Source: an uncultured virus (IMG/VR IMGVR_UViG_3300014969_000015)
Lineage: Duplodnaviria; Heunggongvirae; Uroviricota; Caudoviricetes
Virus record (IMG/VR): IMGVR_UViG_3300014969_000015
DNA: 64,000 nt
Strand: one strand, 5' to 3'
The notes under the pieces were generated by a model. It ran no database searches. It saw nothing but the letters and a program-made list of their open reading frames with translations, and was not told the origin of the DNA. Of the stretch, positions 1 through 64,000 are shown in pieces (within the stretch, counting starts at the first letter, position 1; the number at the start of each line of letters is the position of its first letter). The position numbers and the translations under genes were made by a program.

Positions 1-7
1 CCAGAAC

Positions 8-478
8 ATGACGCGACAAGGCAGCCCGAAAACAGTCTCGGCCCGAGATCGAATGATCCTTTGGCGAACTCATTGTTTGGAGGAGATCGAAGAGCTTCTC
101 CAAAAAATCGGAGGCCTCCTTTCAGAGACCAAGAGCCTACGCACGATCTGCACGCAAATCGTCGGCAGAATGGCCAAGGAGGCTGACAAGATGAGCCAGG
201 ACCTCGATGCGGGGCAAGACGCCCGCCGTGATCGGGCCTTTGAAGATCTCGTCAAGCAGTACGGTGCGCGCGAAGCTAAAGAACTATTTGATGCCGATGA
301 CTATCCTGGCTATTATGCCGTCGAGGAGGCCAACGAGCGCGATGAAGAAGCGCGCAGCCACCTCGAAGAAACAGCCTTCCCTGATGTTCCTGATTCCATG
401 GACCAAGCGATCGAGTCGCTTGATAATCTACGTGAAGAGCTGAAAGCACTGCTCGTACACTTTCGCAGTCTGAAGTGA
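8..478 (+). CDS. hypothetical acidic helical protein
   Basis: 156-aa ORF, translationally coupled (TGATG) to the next gene; no recognised motif. Confidence 0.6.
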   Translation: MTRQGSPKTVSARDRMILWRTHCLEEIEELLQKIGGLLSETKSLRTICTQIVGRMAKEADKMSQDLDAGQDARRDRAFEDLVKQYGAREAKELFDADDYPGYYAVEEANERDEEARSHLEETAFPDVPDSMDQAIESLDNLREELKALLVHFRSLK

Positions 479-743
479 TGCCCAACGCCTATAAACCAAT
501 TTACGAGGGTATTCTCTCGAAGCTTACCGCCGAGACGGCCTGTCGTGCCGGGCGCTCCCTCCAAGAATGGATCGAAAGTGTGTCCTGCACGAGGTCAACC
601 GTCAGCGCGCGTTGCTTACCTATGCGCCCATTAAGATCGAAGTCATCGAGCGTGCCGAGCGCCTGGCCGTGGGACACAGCGATTACATTTCGAAGTATGC
701 GCTAGCCGCAGCGGATCTCGTGTTTCGCAAGGAAATTGCATAA
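478..743 (+). pseudogene. frameshifted hypothetical phage protein
   Basis: MPNAYKP...QEWIE continues in another frame after ~578 as CVLHEVNRQRALL...GHSDYISKYALAAADLVFRKEIA*. Confidence 0.5.
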
Positions 744-1317
744 ATCCGCTGCCGAAGAGGAGCACCTAATGACCCTCGAGAGAAAGTTTCCCTGGCCCAA
801 CGAGCGCGAGCGCCGGGGCTTGCGTATGATCCGGACAGGAGACGTGACAAATAGCAGCGACGCCGAGGCAGCGGACGTCTGGATCGATCGCTTATTGGAA
901 ACACCGGACAGCTCCGCCGAGGCTCCCCGCTGGTCCAAGCCGCCTACTGCTCCATCAAACCGTCCAGGTACTCGGCAATCGATCTCTGATCTGTCCCGTA
1001 ACGGTCGTATCACCCCGGAACAGGGAGCCCTGCTCTACGAGATACGTCGAATGCTAGAATGGAAACGACGGCCTTGGTGGGACCGACTGATCTCGCGGTT
1101 ACTTGGAGAGCGTCCATGAAACATAAAATGCGAGGGGCGCTGCCATGAAACACAAAATACGAGAAGCACTCGCCATCGAAGCCTGTGCAGATGGAGCGCT
1201 CATCCTTTATGCGGAGCTGCCCGACGGCGATGGAGAGCCTATCCGCATCGAGCCCCCTCGTGTCTCTGCAGTGCTCGCCGCATGCGGAGATGCACTTGCT
1301 AGAAAGCCGAGTACCCG

Positions 1318-1953
1318 ATGACCCTTCCCAAGTGCGCTGTGCTGACGTGTCCTTACACAGCCGATCCGCGGTGGTTCGCGCGAGACACGGATGATCAGCC
1401 TGTCATGATCTGTGACGGCCATCCCCAAATGCCGAAGCCCTCCGAGGTAGCTCGACGACCGTTAGCGCTCACGGCAAAGACCCTCGCCGCGCGGATCGTC
1501 CATAGCGGGTATGCGCCTACCGCTCGTGAAATCAGGTACATTGCGCAAGCGCTGCTCGACTACTCGAATGAGGATAACTGCAGTGCCTTAACACCGCATG
1601 AATGGCAGGAAGTGTGGAAGACGCTCGATGCGGAGCTTGTCGCGGTGGATCCGCTGGCAACCCCCGCGAGCGAGCGCGCGGCCCTCAGAATCTATGCGGT
1701 CATGGCAAGGGACTGGAGCGACGCCCTCGATATGGTTACCGCGTGCCAAGACCGCGGAGCGCTGAATGTGCTGCTCAAGATGCTCACGCTGCCGGGCAGC
1801 GGGGCCACGGACGGCAAGTTAAACGCCCTGTTCGTCGAGCCGGTGCGCCGGCGTATCGAAAAACTTCAGACATGCGTCGAGCCGCCCGCGGATCGGACGG
1901 GCTGTGTCCCTGAGCAGGTGAATAGCCGCTTCAATGATGAAGGAGAATCGTGA
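1318..1953 (+). CDS. hypothetical protein
   Basis: 211-aa ORF in a tightly coupled + strand run. Confidence 0.55.
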   Translation: MTLPKCAVLTCPYTADPRWFARDTDDQPVMICDGHPQMPKPSEVARRPLALTAKTLAARIVHSGYAPTAREIRYIAQALLDYSNEDNCSALTPHEWQEVWKTLDAELVAVDPLATPASERAALRIYAVMARDWSDALDMVTACQDRGALNVLLKMLTLPGSGATDGKLNALFVEPVRRRIEKLQTCVEPPADRTGCVPEQVNSRFNDEGES

Positions 1954-2386
1954 GCGTGGAGGTCAAGGTGATCCGCCACCTGCCGAGCAAGATCGACCTC
2001 ATCGACGATCCAACGCTGCCCTTCAAGGTGGAGGTTAACTTGCGCCCACCAGGCACGACGGTGCGCATGTGTCGCCCTCCGGCCTGCACAAGATCGTCGG
2101 GGCGATGCTTGGCGGACGATGGTCAACCCGCCCAGCATACGGGAGCGGATCACTGCGCGAAATTGAGTCGACTGAACGGCATCCCGACGGTGCCAACATC
2201 GGAGTGGCGGAGGACGTACGGGGCGACGACGCACACGGCATCGTCGCCCTCCGTAACCACGCCGATGCCTTGCTCGAGATCGCCGATGCGGTCAAGGCGC
2301 TGCGCGATGCCGGGCTGGAGGGTGACGGCCGCGCGGCGATGCGTGCGGCGTTCGCAGCACTCGGCAGGCTGGAGGAAGTGAAGTGA
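1950..2386 (+). pseudogene. hypothetical protein split by a frameshift near 2068
   Basis: MSVEVKVIRH...TVRM (1950 frame) continues as SPSGLHKIVG...EEVK (2069 frame) across atgtgtcg. Confidence 0.45.
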
Positions 2387-2706
2387 GCCTGCCAGATCTG
2401 AAGCCCTTCGAATTGGAGGCGCTTGCATTGATTGCCGAGGAGTGCGCTGAGTCAATCGCCATCATCGGCAAGGCGCTTCGTTTTGGCCTGACGTCGAGTC
2501 ACCCAGATTCGTACGCAATGAACCGCTCGGAGATCGCGAGAGAGCTTGGCCAGGTGCGCGCATCCATCGAGATTGCGTGCCAGCTCGGAGTTCTTTACTC
2601 AAGTGATGTGATGCGCGGAGCCGACGAGAAATGGAAGAAAGTCGGCGAGTACCTGCACCACATCGAGATCGATGGCGATATGCGCACCGCCAGAAGGAAG
2701 TCATGA
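2383..2706 (+). CDS. MazG-like all-alpha NTP pyrophosphohydrolase
   Basis: LALIAEECAE..IGKALRFG...NRSEIARELGQV matches the phage MazG-like EExxE pattern. Confidence 0.65.
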   Translation: MSLPDLKPFELEALALIAEECAESIAIIGKALRFGLTSSHPDSYAMNRSEIARELGQVRASIEIACQLGVLYSSDVMRGADEKWKKVGEYLHHIEIDGDMRTARRKS

Positions 2707-3080
2707 AGCGCGGCGATCGCATCGTCCACTCGAACTTTGGCGCCCGCAAGCACGGCGTGATCGTCAAAGTCGCGAAGGACAGCGCGCAGGTCCGGTTCGA
2801 CGGCGCCAACAAGGACGAGAAGCTGTACCTCGACTCACTGCGCACCGAGACCGCGGAGGACGTTGCTCGACGTGACCACGAGGCGGCGATGGTGAAGTGG
2901 CGCGATCAGGAGCCCAAGACAAAATTGGCGCGCGTCATGATGTCCGCGGGCTACGCGAACCAGGTGGAGATCGGCGCGACTATGAGCAACCTCGCGAAGA
3001 CGCCTGCGGAGATGCGCGAGGCGGCGCGAGAGTTGGTGCTGCTCGCTGGCTGGTTCGAGAAACGGCCGGTGGGGCCGTGA
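2703..3080 (+). CDS. hypothetical protein with N-terminal SH3/KOW-like barrel
   Basis: MKRGDRIVHSNFG..GVIVKV....QVRFD. Confidence 0.5.
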   Translation: MKRGDRIVHSNFGARKHGVIVKVAKDSAQVRFDGANKDEKLYLDSLRTETAEDVARRDHEAAMVKWRDQEPKTKLARVMMSAGYANQVEIGATMSNLAKTPAEMREAARELVLLAGWFEKRPVGP

Positions 3081-4340
3081 CGCGGAAAGACGCCGAGCGC
3101 ATCGCGTTCAACTTGACCCATCAGACGCCGGGCCTAGCCCGCGAGATCCTGATCAACGCCGAGCGCGCCGTGATGCGCACGCTGCTGATCAGGCTCACGG
3201 GCAGCGAGGACGCCTACTGGACGCTCGTGGTCGAGGAACTAGACAAGTGACCGCGCGCGTCAGTCTCGCGAATTGCAGACCTGCACTTAATAGCCACGAC
3301 GCAAGGACAAAAATTATGATCGTTAAGCATGGTAGGGCCCGTACAGAATATGGGCCTGGTGTCAGCATTGAGCTAACCGGTGACGAGGTCGCCACGGCGA
3401 TCGATGCGTGGTTGGTAGCGCGCGGCGTCCATGTGGCAGGACCGCGCACAATTACCGTGAATAGCGAACGGTGCGAAGCTGGACACGTATACGTCGATCC
3501 GTCAGGGTATGTGATCACGGAGGGACGGAAGATTTCTGGTCGTGGCGGTGACGACAGTGGACGCTAATCGCACGGGCTTGAGTGCTTGCATCGTCTGCGC
3601 AAATCTAGCCTTCCATGAATTGTTCATGAGCGACAAGGAAGCGTTTGCCAGCTCCCTGATTCAGGGCTTACTCATGCCCCTGGGCAGTAAAAGCACCCTC
3701 AAAAACTACAAAGCCATGCGGCGCGGTGTCTGCATCGTGGAGCGCTGCGCTCGGACGATTGAGGCCCCTTGTGCAGGATGCCAAAGAGCAGACTGTGAAC
3801 GTTGCGCAATTTCGGCGGAATTGCGGGCAGCGGAAACGCGAATCCTTGCAGAGCGCGACGCCGAGCTAGACTCCGACACCTATGTTGAGGCGGTCCTCAA
3901 CGAGATGATCGAGGATTTGTGCCCTGCCCACATGGCGCTGGGGAGCTCTCTTGCTGGGCAATGGTACGGACGGCGAAGCTTTCAATCTGTCGATACGACC
4001 CATAACGATCCATGACCAAAGTGCCTGCACTTGACCTTGAAGAGACCATCAGTCCTTTGTTCGACATGTGGTTGAGCTTCGAAGCCTCGTTTGGTGATCG
4101 TGCAATCGATCAGCTAGACATTTCTGATCAGGACGCTGAGAGCATGGCCAAGAAGATGGAGGGCCTCGGATCTGCCGGCGCGGCTTTTGCGTATCTCCTG
4201 CGTAGTATTTCGCAGCGGCGGAAGTTCCGCGAGATCTGCCATGTCGCCCGTGTTGTCTGGGCAACAACTAAGGAGCCCGCTTTCTTGTCCTTACATGAAA
4301 TGTATGAGCACTACATGAAGCTGCCTAAAGGCAAAGCCTG

Positions 4341-5090
4341 ATGAAAGTTGTTTTTCTTGACATCGACGGGGTACTCAATCACAGCGCTGTGCGACACACC
4401 GCCCTGCCAACTTCAGAAGAGCCACTACCCATACCGATCGCTCCCGAATGCATGGTGCGGCTCAATCGACTCATTGCGGAAACCGGTGCCAAGATTGTCA
4501 TCTCGTCGAGCTGGCGAAAATTCGCAAGGTGGCAAGACCTCGGTCCGGCCCTTGTACGCCACGGCCTTATGGCCGAGGTGATTGGAGAAACACCGGACCT
4601 AGTAAACGATACCGCCTGGCTTGAAAGGTGGCACCAGCGCGAGGGTGGCCCGTTTCCGTATGAACGTCTCGAACGCGGTTGGGAAATTCGGGAGTGGTTG
4701 GCGCACTTCGTGACGGGGTGCTGCTCCTGTGGACACGCTCGCGATCTGCACGACGGCGGTATCGACGAATGTTTTTACAACGACCGCCCATCAGGGGCCA
4801 CCGGATGTCTATGCTGCCGATTTGACGGCAGTCCGCTTACGGGATTTGTCATCCTCGACGACTGCTCCGACATGGACGAACTGAAATCTTGGCGCGTGCT
4901 AACGGATCCCATCGTAGGGCTCGATGAGCCGGACATCGAGCGTGCGAAGTGGCTGCTAGAGCGCTCCGCGCCAGGTATCGAGGAAGCTCGCAGGAGGGCG
5001 CTCGGAATCATTGAGGTCCCAGGACGGGGGGCGCGCGACATCGATACGGACAGACTAGCTACGATTCTGACGCTTTCGAGATTGACGTAA
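4341..5090 (+). CDS. HAD-superfamily phosphatase (Swiss Army Knife RNA-repair-like HAD) with an inserted Cys/His module
   Basis: motif I VFLDIDGVLN, motif II IVISSSWR, ERGWEI, motif IV FVILDD. Confidence 0.85.
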   Translation: MKVVFLDIDGVLNHSAVRHTALPTSEEPLPIPIAPECMVRLNRLIAETGAKIVISSSWRKFARWQDLGPALVRHGLMAEVIGETPDLVNDTAWLERWHQREGGPFPYERLERGWEIREWLAHFVTGCCSCGHARDLHDGGIDECFYNDRPSGATGCLCCRFDGSPLTGFVILDDCSDMDELKSWRVLTDPIVGLDEPDIERAKWLLERSAPGIEEARRRALGIIEVPGRGARDIDTDRLATILTLSRLT

Positions 5091-5158
5091 GATTCATTCA
5101 CGTATCACGTCAATCATGACGTGTGTGATCAAATACGTAATTACAATCGGAGGATGAG

Positions 5159-5551
5159 ATGGCCAGGAGAGCGAGTACGCCAGTGAGCAACGAGCGTGGA
5201 AGCACGGTGGATCCAACGACAGACAACGCTGCGGATCCGAGCGGCTCCGGGAATAGTAACGAGGGCGCTACCAACCCGCAGGCGGGCGACGCGCCTGCAC
5301 CGCCGAAGAGACGTAAGCGGGGACCCAACAAAGCCAAGCCCGGGACCTTCGTCGTGGAGACCAAAGCGCGCATGAAGCAGGAGGAGATCATCAAGCTCCT
5401 TGTCTCCCACGCAGTTACCCAGCTTGGTGGGGACGTGGCCAACAATATGACGTTGCAGGTGGACGACAATGGCGAATGTCGACCTCTTGCGGACGTCCTG
5501 CCCCAAGGCGCCACGCTTCAATTCGGCACAGCTCTCAAGACTGCCGACTGA
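5159..5551 (+). CDS. hypothetical protein
   Basis: good RBS (ggaggatgag) before ATG; basic patch PPKRRKRG. Confidence 0.6.
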   Translation: MARRASTPVSNERGSTVDPTTDNAADPSGSGNSNEGATNPQAGDAPAPPKRRKRGPNKAKPGTFVVETKARMKQEEIIKLLVSHAVTQLGGDVANNMTLQVDDNGECRPLADVLPQGATLQFGTALKTAD

Positions 5552-5557
5552 TCGATC

Positions 5558-6112
5558 GTGAACTGTCGACACGACCTCGCGAACGGAACGTGCATGCGGT
5601 GCATGCGGTGCTACCCGAGCAACCCCTACAACCGACTGCTCGCGGATCGCGTCGATCCAAATGTTGACCGATCGATCCCTGCTGGGGAGCCGCATACGCG
5701 TAACGCTGCCACCAAGGTCCTTGTCTCACGCCTGTGGGCGCTTTATGCATGGCCTGAGCAGAATCTTCCCGTGCGCGAACTGACGGTCGCGAAACTCCTC
5801 GCATACCGTGCGCAGCCTGACTACGTGAGTGATGAAGAGAGAACCCGGAAGCGCCCGACACGTGAATGGGACTACGGGCGAATCCGACACTTCTACGACT
5901 GCCTTCTGGCTGGCAAGGTGCTGGACGCGATCGAGGTTGATAACGTTTGCAACTACGGGCGGATCTATCCTGAGCCCATTCTGCTCGATGGGCATCACCG
6001 GTTGGCAGCTTCCTATCTAGCAGAGGCGTCAAGCATCTTCATTCACTATGGAGGAAGGCTCGATCTCTTGCGATACCTCAGGGGGACACGTAAGACGTGC
6101 CCCGTGGAGTAG
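5558..6112 (+). CDS. ParB/Srx-like N-terminal domain protein
   Basis: DAIEVD...ILLDGHHRLAA, the ParB/Srx arginine-patch motif. Confidence 0.6.
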   Translation: MNCRHDLANGTCMRCMRCYPSNPYNRLLADRVDPNVDRSIPAGEPHTRNAATKVLVSRLWALYAWPEQNLPVRELTVAKLLAYRAQPDYVSDEERTRKRPTREWDYGRIRHFYDCLLAGKVLDAIEVDNVCNYGRIYPEPILLDGHHRLAASYLAEASSIFIHYGGRLDLLRYLRGTRKTCPVE

Positions 6113-6817
6113 ATGCCATGAAGGAACATGAGAGGCACGCCAAAACCATCGTTGAACTTCGCGCACAGCATCCCAACGTGCTGCTGTGCCCGGCAGACTG
6201 CCGAGCCTGCAGCACTGGTATTCCGTATCCGGAGTTGACGATCGACGAGATTCGCGAGGCGCTCGCCAAGGGGCATCGTGAAGCAGAGGAGGCGTACCCT
6301 GTACTGTTTGGACGAGGTACGCCACAGTATCGGTACTGTTTGGACGCCCTGGGAGATACCCATGAGTTACGCCACAGCATCGGCGCGACGCTTGGATGAT
6401 TAAGTCTGAAGCTTCGGACCTTGCGATCACGATGTGCGTTCGGTCGCACACTTAGCGCAATCCAGGTCACAGGGACCCGCAACGCCCCGCCCGCCAGGCC
6501 CGTGCTTCCTGGGTAGCGGAGGCAGCCCAGCGCGCACTCGGCATGTGTTGCACTGGGCACCGTCCGAGATGACTGACCACGCACATTCGAGGCTGCAGCC
6601 AGAGCAACAATTATAGAGGCTCATTGGCATGAAATGTAGCACGTGTCGAAAACGTCTGAGTGCCCTGTTATCCGTTATCCTGGAACGGAGAGCCACCGCG
6701 CGGGCTGGACGGCGATCCGCTGAGCCTTGCCGCGTGGTGGAGCCGTCCTGCCGTTTCTTATCCGTTGTTTCTATATCCGCCGTGATAAAATCGAACGACC
6801 CACGTTTTGGAGATCCC

Positions 6818-8009
6818 ATGATCAATCACCTTGGACTTTACCGCCCCCTCCGCCTCCCGCTGTCGCTGTCGAGCGGAGTCACCATCCTGCCGTCGCAGAG
6901 TGCGCAAATCACCGTCCATCCACAGACAAACAAGTTTTACCCTGAGCGCCTCCTGATCAAAGAGGCCTCTCACTGGAAGATCGACGCGATCCGCGTCGGG
7001 GATCGTGACAGTGCCCTCGTCCAGAATCTCCCAGGGGCGATGTTCGCCCCCGACGCGCCTGGGCGCTTCCCGGGTTGTGGCGAGATCCAGATCCCGCCCG
7101 GCGGAGAATTGATCGTCCAGACGACGTACACTGGCCCCTGCGCGACGGGGACCCCTTTCGAGGCGTGTGTGTTCGGATCCGACGATCAGCCGCCGCTGCC
7201 GACCGTTCGTCAGGGCACGGGAAAGAAGATCACGACGGTGAGGAGCGGACGGGCGATACCTTCCAACATGCCAGTGAAGCTGTCCACGGATCCGATGAAG
7301 CACGACGCATGGCCGAGCCGTCTCGTGATCGAGGGTGCTTCTGACTGGGTCGTCAATGACGTCTGTATAGGCGAGGTGTCGATATTCGCACAGTCAGGGG
7401 AGCATGTTCTCCGAGGACGTGGAGTCCGCGATCTGTCTGGGGCGCCTGGCCGCCGGAGACAAGTTCTCGGTCGTCGCAACGTACGTCGGGACCTCGTCTG
7501 ACGCTGAGTTCGTTTACGAACTCTACGGGACCCTCGCTGAATCCGAAGCTGTTGACCTCCCAATCGCAGTGATCTTGCCAATGACTACGGGGCTGAACAT
7601 CCTGCCAAACACGTCGGCGCAGCTGACTGGCAGATGCGAGATTGGTCCTCGCAGGGGCTTCGTGGCCGAGCGAATTGTCGTTGATGGCGCAGCTGACTGG
7701 GTCTTTAATGACATCAAGATTGGACGCGCCTCTCAGTTCGCAGAATCTGGGGATATCCCTGGCCTGGCATTCAGTCCAAGGACCCTGGGAGGCCAAGTGT
7801 CCTTCGACGTCGCACGGTCCAGGATCAATTTCGCCATCACGACGACGTATATCGGACCTCGCGAGAACGGGAATTCCTTCGTCTGCGGGATCCTGGGAAG
7901 CATCGTCGACCTGACTGAGGTCAGTCCGACGCTCCGACACGGCCGGATCCTGTCGGTCCGCGATCTTCGAGGCGCGACTGGCCGCGAGTTCAACGCTCGG
8001 CGCCTCTAG
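6818..8009 (+). pseudogene. three-repeat beta-rich domain protein, frameshifted at ~7400
   Basis: three copies of a domain with ILPxxSAQ(I/L)T / ERxxIxxAxDWxxNDxxIG / QSGDxPGxxF; frame changes at cagtcagggg-agcatgttc, joining ORF 6629-7501 to ORF 7404-8009. Confidence 0.7.
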
Positions 8010-8020
8010 TCCTCGAAATA

Positions 8021-8224
8021 CTAGAATGTCGTCAGTGTGCAGGCGACATCCGTGAATATCGAACCACCGCTGCCGCAGTGATCATTCGTGGGGCAGACGC
8101 TCAGCGTCTCGCAGTCGCCGGTGTGGCTCTGCTTGTCCCCACCTTGCACGGAGGCTATCTCCAAATTCGTCAGGACGCGTAGGGTCTCTTTGCGGAGATG
8201 TAGCGCACGATTCTGTTTCTTCAT
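8021..8224 (-). CDS. RiPP precursor-like peptide (class I lanthipeptide-type leader, double-Gly)
   Basis: leader MKKQNRALHLRKETLRVLT..IASVQGG, then a core with 4 Cys and many Ser/Thr; RBS gaggag upstream. Confidence 0.7.
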   Translation of the reverse strand: MKKQNRALHLRKETLRVLTNLEIASVQGGDKQSHTGDCETLSVCPTNDHCGSGGSIFTDVACTLTTF

Positions 8225-8317
8225 CTGAATTGCTCCTCTGGTGTACCGCGTTTGGATCTAAGCGCCGAAGAAGTCGGCGCGAACTCATCCTGACATCCGC
8301 GCGTGCCCTCACCAATC

Positions 8318-8389
8318 GGGTATTTATAAACCCAGGGTTCAGTATTCACAGGGCTCAGATGCATACCAGACACGGGTAGCCATTTACCC
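8318..8389. promoter_or_regulatory. two GGGTA-N6-TACCC palindromic operator-like sites (8318-8333, 8374-8389)
   Basis: gggta-tttata-aaccc and gacac-gggta-gccatt-taccc in a divergent intergenic region. Confidence 0.65.
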
Positions 8390-8488
8390 AGGGCGAGCAA
8401 TCAACTACTTGCGACGCGAGAAGCACTTTACGTCGGCTCTTCCTAGGACGTGGCAGGTCGTGGAATACAGGCTGCACTGAAGAGTATC

Positions 8489-8836
8489 ATGAAGAAATTG
8501 CACGGCATGAAGGTCCTTGGCACCAAAGTGACGAAGCTCGGCGTCATGACGCGGGTCGAATGCGATCGCTGTCGCGGCACCGGTAACTGGGATACAAATA
8601 GCTACAGGGTTTGCTTCAAGTGCGGAGGTTATGGGGAACTACTACTCGACACTCCCGAAACGGCTTACAACAGCAAGCGCGCACACATCGAGGAAGTTAA
8701 GGGAATCATCGCCGATGATACCCGCCGCCTCGAGACCGCACGCTGGGGCAAGAACCAGATCCAGAAACACATCGACGATCGCAAGGCCCAGCTCGTCCAA
8801 CTCGAAACCGAGCTTGCCTCGATGAGGAAGTCGTGA
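8489..8836 (+). CDS. DnaJ-type zinc-finger protein
   Basis: CDRCRGTG...CFKCGGYG followed by a coiled coil. Confidence 0.6.
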   Translation: MKKLHGMKVLGTKVTKLGVMTRVECDRCRGTGNWDTNSYRVCFKCGGYGELLLDTPETAYNSKRAHIEEVKGIIADDTRRLETARWGKNQIQKHIDDRKAQLVQLETELASMRKS

Positions 8837-9443
8837 TGCGCGGCCTCGAAAAGGTGCTTTCCAACACCGGCTGTCCATGGCCTGGAGGCGTTGACGTCGA
8901 ATTCACCCAAACAGACATCCTTCAGCTCGGCAAGCTGTACTGCTGGGGCAGCTCCACCGTCTCCTTCATCGTGCGTTTGCGCGACGGCCGCGAAGTGTTC
9001 GTGCGCGCTGACAAGCAGAGCAAGGACGACGAGCGCTTTCTACGAAAAATTGCCAAACCGATCCGCGGTTGCGCGCCGGATCGCGCGGAGGGGTTCCGTA
9101 CAGTGTGGGGAGGGCCGCTCTAGCGCTGCCCTGGAGCAGAACATGCCCTACCCCGACGACAAGCCCAACCTGACCGACGACACACGCTGCCTGCTAGGTC
9201 TCATGACGGTCGCCTTCACAGTTCACAGGTGACGTGAACGAGGTGTGCCCACGTAGATAGTTACCCGTCCCTAGGCCTCCCCGTGGCATGTTGCTCTTGT
9301 GATACAGGACTCCGATGTACCCAGGGGGCAACAGAATGCGTGCTTGCCCCGTAGGGTAGAATGCTGGGTGCACTCTGGATCGGCTTCGGCTTGGAATGAT
9401 TTTTCGGGACAGCCAACGTGCCCCTGAGAGAGGATGAACAGAA

Positions 9444-9932
9444 ATGGCGAAGAAGTCTGCTAGACAGCTCAACGCAGAGATCGTGGAGGCCCTCAGCAAA
9501 CCGAGCAGCAAGCGCAAGGCAAAGAAGTCGCCACACGAGATCCGGGTACAACGCCTAAAGACGCTGCAAAGGATCATGGAGGACGTGTTCTGTGACAAGG
9601 GTTGGGCGGATACGGATCTCAATGAGCTAGAGAGCTGGATTCGTGTTGACGACGAGCTATCCGATCGCGAGTGGCTCCAGGTCGCCAAGAATCAGCTCAT
9701 TGATAACAGCGTCTTGCCTGAGCACGCGGGTGCTCCGCCAGAGAATGTACGTGCGTGGAACGACGCTTTCATCTCGACGTACCTCATGAATATCGATAGC
9801 GACATGAATGATGAAGCTGCGATCGACAGCGCTCGTCAAAATGCCAACGACACGGTCCCACTAACGGCTAATGAGCACGAGCTGACGAAGACAGATCCGA
9901 AGCTCTATGTAACAAAGCACAGGCTAACTTAG
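9444..9932 (+). CDS. hypothetical protein with N-terminal shared helical tag
   Basis: begins MAKKSARQLNAEIVEALSKP; RBS gagagg. Confidence 0.65.
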   Translation: MAKKSARQLNAEIVEALSKPSSKRKAKKSPHEIRVQRLKTLQRIMEDVFCDKGWADTDLNELESWIRVDDELSDREWLQVAKNQLIDNSVLPEHAGAPPENVRAWNDAFISTYLMNIDSDMNDEAAIDSARQNANDTVPLTANEHELTKTDPKLYVTKHRLT

Positions 9933-10403
9933 CCGGTTAGTTAAAACGGATCGGGCCTCGGGGAGCTCTGCACCGGAGGGCACTTGTGTCCTCGCACAAG
10001 GGATGAGCGCAGGCTATCCGCGCACCTGTCTGTTGTCAAGGCTTCAAAGCTGCACGACGGCCCGTGGCAGCTTACGCAGCTTTGCCATGCCGAGCGGACA
10101 CGTCGCATATTCAGGGACCCACGCGGAGCCTTCCCAGCTCGATTGTACGTAGCCCCCGCATGAGCAGTTTGTAAGCACCGTCCTGTCACCGACGGGCACA
10201 CTGTCAACAGGTCGATGTCGAAGCAGCCGATGCCACCAGATCCGAAACTTCAACCAAGCGCTCATCACAAGTTCGCACGTTGTACCAGCCTCCTGCGGTG
10301 GGATCAACCCGCGTCTAACAGGCGGTGGTGTCAGGTCGTGGATTACAGACTGCCCTTCGCGCCCCTTTGCACGTGTTTCATCACTCAGGCTAGAATGTGA
10401 GGC

Positions 10404-10901
10404 ATGGGCAAATTCTGGGAATGGTTCCGCGATTCACAGCAGCCGTTGCGTGCGCGCCGCGCGAAAGCCTCTTCGCGCAGCATAGGTCCAACGACAGGGC
10501 ATCCAAAGATGAGCCCCGAAGGCCCGACCCAGATCGAGGGACTTGATGCAGTGAACGACCGCGCGCCCGGAACGTATTTTCAAGGCTATCTTGAAGCACC
10601 GTTCACGGACTTGGTTCGCCTGCTCGGAGCCCCAAACGCGCCTGTAGACAACTACCAAACCACCACAGAGTGGAGCTTGCAGTACGAAGGTGCCCCCATT
10701 ACCATCTACGATTACAAGGCAACAACAGCGTACGATATGGGGAGGCCCTCCCCGGAAAAATTACGAGCACTTTCGAAGCATGCCTGGAATGTCGGATCAG
10801 ACGGTAGTGCAACAGCCGCTCGAGGTATTCAGCGCATCAAGGACGCGATCGCACATTCCGCACACGCAGGGCAATCAAAACAACGTGCAAGGCGGTCATG
10901 A
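10404..10901 (+). CDS. conserved phage hypothetical protein (leaderless)
   Basis: YFQGYLEA..LVRLLGAP...EW...TIYDYK...WNVG pattern; TAGAAT 7 nt before ATG. Confidence 0.6.
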   Translation: MGKFWEWFRDSQQPLRARRAKASSRSIGPTTGHPKMSPEGPTQIEGLDAVNDRAPGTYFQGYLEAPFTDLVRLLGAPNAPVDNYQTTTEWSLQYEGAPITIYDYKATTAYDMGRPSPEKLRALSKHAWNVGSDGSATAARGIQRIKDAIAHSAHAGQSKQRARRS

Positions 10902-11048
10902 AGAAAGCTGAGCAGCTGTCGAGGATGGCTTTGCACGCTTTTTGTTCCTTGGGGCGAAATTCTCACCGAATTTTCGTGCAGGCGACTTGAATAATCGTGC
11001 AGGAAACAGAGGTCAGCATGCAGTCGCGGCGCACCCGAAGGCCCTGCA

Positions 11049-11567
11049 CTAACTCTTGGCGTTGTGTCGGCGCGCATACTCCTCGCGCTCCTCGACCATC
11101 CATCGCGGTTCGAGTACTACTTCGTAGTCCTCGTGCCCCCGCTTCTTATTCATCGCTCGATGCCGCCTTACTTCACGATCGGCTTTAGCCTTCGTCATCC
11201 ACGGTGACACATACAGCGGTGGCGACCCTGGCTTTCCAAAAACGACGACACGCGAGTCGGCGCTCACATTCCGGGCTAGACCACCGCCGAGCACGCTGCC
11301 GGGCTTCCTCGCCAAGATCTCATCGATCTCGCGCTTGATCTGCGCTTTGGACTTGGGCGGTTCGACAGGGGGCCTAATCTCCTCGCGGCCATCACTATCC
11401 TCGCCGACCTCGAACACGTAGACGCTTTCACCGCGCCCCGCGGCGAGCCTCGCGGCGGCGACGCGTGCCGCACCCTTGGTTGTTGCGCTCGGCTCGATCA
11501 ACGTGTTCCCGGCCTCGTCCTCGACGCCATACTCCTTGCGGCCACGTCGCAGCTTCCTTGCCAGCAT
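11049..11567 (-). CDS. hypothetical protein with internal shared helical tag (leaderless)
   Basis: PPKSKAQIKREIDEILARKPG; TGG-TACCAT-N7-ATG upstream. Confidence 0.65.
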   Translation of the reverse strand: MLARKLRRGRKEYGVEDEAGNTLIEPSATTKGAARVAAARLAAGRGESVYVFEVGEDSDGREEIRPPVEPPKSKAQIKREIDEILARKPGSVLGGGLARNVSADSRVVVFGKPGSPPLYVSPWMTKAKADREVRRHRAMNKKRGHEDYEVVLEPRWMVEEREEYARRHNAKS

Positions 11568-11625
11568 GCGCGGCATGGTACCATGGCACGAAACCACGTC
11601 GCCACCTTGGTTTCGTTACCTCGCT

Positions 11626-11830
11626 CTACTCGACGATCGTCTCCTCATCAAGGAAGTCCTCGGGCGGGTGGCCGCAGTGGGGGCAGACCCGGGCCGAGAG
11701 CCACTGGCCCGCGAGCAACTCATCCATGGCGATCCTGGCGAACCGCGCCACCCGCAGCGCGAGCGCCGGGGTGACGGCGCGCTTGCCGGTCGCGACCTTC
11801 TGGATCGAGTCCCACTGGGGGACGTGGAGT
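11626..11830 (-). pseudogene. 5'-truncated XRE-like HTH paralog
   Basis: reads LHVPQWDSIQKVATGKRAVTPALALRVARFARIAMDELLAG..VCPHCGHPPEDFLDEETIVE*, homologous to 62241-62588, with no start codon in frame ahead of the homologous region. Confidence 0.65.
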
Positions 11831-11914
11831 TCGGTGCTCCCTTTGTCTGCGATCCGCGCATGCGGACGACCATCCGAGGCGCCGAGACCGCGCGCAGATC
11901 CGGCACAAGCCTTC

Positions 11915-12553
11915 TTAGGTCACGAGCCAAATTCCATCGACGCTTGGACGGCTGCCATCGAAAATAAGGCAGACCCCTCCACCCGCCGGGATGACGTAGT
12001 TTGTCAATCCAGGGGCCAGGATGAGCCCTCCCGCCGTACCAGCGGCAGCCAAGTTTGCCAGGGTCAGTGTCTGTCCCAGGCTCATCCCCAGGTTATGAAT
12101 CCAGAGCACGCGCCCATCCGGGTTAGGACTGTTCACGATGATCGAATTGATCGTGGTGCCCGCCGTGTCAGGCACTATCTGCACGCGTGAAATAACGTTG
12201 ATTCCTGGGGCCCCGGTCGTGTTGAGCTCATCGTAGAGCGGATCGGCTGGATCCACGGTGATCGAGTTGTTCACCGTCAGCATGTTCTGCGCGAGCATGC
12301 CGCTGCCGGTCAGGAAAAGTTGCGACGTGAGGACCTGGAGATTGCCGTTGGAGGTGCTGAAAACAGCATTTCCCCCGCGAAGCAACAGGAAGGTCGTGGG
12401 ATCATTTTGCAGGAGGATTCCTTTGGAGAAATCATCCGTCGTGATCTCGATCTTGTTGAGATCCGCGTTCTGATCCAGGACGATCTTTGCCCCGGCGTCG
12501 GTCGTGTTGAGGGTGACGGAGTCGGATACGAGGTTCGATGCAGTGGAACTCAT
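11915..12553 (-). CDS. beta-rich virion/tail-fibre-like protein (leaderless)
   Basis: Thr/Asn/Gly/Leu-rich with few charged residues; C-terminal DGRVLWIHNLG..LTLAN...GVCLIFDG...W; TAGGAT-N6-ATG. Confidence 0.5.
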   Translation of the reverse strand: MSSTASNLVSDSVTLNTTDAGAKIVLDQNADLNKIEITTDDFSKGILLQNDPTTFLLLRGGNAVFSTSNGNLQVLTSQLFLTGSGMLAQNMLTVNNSITVDPADPLYDELNTTGAPGINVISRVQIVPDTAGTTINSIIVNSPNPDGRVLWIHNLGMSLGQTLTLANLAAAGTAGGLILAPGLTNYVIPAGGGVCLIFDGSRPSVDGIWLVT

Positions 12554-15500
12554 GCCGGTATCCTACTACGTAGGCCTTCATCCCACAAAAATCAGGGAGG
12601 CTGCGACCGATCTGCCATCAAGTTAGATAACGGACACGGGGCGTTACGTGGATGGGGCGTCTTGGGATAAGATCGATCCCGAATGACCAGACACGCGGGC
12701 GAAAAACGTAAGCGTAAGAAGCCGCCCCAGGAAGTGCTTCACGTGCGAGCGCGACCTCCGCGCAGCGCGCGGACGGGTCGCCCAGGCACGACCTCCGTGT
12801 GCCTCTGGACTAGCTTCAAAGCCTGAATCGATGAAGCCCGGACGCTTGAATCCTAATTCCTTATTCCTCGATCGCCCATTGACGGCCGAGGAGCGCGCTG
12901 CGCACGACGAGGACCCGCGCCCCGGCGTATGGGGTGGAACGCGCGACGCGGATCTGCGAAAGCTGTCGCAGGATGAAACGGACGCGCTCGTTCGGATCGA
13001 GCTGTGGCAGGAGGCGAGCCGCCGCGGAGATGACATCGGCGAGATAGAAGGCGCCCTGGGGAACCTGACGAGCGCGATCGGCCGCTGCCAGCGCGGCGGA
13101 ATCGACTCCGATCCGCTGGTCCGCTTACTTGCCTATCGTGCCTGGGGCGATCGAGATAGGCGCTGGTTCGAAGGGCGCGGCATACGTAAGGGAGATGCCG
13201 TAGATCGCATCGGGATGGACAAATCAGGGGCACTGATTGTGAGCACGTCTTGGGATCGCGCATTTGAGTGCGGCTACTCCCTGGAAGAGGGACATCCTGG
13301 CGCGCTGGTGATCTGTCGGATCGATATGGACCGTCCATCCGGCCCCCACCCTGGGCTCTATGGATCCGCGCGGCGCGGAGTCCTCGATATCCCCTGCCGT
13401 GTTAGTGATCGCCAACGCCTCCCAGGGTTCACGGCGAATGCATTGCAGCGGCTACGCTGGTATACGAGTTGATACCCGTGTTTTAGGCTGCCCGCCTCGT
13501 CGAGCTCTCCATCTCCCGCATCGTCACTTGATCTGAACGGTCGCCCTCGCAGGACACGGCCTGTCACAAATCACGGGAGTCTCGACGTTGCGCCGTTCTG
13601 CTCGTCGACAGCCACCGACTCCACGTGGAGAGTCATCTCGTCTCGAGCCGTGACCTTGGCCTTGTAGGCGTCGCGCCCGTCGAGCCACTTCAACTGGATC
13701 ACGTCACCGACCTTCACGTCAGGACTGCCGACATAGCCGCCGAACGTCTCCGGCGCTTCTTCGCCGGACGGATCGTGCTCGATGACGCGGTATCCGAATA
13801 CCAGCATCACGCGACTCCGGGCTGATCGCGCCTGAATATCGGCCAGCGCCTGCGCATGCCCTCATCACTCATGTGCCAGCCGCGGTCGGTCAGGTAGTCG
13901 AGCGTCGTAGCGTAAACCGCCCGCGACGTGTCGACGTCGACGCGCTCTCCGGGGCAATGCGTGGTGAGTCCACCCTCATACCCGCCGCACCGCGAACACA
14001 CGGAGAGCGTACAGTGCCAGCAGGAGCAGCACGTAGACACCTTTCCGCCCTTGAGGCAGTCAGTGACCTGGACGTGGCGCGAGTCGGCACCTGGACGCGC
14101 GTTGGGGTTCGCGAGCCGTGCCGCGATCGCTTGTTTGATGTCTTCGGCTTCGCGCTTGGCGAGCCACAACTGCGGTGTTGGAGCATCGATTTCTTCGGTC
14201 ATCGTTTCAGCCTCTTTTCATTGAGTCTTCGCACATTTTTGGCGGCAGGTCCCACATTTCACGTGCCTTGGCCTCGACAGCGTTGCACAAGTCTTTCGCC
14301 GCCTGTTCGGCGTCGTGGATCTGCGCGCCAATCTCGCGAAATCGATCAGCGAACTGCTCATCCACGACCTTGCGCGCGGCGACCATCACCATAGCGTCTA
14401 ACTGGCGCTGTACCTCGTCGGTAAAGTCTTGGAAATCCATTTCGACACCGTTAACGCATACCTTGACCTCATAGATATGCTCCAGTCCGGGCTGTACCTT
14501 GAAGGTCTCCATAACCTTCTCGAACAACTGGCCGCGCTTGGCACGCGAACCGCTGAGCAGTGTCACAAGGAACAAGTGATCAACAGCCTGGCGCGGGTTA
14601 AGCTTTGCAGTCATTTTCCATTCCTTTTCCGAATCGTCCTTGTGACAGGATCCTTACCGTTAATTCAGCCACTTCGTCTGCGGTCGCGCCATGCGCGCAA
14701 TACCGTTGTTTTCGGCTTCGGTGTCACCAGCCGATAACACGTACCGCTGCACTATGTTTTTGGATTGATGATGAAGCCCCGACTTTGAAGCGCTCCAATG
14801 AGCGCTATCCGTTGCCGATAGGCCTCAGAAGCTCGAAAGTCCTCCATATTCCATTCTCCATCCGCGTTCCAGGCCGCGCACAGCTCTTCATAAGCCTCGC
14901 GCCCCTGAGCTGGTGTGAGATCCGTCGTGCCAATAATCCATGTGAAGCTTTTGTCTTGGGCACGGAGAACCAAACTGACGACTGCCTTATCAACCTCGAT
15001 TAGCTCACCGTTTAGGATGATTCCTTCTGCGTTGTGGATGCCGAAAAACAAGTCTTCCGGCAGAAATCCCAAGCGTCGCATGACCTCTCTGGCGAACGCC
15101 CATTCCAGCAGAATCGGATCCATCGGCACCCCCAATTTAGACATCCGCGATCTCCTGCCCATCGTTCGTTTCTTCGCCACGCCGTTCGAAACGGGCATTG
15201 TAAGCACGGGCCGCTTTCATTGTTGCGCTCTTGGCTGCGGTGTTCTCCGCGCGTTTGCGAACTTGCAGGCGAGGTCGCTGTTTCTTACGGTCCGGCCGTT
15301 GACCTCGCATCCCGGCTTGTAGGGCATCAGTCGCAGCCGCCGCATGGACATCCGCGCACTGAACGACCCAAGCCTCAAGAGTAAGACCGCATGCCCGAGC
15401 ACATGCACCAAAGTCATGGCGCTGCTGAACGGAGAGCTTGATCAAGAGCGCTTCAGAAGTCATTGCCGTGTGCTTAGTGGTCATCCATGTCCTTTCCCAA

Positions 15501-16679
15501 CGTTTCAGCGCTCCATGTGCGCTAGGCTATCAGCCGCGTCGACGCGGTCGAGGAGCTTTTGCAGATCTTGTTTGATGCGATCTTGACGGCACTGTACCTG
15601 GAGCAACGGCGGGTCGAGGCTGTCGTCGTACGGTCGATCCAGGATCGCCTCAATGCCCAGACGAAGAGCTTGGGCCTCGCCCCCATGGACCGCCCCCGCA
15701 TGTACTGGACAGCCGTGCTCAAGGGCTAGCTGGCGTACCGACAGCCTCCCAATTTCGGTGCACGCCTCGATGTGCTGCTCGTGAGACAGCGGCAGCTCAA
15801 GCTGCCCCGCTGACAGCTGGCCGACCAGTCCGTAAAGTACGTGGCTCGCCGCGATTTCGACAGCCTCGGCAACGCTGTCATGTCCAGGTCCCGGAACAAC
15901 AACCCGCGCAAGTGGTCGCATCGTGGAGCCTTCGCTGCTTGGAACCTCGTCCTCGTCGGGTTCTTGATCAGCGTCAATCACGAGGGCGAATTTGTCGGTG
16001 CACCCCGCATCAACCACAGCCGACTGCAGCCCACCCACGTGAATATCCTCGTCGTCATCGCCGTTCGGCACTCCGACCCGGACAACGACCTGCTGATCGA
16101 GAGCTTCATGATCTGGGTTTTCAACCGCAAACTGCTGCAGCGCTTCAAGAAGTCTGCGGAACGTCATCGAATCCAGCCGAAGACAATGCCCGTCCCCCAT
16201 GCCGTGACGAGTAGCATTCCCATAAAGAGCCACCGCCCCAGCGAGTCTCCGATAACAGCGCCGACCTCAGGAGCACTTTTATCTACACCTTTACTATTCT
16301 TCGTATGGAACACTCCGAGAATCACCAGATCCGCGATGGACAAGACCCCAAACCACACTCCAATTGAGGGACCCGCTCCATACTGCATTGAACAAAACCA
16401 CGACCAGAGCTTGCTGGCAGACCACGCTTCAAGGAAGGAGCCTATTGGGATGGCAAGGGCCGTCCACACCAAGATGCCAACAGCATTAGCAGAAATACTC
16501 TTGTATGCGCGCATCTTAAACCTTTCGTCGATAATGCCTAGCTTAACGCTTGTTTGCTCGTATCTTTCCCAGCGCTACGCAGTGCTCGACCTCCTTCAGC
16601 AGAGCCCTGTGCAAATGCTTACAGCCGGATGCGCAGAGTGACGGCATCCGGTTGCTCTACGCAACTGCAGCTGCCTCCC

Positions 16680-16755
<76 letters not shown>

Positions 16756-16793
16756 TTGACTACTTTCCTTTGACATGTTCCCCATCTCATAAG

Positions 16794-16865
16794 TGAACCC
16801 CACAGGGATCGAACCTGCGACATGCACGATGTAAGCGTGCCGCTCTACCGCTGAGCTAGGGGTCC
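16794..16865 (-). tRNA. tRNA-Val(TAC), CCA not encoded
   Basis: GGACCCC TA GCTC AGCGGTA GAGC G GCACG CT-TAC-AT CGTGC ATGTC GCAGG TTCGATC CCTGT GGGGTTC A folds into a cloverleaf. Confidence 0.9.
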
Positions 16866-17044
16866 GTAACTTCTCCAGTTCCGCTGCACGTCTCGCATTC
16901 GTCTTCGGATTCGACCGGGCTCGACTCTGGACAGTCGCAGTTGTCAGGATGCTCATGACATGTCGAGCAAGTCTCACGCTCGTCTCGACCGGTTCCGTGG
17001 CAATCGGAGCATTCCTTCACATGCTTTGCTTTGTTCTTTGTCAT
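16856..17044 (-). CDS. small Cys-rich DnaJ-type zinc-finger protein
   Basis: CSDCHGTG...CSTC...CDC...CETCSGTG. Confidence 0.6.
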   Translation of the reverse strand: MTKNKAKHVKECSDCHGTGRDERETCSTCHEHPDNCDCPESSPVESEDECETCSGTGEVTDP

Positions 17045-17067
17045 ATTCTCAACCTAGCAAGCGCAGC

Positions 17068-17367
17068 TTACAGCCGTGGAGGCATCGCCTCCATGACCTC
17101 CCTGTTGCCGCCGACCCAAACCGGACCCCTCGCCAGGGGACCCTGCCCGGTGAACTGCACCCAACCGAATTTGAGGGCCTTCCACGTCAGCTCGACATCC
17201 GTCGAGCAGTTCATCTTCTTGATCAAATTTGCTCGATGTCGATCGTACGCCTTCATTTCGAGGTTAAGCGCTTGGCACGTATGATCATTCTTGTTGCCCA
17301 GCACAATCCCCATGAGAATACCGCGCTCCATCGGAGAGATTTTGTCCCACATGTTTTCCTTTTCCAC
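17068..17367 (-). CDS. stand-alone LuxR-type HTH regulator
   Basis: ISPMERGIL..IVLG..N.....LNL..KAYDRHRANLIKKMN..TDVEL...ALKFG. Confidence 0.7.
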   Translation of the reverse strand: MEKENMWDKISPMERGILMGIVLGNKNDHTCQALNLEMKAYDRHRANLIKKMNCSTDVELTWKALKFGWVQFTGQGPLARGPVWVGGNREVMEAMPPRL

Positions 17368-17370
17368 TGT

Positions 17371-18141
17371 TTATAAGACCTCCCAGCCCGCTGCGATCTG
17401 ATTTTTCCACCATGTGCGGGCCGTCGCCGTCGGTCCGCTGAGCTTGGACTGTCCGTCAACCATCACCAGTGCATATCCGCCGATCTGACCGCCCCGATCG
17501 CCGCTGAGTACCATGGCACGCTGGCCAGACGGTCCCGTGAGACGGCACTCCTTCCACATACCGGTGCCGAAGATCTGATCTGCCAGCGCGCGCTCCTTTC
17601 GCTCGTGGTAGTCGATCTTGCTGCTTGCTTGCAAGAGCAGGTGAACCGTGTCGGCGCCGAAGCCACGGGGCGCTCCCAGCGCCTCGCCAACGCACGCGTG
17701 CAGCTCGGTGTACCAGAGCGCGTCCCACGTCTCCTCCGCCTCTGGCGACCACGGAATGTAGCCGAAGGATAGCGCGCTTTCCGCTTCGTCAGGGCGAAGA
17801 TCGCACGTCACAACACGCGCGCCACGGTGACCCAGGTCGTACTCACGCCGACCAGCGCGAAGCGCCTCCGCCATGGTGCCCCGGCTGTGTACAACGCGAC
17901 CACCCCAGTAGTGCTCGCAAATACAGTAGTCGCGGTAGTCGTTGTAGGTCACCGTGACCGAATGACCGTTGTAGCTCGCATCCGCCGCGAGCATTGCGTA
18001 GCGAACGCTGCCCGTCGCGGCGGCAGCCCGGTTGACCGCGTCAACGAGCGTGTACGGACGCGTGGGCAGCCAATAGCGACCGGCGGTGGCGGCGGCAACG
18101 CGGTTTTGGCGACGGTTCGGGGTGTCGGTGCTTTGCTGCAT
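17371..18141 (-). CDS. hypothetical protein
   Basis: long ORF (start uncertain) downstream of two GGGTA-N6-TACCY sites. Confidence 0.55.
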   Translation of the reverse strand: MQQSTDTPNRRQNRVAAATAGRYWLPTRPYTLVDAVNRAAAATGSVRYAMLAADASYNGHSVTVTYNDYRDYCICEHYWGGRVVHSRGTMAEALRAGRREYDLGHRGARVVTCDLRPDEAESALSFGYIPWSPEAEETWDALWYTELHACVGEALGAPRGFGADTVHLLLQASSKIDYHERKERALADQIFGTGMWKECRLTGPSGQRAMVLSGDRGGQIGGYALVMVDGQSKLSGPTATARTWWKNQIAAGWEVL

Positions 18142-18205
18142 GTCGATGGATATTGCAGCGTGTATGCCGAAGGATAACGGTCGTAAGATCGCGATCATAG
18201 TACCT

Positions 18206-18295
18206 GGGTAGATCCGTACCTGTGCTTTCAACTTCACAGCATCGGCGGGCGGTCACTTTGAGTGGTGCCTGCCATATCCGGGTAATTTAGTACCC
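18206..18295. promoter_or_regulatory. two GGGTA-N6-TACCY sites (18206-18221, 18280-18295)
   Basis: gggta-gatccg-tacct and gggta-atttag-taccc. Confidence 0.6.
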
Positions 18296-19416
18296 ATGTC
18301 GAGACATGGCGTGATAGTCTCAGCGGAGATTAATCAGCTGTCTCGCAGCGCTGATCATTCAGGCAAGCCTCCCATGGCCTTGATTAAAAGCGCCGTTTTT
18401 AACCAAGCCGGATCGTGCGGATTTTTAAGCAGCCACTGCATGGCAGCAGCCCAAACGACATTGACCAGGAGGACTTCCAGGCTCACGCTCCATACTCCAC
18501 GGCCGAACCCGGCAGCTTCATACACAGCGCGCGCTGCCGATCCAGAGCCCCCCGCGTGTCCTGCAACCACGCATGTATGGCAAAAACCAAGTCAGAATCG
18601 TCGGTATGGTGACGAGACGAGACAAGATTCAAGTCCGAAAAGGTCACAGGATGGTTGCTCGGACATTCACCATCGAAGGACGTGTTGTAAAGCGCGTTGA
18701 TAACGCCTCGATCGCCACACTCGCGACACCTGTAATCGTAGTGGTGCTTGGCCGTTTCCTTGAGCAGTCTTGCCCACACGATCGGAATCGACACAGAAAG
18801 CTTCACCTCGTACTCGAACCCATACTGCATCGGCACGACAACAGTCACGATCACAACCCCAACAGCGCCCGGAAACGCTCCTGCATTAGTGCCTCCCCCT
18901 GTTGCACCCCGGCATCGAATGCCTCTCCAACCAGCGCCCCGATGTGCGAAAACGTAATCGCGGGGGCTGCACAGCGAAGCACTGCCGCTTGCAGATCAGT
19001 AAACGCTTGATGCCTCGCGGGCTGCTGCTCCACCGCGAAATTTGCTTTGTCTGCTTTCTTGTTAGCTTCCTGCAGCGCTTTCAGCTCTGCACGCACCGCA
19101 TCCGCACGTACGCGGATGTTAAGACCTGCCAAGAACAACTCAACAATCTCGATGCGATGATCATCTGGAGATGCAGGCCCTACGCAATAAAACCCGTGCA
19201 TGACGTATCCGCCGCGCCATGGATAGTGAAACTCAGGGGTCTCATAAATCTTGACGCTGCTGCCGCCACCGCATGCGCCACTTACGTTAAGCGTTTGATT
19301 GGACATGAACTCCAGGACCAAGCAACAAATGTACCGGTTGCAAGAGGCCGTTTACAAATGAGGGGTCGTGCAGTACCCCGTGTCCAGCGGTCATCAACCC
19401 GTGGAATATGAGACAC

Positions 19417-19432
19417 GGGTAGTAGGCCACCC
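19417..19432. promoter_or_regulatory. GGGTA-N6-(T/C)ACCC site at the distal end of the CRISPR array
   Basis: gacac-gggta-gtaggc-caccc. Confidence 0.55.
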
Positions 19433-19751
19433 AGACACGTTTCACGGCGACCATCCGTCCCGGACGGGCAGCCGCCGCGGGCAAGCTCAATTCACGCGTG
19501 ACCAATTCACGCTTGATTAATCCACATATGATCAATCCACACGTGATCGCCACAGGATCAGTCCCGAGCATCAACCGCGCGGGCAAGCGCTACTCCACCA
19601 TCAACACCGGTCCCGAGCACCCACCGCTCGGGCAAGCTCTAACATGACATGCGATCTCGAATAGTCCCGTCCCGAATGACAACTACTCGGGCAAGCTCAA
19701 AGGCTGCACCCTTCGCCACGGCTGATCCGTCCCAGACGTCAATCGCCAGAG

Positions 19752-20044
19752 CAACCTCTAGACAAATTCTGCCAATCGGCGGCGCAGCACTGCTGTCCCG
19801 CGCGTCAACCGCGCGGGTAGGATCCACTGGCCTTCGGTCCCAAGCGTCAACCTCTAGACAAATTCCGCCAATCGGCGGCGCAGCACTGCTGTCCCACGCG
19901 TCAACCGCGCGGGCAGGATCCACTGGCCTTCGGTCCCAAGCGTCAACCTCTAGACAAATTCCGCCAATCGGCGGCGCAGCACTGCTGTCCCGCGCGTCAA
20001 CCGCGCGGGTAGGATCCACTGGCCTTCGGTCCCAAGCGTCAACC
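19752..20044. repeat. 96-bp tandem triplication of a repeat-spacer unit inside the array
   Basis: near-identical units start at 19752, 19848 and 19944. Confidence 0.9.
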
Positions 20045-21746
20045 GCTCAGGCAAGTTTTACCAAGGCTCTTGCGAAAATGTAAACGTAAGCCGCATGTCT
20101 TTGTCCCAAGCGTCAACCGCTCAGGCAGGCCCCATTCTTGCGCGATCCAGGTGGACATGTCCAGAGCGTCAACCGCTCGGGCAGGCCATTAATTGCCGCA
20201 GTCCTGCCCCGCACGTCAACCGCGCGAGCAGACCCAATGGGCGGCACCGCACGTCAATCGCGCGAGCATTTCGCAGGTCCCGCGCATCAACCGCGCGGGC
20301 AAGCTTTTACATTCTGCCCCGCACATCAGCTGTGCAAGCAAGTCCACTCTCACAGCGACGGTCGATACCGCCCCTCTAACAGCAACGGCCGGTACCGCAT
20401 GTCCCGCGCATCAACCAAGCGGGCAAGCTCTTCCATTCTGCCCCACACATCAGCCGTGCAAGCAAGTCCCATCTCACAGCAACGGCCTCTACCGCGTGTC
20501 CCGCGCATCAACCAAGCGGGCAAGTTCCATTTTGAGGAAGCTTGCTACCACATGCCGGACCTCAGTCCCGAGCGTTAACCGCGCGGGCAAGCTCTATCAG
20601 GCAAACAAGTAGCAGCCAATGTCCCAAGTGTCAGCCGCTTAGGCAAGCTTTATCGCATCCCCACGCTGGCACTCCCGACAATTGCGTTTCTATTTCCGGA
20701 CGGAAGAGCTCTAGGAGCAAGGCATTGTTCCCCTGTCCCATGCATCAACTACACGGGCAAGCTTTATCTTATCCGCATTGCTCAGATTGCTATAGCTGTC
20801 CCACCACGACACGATGGTAGGCGCGCACGCATGTGTCCCGAACGTCAACCGCTCAGGCAGACTTTATCATAACGATTCACCGTCATGCGTTGCGCGGCAG
20901 TTGGAGTCCTGAGCGTCGACCGTTCAGGCAAGCTCTGCTACGATGATCCACATTATCGACACACACCTGCGTGGAATAACCTCGGGCAGATCGTCCTGAT
21001 CGTCAGCCACTCAGGCAAACTCTAGCCATGCACCTAGCAGCTAGGCCAGTGGTCGCGGACTCGGTGCGTCCCGAGCGGCAGCCGCTCAGGCAGGCTCTAT
21101 CCTAGAAGGTTTACCGCGCGGACGATGACGGTCTCCCTCGTCCCGAGCGTCAACCGCGCGGGCAGTCTCTATCACAGTAAGGATCGTCACGTCCTGGTCC
21201 CGAGCGTCAACCACTCAGGTAAGTTCTAGCGCTCCAACAAATGCCTAATAGCATTGACGGCAAATGTGCTTGTTCACGGCGCCGTTCGCTGTCCCGAACG
21301 TCAACCACTCAGGCAAGCTCTATCACCGAGCTATCATCGGTCATTGACACCCTCTTCGACTCGCGCCGTGTGTTGGTCTTGAGCGTTAATCGCTTAAGCA
21401 AACGCTAGCCGCACATCTCGTTTCGACCCGTCAGCACGACAACTACGCGCTATCAGCCCCCGCAGAGGAGCAAGCAGTGTCCCGAGCGCCAACCGCTCAG
21501 GCAAGCTCCGCCAAAGTAGTCCTGAACGTCAATCGCTCAGGCAGACTCTAAACACAGCGCTGATCCCATCACGATCCGCGTTGTCTCAACCGCCCAAGTA
21601 GTCCTGAACATCAACCGCTCAGGCAAACCGTGTCGCGCAGTGATGCCTCAAAATGTCCCCCAGCACGCTCAAGTCCCGAGCGCCAACCGCTCAGGCAAGT
21701 TCTATCACTCCAAGCTTTGAAGAAAGCGCCATCGCGACCGCATGGC

Positions 21747-21975
21747 GTCCTGAGCGTCAACCGCTCAGGCAAACGCTATTCCAAGCCTATTCGCGACCGC
21801 TCAGACAAGCGTGGTGGCCGCTCAAGTCACTTGATCTGCTGCTAGTCCTGAACGTCAGCCGCTCAGGCAAGCGCTATTCCAAGCCTATTCGCGACCGCTC
21901 AGACAAGCGTGGTGGCCGCTCAAGTCACTTGATCTGCTAGTCCTGAACGTCAGCCGCTCAGGCAAGCGCTATTCC
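21747..21975. repeat. ~98-bp duplicated repeat-spacer unit inside the array
   Basis: aagcctattcgcgaccgctcagacaagcgtggtggccgctcaagtcacttgatctgct follows the repeats at both 21747 and 21845. Confidence 0.9.
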
Positions 21976-23129
21976 ATTGATATTCCACGTGGAACCATCA
22001 GTGGCTGGCGAGTCCTGTGCGTCAACCGCTCAGGCAAGCTTTATCACGTTGTCGATCTGGGTAACTCGAAGGTTGTTTCCTGCACGGTAGCCGCTTAGGC
22101 AATCGCTATCATTCAATGCACAGACCTCTGTCGCTTAGGTAAGCTCTATCACCAGCGAGGACCGATCTTGTCCTGAACGTCAACCGTTTAGGCAGGCACC
22201 ATCACTCGATTGCTCCATCACCGACGATTCCGTTCGTCCTGAACGTCAACCGCTCAGGCAAGCGCTATCATGAAGAAACGTACCGAGTCAGCGGCGTCGT
22301 CCTGAACGGCAGCCGCTCAGGCAAGCTCTATATCGCGCGTCGCGTCTTTGAACATCAACCGCTCTATCACGAGTCAACGTGCAGGTCTCGTCCGTCCTAA
22401 GCGTCAGCCGCTCAGGCAAGCGCTATCCACGCGGAAACGTGTCGAGACAGCGCCCGGCGCGCGTTCGTCCTGTCCTGAACGTCAGCCGCTCAGGCAAACT
22501 CCATCCCCGCACCTCAACCGCTCAGGCAAACTCCATCACCGCGACGACTTGACCTGGTCCTGAACGTCAGCCGCTCAGGCATGCTCTGTTGTTTCCGGTC
22601 CTACATGTCCTGAACGTTAACCGCTCAGGCAAGCGCTATCATGCGTAGCTTGCGCTCGGCGAGGTCCGAGGCATCGTCGTCCTGAACGTCAGCCGCGCAG
22701 GCATGCTCTATCGCCGCCGCGCCACAGGGGCCGACATGGCCTGTTGTTGTCCTGAACGTCAGCCGCTCAGGCATGCGCTATCACCCCAGGTTCCAGGTAG
22801 CGGTACCTTTCACCTTGCGAGCCCCAAGCGTCAACCGCTCAGGCAGGCGCTATCACAGGCATTCATGCTCGTGCAGTCCCAAGCGTCAACCGCTCAGGCA
22901 GGCGCTATCACCATCCAAATGCCCAGGAGCGCGGCGGGGGTGGCGACGTCAGGCGCTATCACGAGAAGGCCGCACGGGGCGCGTGCCGCGTCCTGAATGT
23001 CTCAGGCAAGCTCTTTATCGCTCACCGCCAGCCCTTGCCCTGTTGCTTGTCCCAAGCGACAACCGCTCACAGTCAATAGCTATTCAATTGTCATCCCGCG
23101 ATCTTACTACCTCGATCGCGAGCACTGCC

Positions 23130-25625
23130 TCAGACGGACGAGCCTCCCACATCCGAACGAGAACCTTTGCCACGCTCTCGTCGCCGTTTCGGGAGCTTAT
23201 CAGGCTTCCCCTCGTTAGGGGGCACGGAGCCGCGCGAAGGCGCGGCCGGCACCGGTCCGCTCGTCAGTCCACGCCGATGCAGTAGATTGCGACCGGCATT
23301 CGCATCCTGGTCCCAGGTCCGCCCACACGCTTCGCACTGGATCTCGATCGTGCGTGCAAAATCTGCATGCTCTTGGTCACGACCGCACCAAGCGCATTCC
23401 CGGGTCGACTTTCTGCCACGCGCCACATCGATCACGGTGCTCGCGGTCTTGTGAGCGGCCTGCGCGATGGCCAGGCGCAGCTCCCCTGGTGCCGCCATCC
23501 GCGCCTGCCGCCGCTGCTCGCGGCCCTCGTGAGGATCTCCCTCCTCCGGGGCGAGACGGTTCCAGCCCTCGATGTCCACGATCTTCATCTGACCTTCACG
23601 ATTCTCGCTGCGGCACAGTCCGTCCTCGACGAGGATCGTCTGGTACGTGCGGGCCAGCTCCGCGGCGATCTGGCGCCATACCTCGCGGCGGTGTGCGATC
23701 GTCCGATCGCGCATGTGCGCCTCCCAGCTCCCGAGGTGGCGATCTTGCTTGGCCCATGCCTGGAGCCCTGCAAGCATCTCCGTGTCCCCCTCGAAGCGAT
23801 TTTCTTCGCGCTGCCAAGTATCGATGAGGCGCTGCAGCTTACGGGGGGCCCGCCACTGCGGCAAGCCCTTCGCGCGGTCCGCGAACCATGGCGGTAGAGC
23901 CGCGAGCGCGCGATCCAGGAGCCCGGACGGACTGTTATCCGCCGCGGGGACCGGATCCGCCGCGGGGACCGGACGATGTGCCGGGACAGGCTTTCGCCCG
24001 CTGATCCAAAGGACCAGTTGATCTCGTGCACTGTCGAGCTCTCGTGAACGGATCTGTGCGATCGAGTAAACCTTCGCGAGGCGCTGCCAGAGTCCATCCG
24101 GTGCACAGATCTCACGCTCTCGCCCGTGCTCGTCGACCAGATATGCGACGCGCAGCCCGGTCTGATTCCCGTTCTCATCGAAGATCCGCCGCCATCCGAT
24201 ATCGATCGCGCAAGTACCTCCGACAGCCAGCGGCTGCGAGGGGCGATGGAATGTATCGCTCTCGATCGTGAGCTGCACCCTCCACTCGTAGTGGATACCG
24301 ACGCGCCAGCGGTGAACGTACACCCACAGGATCTCGGCATCCTTGGGCATCCGGCGATGGTGCGTGAGCGGGAAGCGGACCCACGTGCTCTCCCGCTTCG
24401 CGGGACCCCAGCCGAACTGCATCTCGAGGTACTGCCCGTCGAGACGGGCCGGGATCTCCTGATAACCCTCCCCGTGACGCTGCCTCTTAGCCTTCCCGCG
24501 GAAGGGCTTGGCAATCCGTCTCCGAGTCGTCCGTGGAAGTTGTTCCCAGCCTTCGGGCAGGGACGTCATTCGTACGCGGACGTCGTCCCCGGAGTAGAGG
24601 TCATCCGCCGTGACGCTGTAAAGCCTTCCATCGAGGGGAATGCGGGCATCGCCAAGGAAGCGAGTGAGCAGCTCCCAGTGCCCGATAACGTAGCCTGCAG
24701 CTTTGCCAAGCGACGTCTTGTGCTTGACCTGCTCACCGAGCCAAATCTTGAGTTCCTCGAGCACCGCTGCGGACTCGGTGCGCCGAAGTGCAAAGCGCTG
24801 CACGAGATCGCCCTCTGCCCGATCGTCGATCTGGCGCAGCTTGGCAATCAGCTCGAGAGCGCGCGAAGCTTCTGGATGATCGACCTTGGCCTCCTCGAAC
24901 TTTCGGGAGCAGTGCGCCCAACAGCCCTCCGTGTCACGGGCCCGGGGCAGCTGACGGCCGATCGATCCTTCGCCTTCGTAACGCTGGAAGATCGGCGGGC
25001 GCCCCGTCGAGTCGACAGAGCGCTCCACGGCGCGCTCGATGTTGATATACGTACCGTGCATGAGGCCTTTGGCGGAAAACTCCGCGCGCGCGGCCAAGCG
25101 CCGCTCCGCGGCCAACTCTCGAACTGCGCCGTAACGGGGCTGATGGTGGTCGCGTACCTCGGACAAACCGCGGGCGTCCTTGACGTCGCGCCAAGCCTTG
25201 GCACAGTCCACCTTCAGTGCTTTGATGTGCTGCTTGATTGCCTCGTCGTCACGATGCTCGGGCGCCCGCCCCGCCTTCGCGGCACGCAGGGCCGTATAGG
25301 CCGCGTCCAACCCTGCACTCTTGGCCTCCCAGCGCACGGTCGCTTCGCGCGTGAGAGGATGATCCAGATCGATCGCTCGGAAGCTCCCACGTAGCTCGAT
25401 TTCGATCTCGGTCAGCCGGCAACGGTACTGATGCGCCAACCAAAACTGCTCATCGACCAACTTCCGGTGCTCTGGATCCTCAGGAGGCAAGATCCGATAA
25501 CTGTAGATCCGCGTGGGCTTGGTCGACGTCTTGCGCGCGCGTGATTTACGGGCTTTGGGCGGATTGCTCGAAGCTGCGTCGAGCGCACCAGGAACATTGG
25601 CCGAAGAGGTCTGATTATCGAGCAT
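23130..25625 (-). CDS. cas12m: Cas12m-like (type V-M / V-U1, TnpB-derived) RNA-guided effector with an IS66-transposase-derived insertion
   Basis: EQFWLAHQYR, GLMHGTY, FQRYEGEGSIGRQL, HRRMPKDAEI, RuvC-I CAIDIGWR, QWRAPRKL, WAKQDRHL, HRREVWRQIAAEL, RuvC-II ILVED, AAPGELR, Zn finger CAWC..CEAC and RuvC-III WDQDANA, all collinear with Cas12m; adjacent CRISPR array; likely start 25625 after aaaaggatga (ORF open from 25652). Confidence 0.85.
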   Translation of the reverse strand: MLDNQTSSANVPGALDAASSNPPKARKSRARKTSTKPTRIYSYRILPPEDPEHRKLVDEQFWLAHQYRCRLTEIEIELRGSFRAIDLDHPLTREATVRWEAKSAGLDAAYTALRAAKAGRAPEHRDDEAIKQHIKALKVDCAKAWRDVKDARGLSEVRDHHQPRYGAVRELAAERRLAARAEFSAKGLMHGTYINIERAVERSVDSTGRPPIFQRYEGEGSIGRQLPRARDTEGCWAHCSRKFEEAKVDHPEASRALELIAKLRQIDDRAEGDLVQRFALRRTESAAVLEELKIWLGEQVKHKTSLGKAAGYVIGHWELLTRFLGDARIPLDGRLYSVTADDLYSGDDVRVRMTSLPEGWEQLPRTTRRRIAKPFRGKAKRQRHGEGYQEIPARLDGQYLEMQFGWGPAKRESTWVRFPLTHHRRMPKDAEILWVYVHRWRVGIHYEWRVQLTIESDTFHRPSQPLAVGGTCAIDIGWRRIFDENGNQTGLRVAYLVDEHGREREICAPDGLWQRLAKVYSIAQIRSRELDSARDQLVLWISGRKPVPAHRPVPAADPVPAADNSPSGLLDRALAALPPWFADRAKGLPQWRAPRKLQRLIDTWQREENRFEGDTEMLAGLQAWAKQDRHLGSWEAHMRDRTIAHRREVWRQIAAELARTYQTILVEDGLCRSENREGQMKIVDIEGWNRLAPEEGDPHEGREQRRQARMAAPGELRLAIAQAAHKTASTVIDVARGRKSTRECAWCGRDQEHADFARTIEIQCEACGRTWDQDANAGRNLLHRRGLTSGPVPAAPSRGSVPPNEGKPDKLPKRRRERGKGSRSDVGGSSV
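24625..24935 (-). mobile_element. in-frame IS66-family transposase (TnpC) fragment inside the effector
   Basis: GCWAHCSRKFEEA...ALELIAKL..ID...RR..S..VLEELK.WL......SLGKAAGY...HWELLTRFLGDARIPLD matches the IS66 CWAHxRRKF...LGKAxxY...W..LxRFLxDGRxPLDNN segment. Confidence 0.8.
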
Positions 25626-25742
25626 TTTCATCCTTTTTAGAGCTAGGAACAAATCTCAGCGCGCCTTGCGAGCAAGGACATGAGCACCGCAAAGCGGCGG
25701 CGTCACGTGCTGGTGCGCTACTATGACTGGCAGTCTTCCGTC

Positions 25743-26312
25743 TCAGAAAGTAGCAACGCGCCCGGCGCGTTCGAGGCGCGCCCCAATTTCTTTCCAGGCC
25801 GCCATCTCACGATGCATCCTCGCGATATCGGCCTCGGACACGGGCTGCCGAACCCCGTTGATTGTCCAGAAGGCCTCTCCGCTGAGTAAGCGCTCCAAGT
25901 AGCGAAGCTTCGCCGGCACCGCCTTGCGAAGCTCGCGCATGTCCGCACCCGGAAATGTCTCGACGAAGGCAAGAATCTTTTGATCATCTGTATAGGGCCC
26001 AACACCATCCCAATGCACATGCCCCTTATCATCAAGATACATTGCAGCGCCCCATTCAATGTACGTAGAGGCCTTGGGCTTGTTCCAAGCGCCTGTCTTG
26101 GGATGCAGCGTCTGGGAGACGAACCGCCAGCCCTTCTTAGGTTTTTCCTCCAGCCAGTACCGAATCTGTGTGCGGGCACTAAATCCATACGGGTAGTCCT
26201 CGACGAGGTACGCCGAGGCCGGGCTTGTGTGCCCATAAATAGGTGTCTTGCTGCCTACGGACGGAATAGCAAGCGCCTCAGCAATGTCCCGATCAAACTG
26301 TGCCTTGTTCAT
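25743..26312 (-). CDS. conserved phage hypothetical protein with N-terminal shared helical tag, directly upstream of the effector
   Basis: MNKAQFDRDIAEALA...DYPYGF..RTQIRYWLE..KGWRFVSQT..PKTG.WNKPKASTY. Confidence 0.7.
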   Translation of the reverse strand: MNKAQFDRDIAEALAIPSVGSKTPIYGHTSPASAYLVEDYPYGFSARTQIRYWLEEKPKKGWRFVSQTLHPKTGAWNKPKASTYIEWGAAMYLDDKGHVHWDGVGPYTDDQKILAFVETFPGADMRELRKAVPAKLRYLERLLSGEAFWTINGVRQPVSEADIARMHREMAAWKEIGARLERAGRVATF

Positions 26313-26596
26313 ACGGCCTCGATGAGGGCAAGATCTCGATAGATGAGCGCGCGCAGATAACTCGCCTGCGTGCGCAGGGCGCTCTTGGAGCGCTTGCGAA
26401 GACGGGCGGCTGCCCGCCGACTGATCTTCACCTGAACGAGCACGGACAGGTCTTGTTTTTTCTTCGAGACAGGCATCGAGGAGGTACCCTACATTCACAT
26501 CCGAACGCATGTCAACCGCATACTGAACCCATAACTTATGCAACGCGATGTGAAACTGATACACGTACGCGCCTCCATGTGTGGAGGGCCAGACAC

Positions 26597-26612
26597 GGGT
26601 ACCAAGCTACCC
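26597..26612. promoter_or_regulatory. GGGTA-N6-TACCC site
   Basis: gacac-gggta-ccaagc-taccc between divergent genes. Confidence 0.65.
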
Positions 26613-26678
26613 AGCCTTTACAATTGCTGTGTTACACGGCTTCGAGAAACGGCATGCGGATCGCAAGTCCGTCCAAAC

Positions 26679-27008
26679 ATGCAACAGCTAGCGCGCTCAG
26701 CCGAGCAGACCGACAGCTTCCACGAGGTCGTCGAGCAGTCCGCCGAGCAGTCCGCGGGACCTGACGTGGAAGAGCCCACGATCCTGGCCGATCTGATGAA
26801 CCGCCCGCTCACCGAGGCCAAGCGCCTCGCGGCTGCCGCGTTCGAGCGCCGTTATCTGGTACAGGTGATGGAGCGCGCAGGCGGCTCGGTCTCTGGGGGA
26901 GCACGACTCTCCGGTCTCGATCGCACCAACTTTCGTCGGCTGCTCCAGCGCCACGGCCTCCACGGGACCGCCTGCACACACACGGTCAGTTTGGAGCCGG
27001 AGCTGTAA
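26679..27008 (+). CDS. stand-alone Fis-type HTH (C-terminal domain of sigma54 activators)
   Basis: LTEAKR....FERRYL..VMERAGGSVSGGARLSGLDRTNFRRLLQRHGL. Confidence 0.8.
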   Translation: MQQLARSAEQTDSFHEVVEQSAEQSAGPDVEEPTILADLMNRPLTEAKRLAAAAFERRYLVQVMERAGGSVSGGARLSGLDRTNFRRLLQRHGLHGTACTHTVSLEPEL

Positions 27009-27808
27009 CACTTCGCTGTTATCCGTGGGACCCGTGAGAACTGCATGTGCCATCGCTCTCAAAATCGATGCGCGTACCGCCAATGGTACTCCACCAAGCG
27101 CTTCTGAGCAGCGTAAGGCCCGCGAACTCATTGCTTATATCCTCAACGCGCGGGAGCCATGACGCATACCAAATACATCCTGCCCGATGGCAGATCCATC
27201 ATTGCGATTTCCCCTGGGACCCTCGAGCCCGTACCCATGCTCACGATCGAGCTTTCACCCGACGATGAGCTGTGGTCCCGGGGTCAGCGAATCCCAGGCA
27301 CGCAGCGCAGATTCATGCTGGCAGAAAGAGCCCAAGGCCTATGAACGACGAATCCCTATCCGACGATCGTATCACGTGCTTGCTCGATGAGACCAAACGC
27401 TTCAAGCAGGTCCTCAAACCCGAAGCCTTCGCCCAGTGGTTCGACTCTGAGAAGACAGCCCTTGCTGTCGAGGTGCAGCGTTACCGCGCCATGTTACGCA
27501 GGCTGGAGATGCTCGCGAACAGGCTCAGGAGCCCCGCTTGGGAATCCCTGGCTGCAGAGCTACGCACCGCAATATCCGGTGTCATGTACCTTTATCGTTG
27601 CGAGACACACGGGGACCGCCCGCTCCTATCGCAGTATCACGCGGGTGGTGTTCTCTGCTGGGACATCGATGTGGTCCGAGGAAAGTCTTGCACGCAGATT
27701 GCCCGACTAATCGGCGCGGTTAACGTTCCCTGACCAGCCCCTCGCGCAGAATCCCACGCGCTGAGCTTCCCTATCGCAGTACCATGCATTGCAGCCGCAT
27801 CCCCTACG

Positions 27809-29071
27809 ATGAGCCTACGGTCCTCCATGACCCCCTACGACGCCCCTCTTCCACCGCAGTACCGCGCGTTGCAGCTTGCGGCCCGCGATGATCCCCATGA
27901 TCGGGTGGTCCTTGCGGACTGGTACGAAGAGCACGGCCATCGCGCCCTTGCCGCCTCCACGCGCCAGCTTCACGGGCTCTACCGCCCGGACACCACCACG
28001 ATGGCAGAAGTCATGTCCAGCCGCCCCGAGGTGTCCCGCCTATGGCGCGATGAGCTGCCCCAACGGCCCCACCGGACGCGCAAGCGTGTGAATAAAATGA
28101 CAGCGGCGGAGGCTGCGCAGATGCCAGGGTGGGCCGAAAAATGGGTCGCCATTGGGCTTTCGACGGAGCGTGCGGATCGGCCACGGTTCGAAGCCGCGGT
28201 CGCGGCCTGCTATCGCTACTCAGGCCTTGCCAACCCAAGAGCGATCATTTGGGCACCGTGCCCCATTGTCGTCACCTACGCAGGATCCATTGCGACGGCG
28301 GTGCTGCGTAGGCTCGGAGAGTCGGGCACCGGTGCAGTAGGTAATATAAACAGCAGCGTGCAAAGAAGCGTGTACAGTAGTATACACGGCAGCCTTGACG
28401 ATAGCGTGAGCAGCGCTGTGAATAACAGCGTGGCCGATCCTGTGTGTGTCGGCGTGGCAAAACACTTGGGAGATAATGTTCACGGTCACATTAACGCCAG
28501 CATAAACGACAACGTGGCATACACCTTGGACGACTGCGTGGCGGGCAGCGTGCGTGCAGGTGTTCGTGATGGCGTGAACATCAACCAACGTGCAGGTGCA
28601 AGCGTGGATGACAGCTTATTTGTCAACGTGCATGCCAGCGTGTGCAGCAGCGAGACCAACCTACAAAATGACATAATGCATAGCGTGGCCGACAGCGTAC
28701 GAGCCGCGGTGCCCCGCAGTGCCGACATGGCCGGACAGCTCAATGTGTACGGTGAGAGTAACTACTTGGATCAGTGGTCCTTCTACAATGGAGGGCAGTT
28801 CTGGGTAGGTTGGTACTGGTGGGGTCCGGCATCCACATCCTTTGCGCTTGACGTCCTGCGCCTCGACATCGGACACGCGCAGGAGTTGAAGGCCCGGGCG
28901 TATGCTGCGGCCCTATCCTCGGCCTGTTGGTGGTGGCCCCACAGGGATTTCGTGATTGTCAGCGAGCGCCCTACGCTGATCGCAAAGCATCCGAACGGTA
29001 AGCTCCGTGATGCGCGTTGGGAATGGACCGATGCCGCAGGAAAGCGTTGTGCGTGGAGTGTAAAGCCATGA
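27809..29071 (+). CDS. DUF6745-like phage protein with N-terminal DxxRxVLADWYEEHG motif and a central V/S/D low-complexity repeat
   Basis: DDPHDRVVLADWYEEHG; W..IGLSTERADR..FE.AV...Y...GL..P; C-terminal SACWWWPHRDFVIVSERPT. Confidence 0.65.
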   Translation: MSLRSSMTPYDAPLPPQYRALQLAARDDPHDRVVLADWYEEHGHRALAASTRQLHGLYRPDTTTMAEVMSSRPEVSRLWRDELPQRPHRTRKRVNKMTAAEAAQMPGWAEKWVAIGLSTERADRPRFEAAVAACYRYSGLANPRAIIWAPCPIVVTYAGSIATAVLRRLGESGTGAVGNINSSVQRSVYSSIHGSLDDSVSSAVNNSVADPVCVGVAKHLGDNVHGHINASINDNVAYTLDDCVAGSVRAGVRDGVNINQRAGASVDDSLFVNVHASVCSSETNLQNDIMHSVADSVRAAVPRSADMAGQLNVYGESNYLDQWSFYNGGQFWVGWYWWGPASTSFALDVLRLDIGHAQELKARAYAAALSSACWWWPHRDFVIVSERPTLIAKHPNGKLRDARWEWTDAAGKRCAWSVKP

Positions 29072-30104
29072 CCCTCATCAGCAATGGCGATGGGACGTAC
29101 ATTGCATCCCCTCTCGACGTGGTCATGATCCTCCACAACGTGGTGGCTGGAACCTTCCACGCCGCCTTCTTCGAAGAAGCCCCACTGCCAGGAGTCCCTA
29201 CTGCCAAGAGTGTACGGTTGCGCTGCAGACTGCATTGTCTACTAGGAGCTCTCTCACTTGAGGTAGCCCTGGCAGACCTCTTCGGGCTGGCCTCGAAGAT
29301 CCGAGTGCCCCCAGAGAATGTCTGGTGCGACAAGCCGCCCTACCCCTGGGACGGAAGACGGCGAGGGATCACATTGGTCGTCGCCAACTGGAAGGTACGC
29401 CCATGAAGAGCGGGGGTTATCCGCTCATCGAGGCGATGCTTTTTCTGCCCACGCTGCCCCGTATCGAGTGGATTTTTACGCCTGCTGGCAAACGTGTCCA
29501 GATATGGATCTGGCCTGAAGGTCACCCATGCGAGATGGACATCGACGTTTCAGATCTTGATGGCCTACAAGAGCAAAACAACGTCCTCCCTAAGAATAAG
29601 TAATGCAAATCCCCAAGCAGTCGTTAGATCACCTCTACACTGCAATGCTTAATATTGCAGAGCACCGCAGTCTCGTCGGCTGCCCCACATCGCACCGTGG
29701 CAAAATTGGAGCGATCGAGGGAGTATCCCACGAGCTTGCCCATCAGCTCGAGATGGGTCGTCATTTCGAAGAGCGCCTCCGTACGATGACCGATACGCGA
29801 GCGGATGCCCACGAGATGGCCGCTCTTCGTATTGAAGTCACGGCCCTCACCACCTTGGGCTTAGCCTTATCCCTGCAAAGGCTGTGGAAAGACGCCAACT
29901 GGCAGGGCGATCGCCCGCAACTAACCGCCGCCCGAAGGGTGCTAAGCCTCCGTGAACGGAAGTGTGTTCGTGCGTTCGTGCAGATCGTAAACACCGCGTC
30001 TGGGCGCGAAGCAACCGCAGGACGTTCAGTTAAGGTGGATCTAGGCGCTATCATCAAGGCGTCCTGTATCCGGGTAGCCGATAACTAAGCAGCTATCAGG
30101 ACAC

Positions 30105-30120
30105 GGGTAAAAACATACCC
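30105..30120. promoter_or_regulatory. GGGTA-N6-TACCC site
   Basis: gacac-gggta-aaaaca-taccc, intergenic. Confidence 0.65.
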
Positions 30121-31967
30121 AGTTCTATAGAATCAAGGCTTTGTGCGGATCATTATCTGGCACAGGAAGCGCATTACAAAAAGGACATGGTCCTGGCGAG
30201 CATCATGACAGATCTTGAGCTGTTCCTTGTTGGACTGATCATGGCTGGAACCGTATACTGCGATGGGCTGCAGTTCGAAGATCCGACAGCGGACTTCGAT
30301 CTCTGGAGAATGTCCTGGGATGCCGCCGTACCGGCCTGGGATCGAGCGGCACGGGGGCGCGGATGGCGAGCGATCGGAATGTGCTGGGAATATCACACAG
30401 ACGGCTGGTGAGCGGGTGAACCGCGACAAAAGGATCCACATGGGGCGCGACGACGACAAAATGACGGACGATGCGTTGATCCACGCGCTCGCGCGCTTCT
30501 TGGTCGCCGAGCATTTCATTTTTGGCGCACCACCCATCTCCAAGGAGCTGGCTCAGTTTGTCGGGTATACGCAGCGCGTCGAAGCCGCTGTTGTGAATGA
30601 ACTGCTTGCACGTGGATGGCTGTTCTTCCCCGCGGCAGGACAGAAAAGTGTAACAGCTAGGGGGAGAGCACGCATCGCCGCCGCCATCTGCACGGCAAAA
30701 GCTCTCGCAGAACAGCCCGCGGGAACTCCCACAGAACCGAGCAATACAACGAGGCTCCGTGAAGTCACCTGGGATAGCCTGACGATGAAGCAGATCGCAG
30801 ATATGCGAGCGTCGAGCACCGGGCGTTTGCGAGCCGACTGTATCCGTGCAGAATCAGGGCGCGATACGCTGTCCCTGATGCCGACCCTCAAGAGAATCGC
30901 AGCAGCTATCAACGCACGGACAAAAGAGGGGCGCTGATGAGCCTAATTACCCGCGAAGTCGATTGGAAAGTCGAAGCTGTCGTAAGTCAACAGGTTGATG
31001 CGAGTGTAACCTCGACCGTGACGGGGAGTTCGAAGCTCTTGACGCCCTGGCCTTCAAAGCTCCGAATGTGAAAAGGTAAAACATGCTCAACCCTCAACCC
31101 AAGGCGTGGCCGCAATGTGCGGAATGCAAGGCACCCTACGTGTTACGGCGGGCCTTCATCTTTACAACGAAGCGCAATAGCCGCTCAATGTCCATCAACG
31201 AGCGCTGGGCATGGCAACGAGACTGCAAGCACCGCAAGGCTGCAGTGGTGGTAGCGCACGACAAGGTGTCTGCACGAAACGTTGGTCGTGCCCGCGACAA
31301 GTCAACGAAACGTCGGCTCGACATGTCGGCGAAACAGGCAAAGTAACGTGCAGGGCGAACGGTCGCTAACTCACGCCGGGTACGCCTGGCATGTATTCGC
31401 GTACTTTCCATGCAACACCAGCGGCGTGCGCGTGGCTGTTTGCAAAACGTCCCAGGGCGCCGAACGCGCGGCTCGGGCGTTTGCTCGCAAGAACAAGGTC
31501 CACGTCACATGGCGTCGGATGCCGCCACAGCCTCACAGCGCGAGCCGCAATTAAACCTCGACCAAAGGAACTGGTTTCAATATGATGGTCATGACCACAG
31601 CGCCACTGGATGACGGGGGGGCGTCACGCGTTACCGTTGCCAATGAGGGCCTACACGGGCTCGAATCCGCACTCTTAGCTGAGGCCCGGCAGAGGCTGGT
31701 TAGTCGATCCGGCCTCATCACAGGGTATCGTGTCCTCCAAGTTCACCGAGTCACCGCGGATTTTCTGCGGGTCGTCGGTTGGTCTGACAAGTGGCTTGGC
31801 GAGTGGATCGGCAGGCAGGGCTACGGGGACGGGATCACTGCAGAAATTTCTGCGGTTTCCAGGGACCAGATCGCTTCCGCGATCACCATCGTGGCGAGTC
31901 AGATCGGTGCCGACGAGGGGGCCTTGGTAGATCCTCTGATCTTGGCCCTTGAGGAGCGCTTGGCGCC

Positions 31968-32744
31968 ATGATTAGCCATGCAGCGCGCCAGATATTTAGC
32001 CGCAGGGCCATGGACGTCCTACAGATCGCCGAGGCCCTGGTCACGCGCATTGGAGACGGTTGGGGTAATGAGCTGCGCTGTCACGAGCTTGCCAGGGCGG
32101 TCCAAGGATGCCTGCGCGAGGCAGGGTACCCACGCGCCAGGGTTGTCGATGGACGGATGGGATCGATCGATCACAGCTGGATCGTCCTTCCCGGTTACGA
32201 GCTTCCAGCAGGATCTGATCGCTCCCCGATCCTCGACGTGTACGCACCAGGTCGCCTACCCCAGGTCCAGTTGATCGACGCCAGCTGGACCATCTCCGCA
32301 GACTACGTCGTGGGCTCAGAGCGATTGGACGTGCAGCGCGACGTCGTACGAAGCCTCATGAAAGAAATGAAGATCCTGCCGGCGGAGGCCCCGGCAGGAT
32401 CTCGGGCAACCCATGCTCTAGATCTCGCGGCCCGCTACACCGTTCCAGATATGGATGACGTCCTGGATAAGCTGTCCGGTCGACAGGATCTCCTGCGGGT
32501 GATCTTGGCCGCAGCAGATGAGCTGAGGAAGCGCTTCGAAAACACCACCCCCTTAGTACTCAACGTCCAGAATGGGGAGCACCTGACGATCGTCGTGGAG
32601 ACAACGCTGCCGGTTGCAGAGGCCCACGATCGGATGATGCGTTTCCTGCGAGAATGGTGGTGGATCCGAGTCGCTGTCGAGAATCGAATTACCGCGCGGC
32701 TGCGTGTCCTGCAGGACACAACGCATAGCAACCCAACGCCATGA
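31968..32744 (+). CDS. two-domain hypothetical protein
   Basis: N-terminal RCHELARAV...DHSWI...ILDVY (Cys-His-Asp, possibly transglutaminase-like) plus an unrelated C-terminal domain. Confidence 0.5.
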   Translation: MISHAARQIFSRRAMDVLQIAEALVTRIGDGWGNELRCHELARAVQGCLREAGYPRARVVDGRMGSIDHSWIVLPGYELPAGSDRSPILDVYAPGRLPQVQLIDASWTISADYVVGSERLDVQRDVVRSLMKEMKILPAEAPAGSRATHALDLAARYTVPDMDDVLDKLSGRQDLLRVILAAADELRKRFENTTPLVLNVQNGEHLTIVVETTLPVAEAHDRMMRFLREWWWIRVAVENRITARLRVLQDTTHSNPTP

Positions 32745-33657
32745 ACGAAACCATCCACCAACATATTACAGACGCCGCTTCGCTCGACGCTTGGCAGCCT
32801 CGCGACGGCTACGCGATCGCGACTTGCAAGATCCTGATCAGCAGCGGCGCGTACACCGCGTGGGAACCACGTACGTACGAATTCCGACGGACCGCTCAGG
32901 GCGCTTGGATCATCGACACGAATCCAGGCATCCTGTGGCGAGATTCTTGGGAGGACGTCGTGCACTGGTTCTGCGCCATGAAACCCGTCGAGATCGATCT
33001 GATAACCACTGTGTAAGGAGTACTCTTGAGGGATTCCCCGCGAAAAGTCGGGGCAACCCCGGACATTGCAGTTGACGATCGTCATTACATAACCTTTCAC
33101 GTTGCCCAAGGAGCGTTGGCCATGGCGCCCTCCCAATCGCCAGACGCACAGTCGCTGATCTCAAAGCTGAATATCTCACGACCCTACGACGGCAGGTTGG
33201 TCCAACTGCGTGAATCTCGTGAGGGATGGCACTACACTGGGATCAGTGGCGTCTGTACACGCTTTGCCGAGGACGGTCGCCTCATGGTGATCGTGGTTGA
33301 GCACGATCCGCGCGACTACTGGCCTGTCGGGATGGAGATCCTGGCGGAACTTGACAGTGAAACAGTGCCAGTATTCTTCGGATCGGCAGGAAACTAGATC
33401 GTGAGCAATTTCAAGGTTGGCGATCGCGTTCGCATGAAAGGTGTCAAGCCTGACAGCCCGGAATACGACACTGGAACAATCATCGGGTTCACATTTGGCA
33501 ACGCCAAGGTGCACTGGGAATCTTCGGATGAGACCTACACCGAGAACCCGACGGAACTCGAAGCGCTTGCCAGCGAACCTGGACAACCACACCGCAAACA
33601 TCGGCCATAACCATCAGGCCTTCCAGTCCCCTCGCGCCCCAGGCACGCACACCTGAA

Positions 33658-35679
33658 ATGTCGAATGAACTGAACAAAATCCTCAACGAGGCGATTCCTC
33701 GATGGGCGAAACTTACGGGCACCAAGCTCGGCACGAATTCGTTCACATGGACCTATGGCAGTAATTCCGAGTTCCAGGGGCACCTCCTAAAAGAGCATAT
33801 CGATAACCTGAACGATGCCCGGACACTCGACATGTCTGGGACAACTGCAATCTTACTTCTCCGAGGACTGTTCGAGGCGTATGTGCGGGAGCGCATGTTC
33901 AAGGTCCATGCGATGCTGTATGAACCCGAGAAGATCGAAGCGTTACTCTCAGGGATGCGTGAGTTTCACGCGCTGCTCACGAGCACGGTCTGCGAAGAGG
34001 CCGTCATGGAATTCAAGGAATCGGTTCGTGCGGCGGCCGTCCACTACGGCTACGATCTCGAAAAGCTCAAGAAACATCTGACCGACGAGCGTGCGTTGGG
34101 AGAGCTACGGCTGGCTGCCGTCCGGAGTCGCGAGAAACTGGACGTGCATCAATTCGCCCAGGGCAAACCCGATCCAAACCCCCTTCAGTATAATCGAGAG
34201 ATCTTCGAATTCACAAACATCAATTCGTTCGTGGCAGCCCTGTACAAGCAGTGGGTTTCTGGCATCACGCTCGCGCTCGTACGGGACTCGAACGACGAGC
34301 GGGGCGTCTTCAAAGCCTTCTTCACCCTTGGTCTCAGAAACGGCGAGAACATCACAGTCCTGACCGACTACGAGGAAGGTGTCCACCCCGAGTACCACAA
34401 CATGACGCGGCGACCAGAGCGCCAGCTTGAAGCACGGGCGCGCTGCCACTGGTTCCCGTACCGACTGATCGACGAAGATCCGATCAAGCGGGCTAAGAAC
34501 AAGACAGCCCTCGTCGCCAAGGACACCAGGGCAGTCCCGGTCGAAGAAATCTCCAAGCTTGCGCCGCCTGAATTCATCTGGCTCACGCTGCTATTTGGAC
34601 TTATCTCGGAAAAATACGGCAGTAACTTCAAGACGGCGGAATTGTCCTACACGGGCGAGATGATTGTGACGCCGCATGCGCTCCTTGAATCGACGCATAC
34701 GCTCGTGGTGGCTGGTCACTACAGGCCGCTGATCCTGCCCAAACTCACTCCTGATACCACCACCCGCGAGGCAGCCGACAACAAGGAACCCGTAGGCCAC
34801 AACGCCTGGATGGAGGAGCGCTACCGTCACCGCGTTCCTGAAATCCTCCTGGACGTGGTCGGTGAGAGACGTGCGCTTGAGGCAGGCAAGCAGTCATCGA
34901 GGTTGCTCCCCGGCAAGGTCAACGAAAGCAAGCTTCCGTCAGCTCGCAGGCAGCCAGGCGTCATTGGCTGGGGCCCGGACCACCGGAAGACGGAGCTCGT
35001 CCCACATGCAGTAGATCCAACGAGCTTCGGGACCCGTACACAGATCGAGCGCAACCGTGTCTGGACTGCACGCGTGAACATGATGCAGGCCGTCCAGAAG
35101 TTCGCGGTCGATGAGTTCGTGAAGAAGCACGAGCTGGTGCTGCGCTGGTATCGGGGCCGCCTCACGCGGAACATGCCGTTCCTCTGGGAAGCTGTCGCGC
35201 GCGGGGAGTTGAGGGCTCCGACGATGCGCTGGCAGCGTGACGGCGAGCATGGCTTCCCGAACCACGATGCGCAGGTGTGGAGCGAGGGCAACATCCTCAC
35301 GCAGAAGGTCGCCAAGCGCCGGAGCGCTGCGTTTCCTGGTGTTTTCCAGGGACAGGGGATCGAGATTGGGACGTGGAACGACGGCCGCCGCTGCGTCATG
35401 TGTGGGAAGGATCCGTCACAACGTGCCTCGGTCTTCACCATCATCCAACCAGATAACCCGCGAGCGCTCGCGCTCCTCTGCGGCATTCCCGAGAAAAAAC
35501 TACCCTGGCCTCTCCAGCACTGGTGTACGTCCGAACCGTATACCGGAAATAACATCCTCGATCGAGTCGATCCACAGGACTGGAGGCTTGACAATCCGTG
35601 GCGGCACCTGGAGCTGCGGATCACCGTTGCCCTCTGCAAGCGCGAATTTGCCCGCCTGCGGAAGGCACACGGCCTTTGA
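33658..35679 (+). CDS. large hypothetical protein (673 aa)
   Basis: long uninterrupted ORF with GC-rich third positions; no motif recognised. Confidence 0.75.
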   Translation: MSNELNKILNEAIPRWAKLTGTKLGTNSFTWTYGSNSEFQGHLLKEHIDNLNDARTLDMSGTTAILLLRGLFEAYVRERMFKVHAMLYEPEKIEALLSGMREFHALLTSTVCEEAVMEFKESVRAAAVHYGYDLEKLKKHLTDERALGELRLAAVRSREKLDVHQFAQGKPDPNPLQYNREIFEFTNINSFVAALYKQWVSGITLALVRDSNDERGVFKAFFTLGLRNGENITVLTDYEEGVHPEYHNMTRRPERQLEARARCHWFPYRLIDEDPIKRAKNKTALVAKDTRAVPVEEISKLAPPEFIWLTLLFGLISEKYGSNFKTAELSYTGEMIVTPHALLESTHTLVVAGHYRPLILPKLTPDTTTREAADNKEPVGHNAWMEERYRHRVPEILLDVVGERRALEAGKQSSRLLPGKVNESKLPSARRQPGVIGWGPDHRKTELVPHAVDPTSFGTRTQIERNRVWTARVNMMQAVQKFAVDEFVKKHELVLRWYRGRLTRNMPFLWEAVARGELRAPTMRWQRDGEHGFPNHDAQVWSEGNILTQKVAKRRSAAFPGVFQGQGIEIGTWNDGRRCVMCGKDPSQRASVFTIIQPDNPRALALLCGIPEKKLPWPLQHWCTSEPYTGNNILDRVDPQDWRLDNPWRHLELRITVALCKREFARLRKAHGL

Positions 35680-37101
35680 CAACCGCCATATAATGCGCGC
35701 TGTGCTTCCAACAAAGTTTCCAACGATTGCACGCATCCTCGCCGTGTGGCTGAGTTTCGTCGCTTGCTTCCGTCAAGGACCGCGATCCCGCGTGTCGCGC
35801 AAAGAGCGCCACGCACTCGCCGAGATGACCAAGCCCATCGGCCAACGGGACTACAGCACGAGCCGTGGGCGTGCGATCCACGCACTCGAGCACAAGGGGC
35901 TCCTCGGCCGCGAAGGCAGCGATAGCCGCCGCGTCACCGCCGCCGGTCGCGCTGAGCTGGCATCCCCCGACATGTTCGATGACCTGTTCAAGGAGAAACC
36001 CGATCGACAGGTCCCGACCGGCGATCAGATCGCGCGAGCCGTGGGCGCGATCCAGGCAACCGACGGCAACGTGCCCAAGAGTACAATGGACCAGCAGCAA
36101 GAAGTGGCATTCGGAGCGGGGGTCACGTGGGAGGAGTGGGCCTCTCGGACGCTCGACGGCGAGGTACACAGGCATCGGACCATGCTTCTGTGCGACGACT
36201 GTCGCCGCACCATCCACAGAGAGGTGGACTGCATGGTCTCGGACATCCTCTGGATCGTCTACGGCACCGGCCGCGGGATGTTGTGCCTGCCGTGTCTCGA
36301 GCGACGCATGGGGCGCCCCGTCAGGGCAATCGACCTGAAACTGTGCGGACTGACCCTGATGAACCCGCGGCTCCGACGCATGATCGAGCACGAGATGCAA
36401 GCCTTCGCCCACCGCGTACCACCTGAGCGGCACGGCGTGCAAGAGCCGGCTAGCGACGACGACGACGTCGCCGTCGCCGACGTCGAAGGCAAGGAAGAGA
36501 TCGAACGCCTGTCAGCGGGGAGCGGTAGGATACCAGGCGTGAGCAGACAGCAGACAGCCGACGCACAGCCCACCGACTTCGTCCCGCGCATCGCGCACCT
36601 CGAGCAGGACATCGAGCCCGATCCGGCGACCGACTCGCTCCTGTCGCCGCGGCAACCGCGGTTCCGCTGGGCGTGCGACCTCTGCCGCGGGCTGCAGCGC
36701 GGTGGGTTCGGCGCTGCCGGCCGGTGGACCGGCGAGGACCGCGCCAACGACGAGGCCGACGCGCACGATCGCTGGCACGCGAGGCAGCGGAAGTCGGCGC
36801 GCGAGCGCGCGGCGCGCGGGACGCGTGAGGATCGCTGAGGCGGTCCCGCTGGAGATCCGACCGGAGGACTGGCCGACCTTCCGGTTCACGCACCGTCTGT
36901 CGGCGTTCGACCTCCTCGCCGAGAACTGGGAGTCGCGGCTTGATAGCGTGTTCCCCGCTCCCCGCCGCTGCCTCCGGGCGTTGGGACAACGCCAGGTAGC
37001 CGTGAGGGATTCAACTCCGATAGACGCCAAGCGCGCATAAACTCATGGAGGAATGCCCGCTAGCGAGGCTTCTTTGATGTTTTAAGATGCGTTTCGTATC
37101 C

Positions 37102-37149
37102 GGGTATTTGGCTACCCATCCACTGAAAGACACGGGTAATTTAATACTC
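37102..37149. promoter_or_regulatory. tandem GGGTA-N6-TAC(C/T)C sites (37102-37117, 37134-37149)
   Basis: gggta-tttggc-taccc and gacac-gggta-atttaa-tactc upstream of 37217. Confidence 0.65.
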
Positions 37150-37216
37150 ACCCCTGCACGATCAAGGGAATAGCCGGCTAATAAAGCGGTGCGCGGTTTG
37201 CACCACGCTACATTCG

Positions 37217-38281
37217 ATGGACAAGCCGAAGATGACAACGGGTAATTACGCGCAGCACTGGCACGACGACGGTCGTGGAGGGTGCTTCTGCTACGGCTTG
37301 GTGACCAAGGCCGGTGAAAAACAGTTCTACGTGACGTGGGAGAGTGGTACCCATCAGCGCTTCCCCCAGGGATCCCATAACGTCACGCAGGTCCCGCCGA
37401 AATCTCTGGACATCGCGAGAGAAAGCCTCAAGAAAGCCGGGTTGGTCAAAGAAAGCGCCACCATCACCGATCAACCCTGTCCGCGCTGCGGGTGCACCGA
37501 TGGCCAACACACCGGATTCCATGAGGACGCCGAGCTTCCAATCAAGAAAGGCGATCGCGTCCGAATCCGCGCGGGCGCCGAGATCTGGAGCACCCTGCCA
37601 GATCCGAAGCGCAAGCGCTTCACGCTCTCTCGCTCGCGTGTCATCACCGTGCACAGCATGGATTGTGGTCAGTCCAAATGCATCGGCTACGCACCGGAGG
37701 GTGCAGCATTATGGCAACCCCAGGACAACCCCGGGGTGTGCTGGACCGGCACCGGTGGGTATTGGCACCACGCCAAGTTGAGCGATGTCACGCTAGTCCG
37801 TGCAGCCTCTCAGGGTGTCCCAGCGGTCAGTGCAGCCGCGTCCTGCGCGACCACTGCAACTGTGCCCAGTGCAGCTGCGTCCAACTCGACCAATGCAACT
37901 GTGATCAATGCGCCCAGTACAGCTGTGGTCGCGCCACCCCTCCAGTCCACCAACAAGCTCGGCCTCCTGCCGATCACCGTGCACTTCAGCGAAGATCCTG
38001 AGCACGTGTTCAACGGTTACACAAATGGGCGACACTGGAACGGCTTTGCCTGTCCGCACTTGGAACTCGATGAACTCCGCCGCGTGCTGGAGCTGCTCGT
38101 CACGTGGGGTGACGAAGTGGGCTTCACCGTGTTCGCGGAAGAGCACACAATCCATGTGCAGGGACCCAACGGGGACAATTACAAAATGGCTGCCCAATGT
38201 GTCACGACGATCGAGGGTGACAAGTGGCTGTTCGACTGCGGAGGCGCGTGGACTTTTGTCGAACTTTCAGAGGAAACTTAA
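37217..38281 (+). CDS. multi-domain hypothetical protein with an Ala/Thr-rich linker
   Basis: 354 aa; SH3-like and CPRC modules, linker, C-terminal GYTNGRHWNGFACP domain. Confidence 0.6.
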   Translation: MDKPKMTTGNYAQHWHDDGRGGCFCYGLVTKAGEKQFYVTWESGTHQRFPQGSHNVTQVPPKSLDIARESLKKAGLVKESATITDQPCPRCGCTDGQHTGFHEDAELPIKKGDRVRIRAGAEIWSTLPDPKRKRFTLSRSRVITVHSMDCGQSKCIGYAPEGAALWQPQDNPGVCWTGTGGYWHHAKLSDVTLVRAASQGVPAVSAAASCATTATVPSAAASNSTNATVINAPSTAVVAPPLQSTNKLGLLPITVHFSEDPEHVFNGYTNGRHWNGFACPHLELDELRRVLELLVTWGDEVGFTVFAEEHTIHVQGPNGDNYKMAAQCVTTIEGDKWLFDCGGAWTFVELSEET

Positions 38282-38593
38282 AGTATGCACAAAAAGTCCA
38301 GCAGTAAGGACGTGGCATGGCCTCCAACAGGAGTCCAAGACCTTAAACCCGATATTCGGGTCGAGACCAAAACGGCTCACGGGCGCTTTCCCACCCTGCG
38401 CGCTGCATTGGAACCTGCCCCGGGTGTTACACCAAACACCCTCACCTCGAAGATCGTGCGCGACGTATTGCAACGAAATCGACGCCAGCGCAACTACTGT
38501 GACGTTGAATATCTGTGCCTCGCCTATCTGCAGCCCGGCGGCGCTGCGATGACCTCCAAAAATCTGGAACTTTTGTGCGCGACGATCAACAAA

Positions 38594-38680
38594 TTCAACA
38601 AATGACAAAGCGCGTCACTTTAAGACAGCACGAGGTTCAACAAATGACAAAGCGCGTCACTTTAAGACAGCACGAGGTTC
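38594..38680 (+). repeat. 42-bp tandem duplication of a gene start (MTKRVTLRQHEV x2)
   Basis: caaatgacaaagcgcgtcactttaagacagcacgaggttc occurs twice. Confidence 0.9.
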
Positions 38681-39150
38681 TTGATCATCTCACCGAGCGT
38701 GGGGCCCTTTCCAGAACACATGCTCAAACAGTGTTCGGAGCTGACGAGAAAATAGCCGAAAACCTAACGCTTCTTGGAATACTTAACAAGCGCTACGCGG
38801 CTGACGGAACACGCTACTGGATTCGAGGAAAAGACGAAGGCAAAACCGGTATCAGCCTTCCCGCGGGATTCATCGTAATCCTTAATCGTAACGTTACGAC
38901 TCCAACGGGGAAGTCAGAAAACCTATTCCTTGCACGCGCTTGCTATGACGGCAAGGGGCCCACGTTTCGACACCTTCTTCGAGGCTGGCTGCGAACACTT
39001 GGGCTCCAACCCAAGGATCTAATCGGCGGCTTTATGGGGTTTGAAAAAATTGAGGCGGACTCCCCCGTGTTTCAAGGAGATCACGTCATCCTCGACACGC
39101 TCACAGACACGCCCCCGTATTGACCTGGGAGGCGTGATAGGCTGCCTCAC

Positions 39151-39561
39151 ATGCCTGCAAGAAAGAACGCGCCGGGACTCCCCCTCAAGCCTCCCAAATC
39201 CAGAGCCCAGATCAAGCGCGAGATTGATGAAGTATTGACGCGGGCGCCTAGTGGAAGCGCGAAGTCAGATACCGCTGAAATCGAGAGGGCGCGAGTTACA
39301 TCAGAGCGTCGCATTGCCGCCCTGATCGCGAACGGGGAAGATGTCCGCAACTCGCCCGCGTGGCGTGACGCGATGTCAGAGAGCCGGACGATCGATTTCG
39401 CGGCGCGGTCAAGTTCGGATGTTCCTCTCGAGCGACGGGGCGGGACCGGACATCACGCGCACACGCGTGTGGACATCCGTTGGTACGCGTTCCCGAACGG
39501 GAATAAATCGGCCGGCGGGTTCCTCCCCATGATCGAGGAGGACGGCAAAGCGTCGCGGTGA
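39151..39561 (+). CDS. hypothetical protein with shared helical tag (leaderless)
   Basis: PPKSRAQIKREIDEVLTRAP; TGA-TAGGCT-N7-ATG. Confidence 0.65.
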   Translation: MPARKNAPGLPLKPPKSRAQIKREIDEVLTRAPSGSAKSDTAEIERARVTSERRIAALIANGEDVRNSPAWRDAMSESRTIDFAARSSSDVPLERRGGTGHHAHTRVDIRWYAFPNGNKSAGGFLPMIEEDGKASR

Positions 39562-39688
39562 TGAGTGGCGAGGCCACGGCTACAGCAAGGCCGAGGCCGA
39601 GGCCGAAGCCGAGGAGTGGGCTCACAGGGCCGCGTCGCGGTTCGTCGGTGACTGGAACGTCGTTGTGAAAAAGGGCCGTGCGCCGCGA

Positions 39689-40273
39689 TCATGAAGGGCT
39701 TACAGCGCAGCGGTCCCGCGGCGAACCCCCCGCCGTATCGACCACCGTACCGACCATCGCCCCGAAAAAGTGACAGCCGCTCTCGTTGAGGCCGCTATAC
39801 GTGACTACAACGACAACAGCGTCCATCGAGATCTGCACAGGCGCGAAACGCACAAACTTGTCGATCTCGTTGGTCGCGAACATATCACCAGACACGTTGC
39901 CGCTCTGGACGAACTGCGACACGTTGCCGATCTTGATGTCGTTGACGATCCAGTCCGCCGCCCCCCATGCCGTGCCCGCGTTACTGATCACGAAGCTTCC
40001 GATCTTGTAGATCCAAGTCTGGGAACGATCGGGGATCCGGATATGCCAGGCGATTTGCGCCGACTGTGTCGGCAGGATCGCAACCCCCGTGGATATCGGC
40101 AGGATGTCCCGGTTCGGAGAGCCTACCCCCGCCGCGCGGGCGAAAAGCTGGGGCTCCTCTCTGCCATCATCGGACTGCTCATCGCCCGCAAGCACGTGTG
40201 GACCCTGACAGGTCATTTTCACCCGGACCAGGGGAAGGTCCCTCGGGGCGGAGTTGAATGTTGGGGCAGCCAT
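39689..40273 (-). CDS. beta-rich domain paralog (family of 6818-8009), leaderless
   Basis: STGVAILPTQSAQI...AADWIVNDIKIGNVSQFVQSGNVSGDMF...VVTYSG...FFGAMVGT; TGA-TAACCT-N6-ATG. Confidence 0.75.
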   Translation of the reverse strand: MAAPTFNSAPRDLPLVRVKMTCQGPHVLAGDEQSDDGREEPQLFARAAGVGSPNRDILPISTGVAILPTQSAQIAWHIRIPDRSQTWIYKIGSFVISNAGTAWGAADWIVNDIKIGNVSQFVQSGNVSGDMFATNEIDKFVRFAPVQISMDAVVVVVTYSGLNESGCHFFGAMVGTVVDTAGGSPRDRCAVSPS

Positions 40274-40561
40274 CGCGCTAGGTTATCACGCTAGGCTACG
40301 TGCAGGCACGACCAGTGCAAGCAGACCCGAGCCGACAGCCACTGGCCGACAAGCAACTCGTCCAATGTCCAATGGGAATCCCGGCAAACTGGCAGGGTCC
40401 GTGCGTGACGATCCGCTTACCAGTGGCGCCATTCTGGACGTCCCGCCAGATGCTACAAAGGTCCAGGTAGGTGAACATCCTCCAAGATGCGTTTTTTACT
40501 TGACCGCTTCCATTTGCAAGAGCACCCCGCGATCGGCCCCCTGCGCTAGAATTCTCCCCCG

Positions 40562-41500
40562 ATGAGCAAAGAGTCGACCGGTGGAGTGCTCTCCGCGGAG
40601 CACCGGAAAGTGATCGAGCAAATGGTCGGGTATACCGACCTCAGCGCCAAGGAACGTACCCAGCAAGTCGCGCTAGATTGGGTGGCGCACGAGGACACAA
40701 TCTTCGCAGTACTGCGAAACGCTCTCCATGTACTGGATCATGGCGGGGAGCTCGCCCAAAAATGTCGACAGAAGATCGAGGATTGGTCCCGCTTTGTCGA
40801 CACGAACCCCCAGAGTCCAGCACTTCGCGCCTTGCTTGAGGTGCTTGACGGACGATCTACACCTCCCAAGAAAGTTGTCTCCCTCGTTGGAGAACCCTCC
40901 GTGAACAAGCTGCTTCAGATGCGTGCCACCGAGGTCATCCCAAGGCTCTTCCTTGGCGGACGCAGAGATGCCGAAGCCCTGGGACCCCGTGTTCCAGATG
41001 ACTGGGCCTGCGTGTCCGTAACCGAGTACCGATCAAGATACAAGCGCCGTGAAGAGCTGCCGTACGAGCCAAAGGGCTCGCTGGACATGCCGTTCATGAT
41101 GGATGGTCCCGACGGGTGGCATGCCGATCCGCACAAGCTCGATCTGATCGCGGAGACAATCTGGTGGCGGCTGCAGATCGGCAAGAAGGTCCTCGTTCAC
41201 TGCATTCATGCGCAAGAGCGCACCCCCCTCGTCATCGCATGGTACCTCGCGTGGAGCGGTGAGTCTCCCTCGATGGCACGCGCCTACGATACCGTCGCCA
41301 GGCTGCACCCCAGAACCAAGCGCAGGGACAAGTGGCTGCGCGGAGCAACTCCTCAAAAATGCTGTCCCATGCTCGCGGACCTACTCGAAGCTGCCAGTGC
41401 CCGAGCAACCGCAGTACCGCAGCTCCGTGGTGCTGCGACCACAAGGCTTGAGGACGCCGCCCGTGCCTGGGTGGCCAGGACCACGGGACTGAAGACCTAG
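40562..41500 (+). CDS. dual-specificity (Cys-based) protein phosphatase family protein
   Basis: ATEVIPRLFLGG...KKVLVHCIHAQERTPLVIAWYL (CX5R loop). Confidence 0.8.
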   Translation: MSKESTGGVLSAEHRKVIEQMVGYTDLSAKERTQQVALDWVAHEDTIFAVLRNALHVLDHGGELAQKCRQKIEDWSRFVDTNPQSPALRALLEVLDGRSTPPKKVVSLVGEPSVNKLLQMRATEVIPRLFLGGRRDAEALGPRVPDDWACVSVTEYRSRYKRREELPYEPKGSLDMPFMMDGPDGWHADPHKLDLIAETIWWRLQIGKKVLVHCIHAQERTPLVIAWYLAWSGESPSMARAYDTVARLHPRTKRRDKWLRGATPQKCCPMLADLLEAASARATAVPQLRGAATTRLEDAARAWVARTTGLKT

Positions 41501-41503
41501 CCT

Positions 41504-42280
41504 TCAGATGGTGTCAGCTGTACTGTTCAGGGTTTCCTTTTCCTGTCTGGTGTTTCCGACGATGGCGGCGATGAACCCTAGGTGGTTGTTGCGGATGCAG
41601 TGAGCCTCGACCTCGATCCACTGGTCCTGCTCGATGACTGGTAGTCGCGGAAGTGGCCCCATGACATCGATGCCGAACAGCGCGCCCGGCAAGTCAAGAT
41701 GCGGTGCGAAGATCGATTTCCCTCCAATGCAAATGTCATGGATCACCCAATCTCCGGCGCTAGAAACAACGATCCGATCGGGGACGAGGAGCTGCGGATT
41801 ACAATACTGGACGCGGACAGTTGCAACCACGCTGAGTGTTTCGGCAGAGATCGGGATAATGTCACGCCCCTTGCTAGAGGCCGGCACGGGAGACACAGGC
41901 TCCAAGAACTCCAGTGCCGCGAGGCGATCGTGCTTGGCAAGTACACGCCAGCCGCAGATGACTGGAGCTGCATGGGCTTGCATTATATCTCTATCAAACA
42001 TCCGCGCGCCGCATGGGACTCCGATCGCAGCTTTGTGTAATGGGCACGCCACTGTCACATAGGGCGTGACTGTTGCGCGCGCCTTGTCGGCGTCTGCCAG
42101 ATGATAAAGGACGTTACTCGCGAAGTCATAGACGTTACCATGAGCCCTCGACCACTGAGCACCGACGAAATCTCGCACGCGGCAAACATCGGCCCATGAC
42201 GGTTTCCAGGACGGCTCCGTGTGCATGCGATCAATGAGGTCGTTCAGGCCGTGGGGCAGATCAGGATCGAGATATTGCAT
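41504..42280 (-). CDS. hypothetical protein with C-terminal beta-rich paralog domain (leaderless)
   Basis: RDIIPIS...PDRIVVSSAGDWVIHDICIGGKSIFA...DLPGALF; TGT-TATGAT-N6-ATG. Confidence 0.7.
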   Translation of the reverse strand: MQYLDPDLPHGLNDLIDRMHTEPSWKPSWADVCRVRDFVGAQWSRAHGNVYDFASNVLYHLADADKARATVTPYVTVACPLHKAAIGVPCGARMFDRDIMQAHAAPVICGWRVLAKHDRLAALEFLEPVSPVPASSKGRDIIPISAETLSVVATVRVQYCNPQLLVPDRIVVSSAGDWVIHDICIGGKSIFAPHLDLPGALFGIDVMGPLPRLPVIEQDQWIEVEAHCIRNNHLGFIAAIVGNTRQEKETLNSTADTI

Positions 42281-42521
42281 GGGCGCATCATAACATGGCT
42301 AGGTAACGAAATTACTGTGCGCTGGTGTACCTCGACCTGCCCGACGACTGTCTCCGCGTTGACGAGATGCGGACGGCCCTCTACTCCTTCGCCTTGATCA
42401 TGGAGAGAACAGCCAAGCAACCTGAAACGGCGCTGGCGCGGATCTCCGCAACCCTGTTCCTTGGAGACGCTGCGCGGTCCGCTAGTCGCGGACTGACTGG
42501 ATCTGGACTGGATCTGGACGG

Positions 42522-42956
42522 CTAGCGAACGCCGAGCTTACGCGCGACTGCAGTGGCGTACTTACCGGACCGAATCAGCGATTCCAACTCCTTGTCCAGC
42601 ATGGTAGCCGGCAGGTAATCATCCGGAATCCCAACGATGTTCCACGCTGCGATCTCATCCTCCGTAGTAAGACTCGGAGGGAGTGCGCGGTCGATAATCG
42701 TGACGCGCTTGAACCTTTCCCAAGGAGCCTGATTAGCCCAATGTTCGGCCGCTGCACTCGCGGCCTCTTTCGTCAAACCGTAGCCGACGCGGTTACCGCC
42801 GCGGTTCAAGGGAGCCCCCTTCCCCACATACGACTTCCAAAGAGTGACCGTCCTGAAGGCTCCCGGCGCAGCCAAAGCCTTGCTTGCGAGGCGCCCTGGT
42901 CCCGGTTTGAGGACTTCGTCAACTTCACGAGCGATCTCGCGGCGAGTCTTCGGCAT
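42522..42956 (-). CDS. hypothetical protein with N-terminal shared helical tag (leaderless)
   Basis: MPKTRREIAREVDEVLKPGP; TGG-TAGGAT-N7-ATG. Confidence 0.65.
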   Translation of the reverse strand: MPKTRREIAREVDEVLKPGPGRLASKALAAPGAFRTVTLWKSYVGKGAPLNRGGNRVGYGLTKEAASAAAEHWANQAPWERFKRVTIIDRALPPSLTTEDEIAAWNIVGIPDDYLPATMLDKELESLIRSGKYATAVARKLGVR

Positions 42957-42978
42957 AGCGCCGATCCTACCACGGGCT

Positions 42979-43431
42979 TCAGGGAAGATTCAAATCAATG
43001 GTGCGGCAAACACCAAAGCCACAAAGCCATGCCGAGCAATTGATCCCACTTAGCGGCCCCCACAGACAGATGGCGTTGATCCACTGATCGCCATCAATGC
43101 TCCAATTGATCTCACAAGAAACAGTGCCATCGGGGTCCGGCATTGTACAAGACGGAGGAGGCGGCGTGGACGCCGGGTGCCAACCAATCCGAAGGGCCGC
43201 TTCTGCTGCCGCGTTAGAGCTCGCTGTCGAGGTTGCCGCCGTATGATCAGGGCAGTGCGGAATTACATCTCCGGTCCCATCACCGCCGATGATTGGATCA
43301 CTCACGCAAGTTCCCACCGGTTGACTGACGGTTGCCTGCTGATCAACGCACGAAATCAGAAATGCAGATGCCAATACCATGCTCTTCACAGAAATTCTCC
43401 CTTTAGAGATGCCACACATAAACAACCACAC
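42979..43431 (-). CDS. Cys-rich putative lipoprotein/secreted protein
   Basis: hydrophobic MVLASAFLISC lipobox-like segment followed by many Cys. Confidence 0.45.
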   Translation of the reverse strand: MWLFMCGISKGRISVKSMVLASAFLISCVDQQATVSQPVGTCVSDPIIGGDGTGDVIPHCPDHTAATSTASSNAAAEAALRIGWHPASTPPPPSCTMPDPDGTVSCEINWSIDGDQWINAICLWGPLSGINCSAWLCGFGVCRTIDLNLP

Positions 43432-43447
43432 GACTTTCTAAGCTCTA

Positions 43448-44239
43448 TTATCCAGATTGCGACCAAGAAGTCTCACCTATGAACTGTTCTTGGCAGACGG
43501 TGATCAGCGCTGGCAGTATGACCTCCCGCAGGGCACGATCCTCCGAGGTCTGCTCAGTCTCGCCGTATTCCCACGGATGCTCAGTGACGTACTCGATAAA
43601 ACCGTCGATTCGTAAAACACGATCATAGTACAAATCGGAGCTGCCCACCTCATCAGCAAGCCCGCTTTCGAATCTAAGTTCCTCCCAGATTCGTCGAGCT
43701 TCATCCTTTGTCAGGAATTCCAGCCTTTCGTAAGGGCACTGCACCCGCATCTGGCGGCTGTTGATCGGGAGGCCCTCCGTAGTGTAGCTGCCGCGTAAGT
43801 GCTGCAGGGGTTGCCCATCCGACATGTCCTCAGGAGAGAGCCGATACGCGAGTTGTTCACGGCCGTCTTTCAAACGGCGCGCGAGCAGCGCCCGCTGGAG
43901 TCCCTGCGTAGTCGCCACAGCAGACCACCGTCGGCCAGCATTCCTTTCGCGCTGCAACTTACACGCGAGGTAGTCAACACCGCCGCGCGAGCCGATGAAT
44001 GCTGTAAGTGACGGGGCGCCAAGGTGTGCCGGATTTGGACTCCAGCCATACGACCAGGATCCCCAATCGCTCTGAATGGCAAGCTCTCCAGTCGCGTCGT
44101 TGATAGTACAGTTCGCCCAGCCAAATCCGTCAACGCACCGAAAGAGGTAGGTGGTTGCAGACTGCGAAGAAATGAAAGTGAGCGTAGGGGCTGATTTCAT
44201 AGATTTTATCGATAATCGCAGAGCGTGCCACAGTGACAT
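43448..44239 (-). CDS. conserved phage hypothetical protein
   Basis: WANCTINDATGELAIQSDWGSWSYGW...FI....DYLACKL pattern. Confidence 0.6.
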   Translation of the reverse strand: MSLWHALRLSIKSMKSAPTLTFISSQSATTYLFRCVDGFGWANCTINDATGELAIQSDWGSWSYGWSPNPAHLGAPSLTAFIGSRGGVDYLACKLQRERNAGRRWSAVATTQGLQRALLARRLKDGREQLAYRLSPEDMSDGQPLQHLRGSYTTEGLPINSRQMRVQCPYERLEFLTKDEARRIWEELRFESGLADEVGSSDLYYDRVLRIDGFIEYVTEHPWEYGETEQTSEDRALREVILPALITVCQEQFIGETSWSQSG

Positions 44240-44356
44240 TTCCAGTAGTGCTGTTCAACGCGTTGCATGCGGACCAGCCCCCTACAGCGCATGCAGTAGG
44301 GAGCATAGCAGGCGTCCTTCGCCACGTTGTGAAGGATGACTTCGCGCTGCCATGCT

Positions 44357-44490
44357 TCAACGTCCAGCCGCGCATCTGCGCGTTGCACAACCGACGAATC
44401 GACGTCCAGCCGCGCATCTGCGCGTTGCACAACCGACGAATCGACGTCCAGCCGCGCATCTGCGCGTTGCACAACCGACGAATCAACATC
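44357..44490. repeat. 42-bp tandem repeat x3 (DVDSSVVQRADARL) within ORF 44206-44721
   Basis: gacgtccagccgcgcatctgcgcgttgcacaaccgacgaatc at 44359, 44401 and 44443. Confidence 0.9.
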
Positions 44491-44836
44491 CTTGGGGGGC
44501 CTGTCGTGCAGACTCCGAACGAGGAAAAGGAACACGGCTCCAAGTACTTCATCTTCCTCTTCACGCCCGCACTTCTGGTCACGAAAAGCGCTCACGCGAT
44601 CGATCAACCAAGTCAGGGAAACGCGATCTATCTGATCCGGCAGCGCCACGACAGTCAGCAACCCCTCATATACACGAAAGGCCCTTGCCTCGATTTCAAC
44701 AGGCCCTGACTGATCGCTCACGGCTATCCATTAACACGGGCCAAGGAACATTGACAAGGGTGAAAGCCCTTGCGGGAAGTCTGCTGGCCCTCCCCGGGTA
44801 TTGATTTTATCGGGCCTCCTGCTGTATGCATGGCAT

Positions 44837-45046
44837 ATGGCTAGACCCGTCGTGAAGCTCAGCGTTAATCTCCCCCAGGAAGCCGTGGACGTGCTTCGTG
44901 GGCTTGCGACGAAGAGGCATACCACAATGACCGAGGTAATTCGAAAGAGCCTCGGCACGGAAAAATATCTACAGGATGCCGTCGACAAAGGGGGAAAGAT
45001 CTTCATCGAGGACCGCAAGGGCAATCTTCGTCAAATCGTGCTCTAG
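44837..45046 (+). CDS. ribbon-helix-helix (CopG-like) DNA-binding protein
   Basis: VKLSVNLPQEAVDVLRGLATKRHTTMTEVIRKSL. Confidence 0.75.
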   Translation: MARPVVKLSVNLPQEAVDVLRGLATKRHTTMTEVIRKSLGTEKYLQDAVDKGGKIFIEDRKGNLRQIVL

Positions 45047-45410
45047 CGAAAGGAATGAAACATGCGACGCAGGTGCTATATGCGAAAAGACTACATGGCC
45101 TACCTAGGCGAAGAAGACTCTAATTGGGCAGTTTACGACCGTCAAAGCAAGGATCCTGACGAAAGACCCCTGGCTGTATTCGCACGACGGAAGGACGCCG
45201 TCCGCTGGGCTAAGAGCGAGAATCAAGCGTGACTGGCCGTTTAACTCCCACCGCGGGTCCGTACCGCGGCTTGGTCGGCCAACAAGGCGGCATCTGCGCA
45301 AACGGAATGATTATCGTTACGTTTCCACCCGGAACTTGCACAGCTTGGGGTGCCGAAGTTACGCGAGGTGTATTTGATCCGCGCTGGCTCATCCGCGTCG
45401 GGTAGCTGGA

Positions 45411-45692
45411 CTAGTCATCACAAAGTCGGCACTTCGGCTTCCCAAGGACCGCGACGATCTCTCGTGAGAGCTGAGCTTTCGACTTGACAGCTTTGGCCTC
45501 GGACGGAAGAAGAGCGATGTCCGGATGATCTACGCGAAGCCCTGAGATCCGGGCGTCCAAGGCTGGCACATCCACGTCCATCTCGTTGCCCTTAACCCAG
45601 ACAACGCGAAGGCGCATCCCTCTATCTATGCCCAAGTCATCAGAATCTCGCGCAACTACAAAATAGTCTCCGACCCTTACGCGTCTTGGCAT
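45411..45692 (-). CDS. small SH3-like protein with C-terminal shared helical tag (leaderless)
   Basis: VRVGD.FVV...GI.RG....V; KSKAQLSREIVAVLGKPK; TGG-TATCTT-N5-ATG. Confidence 0.6.
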   Translation of the reverse strand: MPRRVRVGDYFVVARDSDDLGIDRGMRLRVVWVKGNEMDVDVPALDARISGLRVDHPDIALLPSEAKAVKSKAQLSREIVAVLGKPKCRLCDD

Positions 45693-48568
45693 GCCTCAAG
45701 ATACCATCCACCACCCGCAGCGCGCCAGATCCGCAAGCGCTTGGTTCTTCAAGGCCTTCCCATACCACATGGTGGGTGCCCAGATACCCGGCTCCTAGCT
45801 GCCACACCCTTGTGAAGGGTAGAGGCAGGGTGAAAATGCACTCACAGCCACTAATCACGGGCTTGCCTTGGGGTCCTGCTCGGCACATAGATCGCAAGGA
45901 GCCTTTGTCCATGAATAAGCCTACGAGCACGCATGCAGCGCTGGCAGCCATGGCGCTGGAAGACGCGAGGAAGACGCGACTTGACGAAGAAGCGTCTGGT
46001 CGCGTGCGCCTCGACGCAATCGAGGCTGTGCGCTCGTGCGGACTTTCGCTCCGAGAGGCAGTGACTGCCATCGACCATGTTTTGCTACACGGTCACCACT
46101 ATCTCCATGACGGTGTGGGACGCTAATGTCGGCACTGAAGTACTCGTATGAAGACCTCGTGGGGTACGCAAGCCTTGCGATCGATGAGCATTTCAAAGAG
46201 CATCCTGGGGAGATCCACAAAGTTATTGGAGAGCTAAGAAAAGCGTTTCCGATGTCTCTTCGAGATGCCCTCGATATCGTCAAAGAAGCGCGCCTCCGTA
46301 GGCTAGCTGACCTTAAAATTCTCATCCGGCGCGGATGAGCTGCCTATCTCTGACTATGCCGTCACTATTCGCGGTCACCGATCTATCAAGGGCGCTGAAT
46401 GATCATCAAAACTGAGACAATTAACGGCAGGCAAATTGAGATCCACGAGCATGCCTCCGGGCATCGACGCTTTTGGGCGAAGGTGGATCAGCAAGAGTTA
46501 CTGAAGGCTGGGAGCCTGCGCGAAAGATTGTTTACAACGGCCGATGCAGCACGGGCTGCTGCCCTCAAAGAGACCGAGATTTCTCAGACAGATGGTCTAC
46601 CCGTACCGGGCGCGCGGGCGCGTGGGCGCGGAGCCCGGCAGCGCACACGCGAGAAGGAACGGGAAAATGCAGGGGGACCTCGTCCCGTACCTGGCTATTC
46701 TAACTTCGGAGGAGGGGGTCCATTCGCTCCCATGGGCACTCCGCCTCGGACACCAAAGTGAGGTTTGCCATGCGTCTCCGACTTTGCGCGCTCCTTCTGA
46801 TCAGCCGTGGCATCACGGCCTGCACCACTGAGAACCTGCCCATCGATTCACCATCCGCGGTCCTCTTGATCTGCGGAGAAGCTCCCCGACCCTCGGCTAC
46901 ACCGTCAATTACGTATTTACTCCAAGACGGGGTGTGGGCCGCCATGATGTCCCAATCAGATCTCGAAGCTCTCATGGTTGATCAAGACCGCCTATCCTCA
47001 TGGGAGCGTTGTGCTACCGAGGCGTTCGTGCTGACCTGCCCACGGAAAAATTGAGGATGCGCGACTGTCCAAAGCAAAAATCCCCCAGCACCCCACAATG
47101 CCACAAGCACCTGGATGAGGTGCTAGCCAGGATTTACACAATCTGGCCCGCCGATCGTGAGGGCGTGTTGGCCACGTCATCCGGCGCCTGGCACCAGGAT
47201 CGTCACTGGCTGGTCCTCGACATCACGGATGGCTTGGACCAAGCGCGTGTCGTCGAAGGACCGGTTTCTCGAGAGACAGCCCTGCAGCGACAGCTAGAGC
47301 TCCGCACAATTTGCAGGGACCTGCCGTGACGCTCGCCGACAAGCGCAAGGTGATCGAGGTGCTGATGTGCACCGGAGATCCCAACAAACTACTGCTGTTC
47401 GAGGTCGCGTCAGCCTTGGGCCGTAGCAGCGCTCCGGGGTATCGCGCCCTCGATGCCGTCCAGTTCGACAGCGACAACTATACCGGGCGCTGTCTCGAGG
47501 CTGCCTACCGTCTGATCGAGTCGTCGCCGACACTGCGGGGGGAATGGTTCGGATCGCAATGAGTGAAACAACGCAGGAAGAAGCACGCTGGGAAACCTGG
47601 GACCGCAACCGACTGCTCAAGCTCGTGGAGAAGCTACCGAGCACAATTCGAATTGGTATCTCACACCATGCCGATAGCATGTGGGCGCGGCGGCGGTCGC
47701 GGCATGCCGCGGCGGTCGGGAGGGCAGCGTGAGCCAACCGCGTGCGGATCTCCGTCATGGGCCGATGGGCTGGATCTTCCCGGGTCCATGGGAAGAGCGC
47801 CAACGGTATGACGACGTCGACTGCGCTCGCGGCATCCGAGCGCGGTGCGGCTGCGGGGAGTGCACCACACACCGCGCTGTCGTAACCCGCAACAAGGCGC
47901 TCACTCGCCTCGGAGCCCGCCGCGAGTCGTTGCAGACACTGCGGCGGGAATGGTTCGCTCGCAAGTCTTACCCCAACAGCTTACATAGGGAAGTTCCATG
48001 ATTGATGACAAAACCACGCTGACACATCAGCGGACCGCTCTCGTCGAGAGCCTCCTGACCCCGCTGTCAGCGCAAGAGCGCATTCGTGTTCAAGGGGAGC
48101 TTTCCCTCATCAATGCCAAGATCAAGGCACAGAACACAACGCTAGCTGCACAGCTCAAAGCCGCCGCCGACCAGCGCAAGGTGTCAGGGCTGCTGGAGGC
48201 TCAAGCTAACGCCGCAAGGGCTCAGGGAAGAACCCCACGGGTCCCTGATCCGTCGACACCAGCGACCGCAACGGACGCTTGGATTGACGCCGTGCTGCTC
48301 CATCACGACATTGACTTCACACGTACGGCTGCCGGCAAGATCTCGCTCAACGTTCAACGTTTCACCGCCCTATAGCGCCGTCCTTGAAATGCTTATTGCA
48401 GGAATCTATGCACAGGCTCGAGGACAGGCGCTGCCAGAGCTGCCGCTGATTCAACCTAAAGCCCAGGCCCCTGAGCCCCGTCGCCCATCCAAGTCCAAGA
48501 ATGCCAAGAAGCGCTGAAGCGGACCTGGACAACGCGGCGACGCCGCGGAGTGTGTCGAGCTGTTCATG

Positions 48569-48865
48569 CTACGCGTATGGTGCGTATAGGCCGAATGCAC
48601 TGACAGCCCTCAACAAGATAGGCATTGGCTCGCGAACAACCGCCACGACGTGACCTCCGCCAGGGCCGAATTGTTTGAGCCCTGCAATGTAAGCGGACTC
48701 CTCATCGGAATGTACGCTCACAACAGCGTCGTTACGGAACACGACCCACTTCCCTTTGTACAGTGGGAGAAGTTGCAAGATCTTGGCGCGGAACCGCGCA
48801 GACTCGTTCTTGACGCGCGCGAGGATCGTGTCTCGATCCGATATCATTGGCCGATCCGAGTCCAT
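48569..48865 (-). CDS. DUF5678-like small protein
   Basis: LLPLYKGKWVVFRNDAVVSVHSDEESAYIAGLKQFG; TGC-TAAGAT-N8-ATG. Confidence 0.6.
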   Translation of the reverse strand: MDSDRPMISDRDTILARVKNESARFRAKILQLLPLYKGKWVVFRNDAVVSVHSDEESAYIAGLKQFGPGGGHVVAVVREPMPILLRAVSAFGLYAPYA

Positions 48866-49867
48866 GACACACAATCTTAGCAGTTCGACAGTTATCGATC
48901 CCCTATGGGGGAGGAATCCAGAACGAATCCTGGCACACGACGTGCGTTGGGTGCAACGCTACTCGGTCTGTTACCCGCAATTGCTGCCAGCGCGCCCGCC
49001 CAGCTTGCAGACGACGCCCCGACAGTAGACGAAAAGGCTCTAAAAACAAATACTCCCATGCTAAGAAGGACTACCAGGAAGCGCGCCGCGCGCGCATGCC
49101 ACGAAGAAGGTCAGCATGCCCCCAAAGAAGAAAGCTCCGCCACGCGCTTTGAAGACGCCTCTGACAACCAACCCCCTCGACATGATCCGACGTATCCTGA
49201 GGTCAACCGGCTTCGAGGAGGAAGAAGCGTACGGGCAGGCGCCCGATGAGGTGCTGTTCATGTCTCGGGAAGAAGCCGAAGACCGTGCGGATCCCGAGAC
49301 GGTCCGCTTTGCGAGAGAGAAGGCCAAGGAACTCGAGAGCGCTGTGCCAGGAGCGCGGGCACGAGTCGAAGTCGTCGATGAGTGGGTCTCGATCAGAGTG
49401 ACGCTGCCCCGGGGGGCGCAACGTAATCCAGAGCCCACTCCTGAGCCCCGCACACGGATCCTAGATCTTCCTCCTCGGCAGCGGCCGAGCCTCCGACCCG
49501 GAGACGAGGTGAAGTACGTCAACTTCACAACCGGCAGATCCTACGAGGGGAAAGCTGTCGTGACCTGGGACCACGGCAAGAGCGTCGAGGCCCTCACGCT
49601 GCCATCCAACGAGAAAATTCTGCTAGAGCGCGCGGCCGACGGATTGCTCCGAAGGTTCACGTAAAACGAGACGGCGCCGCCACGACAATGGGACATGCAA
49701 CGCCGTCGCTCATCGAGCGCGCGGACCCCTCGGCTTCCCTCAGTCGCCAAACGAACCGCCATCTGTTGGACGAGATGCACGACACCAACGAAACTTTTCA
49801 GCTCTTGGCGCCTGGGTACACAGCTACCCGTATCTGGTACGACGCGGGGCGTGAAGCGTTAGCACCA

Positions 49868-49883
49868 GGGTTATTATTTACCC
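49868..49883. promoter_or_regulatory. GGGT(T)-N6-TACCC site upstream of the parB-like gene
   Basis: gggtt-attatt-taccc. Confidence 0.55.
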
Positions 49884-49980
49884 AGGATTTGCCTTCGCGG
49901 ACTTAGCTATTCATCCCGGCCGGCACGCGACGTGCTCCTTAGGAGAATCGTACTGCCAACGACGCCCAGGAGAATCAAAA

Positions 49981-50895
49981 ATGTCCAAGCCCTTCGAACA
50001 TGCCACCCGCGCCGATGCCCAGGGCATCAATCCCCTCTACCTCTGCATCGTCGGGGGGCTCGCGCTCCCCAAGGACGAGAGGGGTCCCCTCGACACCGAA
50101 TGGGACGCGAACAGCCCGTTTCACGCGCACGACCTGCTTCGCCCCCTAGAGGCCCGAGACGTCGACGACGTGTACGAGCAGGGCGTCATCGCGCCCATCG
50201 AGGTCGTTCGGGTCAAGCGCGACGGCCAGGACGTTCCCGTGGTCAACTGGGGGAGAGGCCGCGTCCGGAAGGCGCGGCTCGCAAACATCCGTCGAAAGAA
50301 GGAGGGTTTGCCGCTCATCGAGGTGAAGTTCGTCGTTGTTCGAATCGCGAACAACATCGCCTTGCTCAAGAGAGCCTTTGCCGAGAACCTCCGCCGCAAG
50401 ACCTTCGGTCTGCTCGATCAAATCGAGCTTGCCAAGCAGTTTCTGGCGCATGGCGCCAGCGACGAAGCCGCTGCAAAGGAGATCGGCATCCCCCTCGCCA
50501 AGTTCAAGCAGGTTATGGCATTCGAGGACCACGCCACTCCGACCGTGAAGGAGGCCCTCCGCCAGGATCGCCTGAGCCCCAGCGCAGGATTCGTACTCGC
50601 CGCGATCGAGGACCCCGCCGAGCAGGATCAGCGCTTGGCCGAGCTTTTGAGTGCTCCCAAGCCCACGGTGCGCCGCGCGAGGGAGCTGAGTGGCAAGGCG
50701 GAGGACTCTCCCCCTCGGCGGCCCATGCAGAAGAGGCTTCTGGCACGTGTCGACAAGCAGCCGCGCGGAGACGCGTGGATGCAAGGAGCCAAGGCCGCGC
50801 TCGCCTGGGTCCTGGATGGGACCCTGCACAAGGATCTCGCCAAGCTCCTCGACAGTGCGGAGGAGGAGCCTGCCGCGGGTAAGAAGAAGGCCTAA
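49981..50895 (+). CDS. ParB/Spo0J-like protein
   Basis: QGVIAPIEV...VVNWGRGRVRKA...ENLRRKT...central HTH; RBS aggag. Confidence 0.75.
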   Translation: MSKPFEHATRADAQGINPLYLCIVGGLALPKDERGPLDTEWDANSPFHAHDLLRPLEARDVDDVYEQGVIAPIEVVRVKRDGQDVPVVNWGRGRVRKARLANIRRKKEGLPLIEVKFVVVRIANNIALLKRAFAENLRRKTFGLLDQIELAKQFLAHGASDEAAAKEIGIPLAKFKQVMAFEDHATPTVKEALRQDRLSPSAGFVLAAIEDPAEQDQRLAELLSAPKPTVRRARELSGKAEDSPPRRPMQKRLLARVDKQPRGDAWMQGAKAALAWVLDGTLHKDLAKLLDSAEEEPAAGKKKA

Positions 50896-51131
50896 GTGCA
50901 GGGGCCCGCGCCAGCCCGCGGTCTCCTAGGGCCGCAGTACGCCGAGTGGCCGAAGGGGGTCGCGCACCAGAGGGCCACGCGCCAGAGGGTCACGCACCAG
51001 TCATGACAACCAACACAAACACAAACCACGCCGACATTGCGCCTCCCCCGGGCGCGGAGGCTCGTTGCGAGGAGACATTACTCCTCCCCCGGGCGAGGAG
51101 GCTTGTTGCGAGGAGCGAAAAGGAGCCTTCC

Positions 51132-51614
51132 ATGAAGAAAGCGCGCCTGCGTAAACAGGTGCAAAGCAAGCTCGTGGGCCAAGCGCTCACAGCGCGCGAA
51201 AATGCGGTCCTTTGGCTCGTCATTGAAGGCCTGTCAAACAAGTTGATCGCGGATCGAATGGCGCTCTCTGAGCACACCGTGAAGTTTCATTTGAGAAACG
51301 CCGGGAAGAAAATTGGAACAACCTCACGCACCAAAGCTGCCATCGATTTTGCTTTAGGCCAAGGCCGGACCGCTCTCGCGCGTATCTCGCCAGCCTCTGA
51401 AAAATCAGAGCTTGCTGCGAAACGTGACAAGCTTCTTGAGGACAACTGGATCGGAGGTTTCGCAGTGGCCCTTGCAGAGGTCCTCCGCTATGGAGGAGGA
51501 TACACTTGCGTGTGCCAAGCAGCACGAGCAGCCGGTGTAACCCTCGCGGCTGCACAAGAGGCAGGAGTTCCCGCGCTTCATCTAGAAACGCTCAAGAGCG
51601 CGCTGACCCCGTGA
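51132..51614 (+). CDS. LuxR-type HTH regulator with extra C-terminal domain
   Basis: LTARENAVLWLVIEGLSNKLIADRMALSEHTVKFHLRNAGKKIG; RBS aaggag. Confidence 0.85.
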   Translation: MKKARLRKQVQSKLVGQALTARENAVLWLVIEGLSNKLIADRMALSEHTVKFHLRNAGKKIGTTSRTKAAIDFALGQGRTALARISPASEKSELAAKRDKLLEDNWIGGFAVALAEVLRYGGGYTCVCQAARAAGVTLAAAQEAGVPALHLETLKSALTP

Positions 51615-51805
51615 CCCCGCGCGTAAGAAGGCGGTTGACACTTTTCTGGTGACAGGGCACGAAGATTAAAATGATCCACATCCGCAGCAGAAGTGTGCGC
51701 CGGAACCGGGTTCCCCTCACCCGAGTGCCCGCAGGGCCCCTCTATAACAGGCTCGCGGCCAGATCCGGCGCACCCTTTTGTTGCGGAGAACCTGAGGAAT
51801 CCCTC

Positions 51806-52708
51806 ATGAACCCGCTAGATCCGGAAGGTGCCCCTCGTCCTCTAGATCCGGAGGGCAGCCCTTTAGACGAGAAGTTCGAGCACGGAATCGCAGCCCTTCG
51901 ACACGAGCTCTCGCTCAAGGCCATTACTTGGGCCCGCGCAGATCGCAATTGTGATGACCTAGCCGCGGCGCTGACTCGAGCCGAAGAAGAACCTGCTCAA
52001 AACGCGCTAAAGCGCCTTCAGATCAATTTCCAGCGCGCGTGCCAGCACGTAGAAGTCTGTGAAGAGGCTCTCAAACAGACAGCACGTGAGCTAGAAAGCG
52101 CTTTGGGAAGGCCGGAGGCCGGATCAATGAAAAAGGAATACAGCGGTGATGCCGAGGGCGCAACTGTCAACTTGTGCGCTATCATCGAGCGTTTGCTACA
52201 GCTTCTCGACGAGAAGGACGCGCAAATCGGCGAGCTGCAGGATAAACTCGATGCAACCAAGTCCGAATTGGAACACGCGTCGGGTTGGTCTCAACACACG
52301 GTTTACAAGGATCCGTCCAAGGCTCCTAATCCAGAGTTGCCCGTCCCACGGCTGGAGATCCGCTGGAGCGCGATCAAGAACGGAAGGCACGAGATCGAGG
52401 CGATCTATTCGCTTGTCTACCGCCACCTCCTGGGTCACATCGTGTTCGTACCCTTCGGCAAAACCGGCTCCTCTGGAGCACTCGCCGATCGAGTGCGCGG
52501 GCACGTCATCGAGACACCGTACCGGGACGGTTGTCACTTCGCAAATGAGATGCGACAGCTCAATCTCCGCGGATTTGTCGTCGCTGGCTCCAGTGTCTAC
52601 GAGGCCAAGCTATGCTCGAAATGCGGACGATTCGAAGAGGCGCATCGCGGAAGGCTGTTCGGGGATGCGTGTACTTATCAAGACAGTGTATTGGAGCACG
52701 ACCCGTGA
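51806..52708 (+). CDS. hypothetical coiled-coil protein
   Basis: long ORF; RBS gagga before MNPLDPEG. Confidence 0.55.
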   Translation: MNPLDPEGAPRPLDPEGSPLDEKFEHGIAALRHELSLKAITWARADRNCDDLAAALTRAEEEPAQNALKRLQINFQRACQHVEVCEEALKQTARELESALGRPEAGSMKKEYSGDAEGATVNLCAIIERLLQLLDEKDAQIGELQDKLDATKSELEHASGWSQHTVYKDPSKAPNPELPVPRLEIRWSAIKNGRHEIEAIYSLVYRHLLGHIVFVPFGKTGSSGALADRVRGHVIETPYRDGCHFANEMRQLNLRGFVVAGSSVYEAKLCSKCGRFEEAHRGRLFGDACTYQDSVLEHDP

Positions 52709-54011
52709 ACGATCGACTGACCAAACAGGGGATACGCAATCTCAATCCAGTCGGGCATAATGGTCACAGGAATGCTGGTAAACAGTGCCGGCATCATTTC
52801 GCCATCCGCCTCATTATTGGCACACGCTGGACCATCGAATCGTACGAGGAGCCTGTGTACGGGCGCAAATGTCTGTGGTGCCCAACAATCCGGGAAGAGA
52901 TCTGCTAATTAAAAGGAAGACGTTCACATGGTTAATAACCCGCTAGCCGTGGAAGATCCGCTCATGAACCCTGTCGCACATGAGCTGATGAATAATGGAC
53001 GCTCAGTTAAGGTGGATCTAGGCGCCATCATCAAGGCGTGTGCCTATGTGATTGCGGACCGGGCGTCCTATCACTTTGACGGATCGCCGCCAATGGTCGC
53101 GCTTAGCGCTGACGTGGTGCTTGCCGTCGCGGAGTTTACACAAAAGCTCGTAGAATGGGCTCCCCACGGGACCAAGACAGCAAAATGGCAAGCATTCATC
53201 GCAAAAGGACCCTCCGTAGGAGGAGCCGGGGTCGCGGATGCCGAAGGCAGCACAGTTAACCGCATCCACATATCAGCGGCACGTGCAAGCGTAATCAAGC
53301 GAGAACCTCGCGGCTGCCCTTGTGATGATGGCGACGGTGAAGGCTGTCCAGTGCACGGCATCGGATCGCCAGACAGCTCTCCAAATGTCCTTGCCCCCTC
53401 CAGGATGGCTGAAACGCCGTCCCCCTGGCGGGACTTACCCCCCACGCACGTTGAGGTTAACAGCGGTGGCATCCATTGGTGGATTCAGCTGGCGGGCTGC
53501 GTGCCCTGGCCGGTGGAGTTATTCACGCGCGGTGACAGGATCTTCGAGGCCAAGAGCGGGCTGCCAATCAAGCGCCAGCATCTAGAGGGTGCGCGGTGGG
53601 CGCTGTGTGTGCCTCCGGCAGCCGTTGCCGAAGATCCCATTCACCCCTCGCATCCAGACCTGATATAAAAATCAAGAATCCTATAAGGTACGCAGATGGT
53701 ACGCCCTCTAGATTTGACAGATGCGATGATCGTAGGCTTCTTTGGAGAGCATTGTGAGTGCCGCCCAGTGGACATCGATCGGATCTCGCATTCACACGAC
53801 TGTGACGTACCCCTATGCGAGGAAGCTCGTATAGCCCTTGGAGGCCTACCGATAGGATGTAGCTACCGGGGCACAATAGAAGCCCTTCAACATGCCCAGG
53901 AGGCGCGACAGCGCATCGCAGCGCACCTCAAGAGTGGCGAGGATCTTGAGGCACTCGACGCATCCGGCAGACAGCTGATCTACAACATGCAGCGCTGCCA
54001 GGGGCACTGCT

Positions 54012-54092
54012 GAGCTACTCGCCGTCCAGAGGGTCGGCCCCCACTGCGGCCATCCACCGGAGGACTTCGCCGACGAGGATACTATGGTATAG
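54012..54092 (+). pseudogene. 3' remnant of the XRE-like HTH paralog
   Basis: ELLAVQRVGPHCGHPPEDFADEDTMV*. Confidence 0.6.
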
Positions 54093-54168
54093 TAGGTGAA
54101 GGTAATGAAACTGCTCCAGGCAATTCGTTTCGTAGCTTCATGCAACGAAGATATGCCAGAATCGGCCC

Positions 54169-54834
54169 ATGAGCGACCCGACCAAAATCCGCGGCTTCCG
54201 AAACGTGAGCACGCCCCACCAGGCTGCCTTCATCACAGAGGGGGGCGAGGCCAAGATCAGTCAGATTAGTCCTCGACGCTGGAAAGTCTTACCGCGCGGA
54301 GGCGAAGCCTATGAGGTCAGCGGAAAACAGGAAGCGATCGAGGAAGCTCGCGGCATCGCGACGGGCCTGACGCCTTCGAATCTTCGCGAGCTACAGGAGA
54401 AGCAGCGCAGGCTGCAATCGAGCCTCCTTGCCGAGCCGCCCAAAAAGTCCCATGCGCAGATCAAGCGCGAAGTCGACGAGGTCTTGGCGAGGAAGCCTGG
54501 AAAGGATGCGATGAGGCATGACCAAGACGAACGTAACACTCGAACGCGAGATCGCTCCCATCGGGCGCCCATCGCGATCGTCGTGAGCGCAGGCTCGGCC
54601 GGAGAAGCTTTCATTCAGCACCTCGGCACTCGCGACATCGTCGCGAAACGAGCCCCCGCGACGCATCGATATGCCGGTATTCGCGGTCCCTACGTGCTCT
54701 ACCTGGTGGACGGGACGATGGACCAAGTTCAATCGGCGGCGGAGGCCCTGGGGGACGAATGCCGATTTCGCGCTACACCGACGAGTGATCCGGACGCTCC
54801 GGCTGCCGAGGTTCACTGCGGATTCCTGTGGTAG
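54169..54834 (+). CDS. hypothetical protein with internal shared helical tag (leaderless)
   Basis: PPKKSHAQIKREVDEVLARKPG; TGC-CAGAAT-N6-ATG. Confidence 0.65.
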   Translation: MSDPTKIRGFRNVSTPHQAAFITEGGEAKISQISPRRWKVLPRGGEAYEVSGKQEAIEEARGIATGLTPSNLRELQEKQRRLQSSLLAEPPKKSHAQIKREVDEVLARKPGKDAMRHDQDERNTRTRDRSHRAPIAIVVSAGSAGEAFIQHLGTRDIVAKRAPATHRYAGIRGPYVLYLVDGTMDQVQSAAEALGDECRFRATPTSDPDAPAAEVHCGFLW

Positions 54835-55593
54835 AGCCGAGCACGCGGGGCATGCCATGATTCGCATGCCCGGATCACGGATCGCGCCGAGTATGAACCG
54901 TGCGATTGCGAACCCAGCGACGCTTGTCAAGGGGCATGGCTAGACTTCTCCGCACGTGGGGTCGCCGCAGGTCGGACAGGTCCAAGTGCCCGCAGTCAAG
55001 TTGACTTCACAGCGATTCAACGCGCCGCACTTGTTTGTGCACATGCCGCGGATGGCACATTCGTTAGATTGCACAGGGCAGGCGCAGGAAAGGATTCGTC
55101 TGACCAGCCTGCGGGTCAGATCTCCCGTATGAAGCGGCAAAGCGCCGTCATGAACAAGTCCAAGGGTGTCCCGTTCTGTGAGTGTCGGAACGAATCCAGT
55201 CAAAGTTACCCGCAAGCCCATGAGCTTGAGCAGCGCAGCCCGTTCTGCAGACCGGGTCTGGGCCTCCGGTCCTTCTTTACAGCGCAACGCGTCCTCCTCT
55301 TGCACTTCCAGCTCGTTACACAGTCGGATCAGATGTCCGCGCTCGTCCTCCGTGAGAAACACACCTACGGTTGAGATCGTCTTGTCATTCATGGGAGACC
55401 TTTAAATACGATCCCCTGGGGTTTTTTGGAAGAGCCTCAGTCTACCTGGGTGCTTAGATACCCAGTATACGATTCGCCCTACTGTGAGGCCGGAGCCCCA
55501 GCAGCCACAGGTGCAGCAATACCCGGCCAACGTCCAATTCGATAGTTGGAGAGCTCACGAAGTTGGCCCACAGTAAGCAAGTCCCATAAAATC

Positions 55594-56022
55594 ATGCTGA
55601 GCAACGTCCTCTTCATCCTCCTTGGCGCCGGGCTCGTCTCGGTGGGGTTCCTCGTAGCTGCCTTCGCAGAGCGGATCCGCGGCCCCCGTGAAACAGAGCC
55701 CTACAAGACGCGGCGGGGCCAGCGAACCATCCCGGTCGTGGAGGCCGTTGAGGTGTTCCATCCTACGGCAGCCCCTCCGCCTACGGCAGCCCAAGCCTCA
55801 CGGACCGCCGCAGCCCCCGCCTCGCGATCTGCACGCGCCGAAACGAAAAATGTCACCAGTTCCGAGGGTGGCGAAGATGTGATCAGCGCCCTCGCAGCGG
55901 CAGGCTACAAAAAGGCACTCGCAACAGAGGCTACATGGGCCTGCACAGTGGCAGAGCGCTCGACGATCGAAGGATGGACGGCAGCGGCTCTTCGTCGGTG
56001 TGCGCGAGGAGGGCTAGCGTGA
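55594..56022 (+). CDS. membrane-anchored protein with C-terminal RuvA domain III-like module
   Basis: N-terminal TM helix VLFILLGAGLVSVGFLVAAFA, Pro/Ala linker, EDVISALAAAGYKKALA...TIEGWTAAALRR. Confidence 0.65.
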   Translation: MLSNVLFILLGAGLVSVGFLVAAFAERIRGPRETEPYKTRRGQRTIPVVEAVEVFHPTAAPPPTAAQASRTAAAPASRSARAETKNVTSSEGGEDVISALAAAGYKKALATEATWACTVAERSTIEGWTAAALRRCARGGLA

Positions 56023-56669
56023 GCCCCTCGCACAAGGTAGCGGAAGTTAAACCGCTGGACGTGACTTGGTGGCGCCGTGACAGTAGCGGTGAGTTCTACA
56101 CGCAACAAGATGGAGAGGCGCGACTCGTCAAGCTGCGCAACGGTCGAAAAGTGACCGGCTGGATCTTGTACATCCGCGGTGAATATCGAGGGCAGTGGTC
56201 TACGCTCGCGCAAGCTAAACACCGGGCACTGGAAATATCCAAAGGTCAAGCATCCTTCAACGCTACGCGAGCAACCTTGCGTAATTTCGAGGATGAAGCG
56301 GAACGGCTGCGGGCCACAGATAAAACACAGCTTTCAAAGAGTGCTTTAAAATGACTGCCCTACACTGGTGGTGCGTTGAATGGCATGACCAGCCCAACCG
56401 TGCGATGCGGTCCGACTGGTTCTTGGCAGAGACAGTCGAGACCGCGATCATGGAAGCTGCCAGCGTCCCACGTTATGGATGTGTGGAATTCCGAGCAAGT
56501 GGGCACCCGCCCATTTCAAATGAATCCGAAGCCGGACGAAAATTGTGGGTTCAACGCAACCACGGATCACCGACCAAAGGGACGGACCGCAGTGTCGGCC
56601 AAAGGTAACAGATCATAAGCCCTCGGTGGGACCGACGGTCGAGCCCCCGGCCGCAGCGGCCACAATACT

Positions 56670-56739
56670 GGGTAGTCCTTTACCCGTATTCGCCTAGCAC
56701 CGCACCCGTGCACTCACAGACACGGGTATTTTACTACCC
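56670..56739. promoter_or_regulatory. two GGGTA-N6-TACCC sites upstream of ruvB (56670-56685, 56724-56739)
   Basis: aatact-gggta-gtcctt-taccc-gtatt and gacac-gggta-ttttac-taccc. Confidence 0.7.
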
Positions 56740-56771
56740 CCTGCCCGAAAATCTAATAGTTAGCACCTAAA

Positions 56772-57833
56772 ATGCTCGGCACACACCTCGCAGCATCCCC
56801 TGACATGCCCACGCACCTCCACCTCGTCCATGAAGAGCCCCGCTCCACTCCTTGTCCTCAAGGAGCCGATCCTGCCCTCCGACCGACCTCATTCGACGAC
56901 TATGTCGGACAGGCCGAGGTGATCAACAATCTCCGACAATCCGTCCGCGCAGCCAAGCGCGGTGCGTGGCAACTGGATCATATGTTGTTCGCCGGTCCCG
57001 CAGGCCTTGGCAAGACCTCGCTCGCGGCCGTCGTCGCGGCCGAGCTGGGCTCCAAGCTCCACGCCACCTCAGCCCCCGCGATCGAGCACAAGGGCGCTCT
57101 CGCGACCCTACTCACCACACTGGAAGAGGGGGACGTCCTGTTCATCGATGAGCTTCACGCCCTCGATCGCGCGGTCGCTGAATGCCTGTACTCAGCCATG
57201 GAGGACCGCGTAATCGACCTACCTGCCGGCAAGCGCGTCATCCGAGTACCACTGCCGAAGTTCACCCTGCTCGGAGCAACGACCCACGCGGGCAAGCTCT
57301 CCAAGCCCCTGCTCGATCGCTTCGGTTTCATCTGGCAACTCCGGCTCTACACGCTGTCCGAGATGACCACGATCGTTACACGCTCTGCAGCCAAGCTCGG
57401 CGTCGCCATAGAGCCCCAGGGAGCAGAAGTGATCGCGCGCGCTTCGCGAGGCACCCCGCGCATCGCGAACCGCCTCCTGCGCCGGGTGCGCGACACCGCG
57501 ACCAATGCAGCCGCGGATGGGGCCCTCGTTCTGGGCTGCCTCCAGGACCTGACATGCGCGGGCGGTACCATCAACGAAGCGCTTGCCACCAGCGCACTCA
57601 CACTACTTGGCCTTGACCACCTAGGACTCGACCCCCTCGATCGTCGCTATCTGGCAATCGTGGAAGAGCGGCCGGTAGGCATCGAGGCCCTCTGTGCCGA
57701 ACTGGCCGAGGATCGCAGCACAATCGAAGACACAATCGAGCCGTTCCTGCTACAGGTCGGCCTCATCAAGCGCGGCAGCAAGGGCCGCCTCGCCACCGAG
57801 GCCGGACGAAAACATCTTGCGGAGGGCCTATGA
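56772..57833 (+). CDS. ruvB: Holliday junction branch-migration helicase RuvB
   Basis: LRPTSFDDYVGQ, LDHMLFAGPAGLGKT, FIDELH, LYSAMED, FTLLGATT, LLDRFG, RGTPRIANRLLRRVRD, IEPFLLQ. Confidence 0.95.
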   Translation: MLGTHLAASPDMPTHLHLVHEEPRSTPCPQGADPALRPTSFDDYVGQAEVINNLRQSVRAAKRGAWQLDHMLFAGPAGLGKTSLAAVVAAELGSKLHATSAPAIEHKGALATLLTTLEEGDVLFIDELHALDRAVAECLYSAMEDRVIDLPAGKRVIRVPLPKFTLLGATTHAGKLSKPLLDRFGFIWQLRLYTLSEMTTIVTRSAAKLGVAIEPQGAEVIARASRGTPRIANRLLRRVRDTATNAAADGALVLGCLQDLTCAGGTINEALATSALTLLGLDHLGLDPLDRRYLAIVEERPVGIEALCAELAEDRSTIEDTIEPFLLQVGLIKRGSKGRLATEAGRKHLAEGL

Positions 57834-58080
57834 GGTCCCAAAAGATCGAAGTCGTACCTGCATCGCGACCTGACAGCAAGGATGAGATCCTCGTTGAAAT
57901 CTACAACGGCTTGACCGAGCGGCAACGAGCCGCGTTTTCAAACGGAGATCTTGTCGAGTGTAACGCCTGCGACGCTAAATCTGGCACGCCAACGCTCTGT
58001 GCAAGTTGCCGCGCGAACCGCTACATCATCGGAATACTGACTCCGTCTCAACGTCGCAGACTCATCAAGGTCCTTCCCAA

Positions 58081-58775
58081 ATGACCACTGAAGATCTTCA
58101 CAACCGTGCGCTCCCCAAATGGCCCCAGATGATCGTTACGGGGCACCGCATCCCCGAAGATCTCGCACTGGAGGTAATCCGGCGCACCGATTCGTGGTTC
58201 GTGCAGGGGCACGGATGTAACGATCGTGCGGGTGACCGCAGTCTCGCCCGGCGCTTCCGCATGCCCCATTTTATCGATTATTCCACGCCCTTACCCTACG
58301 ATGCAGGAGACTGGAACCGCGAAGTGCGTTGGAAAGAAGCCTGGGGAGCGATCGAGACCAGCTACGTTAAAAACTACTGGATCGGGTCAGCTTTCATTTA
58401 TGGCCCCCACGGCTGGTGCCACCCCGACGGTCAGATCGCTTACATCGACAATGTCGGCAAATGGCCAACTGTCGAAGAGATCCAGGCAGACTGGCAACTA
58501 CTAGCGACTGCTTTTCCGTTCCTAGACTTGACGGCTACGCTGATGAGTGGCGAGGACTGTGTAGACAACACACGTCCCGTCGTTGCAATGCACGTGAAGG
58601 CCAAGTGCATCTCATAGAGCCCGACGGCAGTGTCAATATGCCGCGACGCCACGAGGACACCTTCAGGGCAGTCTCCCAAAACCCCGCTCAGCGTGAGCGG
58701 TATCCGTTCAGTGAAGATGTCCTACTCGCGTGGGAGAAGAAGGCCGTTGAAATTGACGCCTGGATCAATGGCTAA
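58081..58775 (+). pseudogene. conserved phage hypothetical protein frameshifted near 58598
   Basis: LPKWPQMIVTG...GPHGWCHPDG...NVGKWP...AFPFLDL...MHVK continues in another frame as GQVHLIEP...AWING*. Confidence 0.55.
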
Positions 58776-58806
58776 AACCACGCGCGCCGCGCAAAAGGGC
58801 CGTGGC

Positions 58807-59322
58807 TCACTTCTTCTTGGACTTGGATCTTCCACTCTTCTTCGAGCGTGCGCTTTTCTTGGAGGCCTTACCCTTGCGGGTCTTCCCAGCAGTCGAGCCC
58901 TTCCCGGCAGTGCGAGCGGCGGCGGGTTCAGCAGCGCGCTTGCCCGCGAAGTAGGCCGTAGAGCGCTTCTGGCCCTTGACAGAGATGTCCCCGCTGGCAA
59001 GAAGCTTGCGAATTGGAAGTGCCAGCGCTGACGTCGAAGTGCCCAGTTGCTTGTTGATCTGCTCGATCCGCAGACCTGGGTTTTCCTGGACAAATTGGAC
59101 AAAGCGCTTGGACAACTGCTCCAGCTCATCAGCCCCTCGTTTGGCTCCCCGTGAAAGGGCAGCACTGACTACGGGCGCCGCAGCGCGTTTCGTGCTGTCT
59201 CCGTTTCCCAGGGAGGAAAAGGTCTCCTGGAAGACGCGCGCTGTATGCTGCTCGGTTAGCTGTTGAAGGGCGGCGACGAAATCACTCGTCGCCTGGAAGA
59301 TTTGCTCTTTTAGATTTTCCAT
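58807..59322 (-). CDS. histone-like / winged-helix DNA-binding protein with Lys/Ala-rich tail
   Basis: GAKR..DEL.....FVQENPGLRIEQINKQLG.....LALPIRKL...G.I...GQKRSTAYFA plus a KK-rich C-terminus. Confidence 0.7.
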   Translation of the reverse strand: MENLKEQIFQATSDFVAALQQLTEQHTARVFQETFSSLGNGDSTKRAAAPVVSAALSRGAKRGADELEQLSKRFVQFVQENPGLRIEQINKQLGTSTSALALPIRKLLASGDISVKGQKRSTAYFAGKRAAEPAAARTAGKGSTAGKTRKGKASKKSARSKKSGRSKSKKK

Positions 59323-60709
59323 GGACTGTTGTTTTACCGGTGTTCAAAATGAAGGGGTAGACGGCCACTAAGTTCACATCTTCTGCACGTTTTAAAAAGC
59401 TGTTTCTGCGCTCCTGTTTGTATGCTTACACCTCACATGAGGCGTTTTTCAGCTTGTCAATTTGCCAAGAGCCGGCGCGGCAGCCGAGTTACACCGCGCG
59501 CGGATCCAGGCACTGAGGCTCACCCCTGCGAGACGGGCAGCCTTTCGCCAAGCCGCGCGCTCCTTACGGAGCAGCCGAATATTCAGCGAGATTTCGCGTT
59601 TCGCAGCCATTTCAGCTCGACGTATACACAGCATCTGTACAAAGCGCAAGTGGGGTGATATCTTGGCTGCGATGAAACGCCTCAACATCCCGGACGCGCA
59701 AGGCTACCGGTGCCCCCTACATGGCTTGTTCTTCGCGCGCGTTCCACGGCCGATTCCAGACGAGGTGGAGTGCGAGGTGATCGCGGAGTGTCACCGACGA
59801 GCGCGTCCTACGTGCTTTGAGCTGTTCGAGATACAGGTTGACAACGCCTCAGACGACCTCGTGGAACCCGCCACGGAGGCTCTTGTAGAGTATCCTGCGC
59901 TCCCCGCACGCAGGACTATGGCCACGGAGGCTGCTCTCCGCGTCCGCAGGACGGCCCCCTTCAAAACGAAGGACGAAGCGTCGACCGACACCTGCAGCCC
60001 AAGTAAATCATGCCCACTCGTGATAGCCGTCCGCAAAATGATCAAGGCCCACGACAATTGTCGATATCTTTGGGGACCTACATCAGAGCTGCATGAAGCC
60101 CTTGAAGCACTGCGGATGCTGGTAGAACCTCCAGCGGTGGCAGGTCCACAGTGATCCCCACCTGTCGAAGGCCCACAGCACGTCTTACGGCTACGGATCC
60201 CCCAAGCCTGACTATTGCGGAACAGCCACTCCGGGTGTTCATCTGCGCGATCGTCGACGATCTCTTCGTGATCTGCGCCAAGAACAGCGGTGTCGCCTGG
60301 GGCGTGGTGATGGACCGCTACCAAGTTCAACATCCAAGCGCCTTACCAACGCCACGGCACCTCTACGCTGTCCCGATGACACGGGAAGCCCAGCCTGAGG
60401 ATCCAACCACCACGCGCCAGCACATGGCACAAGCAACCAAGGGTAAACTGTGACATTCATCCTCCACCCAAAGCCTATCAACACAAAACTCCACGCCCAA
60501 CTGACATGGCACGCGATCATTGCAGAGTACTACGCCAGCATTGACTGTGCCGATCGAGCCTCCCAACGATGGCACGCAATCGTGACGCTGTGCAAGGTCA
60601 ATGGAGGCGTGCAGCGAGGAGCACCGTCATAAGAAGCAACGGGCAGCCAAAGCACAGTCTTGCGGAGCGTTTAGTAGCCGTAGAAAGTTCCAATAATGAA
60701 CAGTCCCAA

Positions 60710-61213
60710 ATGAAGGCCCTTACGCTTACACAGCCCTGGTGTGGTCTGGTGGCCGCCGGTACGAAGCTCGTTGAAAACCGCTCGCGCTACATCATCAAGC
60801 GCTCGGACTTTGGCAAGCCTTTCGCGCTACATGCAAGCCGTGAGATCAATGAGACAGTGTACGAGCGCATCTCCAAGATCGCCCCAGAGTTGCCAGGTAG
60901 TACACCTGCCGAGTGGGGTTGTCGCTGGCACGCACTCTCACGAATTACCAGTGCCGTGATTGCCATAGCGACAATCGACCGTTTGCTCGATCCACGGGCA
61001 TGCGGAATCCTACCCGACACTGATGAAGCACGCGCGGCGCTGCCTCTTGACCAACGGCGCTGGTTCTTTGGCCCCATCGGCTACGTGCTGCGCGACGTTC
61101 AGGCCCTCGCGACACCGGTACCGTGCCGGGGCTGGCAAGGCTTCTGGACCTTGCCCCACAACGTAGAGCGTGCCGTGGTCGAACAGCTCGCGGCACCTCC
61201 ACCCCCGCACTAA
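60710..61213 (+). CDS. ASCH domain protein
   Basis: MKALTLTQPW..LVAAGTKLVENRS...ALHAS...PVPCRGWQGFW. Confidence 0.85.
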   Translation: MKALTLTQPWCGLVAAGTKLVENRSRYIIKRSDFGKPFALHASREINETVYERISKIAPELPGSTPAEWGCRWHALSRITSAVIAIATIDRLLDPRACGILPDTDEARAALPLDQRRWFFGPIGYVLRDVQALATPVPCRGWQGFWTLPHNVERAVVEQLAAPPPPH

Positions 61214-61235
61214 CAGCCCTACCCGGAGATAGATC

Positions 61236-61652
61236 GTGAGCATGCAGATCGACCTCGATGCACTCGAGCGCAAGGCACGGGCGGCACGGCCTGGTCCCTG
61301 GCAGTGGTACGGAAACACCAAGATGCACTCGGTCTACCTGGCCACTGTGCATGGGGGTCGGGTGTTCGTACTGGATTTCGAGCGATGGGGTATGCGCGGA
61401 GCGCAGCCACGCTTTCAAATGGACCGGCGCATGGTGGAGCTTGGAGAGCTAGCCAAGCAAGAGCACCCGTTCGGTCCCAAATTCGAGGTACCCTACCGCA
61501 GGGACTTTCACGGCATCGGCCATCCCGATGCAGAGCACATCGCTGCAAACTCCCCCGAAATAACGCTGGGGTTAATCGCAAGAATTCGCGAGCTGGAAAA
61601 AGAATTGCAAGACGTTTCCAATAAAGAGCAATGCAGAAGCATGGCTCTGTGA
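61236..61652 (+). CDS. Ead/Ea22-like phage protein
   Basis: IDLDALERKARAARPGPW...DAEHIAANSP...LGLIARIRELE. Confidence 0.7.
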   Translation: MSMQIDLDALERKARAARPGPWQWYGNTKMHSVYLATVHGGRVFVLDFERWGMRGAQPRFQMDRRMVELGELAKQEHPFGPKFEVPYRRDFHGIGHPDAEHIAANSPEITLGLIARIRELEKELQDVSNKEQCRSMAL

Positions 61653-62240
61653 GGACACCCCATGTCGCTACGGTGCTCAAGAGTGGAGCACGGATCCCAT
61701 GAGCAACCACACGAACCGCCGCCGGAAAAAGCAAAAACGCAGCGAAACAGGACCACGCTTCGAGAGCAAGAACCCAGGAGCCGGCAGCAACTCCACACAC
61801 GTAGCAAGAAGTCGCAAGAAATGGAAGCGCCGAGCAGCGCGCTCTGAGCGTAGAACGGGACAGACTTTGCCAAAATACCGTGGCACGCCACGGCACCGTC
61901 CAGAAGAATGACGAACATGGGCGTCACTGTCTGGTCCTGCTCGCGAAAAAATCAAGAGTCTGTAGTACTCTGCGACGCCTGCAAGGTCCACGCGTACACA
62001 ACAACATGCACACTCGCATTACGAGGGACAAAACTTGGACAGCTGTGCGCCCGTAAACTTTGTGCGCGCTGTGCCGTTATGGTTGAGGGGGTTCCTCGAT
62101 GCCCAGCACATGGGAAATTACATCCATGATGGTACTCCTTCAATTCATCTGGGTTGCCGCGCACCACGGCCTACGCAAGCAACGGCACGTTGAGCGCCAG
62201 CGTCCGCGATCGAAACACCGACCCTCACTCTGGTGCGGCC

Positions 62241-62588
62241 GTGAGCGACCTGACCGCCAAGGAGCAGCGCTCCGTCCGCACCACGCTGTTGTTCCTGCGC
62301 GTGCGCGCCGGGGGTACGTGGGAGCCGGTCGCGAGGGCGCTGCACATCGAGGAGGACACGATCGCGAAGGTCGAGCACGGCCGGCGTCCGGTCACCGAGC
62401 GACTCGCGATCCGCGTGGCCCGACTGATCGAGGTCGGGGTCGACGACCTGCTCGCCGGGCGACACATGTCCTCGCGCGTGTGCCCGCACTACGGCCACCC
62501 GCCCGACGACTTCACCAACGAGGAAAACGTCGTCACGGCGCGGGCGTCGGCCGGTAGCCTCGCGGCGCTCGACGGAGGCGAGCGGTGA
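62241..62588 (+). CDS. XRE-like HTH regulator with CPHxGHPP tail
   Basis: LTAKEQ..VRTTLLFLR..AGGTW..VARAL....TIAKV..GRRPVT..LA.RVARL..V.VDDLLAG. Confidence 0.7.
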   Translation: MSDLTAKEQRSVRTTLLFLRVRAGGTWEPVARALHIEEDTIAKVEHGRRPVTERLAIRVARLIEVGVDDLLAGRHMSSRVCPHYGHPPDDFTNEENVVTARASAGSLAALDGGER

Positions 62589-63359
62589 TCTCGCTCGGCG
62601 AGGACAACGGCGCGTGCCCGTGCCTGTGCTACCTCGACCCGACGTCGAGCACGTGCGGCGTGTGGGACAACAACGAGAGCGCCTGCGGTTGCGCCGTTGA
62701 CAGGCTCCGAGGGCAGTTACCGAGCTGATTCGAGGTCGTGCCGTGCAGGTTGCACGGCGAGCCGAGGAGACGAGACGAACATGCAGGAGAATTCATGACT
62801 CATATTAGTTGTCCAAAGTGTCACGCCGGATCCGGCGACGACTGGAACCAGTGCGAGGGCGTCTGCCCCATGCCCGGCTCCCCGCACTACTACCCCGCGG
62901 CTCTATTTCTCCGGCCCCCGCTGCAGAGGAGCGTTACGTGGACATGTCGATCGGTCCGGCGAGGCGACTCCCTGATCTCGATCGACCTCGCCTGCGACGA
63001 CGTGCTTGCAAGGGTCGACCTGCGTCGGGACGCAAACCACATCGCGGTGTCCTTTGAGGGAACCGACGCGCGGCGCGTGTGGGCTGTGTGCCTGCGCGCG
63101 GTCTCGGACGTGCTCGCCGTGACGACGGAATGCGCCGAGATCCCGGCGCAGATCCGATCGTGGCCGGTCGACCTCCGAGACCCCGTCGTTGGTCCGCTGA
63201 CCTACACTGTCGGCGACGCGTGGTTGGAGCTCACTGGTTCCCATGCCTGGCTCATCCTCGCCGCGGCCTTCGGCGAAACCTATGCCAGGGTCGTCTCGCA
63301 GGCGATGCGGCCGAGCGTCGCCGCGGACACGAGCACACTAACTGAAAGGCTGATCAGTC

Positions 63360-63760
63360 ATGGCTGAAACAACTGTCAACGGCAGTCTTCCCCTGATCAG
63401 GGTGAAGATGACTTCCCGCGGCGTGCCTGTGCGACGCCCTGCCGACGAGGAGCCTGATGATGGCTGGGAAGCTGCCCTGCAGTTCGCGTTACCGCTGTCA
63501 ACGCTGCCGGGCAGGGACATCTTGGTGATGTCAACCTCAAAATAAACGGTGTTTCACAACTCAGCGACGTGCGAGGCAGCACATTTTCGGTCAGTGCCCC
63601 CGATGAATTTTTGAAGTTCGCCTCGCCGTTGACCTTGAGGGACCTCATTGTTGTCGTGGTCACGTACATCGGTCTCCACAAAAGAGGGTGCCCATTTTTC
63701 GGGTGTCTGGTCGGTACGGACGCGCTAACCGAAAGGCTTGAAACAACAAAGAGCTGTTGA
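63360..63760 (+). pseudogene. degraded paralog of 39689-40273
   Basis: LPLIRVKMT...GRDILVMST then a stop; C-terminal DEFLKFA...VVVVTYIGL...GCPFFGCLVGT; the central DWxxNDI segment is missing. Confidence 0.65.
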
Positions 63761-64000
63761 AAAGGTCACGCGTCTTGATGACTAGGTAGGGCCCACTGCC
63801 GCTACATCAACCATAACCGACGGCATGCATTGACCTGGGTAGCTAGCTACTCATGTTCCAAGTCTGCAACACCCCGTATACTTGTAGAGCCAGATAGCAA
63901 GAGCGCCTTGATTTACAGATCGTATACTTACAGCACTACCAAACCCGGCACACGATCTGCTCTACTACCAGTCATGCGTTACACACCAGGTCCCCTGACC

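Follow-up and report, generated by a model that had tools for sequence, protein, structure and literature searches.

Within one CRISPR array the repeats are normally almost identical, since every newly added repeat is a copy of the adjacent one, and in ordinary arrays it is the repeats at the trailer end that are degenerate, the older, leader-distal ones being the most diverged. Among CRISPR systems, those of type V-M come closest to the locus presented here; described effectors are MmCas12m2, GoCas12m and MsCas12m (PMC10442227, PMC11013384). The tested Cas12m members bind target DNA without cutting it and process their own pre-crRNA (PMC11013384). For Cas12m2, the 5′ seven nucleotides of the 36-nt scaffold are described as disordered, with the 3′ helix and the A at position -2 bound by the protein (PMC10442227), and the repeat-derived part of the GoCas12m guide is given as roughly 30 nt (PMC11013384). 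Related in another way are CreR/CreA, scaRNA and tracr-L, which are described as having degenerate repeats in which the stem-loop and the spacer-adjacent positions are kept (Shmakov et al. 2023, PMC10120712). They consist of one or two units with a partial match to a promoter at the same locus, and the common idea is that degenerate units still load the effector (PMC10120712). Finally, the myxophage MV-1 is reported to carry a Cas12m gene and an array on a mobile element without adaptation genes, with protospacers not found in that report; a single consensus repeat, eight spacers and an effector of 610 aa are given for it (bioRxiv 10.64898/2026.09.14.751636).

The locus described here lies in a window of 64,000 nucleotides (the whole stretch of DNA that was analysed) and consists of the following features.

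19457..23082, minus strand: CRISPR array of ~55 units (repeat, fuzzy and covariance-model searches)
23083..23129, minus strand: leader, with hairpin CTCGCGATC..GATCGCGGG and then motif ATGACAATTGAATAG (comparison with related loci)
23130..25652, minus strand: cas12m-like effector gene, 840 aa (structure-sequence, Foldseek and Pfam matches)

The locus shares several features with the type V-M systems described so far: an effector homologous by both sequence and fold, a 36-nt repeat whose 3′ helix and AC tail precede the guide, co-directional array and gene, and no adaptation genes seen nearby (PMC10442227, PMC11013384). The D-E-D triad also matches that of the tested type V-M members that bind DNA and do not cut it (PMC10442227, PMC11013384). 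Unlike those systems, nearly all of the ~55 repeats differ from one another and the spacers range from 3 to 78 nt. Further differences are the length of the effector (840 aa versus ~705 aa in the clade), its IS66-derived insert, and the carrier, which is a large unknown mobile element. The degenerate repeats with conserved stem-loop recall the cr-like RNAs, but here there are ~55 units, and self-matches are not above chance in 60 kb. Unlike the virus-borne MV-1 array, a phage nature of the carrier is unsupported, as the element has few PHROG matches. The most diverged repeats are leader-distal, as in ordinary trailer degeneration, whereas the divergence is array-wide and patterned by RNA pairing. 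We favour, with a probability of roughly 0.65, a slow or frozen type V-M array whose repeats drift individually under the constraint of the crRNA scaffold.

Array anatomy and repeat diversity

The sequence-only reading had proposed a very degenerate array in this region, and three kinds of search bear it out. A repeat search of the window recovered a 36-nt family with 41 copies, and a fuzzy search allowing up to 13 mismatches found 42 full-length copies at 19561–22911 in a single orientation. With filters switched off, a covariance-model scan of the entire window returned 51 hits at E<0.05 (19457–23019), every one on the minus strand. It also picked up a weaker unit at 23049–23082 and had no match at E<1 outside the array. 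Repeats scoring at least 30 bits number 45, and ~10 are truncated or broken. The repeat reads 5′ GTGATAGAGCTTG, an 8-nt arm, GTTGA, a second 8-nt arm and AC 3′. These ~36-nt direct repeats are irregularly spaced and separated by spacers that are mutually unrelated except within duplicated units. No Rfam family matches in 18500–27500, and the eight ORFs overlapping the array have no Pfam family at E<0.09. The TRF output for the array consists of internal duplications only.

Few repeats are identical, as had been noted: 41 of the 42 full-length copies are distinct, many with singleton changes. Conservation is uneven along the repeat. The GGAC end had been described as nearly invariant with drift at the other end, and in the window repeats G34 is invariant, A35 and C36 both reach at least 90% conservation, and positions 1–9 are the least conserved (majority frequency 0.71). 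T12 and C14 share the invariance of G34 in the window; across the family set, T12 and G34 stay invariant. This pattern of constraint fits the Cas12m2 scaffold (PMC10442227) and the repeat-derived part of the GoCas12m guide (PMC11013384), as far as these are described.

The wide range of spacer lengths, put earlier at under 20 to over 60 nt, is if anything larger: lengths span 3 to 78 nt, with just 13 of the 45 spacers at 30–40 nt. Decayed repeat remnants lie inside many of the long spacers.

The repeat hairpin and the probable transcribed strand

The 8-bp stem survives the divergence, as the earlier reading held. Standard pairs occupy 94.5% of 328 stem cells, compared with 89.8 ± 0.8% in shuffles (0/500 reach the observed value), an excess that is small in absolute terms, since shuffles that keep column composition already give 89.8%. 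Pairing falls to 27–42% when the stem partner is slid. Changes on both sides are found in seven of the eight stem pairs (3.2 in shuffles, 0/500 reaching), and further pair types number 14 (10.1 in shuffles, 1/500 reaching); both counts are measures that the covariation tool rates as robust to relatedness. There are 21 double-change cells in the window and 5.7 in shuffles, to be read with the knowledge that stem cells are not independent, because units are duplicated and repeats share descent. All of the named stem variants are present, including CCTGAGCG/CGTTCAGG, CCTGAGCG/CGCTCGGG and CCTGAGCG/CGCTTGGG, as well as the compensated CCCGCGCG/CGCGCGGG stems at 19795 and 19987. U-G intermediates between C-G and U-A states all occur within the window array. 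Sixteen of 47 stems contain a mismatch, one of them two.

A structure-blind scan of 112 distinct repeats from eight sources placed six true stem pairs among the seven top MI-APC pairs. Family-wide, pairing is 95.3% (83.1% in shuffles) and double-change cells number 115 (30.4 in shuffles), but pairs with both-side changes are not above shuffles (7 versus 6.6, 334/500 reaching). The repeat has a covariation-supported 3′ hairpin, maintained through wobble pairs and compensatory substitutions to a degree that neither composition nor slid registers nor mutation bias accounts for.

The pairing is specific to one strand. The 336 cells on the minus strand comprise 268 Watson-Crick pairs, 50 G-U, 7 A-C and 11 others, so that 94.6% are paired on the minus strand versus 81.8% on the plus strand. 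Six of six diverged repeats folded into the full hairpin on the minus strand and one of six on the plus strand. The G-U to A-C ratio is 50:7 in the window and 44:9 in the related locus L001. At unpaired positions, the transitions that would make G-U number 29 versus 72 in the window and 41 versus 38 in L001; as this bias is opposite or about equal, mutation bias cannot explain the preference for G-U over A-C. Together with the co-directional effector and the leader between gene and first repeat, the G-U excess and the folding agree with the minus-strand orientation proposed earlier, and the array is probably transcribed on that strand, co-directionally with the effector.

Effector gene, leader and flanks

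The 840-aa ORF opens at TTG; the likely start is a Met at ~25625, and homologues begin with MLD. The best sequence matches are to the Cas12m chain 23vw_A (E 1.6e-35), Cas12m2 (8hio/8hhl, 3e-17) and GoCas12m (8pm4, 2e-12). A Foldseek search with the AF2 model (pLDDT 75.7) returned Cas12m chains at ranks 1–4 (E 1e-23 to 3e-18), followed by Cas12f (E 5e-8). A C-terminal zinc ribbon matches Pfam Cas12f1-like_TNB. The motifs of a D-E-D RuvC triad (AIDIGWR, LVEDG and WDQDANA) align to the matching motifs of 23vw_A; among 25 effector homologues D783 never varies, and D484 and E676 hardly do. The protein is thus a predicted member of the Cas12m family by sequence, modelled fold, RuvC motifs and TNB domain. 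Its dN/dS is 0.13–0.15 against the related loci L001, L002 and L005 (0.137 at dS 1.2 for L001), which indicates purifying selection on the effector.

24618..24935, minus strand: in-frame IS66-transposase-derived insert, at about residues 240–345 of the effector (Pfam DDE_Tnp_IS66, E 3e-18)

The insert covers profile positions 150–255 of 284. It is found in L001 and in eight of 68 database homologues of the effector, and is absent from L002 and L005. Its dN/dS between the window and L001 is 0.22, and it is helical in the AF2 model, with block pLDDT means of ~73–94.

The array lies directly downstream of the gene, in the same direction, with the leader between them. The leader hairpin is immediately 3′ of the stop codon, and the motif ATGACAATTGAATAG at 23080–23094, its single occurrence in the window, abuts a truncated first repeat. 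This layout is common to 10 related loci (11 stretches, L005 contributing two), and all 12 leaders that were aligned have TGACAA.TGAATA without variation. RNAalifold gave no consensus structure for the 12 leaders, because two hairpin classes are out of register. Promoter and terminator scans gave counts at chance level, and the following candidate is weak, with eight such sites versus 6.2 expected.

19362..19379, minus strand: terminator-like hairpin with T-rich tail, ~80 nt past the last repeat

Arrays in related loci

The relatives have matching repeat architecture, and stems differ between loci through compensated changes. Canonical arrays are found in L003/L004, L006, L007, L009 and L012, with ordinary leader-distal repeat degeneration in L005, L007 and L012. 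The arrays of L001 and L011 are equally diverged, with compensated stems. Mean core identity is 0.78–0.79 for the window and L001, 0.88 for L011 and 0.97–0.99 for the uniform arrays. A similar state is thus found in three separate effector lineages, which makes it a recurrent condition rather than a chance feature of a single contig.

Domains of Cas1, Cas2 and Cas4 were not found in ORFs of the window, in which the element is partly in view, or within 10 kb in six related loci. The suggestion that the array no longer acquires spacers is plausible in view of this result and of damage to the leader-proximal units (below), but uniform arrays in relatives likewise have no adaptation genes nearby.

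A proposed slow or frozen array under scaffold constraint

The observations could be accounted for as follows. Spacer uptake would have become rare or stopped, and therefore repeats would no longer be renewed by copying of the leader-proximal one. Each repeat would then evolve alone, held by what the effector needs in a mature crRNA, namely the 8-bp stem, the GTTGA loop, and CTTG and AC at the flanks. The initial 9 nt of the repeat and the 3′ parts of the spacers would be free to change or shrink. A stem change would be tolerated if it is compensated or leaves a wobble pair on the RNA strand. The array would also be reshaped by duplication and deletion of units; it is eroding as well, and a minority of its units would be dead. 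By analogy with published Cas12m work, the effector itself may cut the pre-crRNA inside the repeat, guides of ~17–20 nt may suffice, and the complex may silence targets by binding DNA rather than cleaving it. The sequence evidence suggests that most guides were still in use long after acquisition ended, and part of the pairing pattern could be inherited from repeat variants that co-evolved elsewhere.

An array of ~55 units with nearly all repeats different and still paired would show what happens when renewal stops and guides stay useful. It also offers a natural read-out of what the scaffold needs: a stem that pairs in any sequence and a fixed loop, T12, G13 and G34-A35-C36 end, with the first 9 nt left free. 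Such a read-out has practical value, since Cas12m is under development as a tool for editing bases and regulating genes. CRISPR systems that are carried by large mobile elements and lack adaptation genes may keep guides for a very long time, and surveys may overlook such arrays.

Spacers and their targets

The sequence-only reading went further and suggested a fixed regulatory guide library. The array could be a hard-wired, inherited operon of ~40 guide RNAs that programme Cas12m as a repressor, employed by a giant mobile element against host genes or rival elements. Selection would then act on each guide as well as on the scaffold, divergence would be tolerated or even favoured as stabilising the set against recombination, and the diverged repeats would amount to a natural mutational scan of the Cas12m crRNA scaffold. 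We regard this as possible but doubtful. The only hint of a fixed guide is a spacer start common to the window and L005.

20139..20158, minus strand: spacer whose first 19 nt (ATGTCCA-CCTGGATCGCG) are shared with L005 (12-nt exact core, E 0.003 in the spacer set)

The copy in L005 begins at 13124, directly after a degenerate repeat, and has a 1-nt indel. No other cross-locus similarity was found among 119 spacers.

Spacer mapping gave the guide-library idea no support yet. Compared with the remaining 60 kb of the window, the initial 17 nt of 40 guides fare no better than shuffled controls (one match versus 0.4 at up to two mismatches, 10 versus 8.8 at up to three), and no guide partly complementary to a promoter of its own locus or element, as in a regulatory mini-array, was found within the 64-kb window. 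Convincing protospacers were found neither in phages, plasmids, viral contigs and genome contigs nor in the window and 30 loci. The array had no match in phages; its best plasmid match, to a Cronobacter RND-adaptor gene (51 nt, 86%, E 2e-4), was rejected as a protospacer because it spans a repeat remnant, and the other plasmid hits are weaker. Three 24-nt spacer starts had no exact match in two scans of viral contigs and one of genome contigs.

Several shorter matches were set aside. Spacer 22430–22471 has a 16-nt internal match to 47483–47498, which is outside the seed. A 17-nt match between an L003 spacer and the RuvB gene of the window can be extended to no more than 22 of 36 positions and leaves out the 5′ seed. 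A duplicated spacer of L009 resembles Gordonia phage Easley (32 nt, 93.8%) too weakly to count (E 0.09), and the L009 array has no match in plasmids.

Repeat gradient and duplications

Repeat type had been said to change gradually from the cas-proximal to the distal end, and distance to the leader-proximal type does grow with position (r 0.63; Mantel r 0.24, reached by 0/2000 permutations). Repeat types also occur in blocks, with the CCTGAGCG/CGCTTGGG type at both ends of the array, and units have been duplicated.

19752..20044, minus strand: tandem triplication of a 96-nt block, 97% matches (repeat search, TRF)
20272..20495, minus strand: older duplication of a two-repeat block, 124-nt spacing, 87% identity (repeat search)
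21747..21976, minus strand: tandem duplication of a repeat-spacer unit, 98 nt x 2.4, 95% matches (repeat search, TRF)

Within the triplicated block lie the CCCGCGCG/CGCGCGGG repeats, which are fully compensated, together with a truncated one. Duplicated units are also found in the arrays of L001 and L009.

These blocks and duplications would be expected of a mosaic array assembled by recombination, unit capture and duplication among related elements, whose donor variants arrived already compensated, with little or no selection within the array. The compensated stem differences between loci fit such an origin, as do short contigs from four soil runs that link matching repeat variants to other spacers, a weak observation given matching sides of 21–33 nt. 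We nevertheless consider it unlikely: the 42 repeats comprise 41 distinct sequences, many of the changes occur only once, U-G intermediates between the C-G and U-A states lie within the array, and arms joined at random by recombination should yield A-C and G-U equally often, contrary to what is observed.

Decay of the array

Partial decay of the array is real. The hairpin is gone from about 10 units, in which an arm or the loop is missing. A spacer of at least 17 nt follows 38 of the 45 good repeats, and a shorter one follows seven.

22948..23082, minus strand: three damaged leader-proximal units (covariance-model scores 12.2, 25.6 and 11.1 bits, and sequence)

Unit 1 is without ~15 nt at its 5′ end, unit 2 is without the loop and unit 3 is reduced to its 5′ 15 nt; the damage was judged also against the intact leader-repeat junctions of relatives.

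The broken units, very short spacers and damaged leader-proximal end could mean that the whole array is a dead relic in neutral decay, in which hairpins look kept as the repeats are young, related and G+C-rich. That composition alone gives 89.8% pairing, and that no target was found for any spacer, would agree with this. It is, however, very unlikely: G-U exceeds A-C against the local transition bias in both the window and L001, double changes are nearly four times the expected number, constraint along the repeat is uneven, the effector has remained under purifying selection at dS 1.2, and L001 and L011 show a similar pattern. Equally improbable is that divergence was itself favoured in an element unable to replace its spacers, because non-identical repeats lower recombinational spacer loss; diverged arrays do occur in three lineages with no adaptation genes seen nearby, and deletions and duplications show recombination acting on the array, but drift under relaxed homogenisation explains the data without any benefit, and uniform arrays persist in relatives that likewise lack nearby adaptation genes.

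The carrier element

The array is best explained as that of a type V-M system on a large soil mobile element, otherwise uncharacterised, in which no adaptation genes were seen. Megablast of 19000–27000 against plasmids and phages gave no match, and protein scans for relatives in the genome-contig and viral-contig collections found none. Junctions of a repeat, another spacer and a repeat in soil contigs (22589>22752, 22643>22557, 21779>22235 and 19646>20565 among them) were discarded as evidence of spacer turnover, because the matching sides are so short that they may come from other arrays with similar repeats. Portions of the array including spacers (21080–21945) recur at ~96–98% identity in a soil run from another study.

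Repeat array and its units

The window array, 19457-23082 on the minus strand, is best read as a type V-M CRISPR array with little or no renewal. Its repeats would drift individually, with selection for the crRNA scaffold acting on each, while the array erodes and is reshuffled. Repeat finding in the window returned a 36-nt family of 41 copies, and a fuzzy search allowing up to 13 mismatches found 42 full-length repeats (19561-22911) in a single orientation. A covariance model built from these 42 was run over the full 64 kb without filters; 51 matches reached E<0.05, every one on the minus strand (19457-23019), and a weak unit was placed at 23049-23082. There was no match at E<1 outside the array in the 64-kb window. 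The total is about 55 units, 45 repeats of at least 30 bits and approximately ten that are truncated or broken. On the minus strand the repeat reads 5' GTGATAGAGCTTG, an 8-nt arm, GTTGA, an 8-nt arm and AC 3'.

Spacers behind the 45 good repeats range from 3 to 78 nt, the wide variation described in the sequence-only reading. At least 17 nt are present in 38 of the 45, 13 of the 45 fall at 30-40 nt, and the commonest length is 36 nt. Many long "spacers" contain decayed repeats. Whole units are duplicated in tandem in three places:

19752-20044: tandem duplication of whole units, 96 nt x 3.1
20272-20495: tandem duplication of whole units
21747-21976: tandem duplication of whole units, 98 nt x 2.4

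A 15-nt unit, TCAATCCACACGTGA, occurs in 4.1 tandem copies (76% matches) at 19487-19548, between the last two repeats, and looks like a cluster of putative binding sites.

Preservation of the hairpin

Few repeats are identical (41 of 42 are distinct in the window), and the 8-bp stem is kept through wobble and compensation, as had been proposed. Taking each stem pair position in each repeat as a cell, standard pairs fill 94.5% of 328 cells in the 42 window repeats versus 89.8 ± 0.8% with shuffled 3' letters (observed value reached in 0 of 500), an excess that is small in absolute terms and comes from non-independent cells. Sliding the partner register leaves 27-42% paired. Both-side changes occur in seven of the eight stem pairs (3.2 expected; 0 of 500 shuffles), with 21 double-change cells against 5.7 expected and 14 further pair types against 10.1 in shuffles (1 of 500); the pair count and pair-type count are measures described as robust to relatedness. 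Neutral decay alone is unlikely. Of 47 stems, 31 are fully paired; a single mismatch occurs in 15, and one stem carries two. At pair 16-32 the C-G, U-G and U-A states are all present, which looks like a compensatory path via a wobble intermediate; pair 18-30 includes both C-U mismatches and C-G pairs.

A metagenome scan recovered 30 related loci. In the family-wide set (130 matches, of which 112 are distinct), pairing covers 95.3% of cells versus 83.1% in shuffles and double-change cells number 115 versus 30.4; pairs with both-side changes are not above shuffles (7 versus 6.6). The stem was also recovered by a blind mutual-information scan of the 112 distinct repeats (eight sources), which placed 18-30, 20-28, 19-29, 17-31, 16-32 and 15-33 in the top seven pairs.

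The claim that common variants are G-U pairs on the minus strand only holds. Of 336 minus-strand cells, 268 are Watson-Crick, 50 G-U, 7 A-C and 11 other; the related locus L001 gives 218, 44, 9 and 9 of 280. At unpaired positions, transitions of the G-U-making kind are rarer (29 versus 72) or about equal (41 versus 38), so mutation bias does not explain the excess of G-U over A-C. Minimum-energy folding of six diverged repeats gives the same hairpin for all six on the minus strand and for one on the plus strand.

Positions 1-9 of the repeat are least conserved (majority frequency 0.71 in the window, 0.64 in L001). T12, C14 and G34 are invariant among window repeats, G13, A35 and C36 each reach 90% conservation or more, and the loop hardly varies, in agreement with the description of a nearly invariant GGAC end and a drifting opposite end. 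This pattern fits the published Cas12m2 scaffold (PMC10442227), which spans 36 nt: its seven 5' nucleotides are disordered, its 3' part forms a helix, and A(-2) takes part in a non-canonical G-A pair. The guide-target duplex reported as optimal is 17 bp. By analogy, G13 and A35 may be the equivalent of that G-A pair.

Leader and effector

Between the effector stop codon and the array is a leader consisting of a hairpin, then ATGACAATTGAATAG (23080-23094). Eleven leader stretches from ten related loci (two in L005) show this arrangement ahead of the first repeat, and all 12 aligned leaders share an unchanged TGACAA.TGAATA. Copies occur in other loci besides the following:

Window 23080-23129, minus strand: conserved leader
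L001 9080-9125: conserved leader
L009 12310-12359: conserved leader

Given this shared layout, the predicted reading direction is that of the minus strand, with the gene ahead of the array, as the proposed co-directional transcript would require. The hairpin directly follows the stop codon, its stem varies by locus (CTCGCGATC/GATCGCGAG, CCTGCG/CGCAGG, CTTGCG/CGCAAG) and an invariant TGACAACTGAATAG is found downstream. The leader may be a repeat-derived element because its 5' side, GGTGCTTGCG, resembles the CTTGC plus arm of the repeat. RNAalifold gave no consensus structure for the leaders because of a register shift. A second leader copy occurs mid-array in L005 (11971-12036).

The effector ORF (23130-25652, minus strand) lies upstream of the array, its end 47 nt from the first unit. 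Its best solved-structure matches are Cas12m chains (23vw_A, E 1.6e-35; Cas12m2, 3e-17; GoCas12m, 2e-12). Foldseek with an AlphaFold2 model (mean pLDDT 75.7) ranked four Cas12m chains first (E 1e-23 to 3e-18), then Cas12f (5e-8). The aligned RuvC motifs give D-E-D, conserved across 25 homologues. A database search found 68 homologues, all metagenomic, some on contigs of 250-460 kb.

Within the effector, behind the first WED-like strands, is an in-frame IS66 transposase fragment (approximately aa 240-345; 24618-24935, minus strand; Pfam DDE_Tnp_IS66, profile positions 150-255 of 284) whose identity to real IS66 transposases reaches 74%. Eight of the 68 homologues have it, about 30 lack it, and L001 carries it. 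Against three relatives (dS 1.2-1.6) the gene has dN/dS of 0.13-0.15; the insert taken separately has 0.22. The effector, insert included, is therefore under purifying selection. The insert is confidently modelled as a bundle of helices and looks like a co-opted domain rather than a disruption. Upstream of cas12m, a 55-aa ORF (26309-26476, minus strand) with 60-74% identity in L001, L002 and L005 has no Pfam match; by eye, we take it to resemble a small DNA-binding ribbon-helix-helix protein.

Turnover and erosion

The gradual change of repeat type along the array stands as a correlation with position (r 0.63; Mantel r 0.24, reached in 0 of 2000 permutations), and neighbouring repeats are more alike than average. 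It is not a simple series, because type CCTGAGCG/CGCTTGGG is found at both ends. Recombination among arrays of related loci is a probable contributor. Damage is seen in the three leader-proximal units, and a truncated repeat now abuts the leader. Such a junction would hinder normal integration, and is no proof of the ended spacer uptake that had been proposed. None of the window ORFs, nor any of 102 ORFs lying no more than 10 kb from six related loci, showed a Cas1, Cas2 or Cas4 domain. Parts of the array, including spacers, are also present on soil-run contigs of another study, with 3, 3 and 17 differences over 186, 184 and 419 nt. This recurrence, partial in coverage, is consistent with a stable array.

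Array divergence varies among the related loci. L003 and L004 have 19 near-identical repeats with 35-40 nt spacers, and L005 is mostly uniform with distal decay. Arrays of L006, L007, L009 and L012 (40-48% protein identity) are uniform, with the same architecture as the window, and their stems differ through compensated changes. L001, which has the insert, is as diverged as the window; L011, of a distant clade, also shows strong divergence and compensated stems, as does L015 in part. Mean identity over repeat positions 10-36 is 0.79 in the window, 0.78 in L001, 0.88 in L011 and 0.97-0.99 in uniform arrays. Mini-arrays with degenerate but structured repeats are described in PMC10120712, and a Cas12m locus in a myxophage in a 2026 preprint (bioRxiv 10.64898/2026.09.14.751636). 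A limited full-text literature search found no account of an entire long array like this one.

Several smaller repeat features were seen at these loci. L005 has three more degenerate repeats (13050-13263) past a 502-nt stretch with a small ORF. A solitary repeat of window type (38.5 bits) occurs in L009 at 5957-5992, plus strand, 4 kb upstream of the effector gene. In L007 a second, unrelated array (ATGCGAGACCTCGCTGTGGTCTCGAC; 15009-15715) directly follows the Cas12m array. In L014, a pair of closely spaced repeat-like units (GCTTGCGGCATCAACTGCCGCAGGAC; 12389-12478) is located downstream of a Cas12m homologue, which has no other array in view.

Targets and carrier element

Compared with the remaining 60 kb of the window, the first 17 nt of 40 guides show no excess of matches over shuffled guides, and no convincing protospacer was found in phages, plasmids, viral contigs or genome contigs. 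Thus, the suggestion of a regulatory guide library is as yet unsupported. The spacer start at 20139-20158 recurs in L005 (1-nt indel), right after a degenerate repeat among the distal three; the two effector genes are at dS 1.4. This match is the sole indication that a guide may be conserved. The match of an L009 spacer to Gordonia phage Easley gene 45 (32 nt, 93.8% identity, E 0.09) is too weak to identify a target. That 36-nt spacer is duplicated in L009 (15226-15261, 15298-15333).

Nine of the 93 ORFs in the whole 64 kb have Pfam matches at E<0.001, including:

4341-5090: HAD_SAK_2
50946-51614: LuxR-type regulator
56772-57833: RuvB

PHROG matches are few. Several window genes are common to related loci in different order, and those loci also code for DnaJ, Lar, an RNA ligase with HNH and collagen-like repeat proteins. 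The array is borne by a large mobile element that may be a huge phage or a megaplasmid.

Follow-up and report, generated by a model that had tools for sequence, protein, structure and literature searches.

A Cas12m-family effector that carries the helical insertion domain of an IS66-family transposase

Within the window, the 64,000-nucleotide stretch of viral DNA analysed here, a gene for a Cas12m-family effector holds in frame the all-alpha insertion domain (ID) of an IS66-family transposase. That this is a real, inherited and selected domain graft we hold with high confidence. The further account, in which the graft also has an accessory role next to the PAM duplex, is tentative, and we give it somewhat less than an even chance.

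The effector is a Cas12m-family protein

23130..25652, minus strand: Cas12m-family effector gene with the graft, an ORF of 840 aa read from a TTG
24201..24203, minus strand: RuvC residue D484, nearly invariant column in the homologue alignment
23625-23627, minus strand: RuvC residue E676, nearly invariant column
23304-23306, minus strand: RuvC residue D783, invariant column
23325..23396, minus strand: TNB zinc-ribbon cysteines C753, C756, C773 and C776; Pfam Cas12f1-like_TNB covers residues 724-790

The true start of the effector is probably the ATG at 25625 (residue 10 of the ORF, MLD...), because the N-termini of the homologues begin at that Met. The original prediction had called the host protein Cas12m-like, and profile, phmmer, PADLOC and fold matches all bear this out. 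Against solved structures, phmmer matched the effector to 23vw_A (E 1.6e-35) and to Cas12m2 (E 3.1e-17). A profile of 105 effector homologues matched the same two solved Cas12m proteins with E 3.4e-141 and E 6.6e-84, and also 8pm4_A (E 2.2e-81) and UnCas12m4a (E 5e-65). The top match in PADLOC was Cas12u1 (E 1.5e-65). The AF2 model of the effector (pLDDT 86.4, pTM 0.79) was matched by Foldseek to 8hhl_A with E 3.5e-24 and a TM (target) of 0.80. With VIA it reached Z 22.6 against 8pm4_A (564 residues aligned) and 22.3 against 8hhl_A (558); the next-best family was Cas12p at Z 15.8. In the model the architecture is bilobed, with WED, REC1, a REC2 coiled coil, RuvC and an inserted TNB zinc finger.

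D484, E676 and D783 form a canonical D-E-D triad and are aligned by profile to His317, Asp485 and Asp579 of Cas12m2. These three make up the RuvC triad named for Cas12m2 in PMC10442227, where D-E-D is among the triads listed for Cas12m clades. The four TNB Cys columns are invariant or nearly so across the 105 homologues. Sequence profiles and the predicted fold together confirm the gene product as a Cas12m-family (type V-M, formerly V-U1) effector. By analogy with its family it would be an RNA-guided DNA-binding protein; PAM-dependent dsDNA binding and no cleavage are described for Cas12m (PMC11013384).

A second, smaller insertion lies in the same gene.

23895..23987, minus strand: in-frame insertion of about 31 aa, rich in Pro, Val and Ala, residues 556-586, specific to the window

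It is missing in all 15 relatives aligned over alignment columns 566-597 and has a pLDDT of 70-76. One contig from run X1 has an in-frame length variant of 3 nt at 23955, inside this insertion. In a Pfam search of 11 large effector homologues the TNB domain was the only match, and other grafted domains were absent.

The inserted segment is an IS66 insertion domain

24630..24926, minus strand: the graft, residues 243-341, an IS66 all-alpha insertion domain of five helices from which catalytic residues are absent
24912..24923, minus strand: CxxH motif C244-W-A-H247, which came with the transposase insertion domain

The ORF reads ...GRQLPRARDTE-GCWAHCSRKF...SLGKAAGY...HWELLTRFLGDARIPLD-GRLYSVTADDLYSGDD..., matching the earlier reading. 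The frame had been described as open on both sides of the insert, and it is indeed one continuous ORF of 840 codons, in which the coding sequence flanking the graft on either side is continuous Cas12m sequence. The flanks had also been said to lie close together in related effectors; uninserted relatives join them by a 10-residue loop of the RDKEGRLYS type. A long segment is present at that loop in 8 of the 108 aligned homologues, and a ninth carrier, the partial protein P0088, is misaligned in that alignment. Of the original prediction of an IS66 insert of about 105 aa, the insert itself stood and the length did not: the copy of the window has 99 aa, and most relatives have 100.

Residues 242-341 of the effector match Pfam DDE_Tnp_IS66 with E 3.3e-18 and 66.5 bits (cut-off 23.1), covering profile positions 150-255 of 284. 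When the segment was searched alone, as the 103-aa translation of 24625..24935, the same family was found with E 1.2e-19. The graft is 74% identical to residues 322-421 of P0109, a genuine IS66 transposase of 494 aa. A chance match is excluded by these Pfam E-values and by this identity. The segment had been assigned to the part of TnpC that extends from CxxH to just before NNxxER, and alignment to IS66 transposases agrees: it spans G-CWAH to RIPLD, immediately before the NNxxER of the transposase.

The catalytic residues of P0109 (D250, D303 and E426) are invariant or nearly so in 125 IS66 transposases. As predicted, none of them came along, since D303 and E426 lie outside the copied 322-421 and D250 lies further upstream. 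The graft has no catalytic role. The NCBIfam equivalog NF033517 scored the effector at 65.5 bits, below its cut-off of 180, and P0109 at 303. That the effector is itself an IS66 transposase was ruled out by the partial profile cover, the NF033517 score below the cut-off and the missing DDE triad. The expected absence of tnpA and tnpB also held: there was no IS66-related Pfam match, and hence no tnpC either, in 74 window ORFs (at least about 150 aa) and in 29 ORFs of at least 110 aa within about 7 kb. The 11 other ORFs of locus L001, which also bears the graft, likewise had no IS66-related Pfam match.

The structural boundaries of the copied piece were read from an AF2 model of P0109 (pLDDT 88.1), in which strand beta5 is at 318-321 and the helix at 423-439 carries E426. 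Between these two elements lie helices at 324-334, 341-357, 362-387, 394-404 and 406-409. In the effector model the graft has helices at 245-256, 262-278, 283-309, 314-324 and 326-334 (pLDDT 81-96), and these five match those of P0109 at a constant offset of about 79 residues. The graft is thereby identified, as had been proposed, as the alpha-helical insertion domain of the DDE fold, recurring in the effector model, where the prediction has it folding independently as a bundle of five helices. Its ends had been placed close to domain boundaries; it starts right after beta5 and stops one residue before the NNxxER helix. Among PDB structures the P0109 model is closest to ISCth4 (E 1.9e-6) and to Hermes, each of which has an alpha-helical ID. 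The ID of ISCth4 and the C/DxxH motif at such domains are described in PMC7780238.

The graft is shared and its junctions are bridged

The junction RDTE|GCW...PLD|GRLYS recurs unchanged in nine other sequences of independent assembly, drawn from JGI, ENA and Logan. Seven of them are clusters with full-length proteins, and the remaining two are the partial P0088 and the locus L001. In the window, the N-side junction is bridged by contigs X2 (24867-25652) and X3 (24655-24995) and the C-side junction by contig X4 (24324-24706). The three contigs come from three other studies and are 95-100% identical to the window, so that both junctions are crossed by independent contigs. The window is itself a metagenome assembly and the relative P0088 is truncated and internally deleted, which would suit a chimeric assembly or an IS66 remnant within a pseudogene. 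Yet the bridging contigs, the nine further sequences with the same junctions, the 840 open codons with RuvC triad, zinc-ribbon cysteines and WED motifs intact, and purifying selection on both insert and backbone make an artefact or a dead gene extremely improbable.

The closest relatives, P0002 (85% identical) and P0003 (84%), are without the graft. Viral contigs gave only distant relatives (36% and 27% identity), which have no insert, and a pattern scan of genome contigs gave 41 matches, none of them a relative. In a literature search pairing Cas12m or Cas12 with IS66, the graft was undescribed; the list of 134 Cas12m variants in PMC11013384 might include a carrier. At the graft site P0005 has a different segment of 52 aa, weakly like frame-shifted ID DNA (z 4.0 for the window, 2.4 for L001).

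The graft is placed in a loop of the WED domain

24945..24968, minus strand: WED beta-strand SIGRQLPR, residues 229-236 (strand E229-234 in the AF2 model)

In the profile alignment to 8hio_A, Q234 falls on Gln195 and P236 on Gln197 of Cas12m2, two residues which read the PAM (PMC10442227). The graft begins six residues past the WED strand aligned to this PAM-reading strand, and its insertion point maps, again by profile alignment, between Pro203 and Pro204 of Cas12m2. The acceptor loop is 1 to 29 residues long in other family members. Growth from TnpB by insertions, several of them in WED, is reported for Cas12m (PMC11013384).

Very probably, then, an ancestral Cas12m gained, once and in frame, the whole alpha-helical ID of an IS66-family DDE transposase. 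Only the sub-domain between beta5 and the catalytic-Glu helix was copied, without DDE residues, the zinc-finger/HTH region or the C-terminal domain, and it came to lie in a variable WED loop, six residues past the equivalent of the PAM-reading strand. The module would stand beside the PAM-proximal DNA duplex, most likely so because of its anchor point; its position relative to the DNA is deduced from sequence alignment and strand order alone. There it could form an accessory surface that modifies the engagement of DNA near the PAM, resembling in principle a PI domain. The type of ID that contacts flanking or target DNA in other transposases would be reused here; for such alpha-helical IDs, reported ligands are flanking or target DNA as well as partners or cofactors (PMC7780238).

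Such a DNA-proximal accessory role is possible, and we put it forward with reserve. The net charge of the graft is about zero (16 K/R and 16 D/E; -3 to +1 in the other copies), which is usually atypical for a DNA-binding surface and counts against the module lying on DNA. The absence of the graft in the nearest relatives, its evolutionary rate of about 1.9 times that of the core and the drift of its invariant residues count against this role as well.

The graft arose once, is under selection and is patchily distributed

The nine Cas12m copies of the graft form one clade (UFboot 100, SH-aLRT 98), which is sister to the IS66 transposase P0109 (100/91). These trees show a single origin with one IS66 lineage as the donor. 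The distribution among the effectors is less simple. Only part of a shallow clade was found to carry the graft, and a tree in which all insert-bearing backbones were constrained to a single clade was rejected (AU p 1.8e-5). Because this distribution conflicts with the backbone tree, the graft must have been lost or exchanged between alleles, and its patchiness among close relatives shows that the graft is dispensable for core activity. The copy of the window groups with those of P0006, P0011 and P0088 (88/94) and its backbone with uninserted proteins (99*). If this conflict is real, the graft entered a second lineage and has been retained there. Quick trees of the insert disagree, with the copy of the window basal in one and nested in the other, and their internal topology is unstable. 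Identity by window to inserted and uninserted relatives gave no clear mosaic around the graft; over residues 342-380 it is 82% to P0002/P0003 versus 84-87% to four insert bearers, at few sites.

Between the window and L001, a single pair, the graft has a dN/dS of 0.26 (99 codons, dS 0.77; Fisher p 1.2e-6 for pN versus pS), the sign of purifying selection, and the flanks have 0.107 and 0.094. In near-identical strains the ratio of synonymous to non-synonymous changes is 5:3 in the insert and 10:6 elsewhere. The graft has an evolutionary rate about 1.9 times that of the backbone (median of 28 pairs), and it is no less conserved than REC residues 100-160. In the 125 transposases C323 and H326 of IS66 are invariant. 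The CxxH motif is intact in six of the nine Cas12m copies; the Cys is gone in P0013 and P0014, the His in P0021 and P0014, and the transposase-invariant C323, H326 and Y401 are each altered in two to three of the nine. A reading of hydrophobic-to-polar changes in the graft as adaptive was dropped because the apparent fixed differences, W347 and W385, are common to the sister transposase P0109.

Possibly the ID is a tolerated passenger, a functionless domain in a permissive surface loop in which selection keeps only frame, fold and solubility, sparing the effector damage, and which lineages would lose at no cost. Several observations fit: the acceptor loop varies widely in length across the family, the graft is missing in the nearest relatives with a distribution that requires several losses or exchanges, it evolves faster than the core with a dN/dS 2.5 times higher, the transposase-invariant motif residues are decaying in three of the nine copies, and the 52-aa segment of P0005 could be decay in progress. 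However, a dN/dS of 0.26 at dS 0.77 is far from neutral, the graft is conserved like the bona fide functional REC residues, and the grouping conflict, if real, would mean that the graft stayed after entering a second lineage. We consider a mere passenger unlikely, though it deserves to be taken seriously. The original prediction of a domesticated module has come through its checks: the fragment is IS66-like, bridged at its junctions, present in other genomes and constrained. An inherited, selected graft with an accessory role is the reading which we prefer.

Locus context and possible protein partners

19560..23086, minus strand: array of 49 degenerate 36-nt hairpin repeats, spacing 32-126 nt, directly downstream of the effector
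26538..27008, plus strand: small gene upstream of the effector and divergent from it, coding for a Fis-type HTH (Pfam HTH_8, E 3.6e-06)

The repeats of the window array have a mean pairwise identity of 0.68. Their hairpin has an 8-bp stem that is paired in 93.7% of cells, with compensatory changes in seven of the eight pairs, a value reached by none of 500 shuffles. In both insert-bearing loci of which DNA was seen (the window and L001) the array is highly degenerate, and the relatives L004 and L005 have canonical arrays with repeats 98% alike and a spacing of 71-75. For adaptation genes, no Cas1-like Pfam match was found in the 74 window ORFs scanned (at least about 150 aa). A check for self-targeting set 33 inter-repeat segments against the remainder of the window; the best hit was an exact match of 16 nt at 47483-47498, which is probably due to chance because it lies mid-spacer and does not extend. 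The HTH protein is 52% identical over 140 aa to the product of the ORF upstream of the effector in the uninserted relative L002.

The ID might also have kept a transposase interface and act in protein docking, so that the effector self-associates or recruits or poisons IS66 transposase subunits. An alpha-helical ID controls multimerisation in Hermes and contributes to the RAG1-RAG2 interface (PMC7780238), the copy has kept 74% identity to an IS66 lineage that is still living, and a neutral charge is more typical of a surface that meets protein than of one that meets DNA. On the other hand, neither the window nor L001 has an IS66 gene near the effector, close relatives with otherwise the same locus lack the insert, the IS66-invariant residues are drifting, and the IS66 ID as an interface is an assumption. 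Complex prediction with P0109 and effector residues 225-360 gave a score of 0.00 (mark 0.32), which speaks neither for nor against binding. Docking thus described seems to us quite unlikely. A further reading, in which the ID still recognises IS66 transposase subunits and couples RNA-guided DNA binding to the IS66 transposase, is a long shot. Were it true, IS66 insertion could be steered to guide-specified sites, CAST-like but from a different transposon family, or the effector could inhibit IS66 transposition, either directed by its guides or as a dominant negative. The unusually old arrays beside both insert-bearing genes, which conserve their hairpin, would then be a fixed target set and not an immune memory.

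Comparison with known systems

Cas12a has a PI domain, a mostly helical extra domain inserted in WED, which together with REC1 flanks the PAM duplex. The likeness of the IS66 module to it would lie in a possible mode of action and not in family membership. There is no sequence relation, and going by the domain boundaries of AsCas12a, the insertion point within WED presumably differs from that of PI. All other IDs known to us belong to transposases or recombinases. PI is described as an acquisition of the larger Cas12 enzymes (PMC10442227).

With the Cas12m proteins MmCas12m2 (8HHL/8HIO), GoCas12m (8PM4) and Cas12m 23VW the effector shares the fold, with about 560 residues aligned and homology over the full length, and also WED, REC1, the REC2 coiled coil, RuvC and the TNB zinc ribbon; it may further share a downstream repeat array and, going by the 74 ORFs scanned, the lack of adaptation genes. 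Characterised Cas12m proteins have about 600 aa (PMC11013384), whereas members of the present group have about 700 aa if they lack the graft and 810-840 aa if they carry it. Further differences are the transposase-derived helical bundle of 100 aa in the WED loop, the D-E-D triad and the degenerate array. In comparison with IS66 TnpC (DDE_Tnp_IS66, NF033517), the same five predicted helices and CxxH are present, but DDE, the zf-IS66/N-terminal region and the C-terminal domain are not. Like the IDs of ISCth4/IS256, Hermes/hAT, Transib, the P element and RAG1 (PMC7780238), the donor ID is all-alpha, interrupts the RNase H fold between its last core strand and the catalytic-Glu helix, and starts at C/DxxH; unlike them, the present copy has been removed from the catalytic core and set in an unrelated RNA-guided protein. 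HNH-Cascade, in which an HNH domain is inserted in Cas8 of type I-F1 (PMC11459484), is likewise a natural case of a CRISPR effector subunit with a foreign domain inserted in frame. There the insert is a catalytic nuclease with a clear role, whereas the IS66 insert is a non-catalytic transposase sub-domain.

Implications

A Cas12m from a soil metagenome with an IS66 helical domain is a rare natural case of domain gain by such a protein. The usual account of Cas12 evolution starts from a small TnpB core to which domains were added, such as REC2 or the 'Roof', WED insertions and PI. To our knowledge it is hardly ever possible to trace where these additions came from. In the present case the donor can be identified as one IS66 lineage at 74% identity, the transferred piece is a clean structural sub-domain, and the acceptor site adjoins the putative PAM-reading strand. 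Matched natural alleles exist as well: the protein of the window has the module, P0002 lacks it, and outside the graft the two are 85% identical. With this pair, the effect of a new WED insertion on PAM recognition and DNA binding is directly testable. For the engineering of compact Cas12m base editors or repressors, a WED loop that tolerates a folded insert of 100 residues may be of use. More generally, the graft shows that insertion domains of transposases can persist outside the transposase.

Identity of the effector

23130..25652 (-): effector ORF of 840 aa from TTG, the sole long ORF at the site
effector residues 724-790 (-): TNB zinc ribbon, Cas12f1-like (Pfam)
23895-23987 (-): second in-frame insertion, ~31 aa, rich in Pro, Val and Ala, residues 556-586 (alignment)

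The MLD of residue 10 is where 15/15 aligned homologues start, which makes the ATG at 25625 the probable true start of the effector. Searched as a single sequence against solved structures, the effector yielded Cas12m 23vw_A (E 1.6e-35) and Cas12m2 (E 3.1e-17), and a 105-homologue profile matched four solved Cas12m proteins near full length (E 3.4e-141, 6.6e-84, 2.2e-81 and 5e-65). The AF2 model, built on a 105-homologue alignment (pLDDT 86.4, pTM 0.79), superposed on GoCas12m with Z 22.6 (564 residues) and on Cas12m2 with Z 22.3 (558 residues); the next-best family reached Z 15.8. The top PADLOC model was Cas12u1, the former name of the Cas12m subtype. The host protein of the graft is a Cas12m. 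Its RuvC positions are D484, E676 and D783, and all four zinc-ribbon cysteines are conserved among the homologues. Cas12m orthologues with D-E-D, H-D-D and N-D-D triads bound DNA and none cut it, according to PMC11013384. The 31-aa insertion is unique to this protein (0/15 aligned relatives) and was modelled with moderate confidence; an X1 contig carries a 3-nt length variant at 23955, within it.

The graft is an IS66 insertion domain

The original prediction described the helical insertion domain of an IS66 transposase, grafted in frame at 24625..24935. All the strings it quoted were found, which confirms the observation. In the effector, DDE_Tnp_IS66 matched residues 242-341 (E 3.3e-18; 66.5 bits at a Pfam cut-off of 23.1 bits; profile positions 150-255 of 284), and the 103-residue translation of 24625..24935 alone matched the same family with E 1.2e-19. 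With the graft alone as the query, Cas12m-like proteins came first, followed by true IS66 transposases (480-520 aa), the top one being the 494-aa P0109 (74% identity). An exhaustive search found 2106 cluster representatives at E <=0.001; the 150 listed proteins were 93 to 616 aa long, and those of full length matched around residues 310-450.

Across 125 aligned IS66 transposases, the DDE triad is D250, D303 and E426, invariant or nearly so, with E426 within NNxxER. The copied stretch corresponds to P0109 residues 322-421, which start after D303 and stop before E426. In the AF2 model of P0109 (pLDDT 88.1), the RNase H core strands, with beta5 at 318-321, are followed by five helices (324-334, 341-357, 362-387, 394-404, 406-409) and then by the E426 helix. 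The same five helices are present in the effector model (245-256, 262-278, 283-309, 314-324, 326-334; pLDDT 81-96). The top structural matches of the P0109 model were ISCth4 (IS256 family, E 1.9e-6) and Hermes. According to PMC7780238, all-alpha insertion domains break the catalytic domain ahead of the helix with the Glu and feature a C/DxxH motif; their partners vary by transposase and include cofactors, partner proteins, other subunits and flanking or target DNA. The inserted piece is the IS66 transposase insertion domain and its ends coincide with domain boundaries. The predicted extent, from CxxH to just before NNxxER as the helical insertion within the DDE fold, was correct by both the IS66 alignment and the AF2 models.

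Recurrence and constraint

A query with the C-terminal portion of the effector found 107 homologues, of which 8 clusters have PF03050 and the TNB domain together, seven full-length (807-824 aa) and one truncated. One more insert-bearing gene, at locus L001, was obtained as DNA, and about 29 equally close relatives of ~700 aa are without PF03050. All insert bearers share the junction RDTE GCW...(I/S)(P/S)L(D/N) G(R/Q)L, in which the spaces mark the graft ends; at this site, proteins lacking the insert carry a loop of 10 residues (RDKEGRLYS type). The effector gene of the window recurs in Logan contigs from several studies of soil and rhizosphere. The N-side junction is spanned by contigs of sequencing runs X2 (24867-25652) and X3 (24655-24995) and the C-side junction by one of X4 (24324-24706), at 95-100% identity. 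Run X1, which contains the entire stretch, was not counted because it may be the source sample. With both junctions spanned and the same junction present in 8 clusters and L001, the graft is neither an artefact, a reading of vanishingly small probability, nor unique to the window.

The prediction had also proposed dN/dS as a check. Between the window and L001, one DNA pair of short sequences, dN/dS of the insert was 0.26 (dS 0.77, 99 codons), that is, constrained; the backbone gave 0.107 (residues 40-242) and 0.094 (residues 342-800) at dS ~1.3. In this pair, non-synonymous change in the insert was far under synonymous change (Fisher p 1.2e-6) and above that of the backbone (p 0.013). The amino-acid distance in the insert was 1.86 times that in the backbone (median, 28 pairs of insert-bearing proteins); REC residues 100-160 are no more conserved than the insert. 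In near-identical strains, 5/8 changes in the insert and 10/16 elsewhere were synonymous. Residues invariant in the transposases were changed in Cas12m copies: the Cys and the His of CxxH in 2/9 each, and Y401 to F in 2/9. The constraint is real but relaxed, and the transposase-specific motif is no longer protected.

Origin and spread

The tree built from the 100-residue segment included 92 IS66 transposases, left out six very long rows, and has few columns and rough bootstraps; it unites the nine Cas12m copies in a single clade (UFboot 100, SH-aLRT 98) with P0109 as sister (100/91). This points to a single acquisition from a single IS66 lineage. A backbone tree of 44 rows, built without the insert, placed every insert bearer in a single 18-row clade (97), though scattered there: the window's protein clusters with P0002 and P0003, both uninserted (99), and the remaining seven lie in a 9-row clade (95) together with the uninserted P0015 and P0017. 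Forcing the eight insert bearers into one clade cost 128 log-likelihood units (AU p 1.8e-5). Hence the insert was either excised exactly several times or passed between alleles by homologous recombination. A careful insert tree, in which P0006, P0011 and P0088 group with the copy in the window (88/94), would favour transfer; in a quick tree this copy was basal instead. Window-wise identities of the window's protein to its relatives gave no clear mosaic. By either route the module is optional for core function.

The 761-aa homologue P0005 has a different, Cys-containing segment of 52 residues exactly at the graft site. Its sequence is similar to the insert DNA read in a shifted frame (z 4.0 with the window, 2.4 with L001) and may, weakly, be a decayed remnant of the graft. 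An effector relative of 36% identity without the insert (L013) lies at 6001-7980 of a 95-kb IMG/VR contig classed as viral.

Repeat array and neighbouring genes

19560-23086 (-): 49 copies of a 36-nt hairpin repeat, directly downstream of the effector on the same strand
26538-27008 (+): small Fis-type HTH gene (HTH_8 at 26535-27005, Pfam, E <=1e-5), divergent from the effector
4329-5087: HAD_SAK_2 (Pfam, E <=1e-5)
50883-51611: GerE/LuxR (Pfam, E <=1e-5)
56760-57830: RuvB (Pfam, E <=1e-5)

The repeats in the window are 68% alike and irregularly spaced (32-126 nt). Their 8-bp stem is paired in 93.7% of cells, and compensatory changes are seen in 7/8 pairs. The array looks like an old one that is no longer growing, whose repeats would evolve individually under RNA-structure selection. 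L001 has an array of the same kind (8494-11286, 38 repeats, 70% alike), and the arrays of relatives in an uninserted subclade are canonical (L004 and L005: 98% alike, spacing 71-75; L003: 85% alike). Degenerate arrays beside insert-bearing genes are an observation and no correlation, being two loci versus three with clade confounded with insert. The inter-repeat segment 22432-22470 has a 16-nt exact match at 47483-47498, inside ORF 47294-47872; it is mid-spacer and without extension, and is probably due to chance. In L001 (12391-13149) and L003 (10500-11200), genes with collagen-like triplet repeats follow the arrays a few kb further downstream.

An ORF 52% identical to the Fis-type HTH gene lies upstream of the uninserted effector relative in L002, and the gene may therefore be a conserved neighbour or regulator. 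Only 5 of 74 window ORFs of at least ~150 aa have a Pfam family at E <=1e-5, including the effector, which was scanned separately; the rest of the window is orphan genes. ORF 27809-29071 gave a weak DUF6745 match.

Position and possible role of the module

The profile alignment with Cas12m2 matched R(F/Y)(D/E)G.G.I..QL.R in both proteins, placing Q234 on Gln195, P236 on Gln197 and the insertion point (E242 to G342) between Pro203 and Pro204. According to PMC10442227, Gln195 and Gln197 of the Cas12m2 WED domain make base-specific PAM contacts, and WED and REC1 hold the PAM duplex. By this alignment, the module is anchored six residues past the PAM-reading strand. The WED loop that hosts it is 1 to 29 residues long across the family. 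The bundle may contact DNA. Its net charge is about zero, which does not favour a classical DNA-binding surface.

Most likely, albeit tentatively, the module would serve as an accessory surface next to the PAM-proximal duplex and alter how DNA is engaged. The effector would thereby reuse a domain type that touches flanking or target DNA in other transposases, in a role comparable in principle to that of a PI domain. That the module is a tolerated passenger is somewhat less likely. A protein-docking module, for self-association or for binding an IS66 transposase, is improbable; no IS66 gene was found near the effector in the window or in L001.

In the literature searched, which did not cover the supplementary tables of the Cas12m surveys, no description joining Cas12m and IS66 was found, and papers naming both IS66 and Cas12 were unrelated by title and abstract. 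The protein is thus a Cas12m effector whose extra domain can be traced to a transposase.
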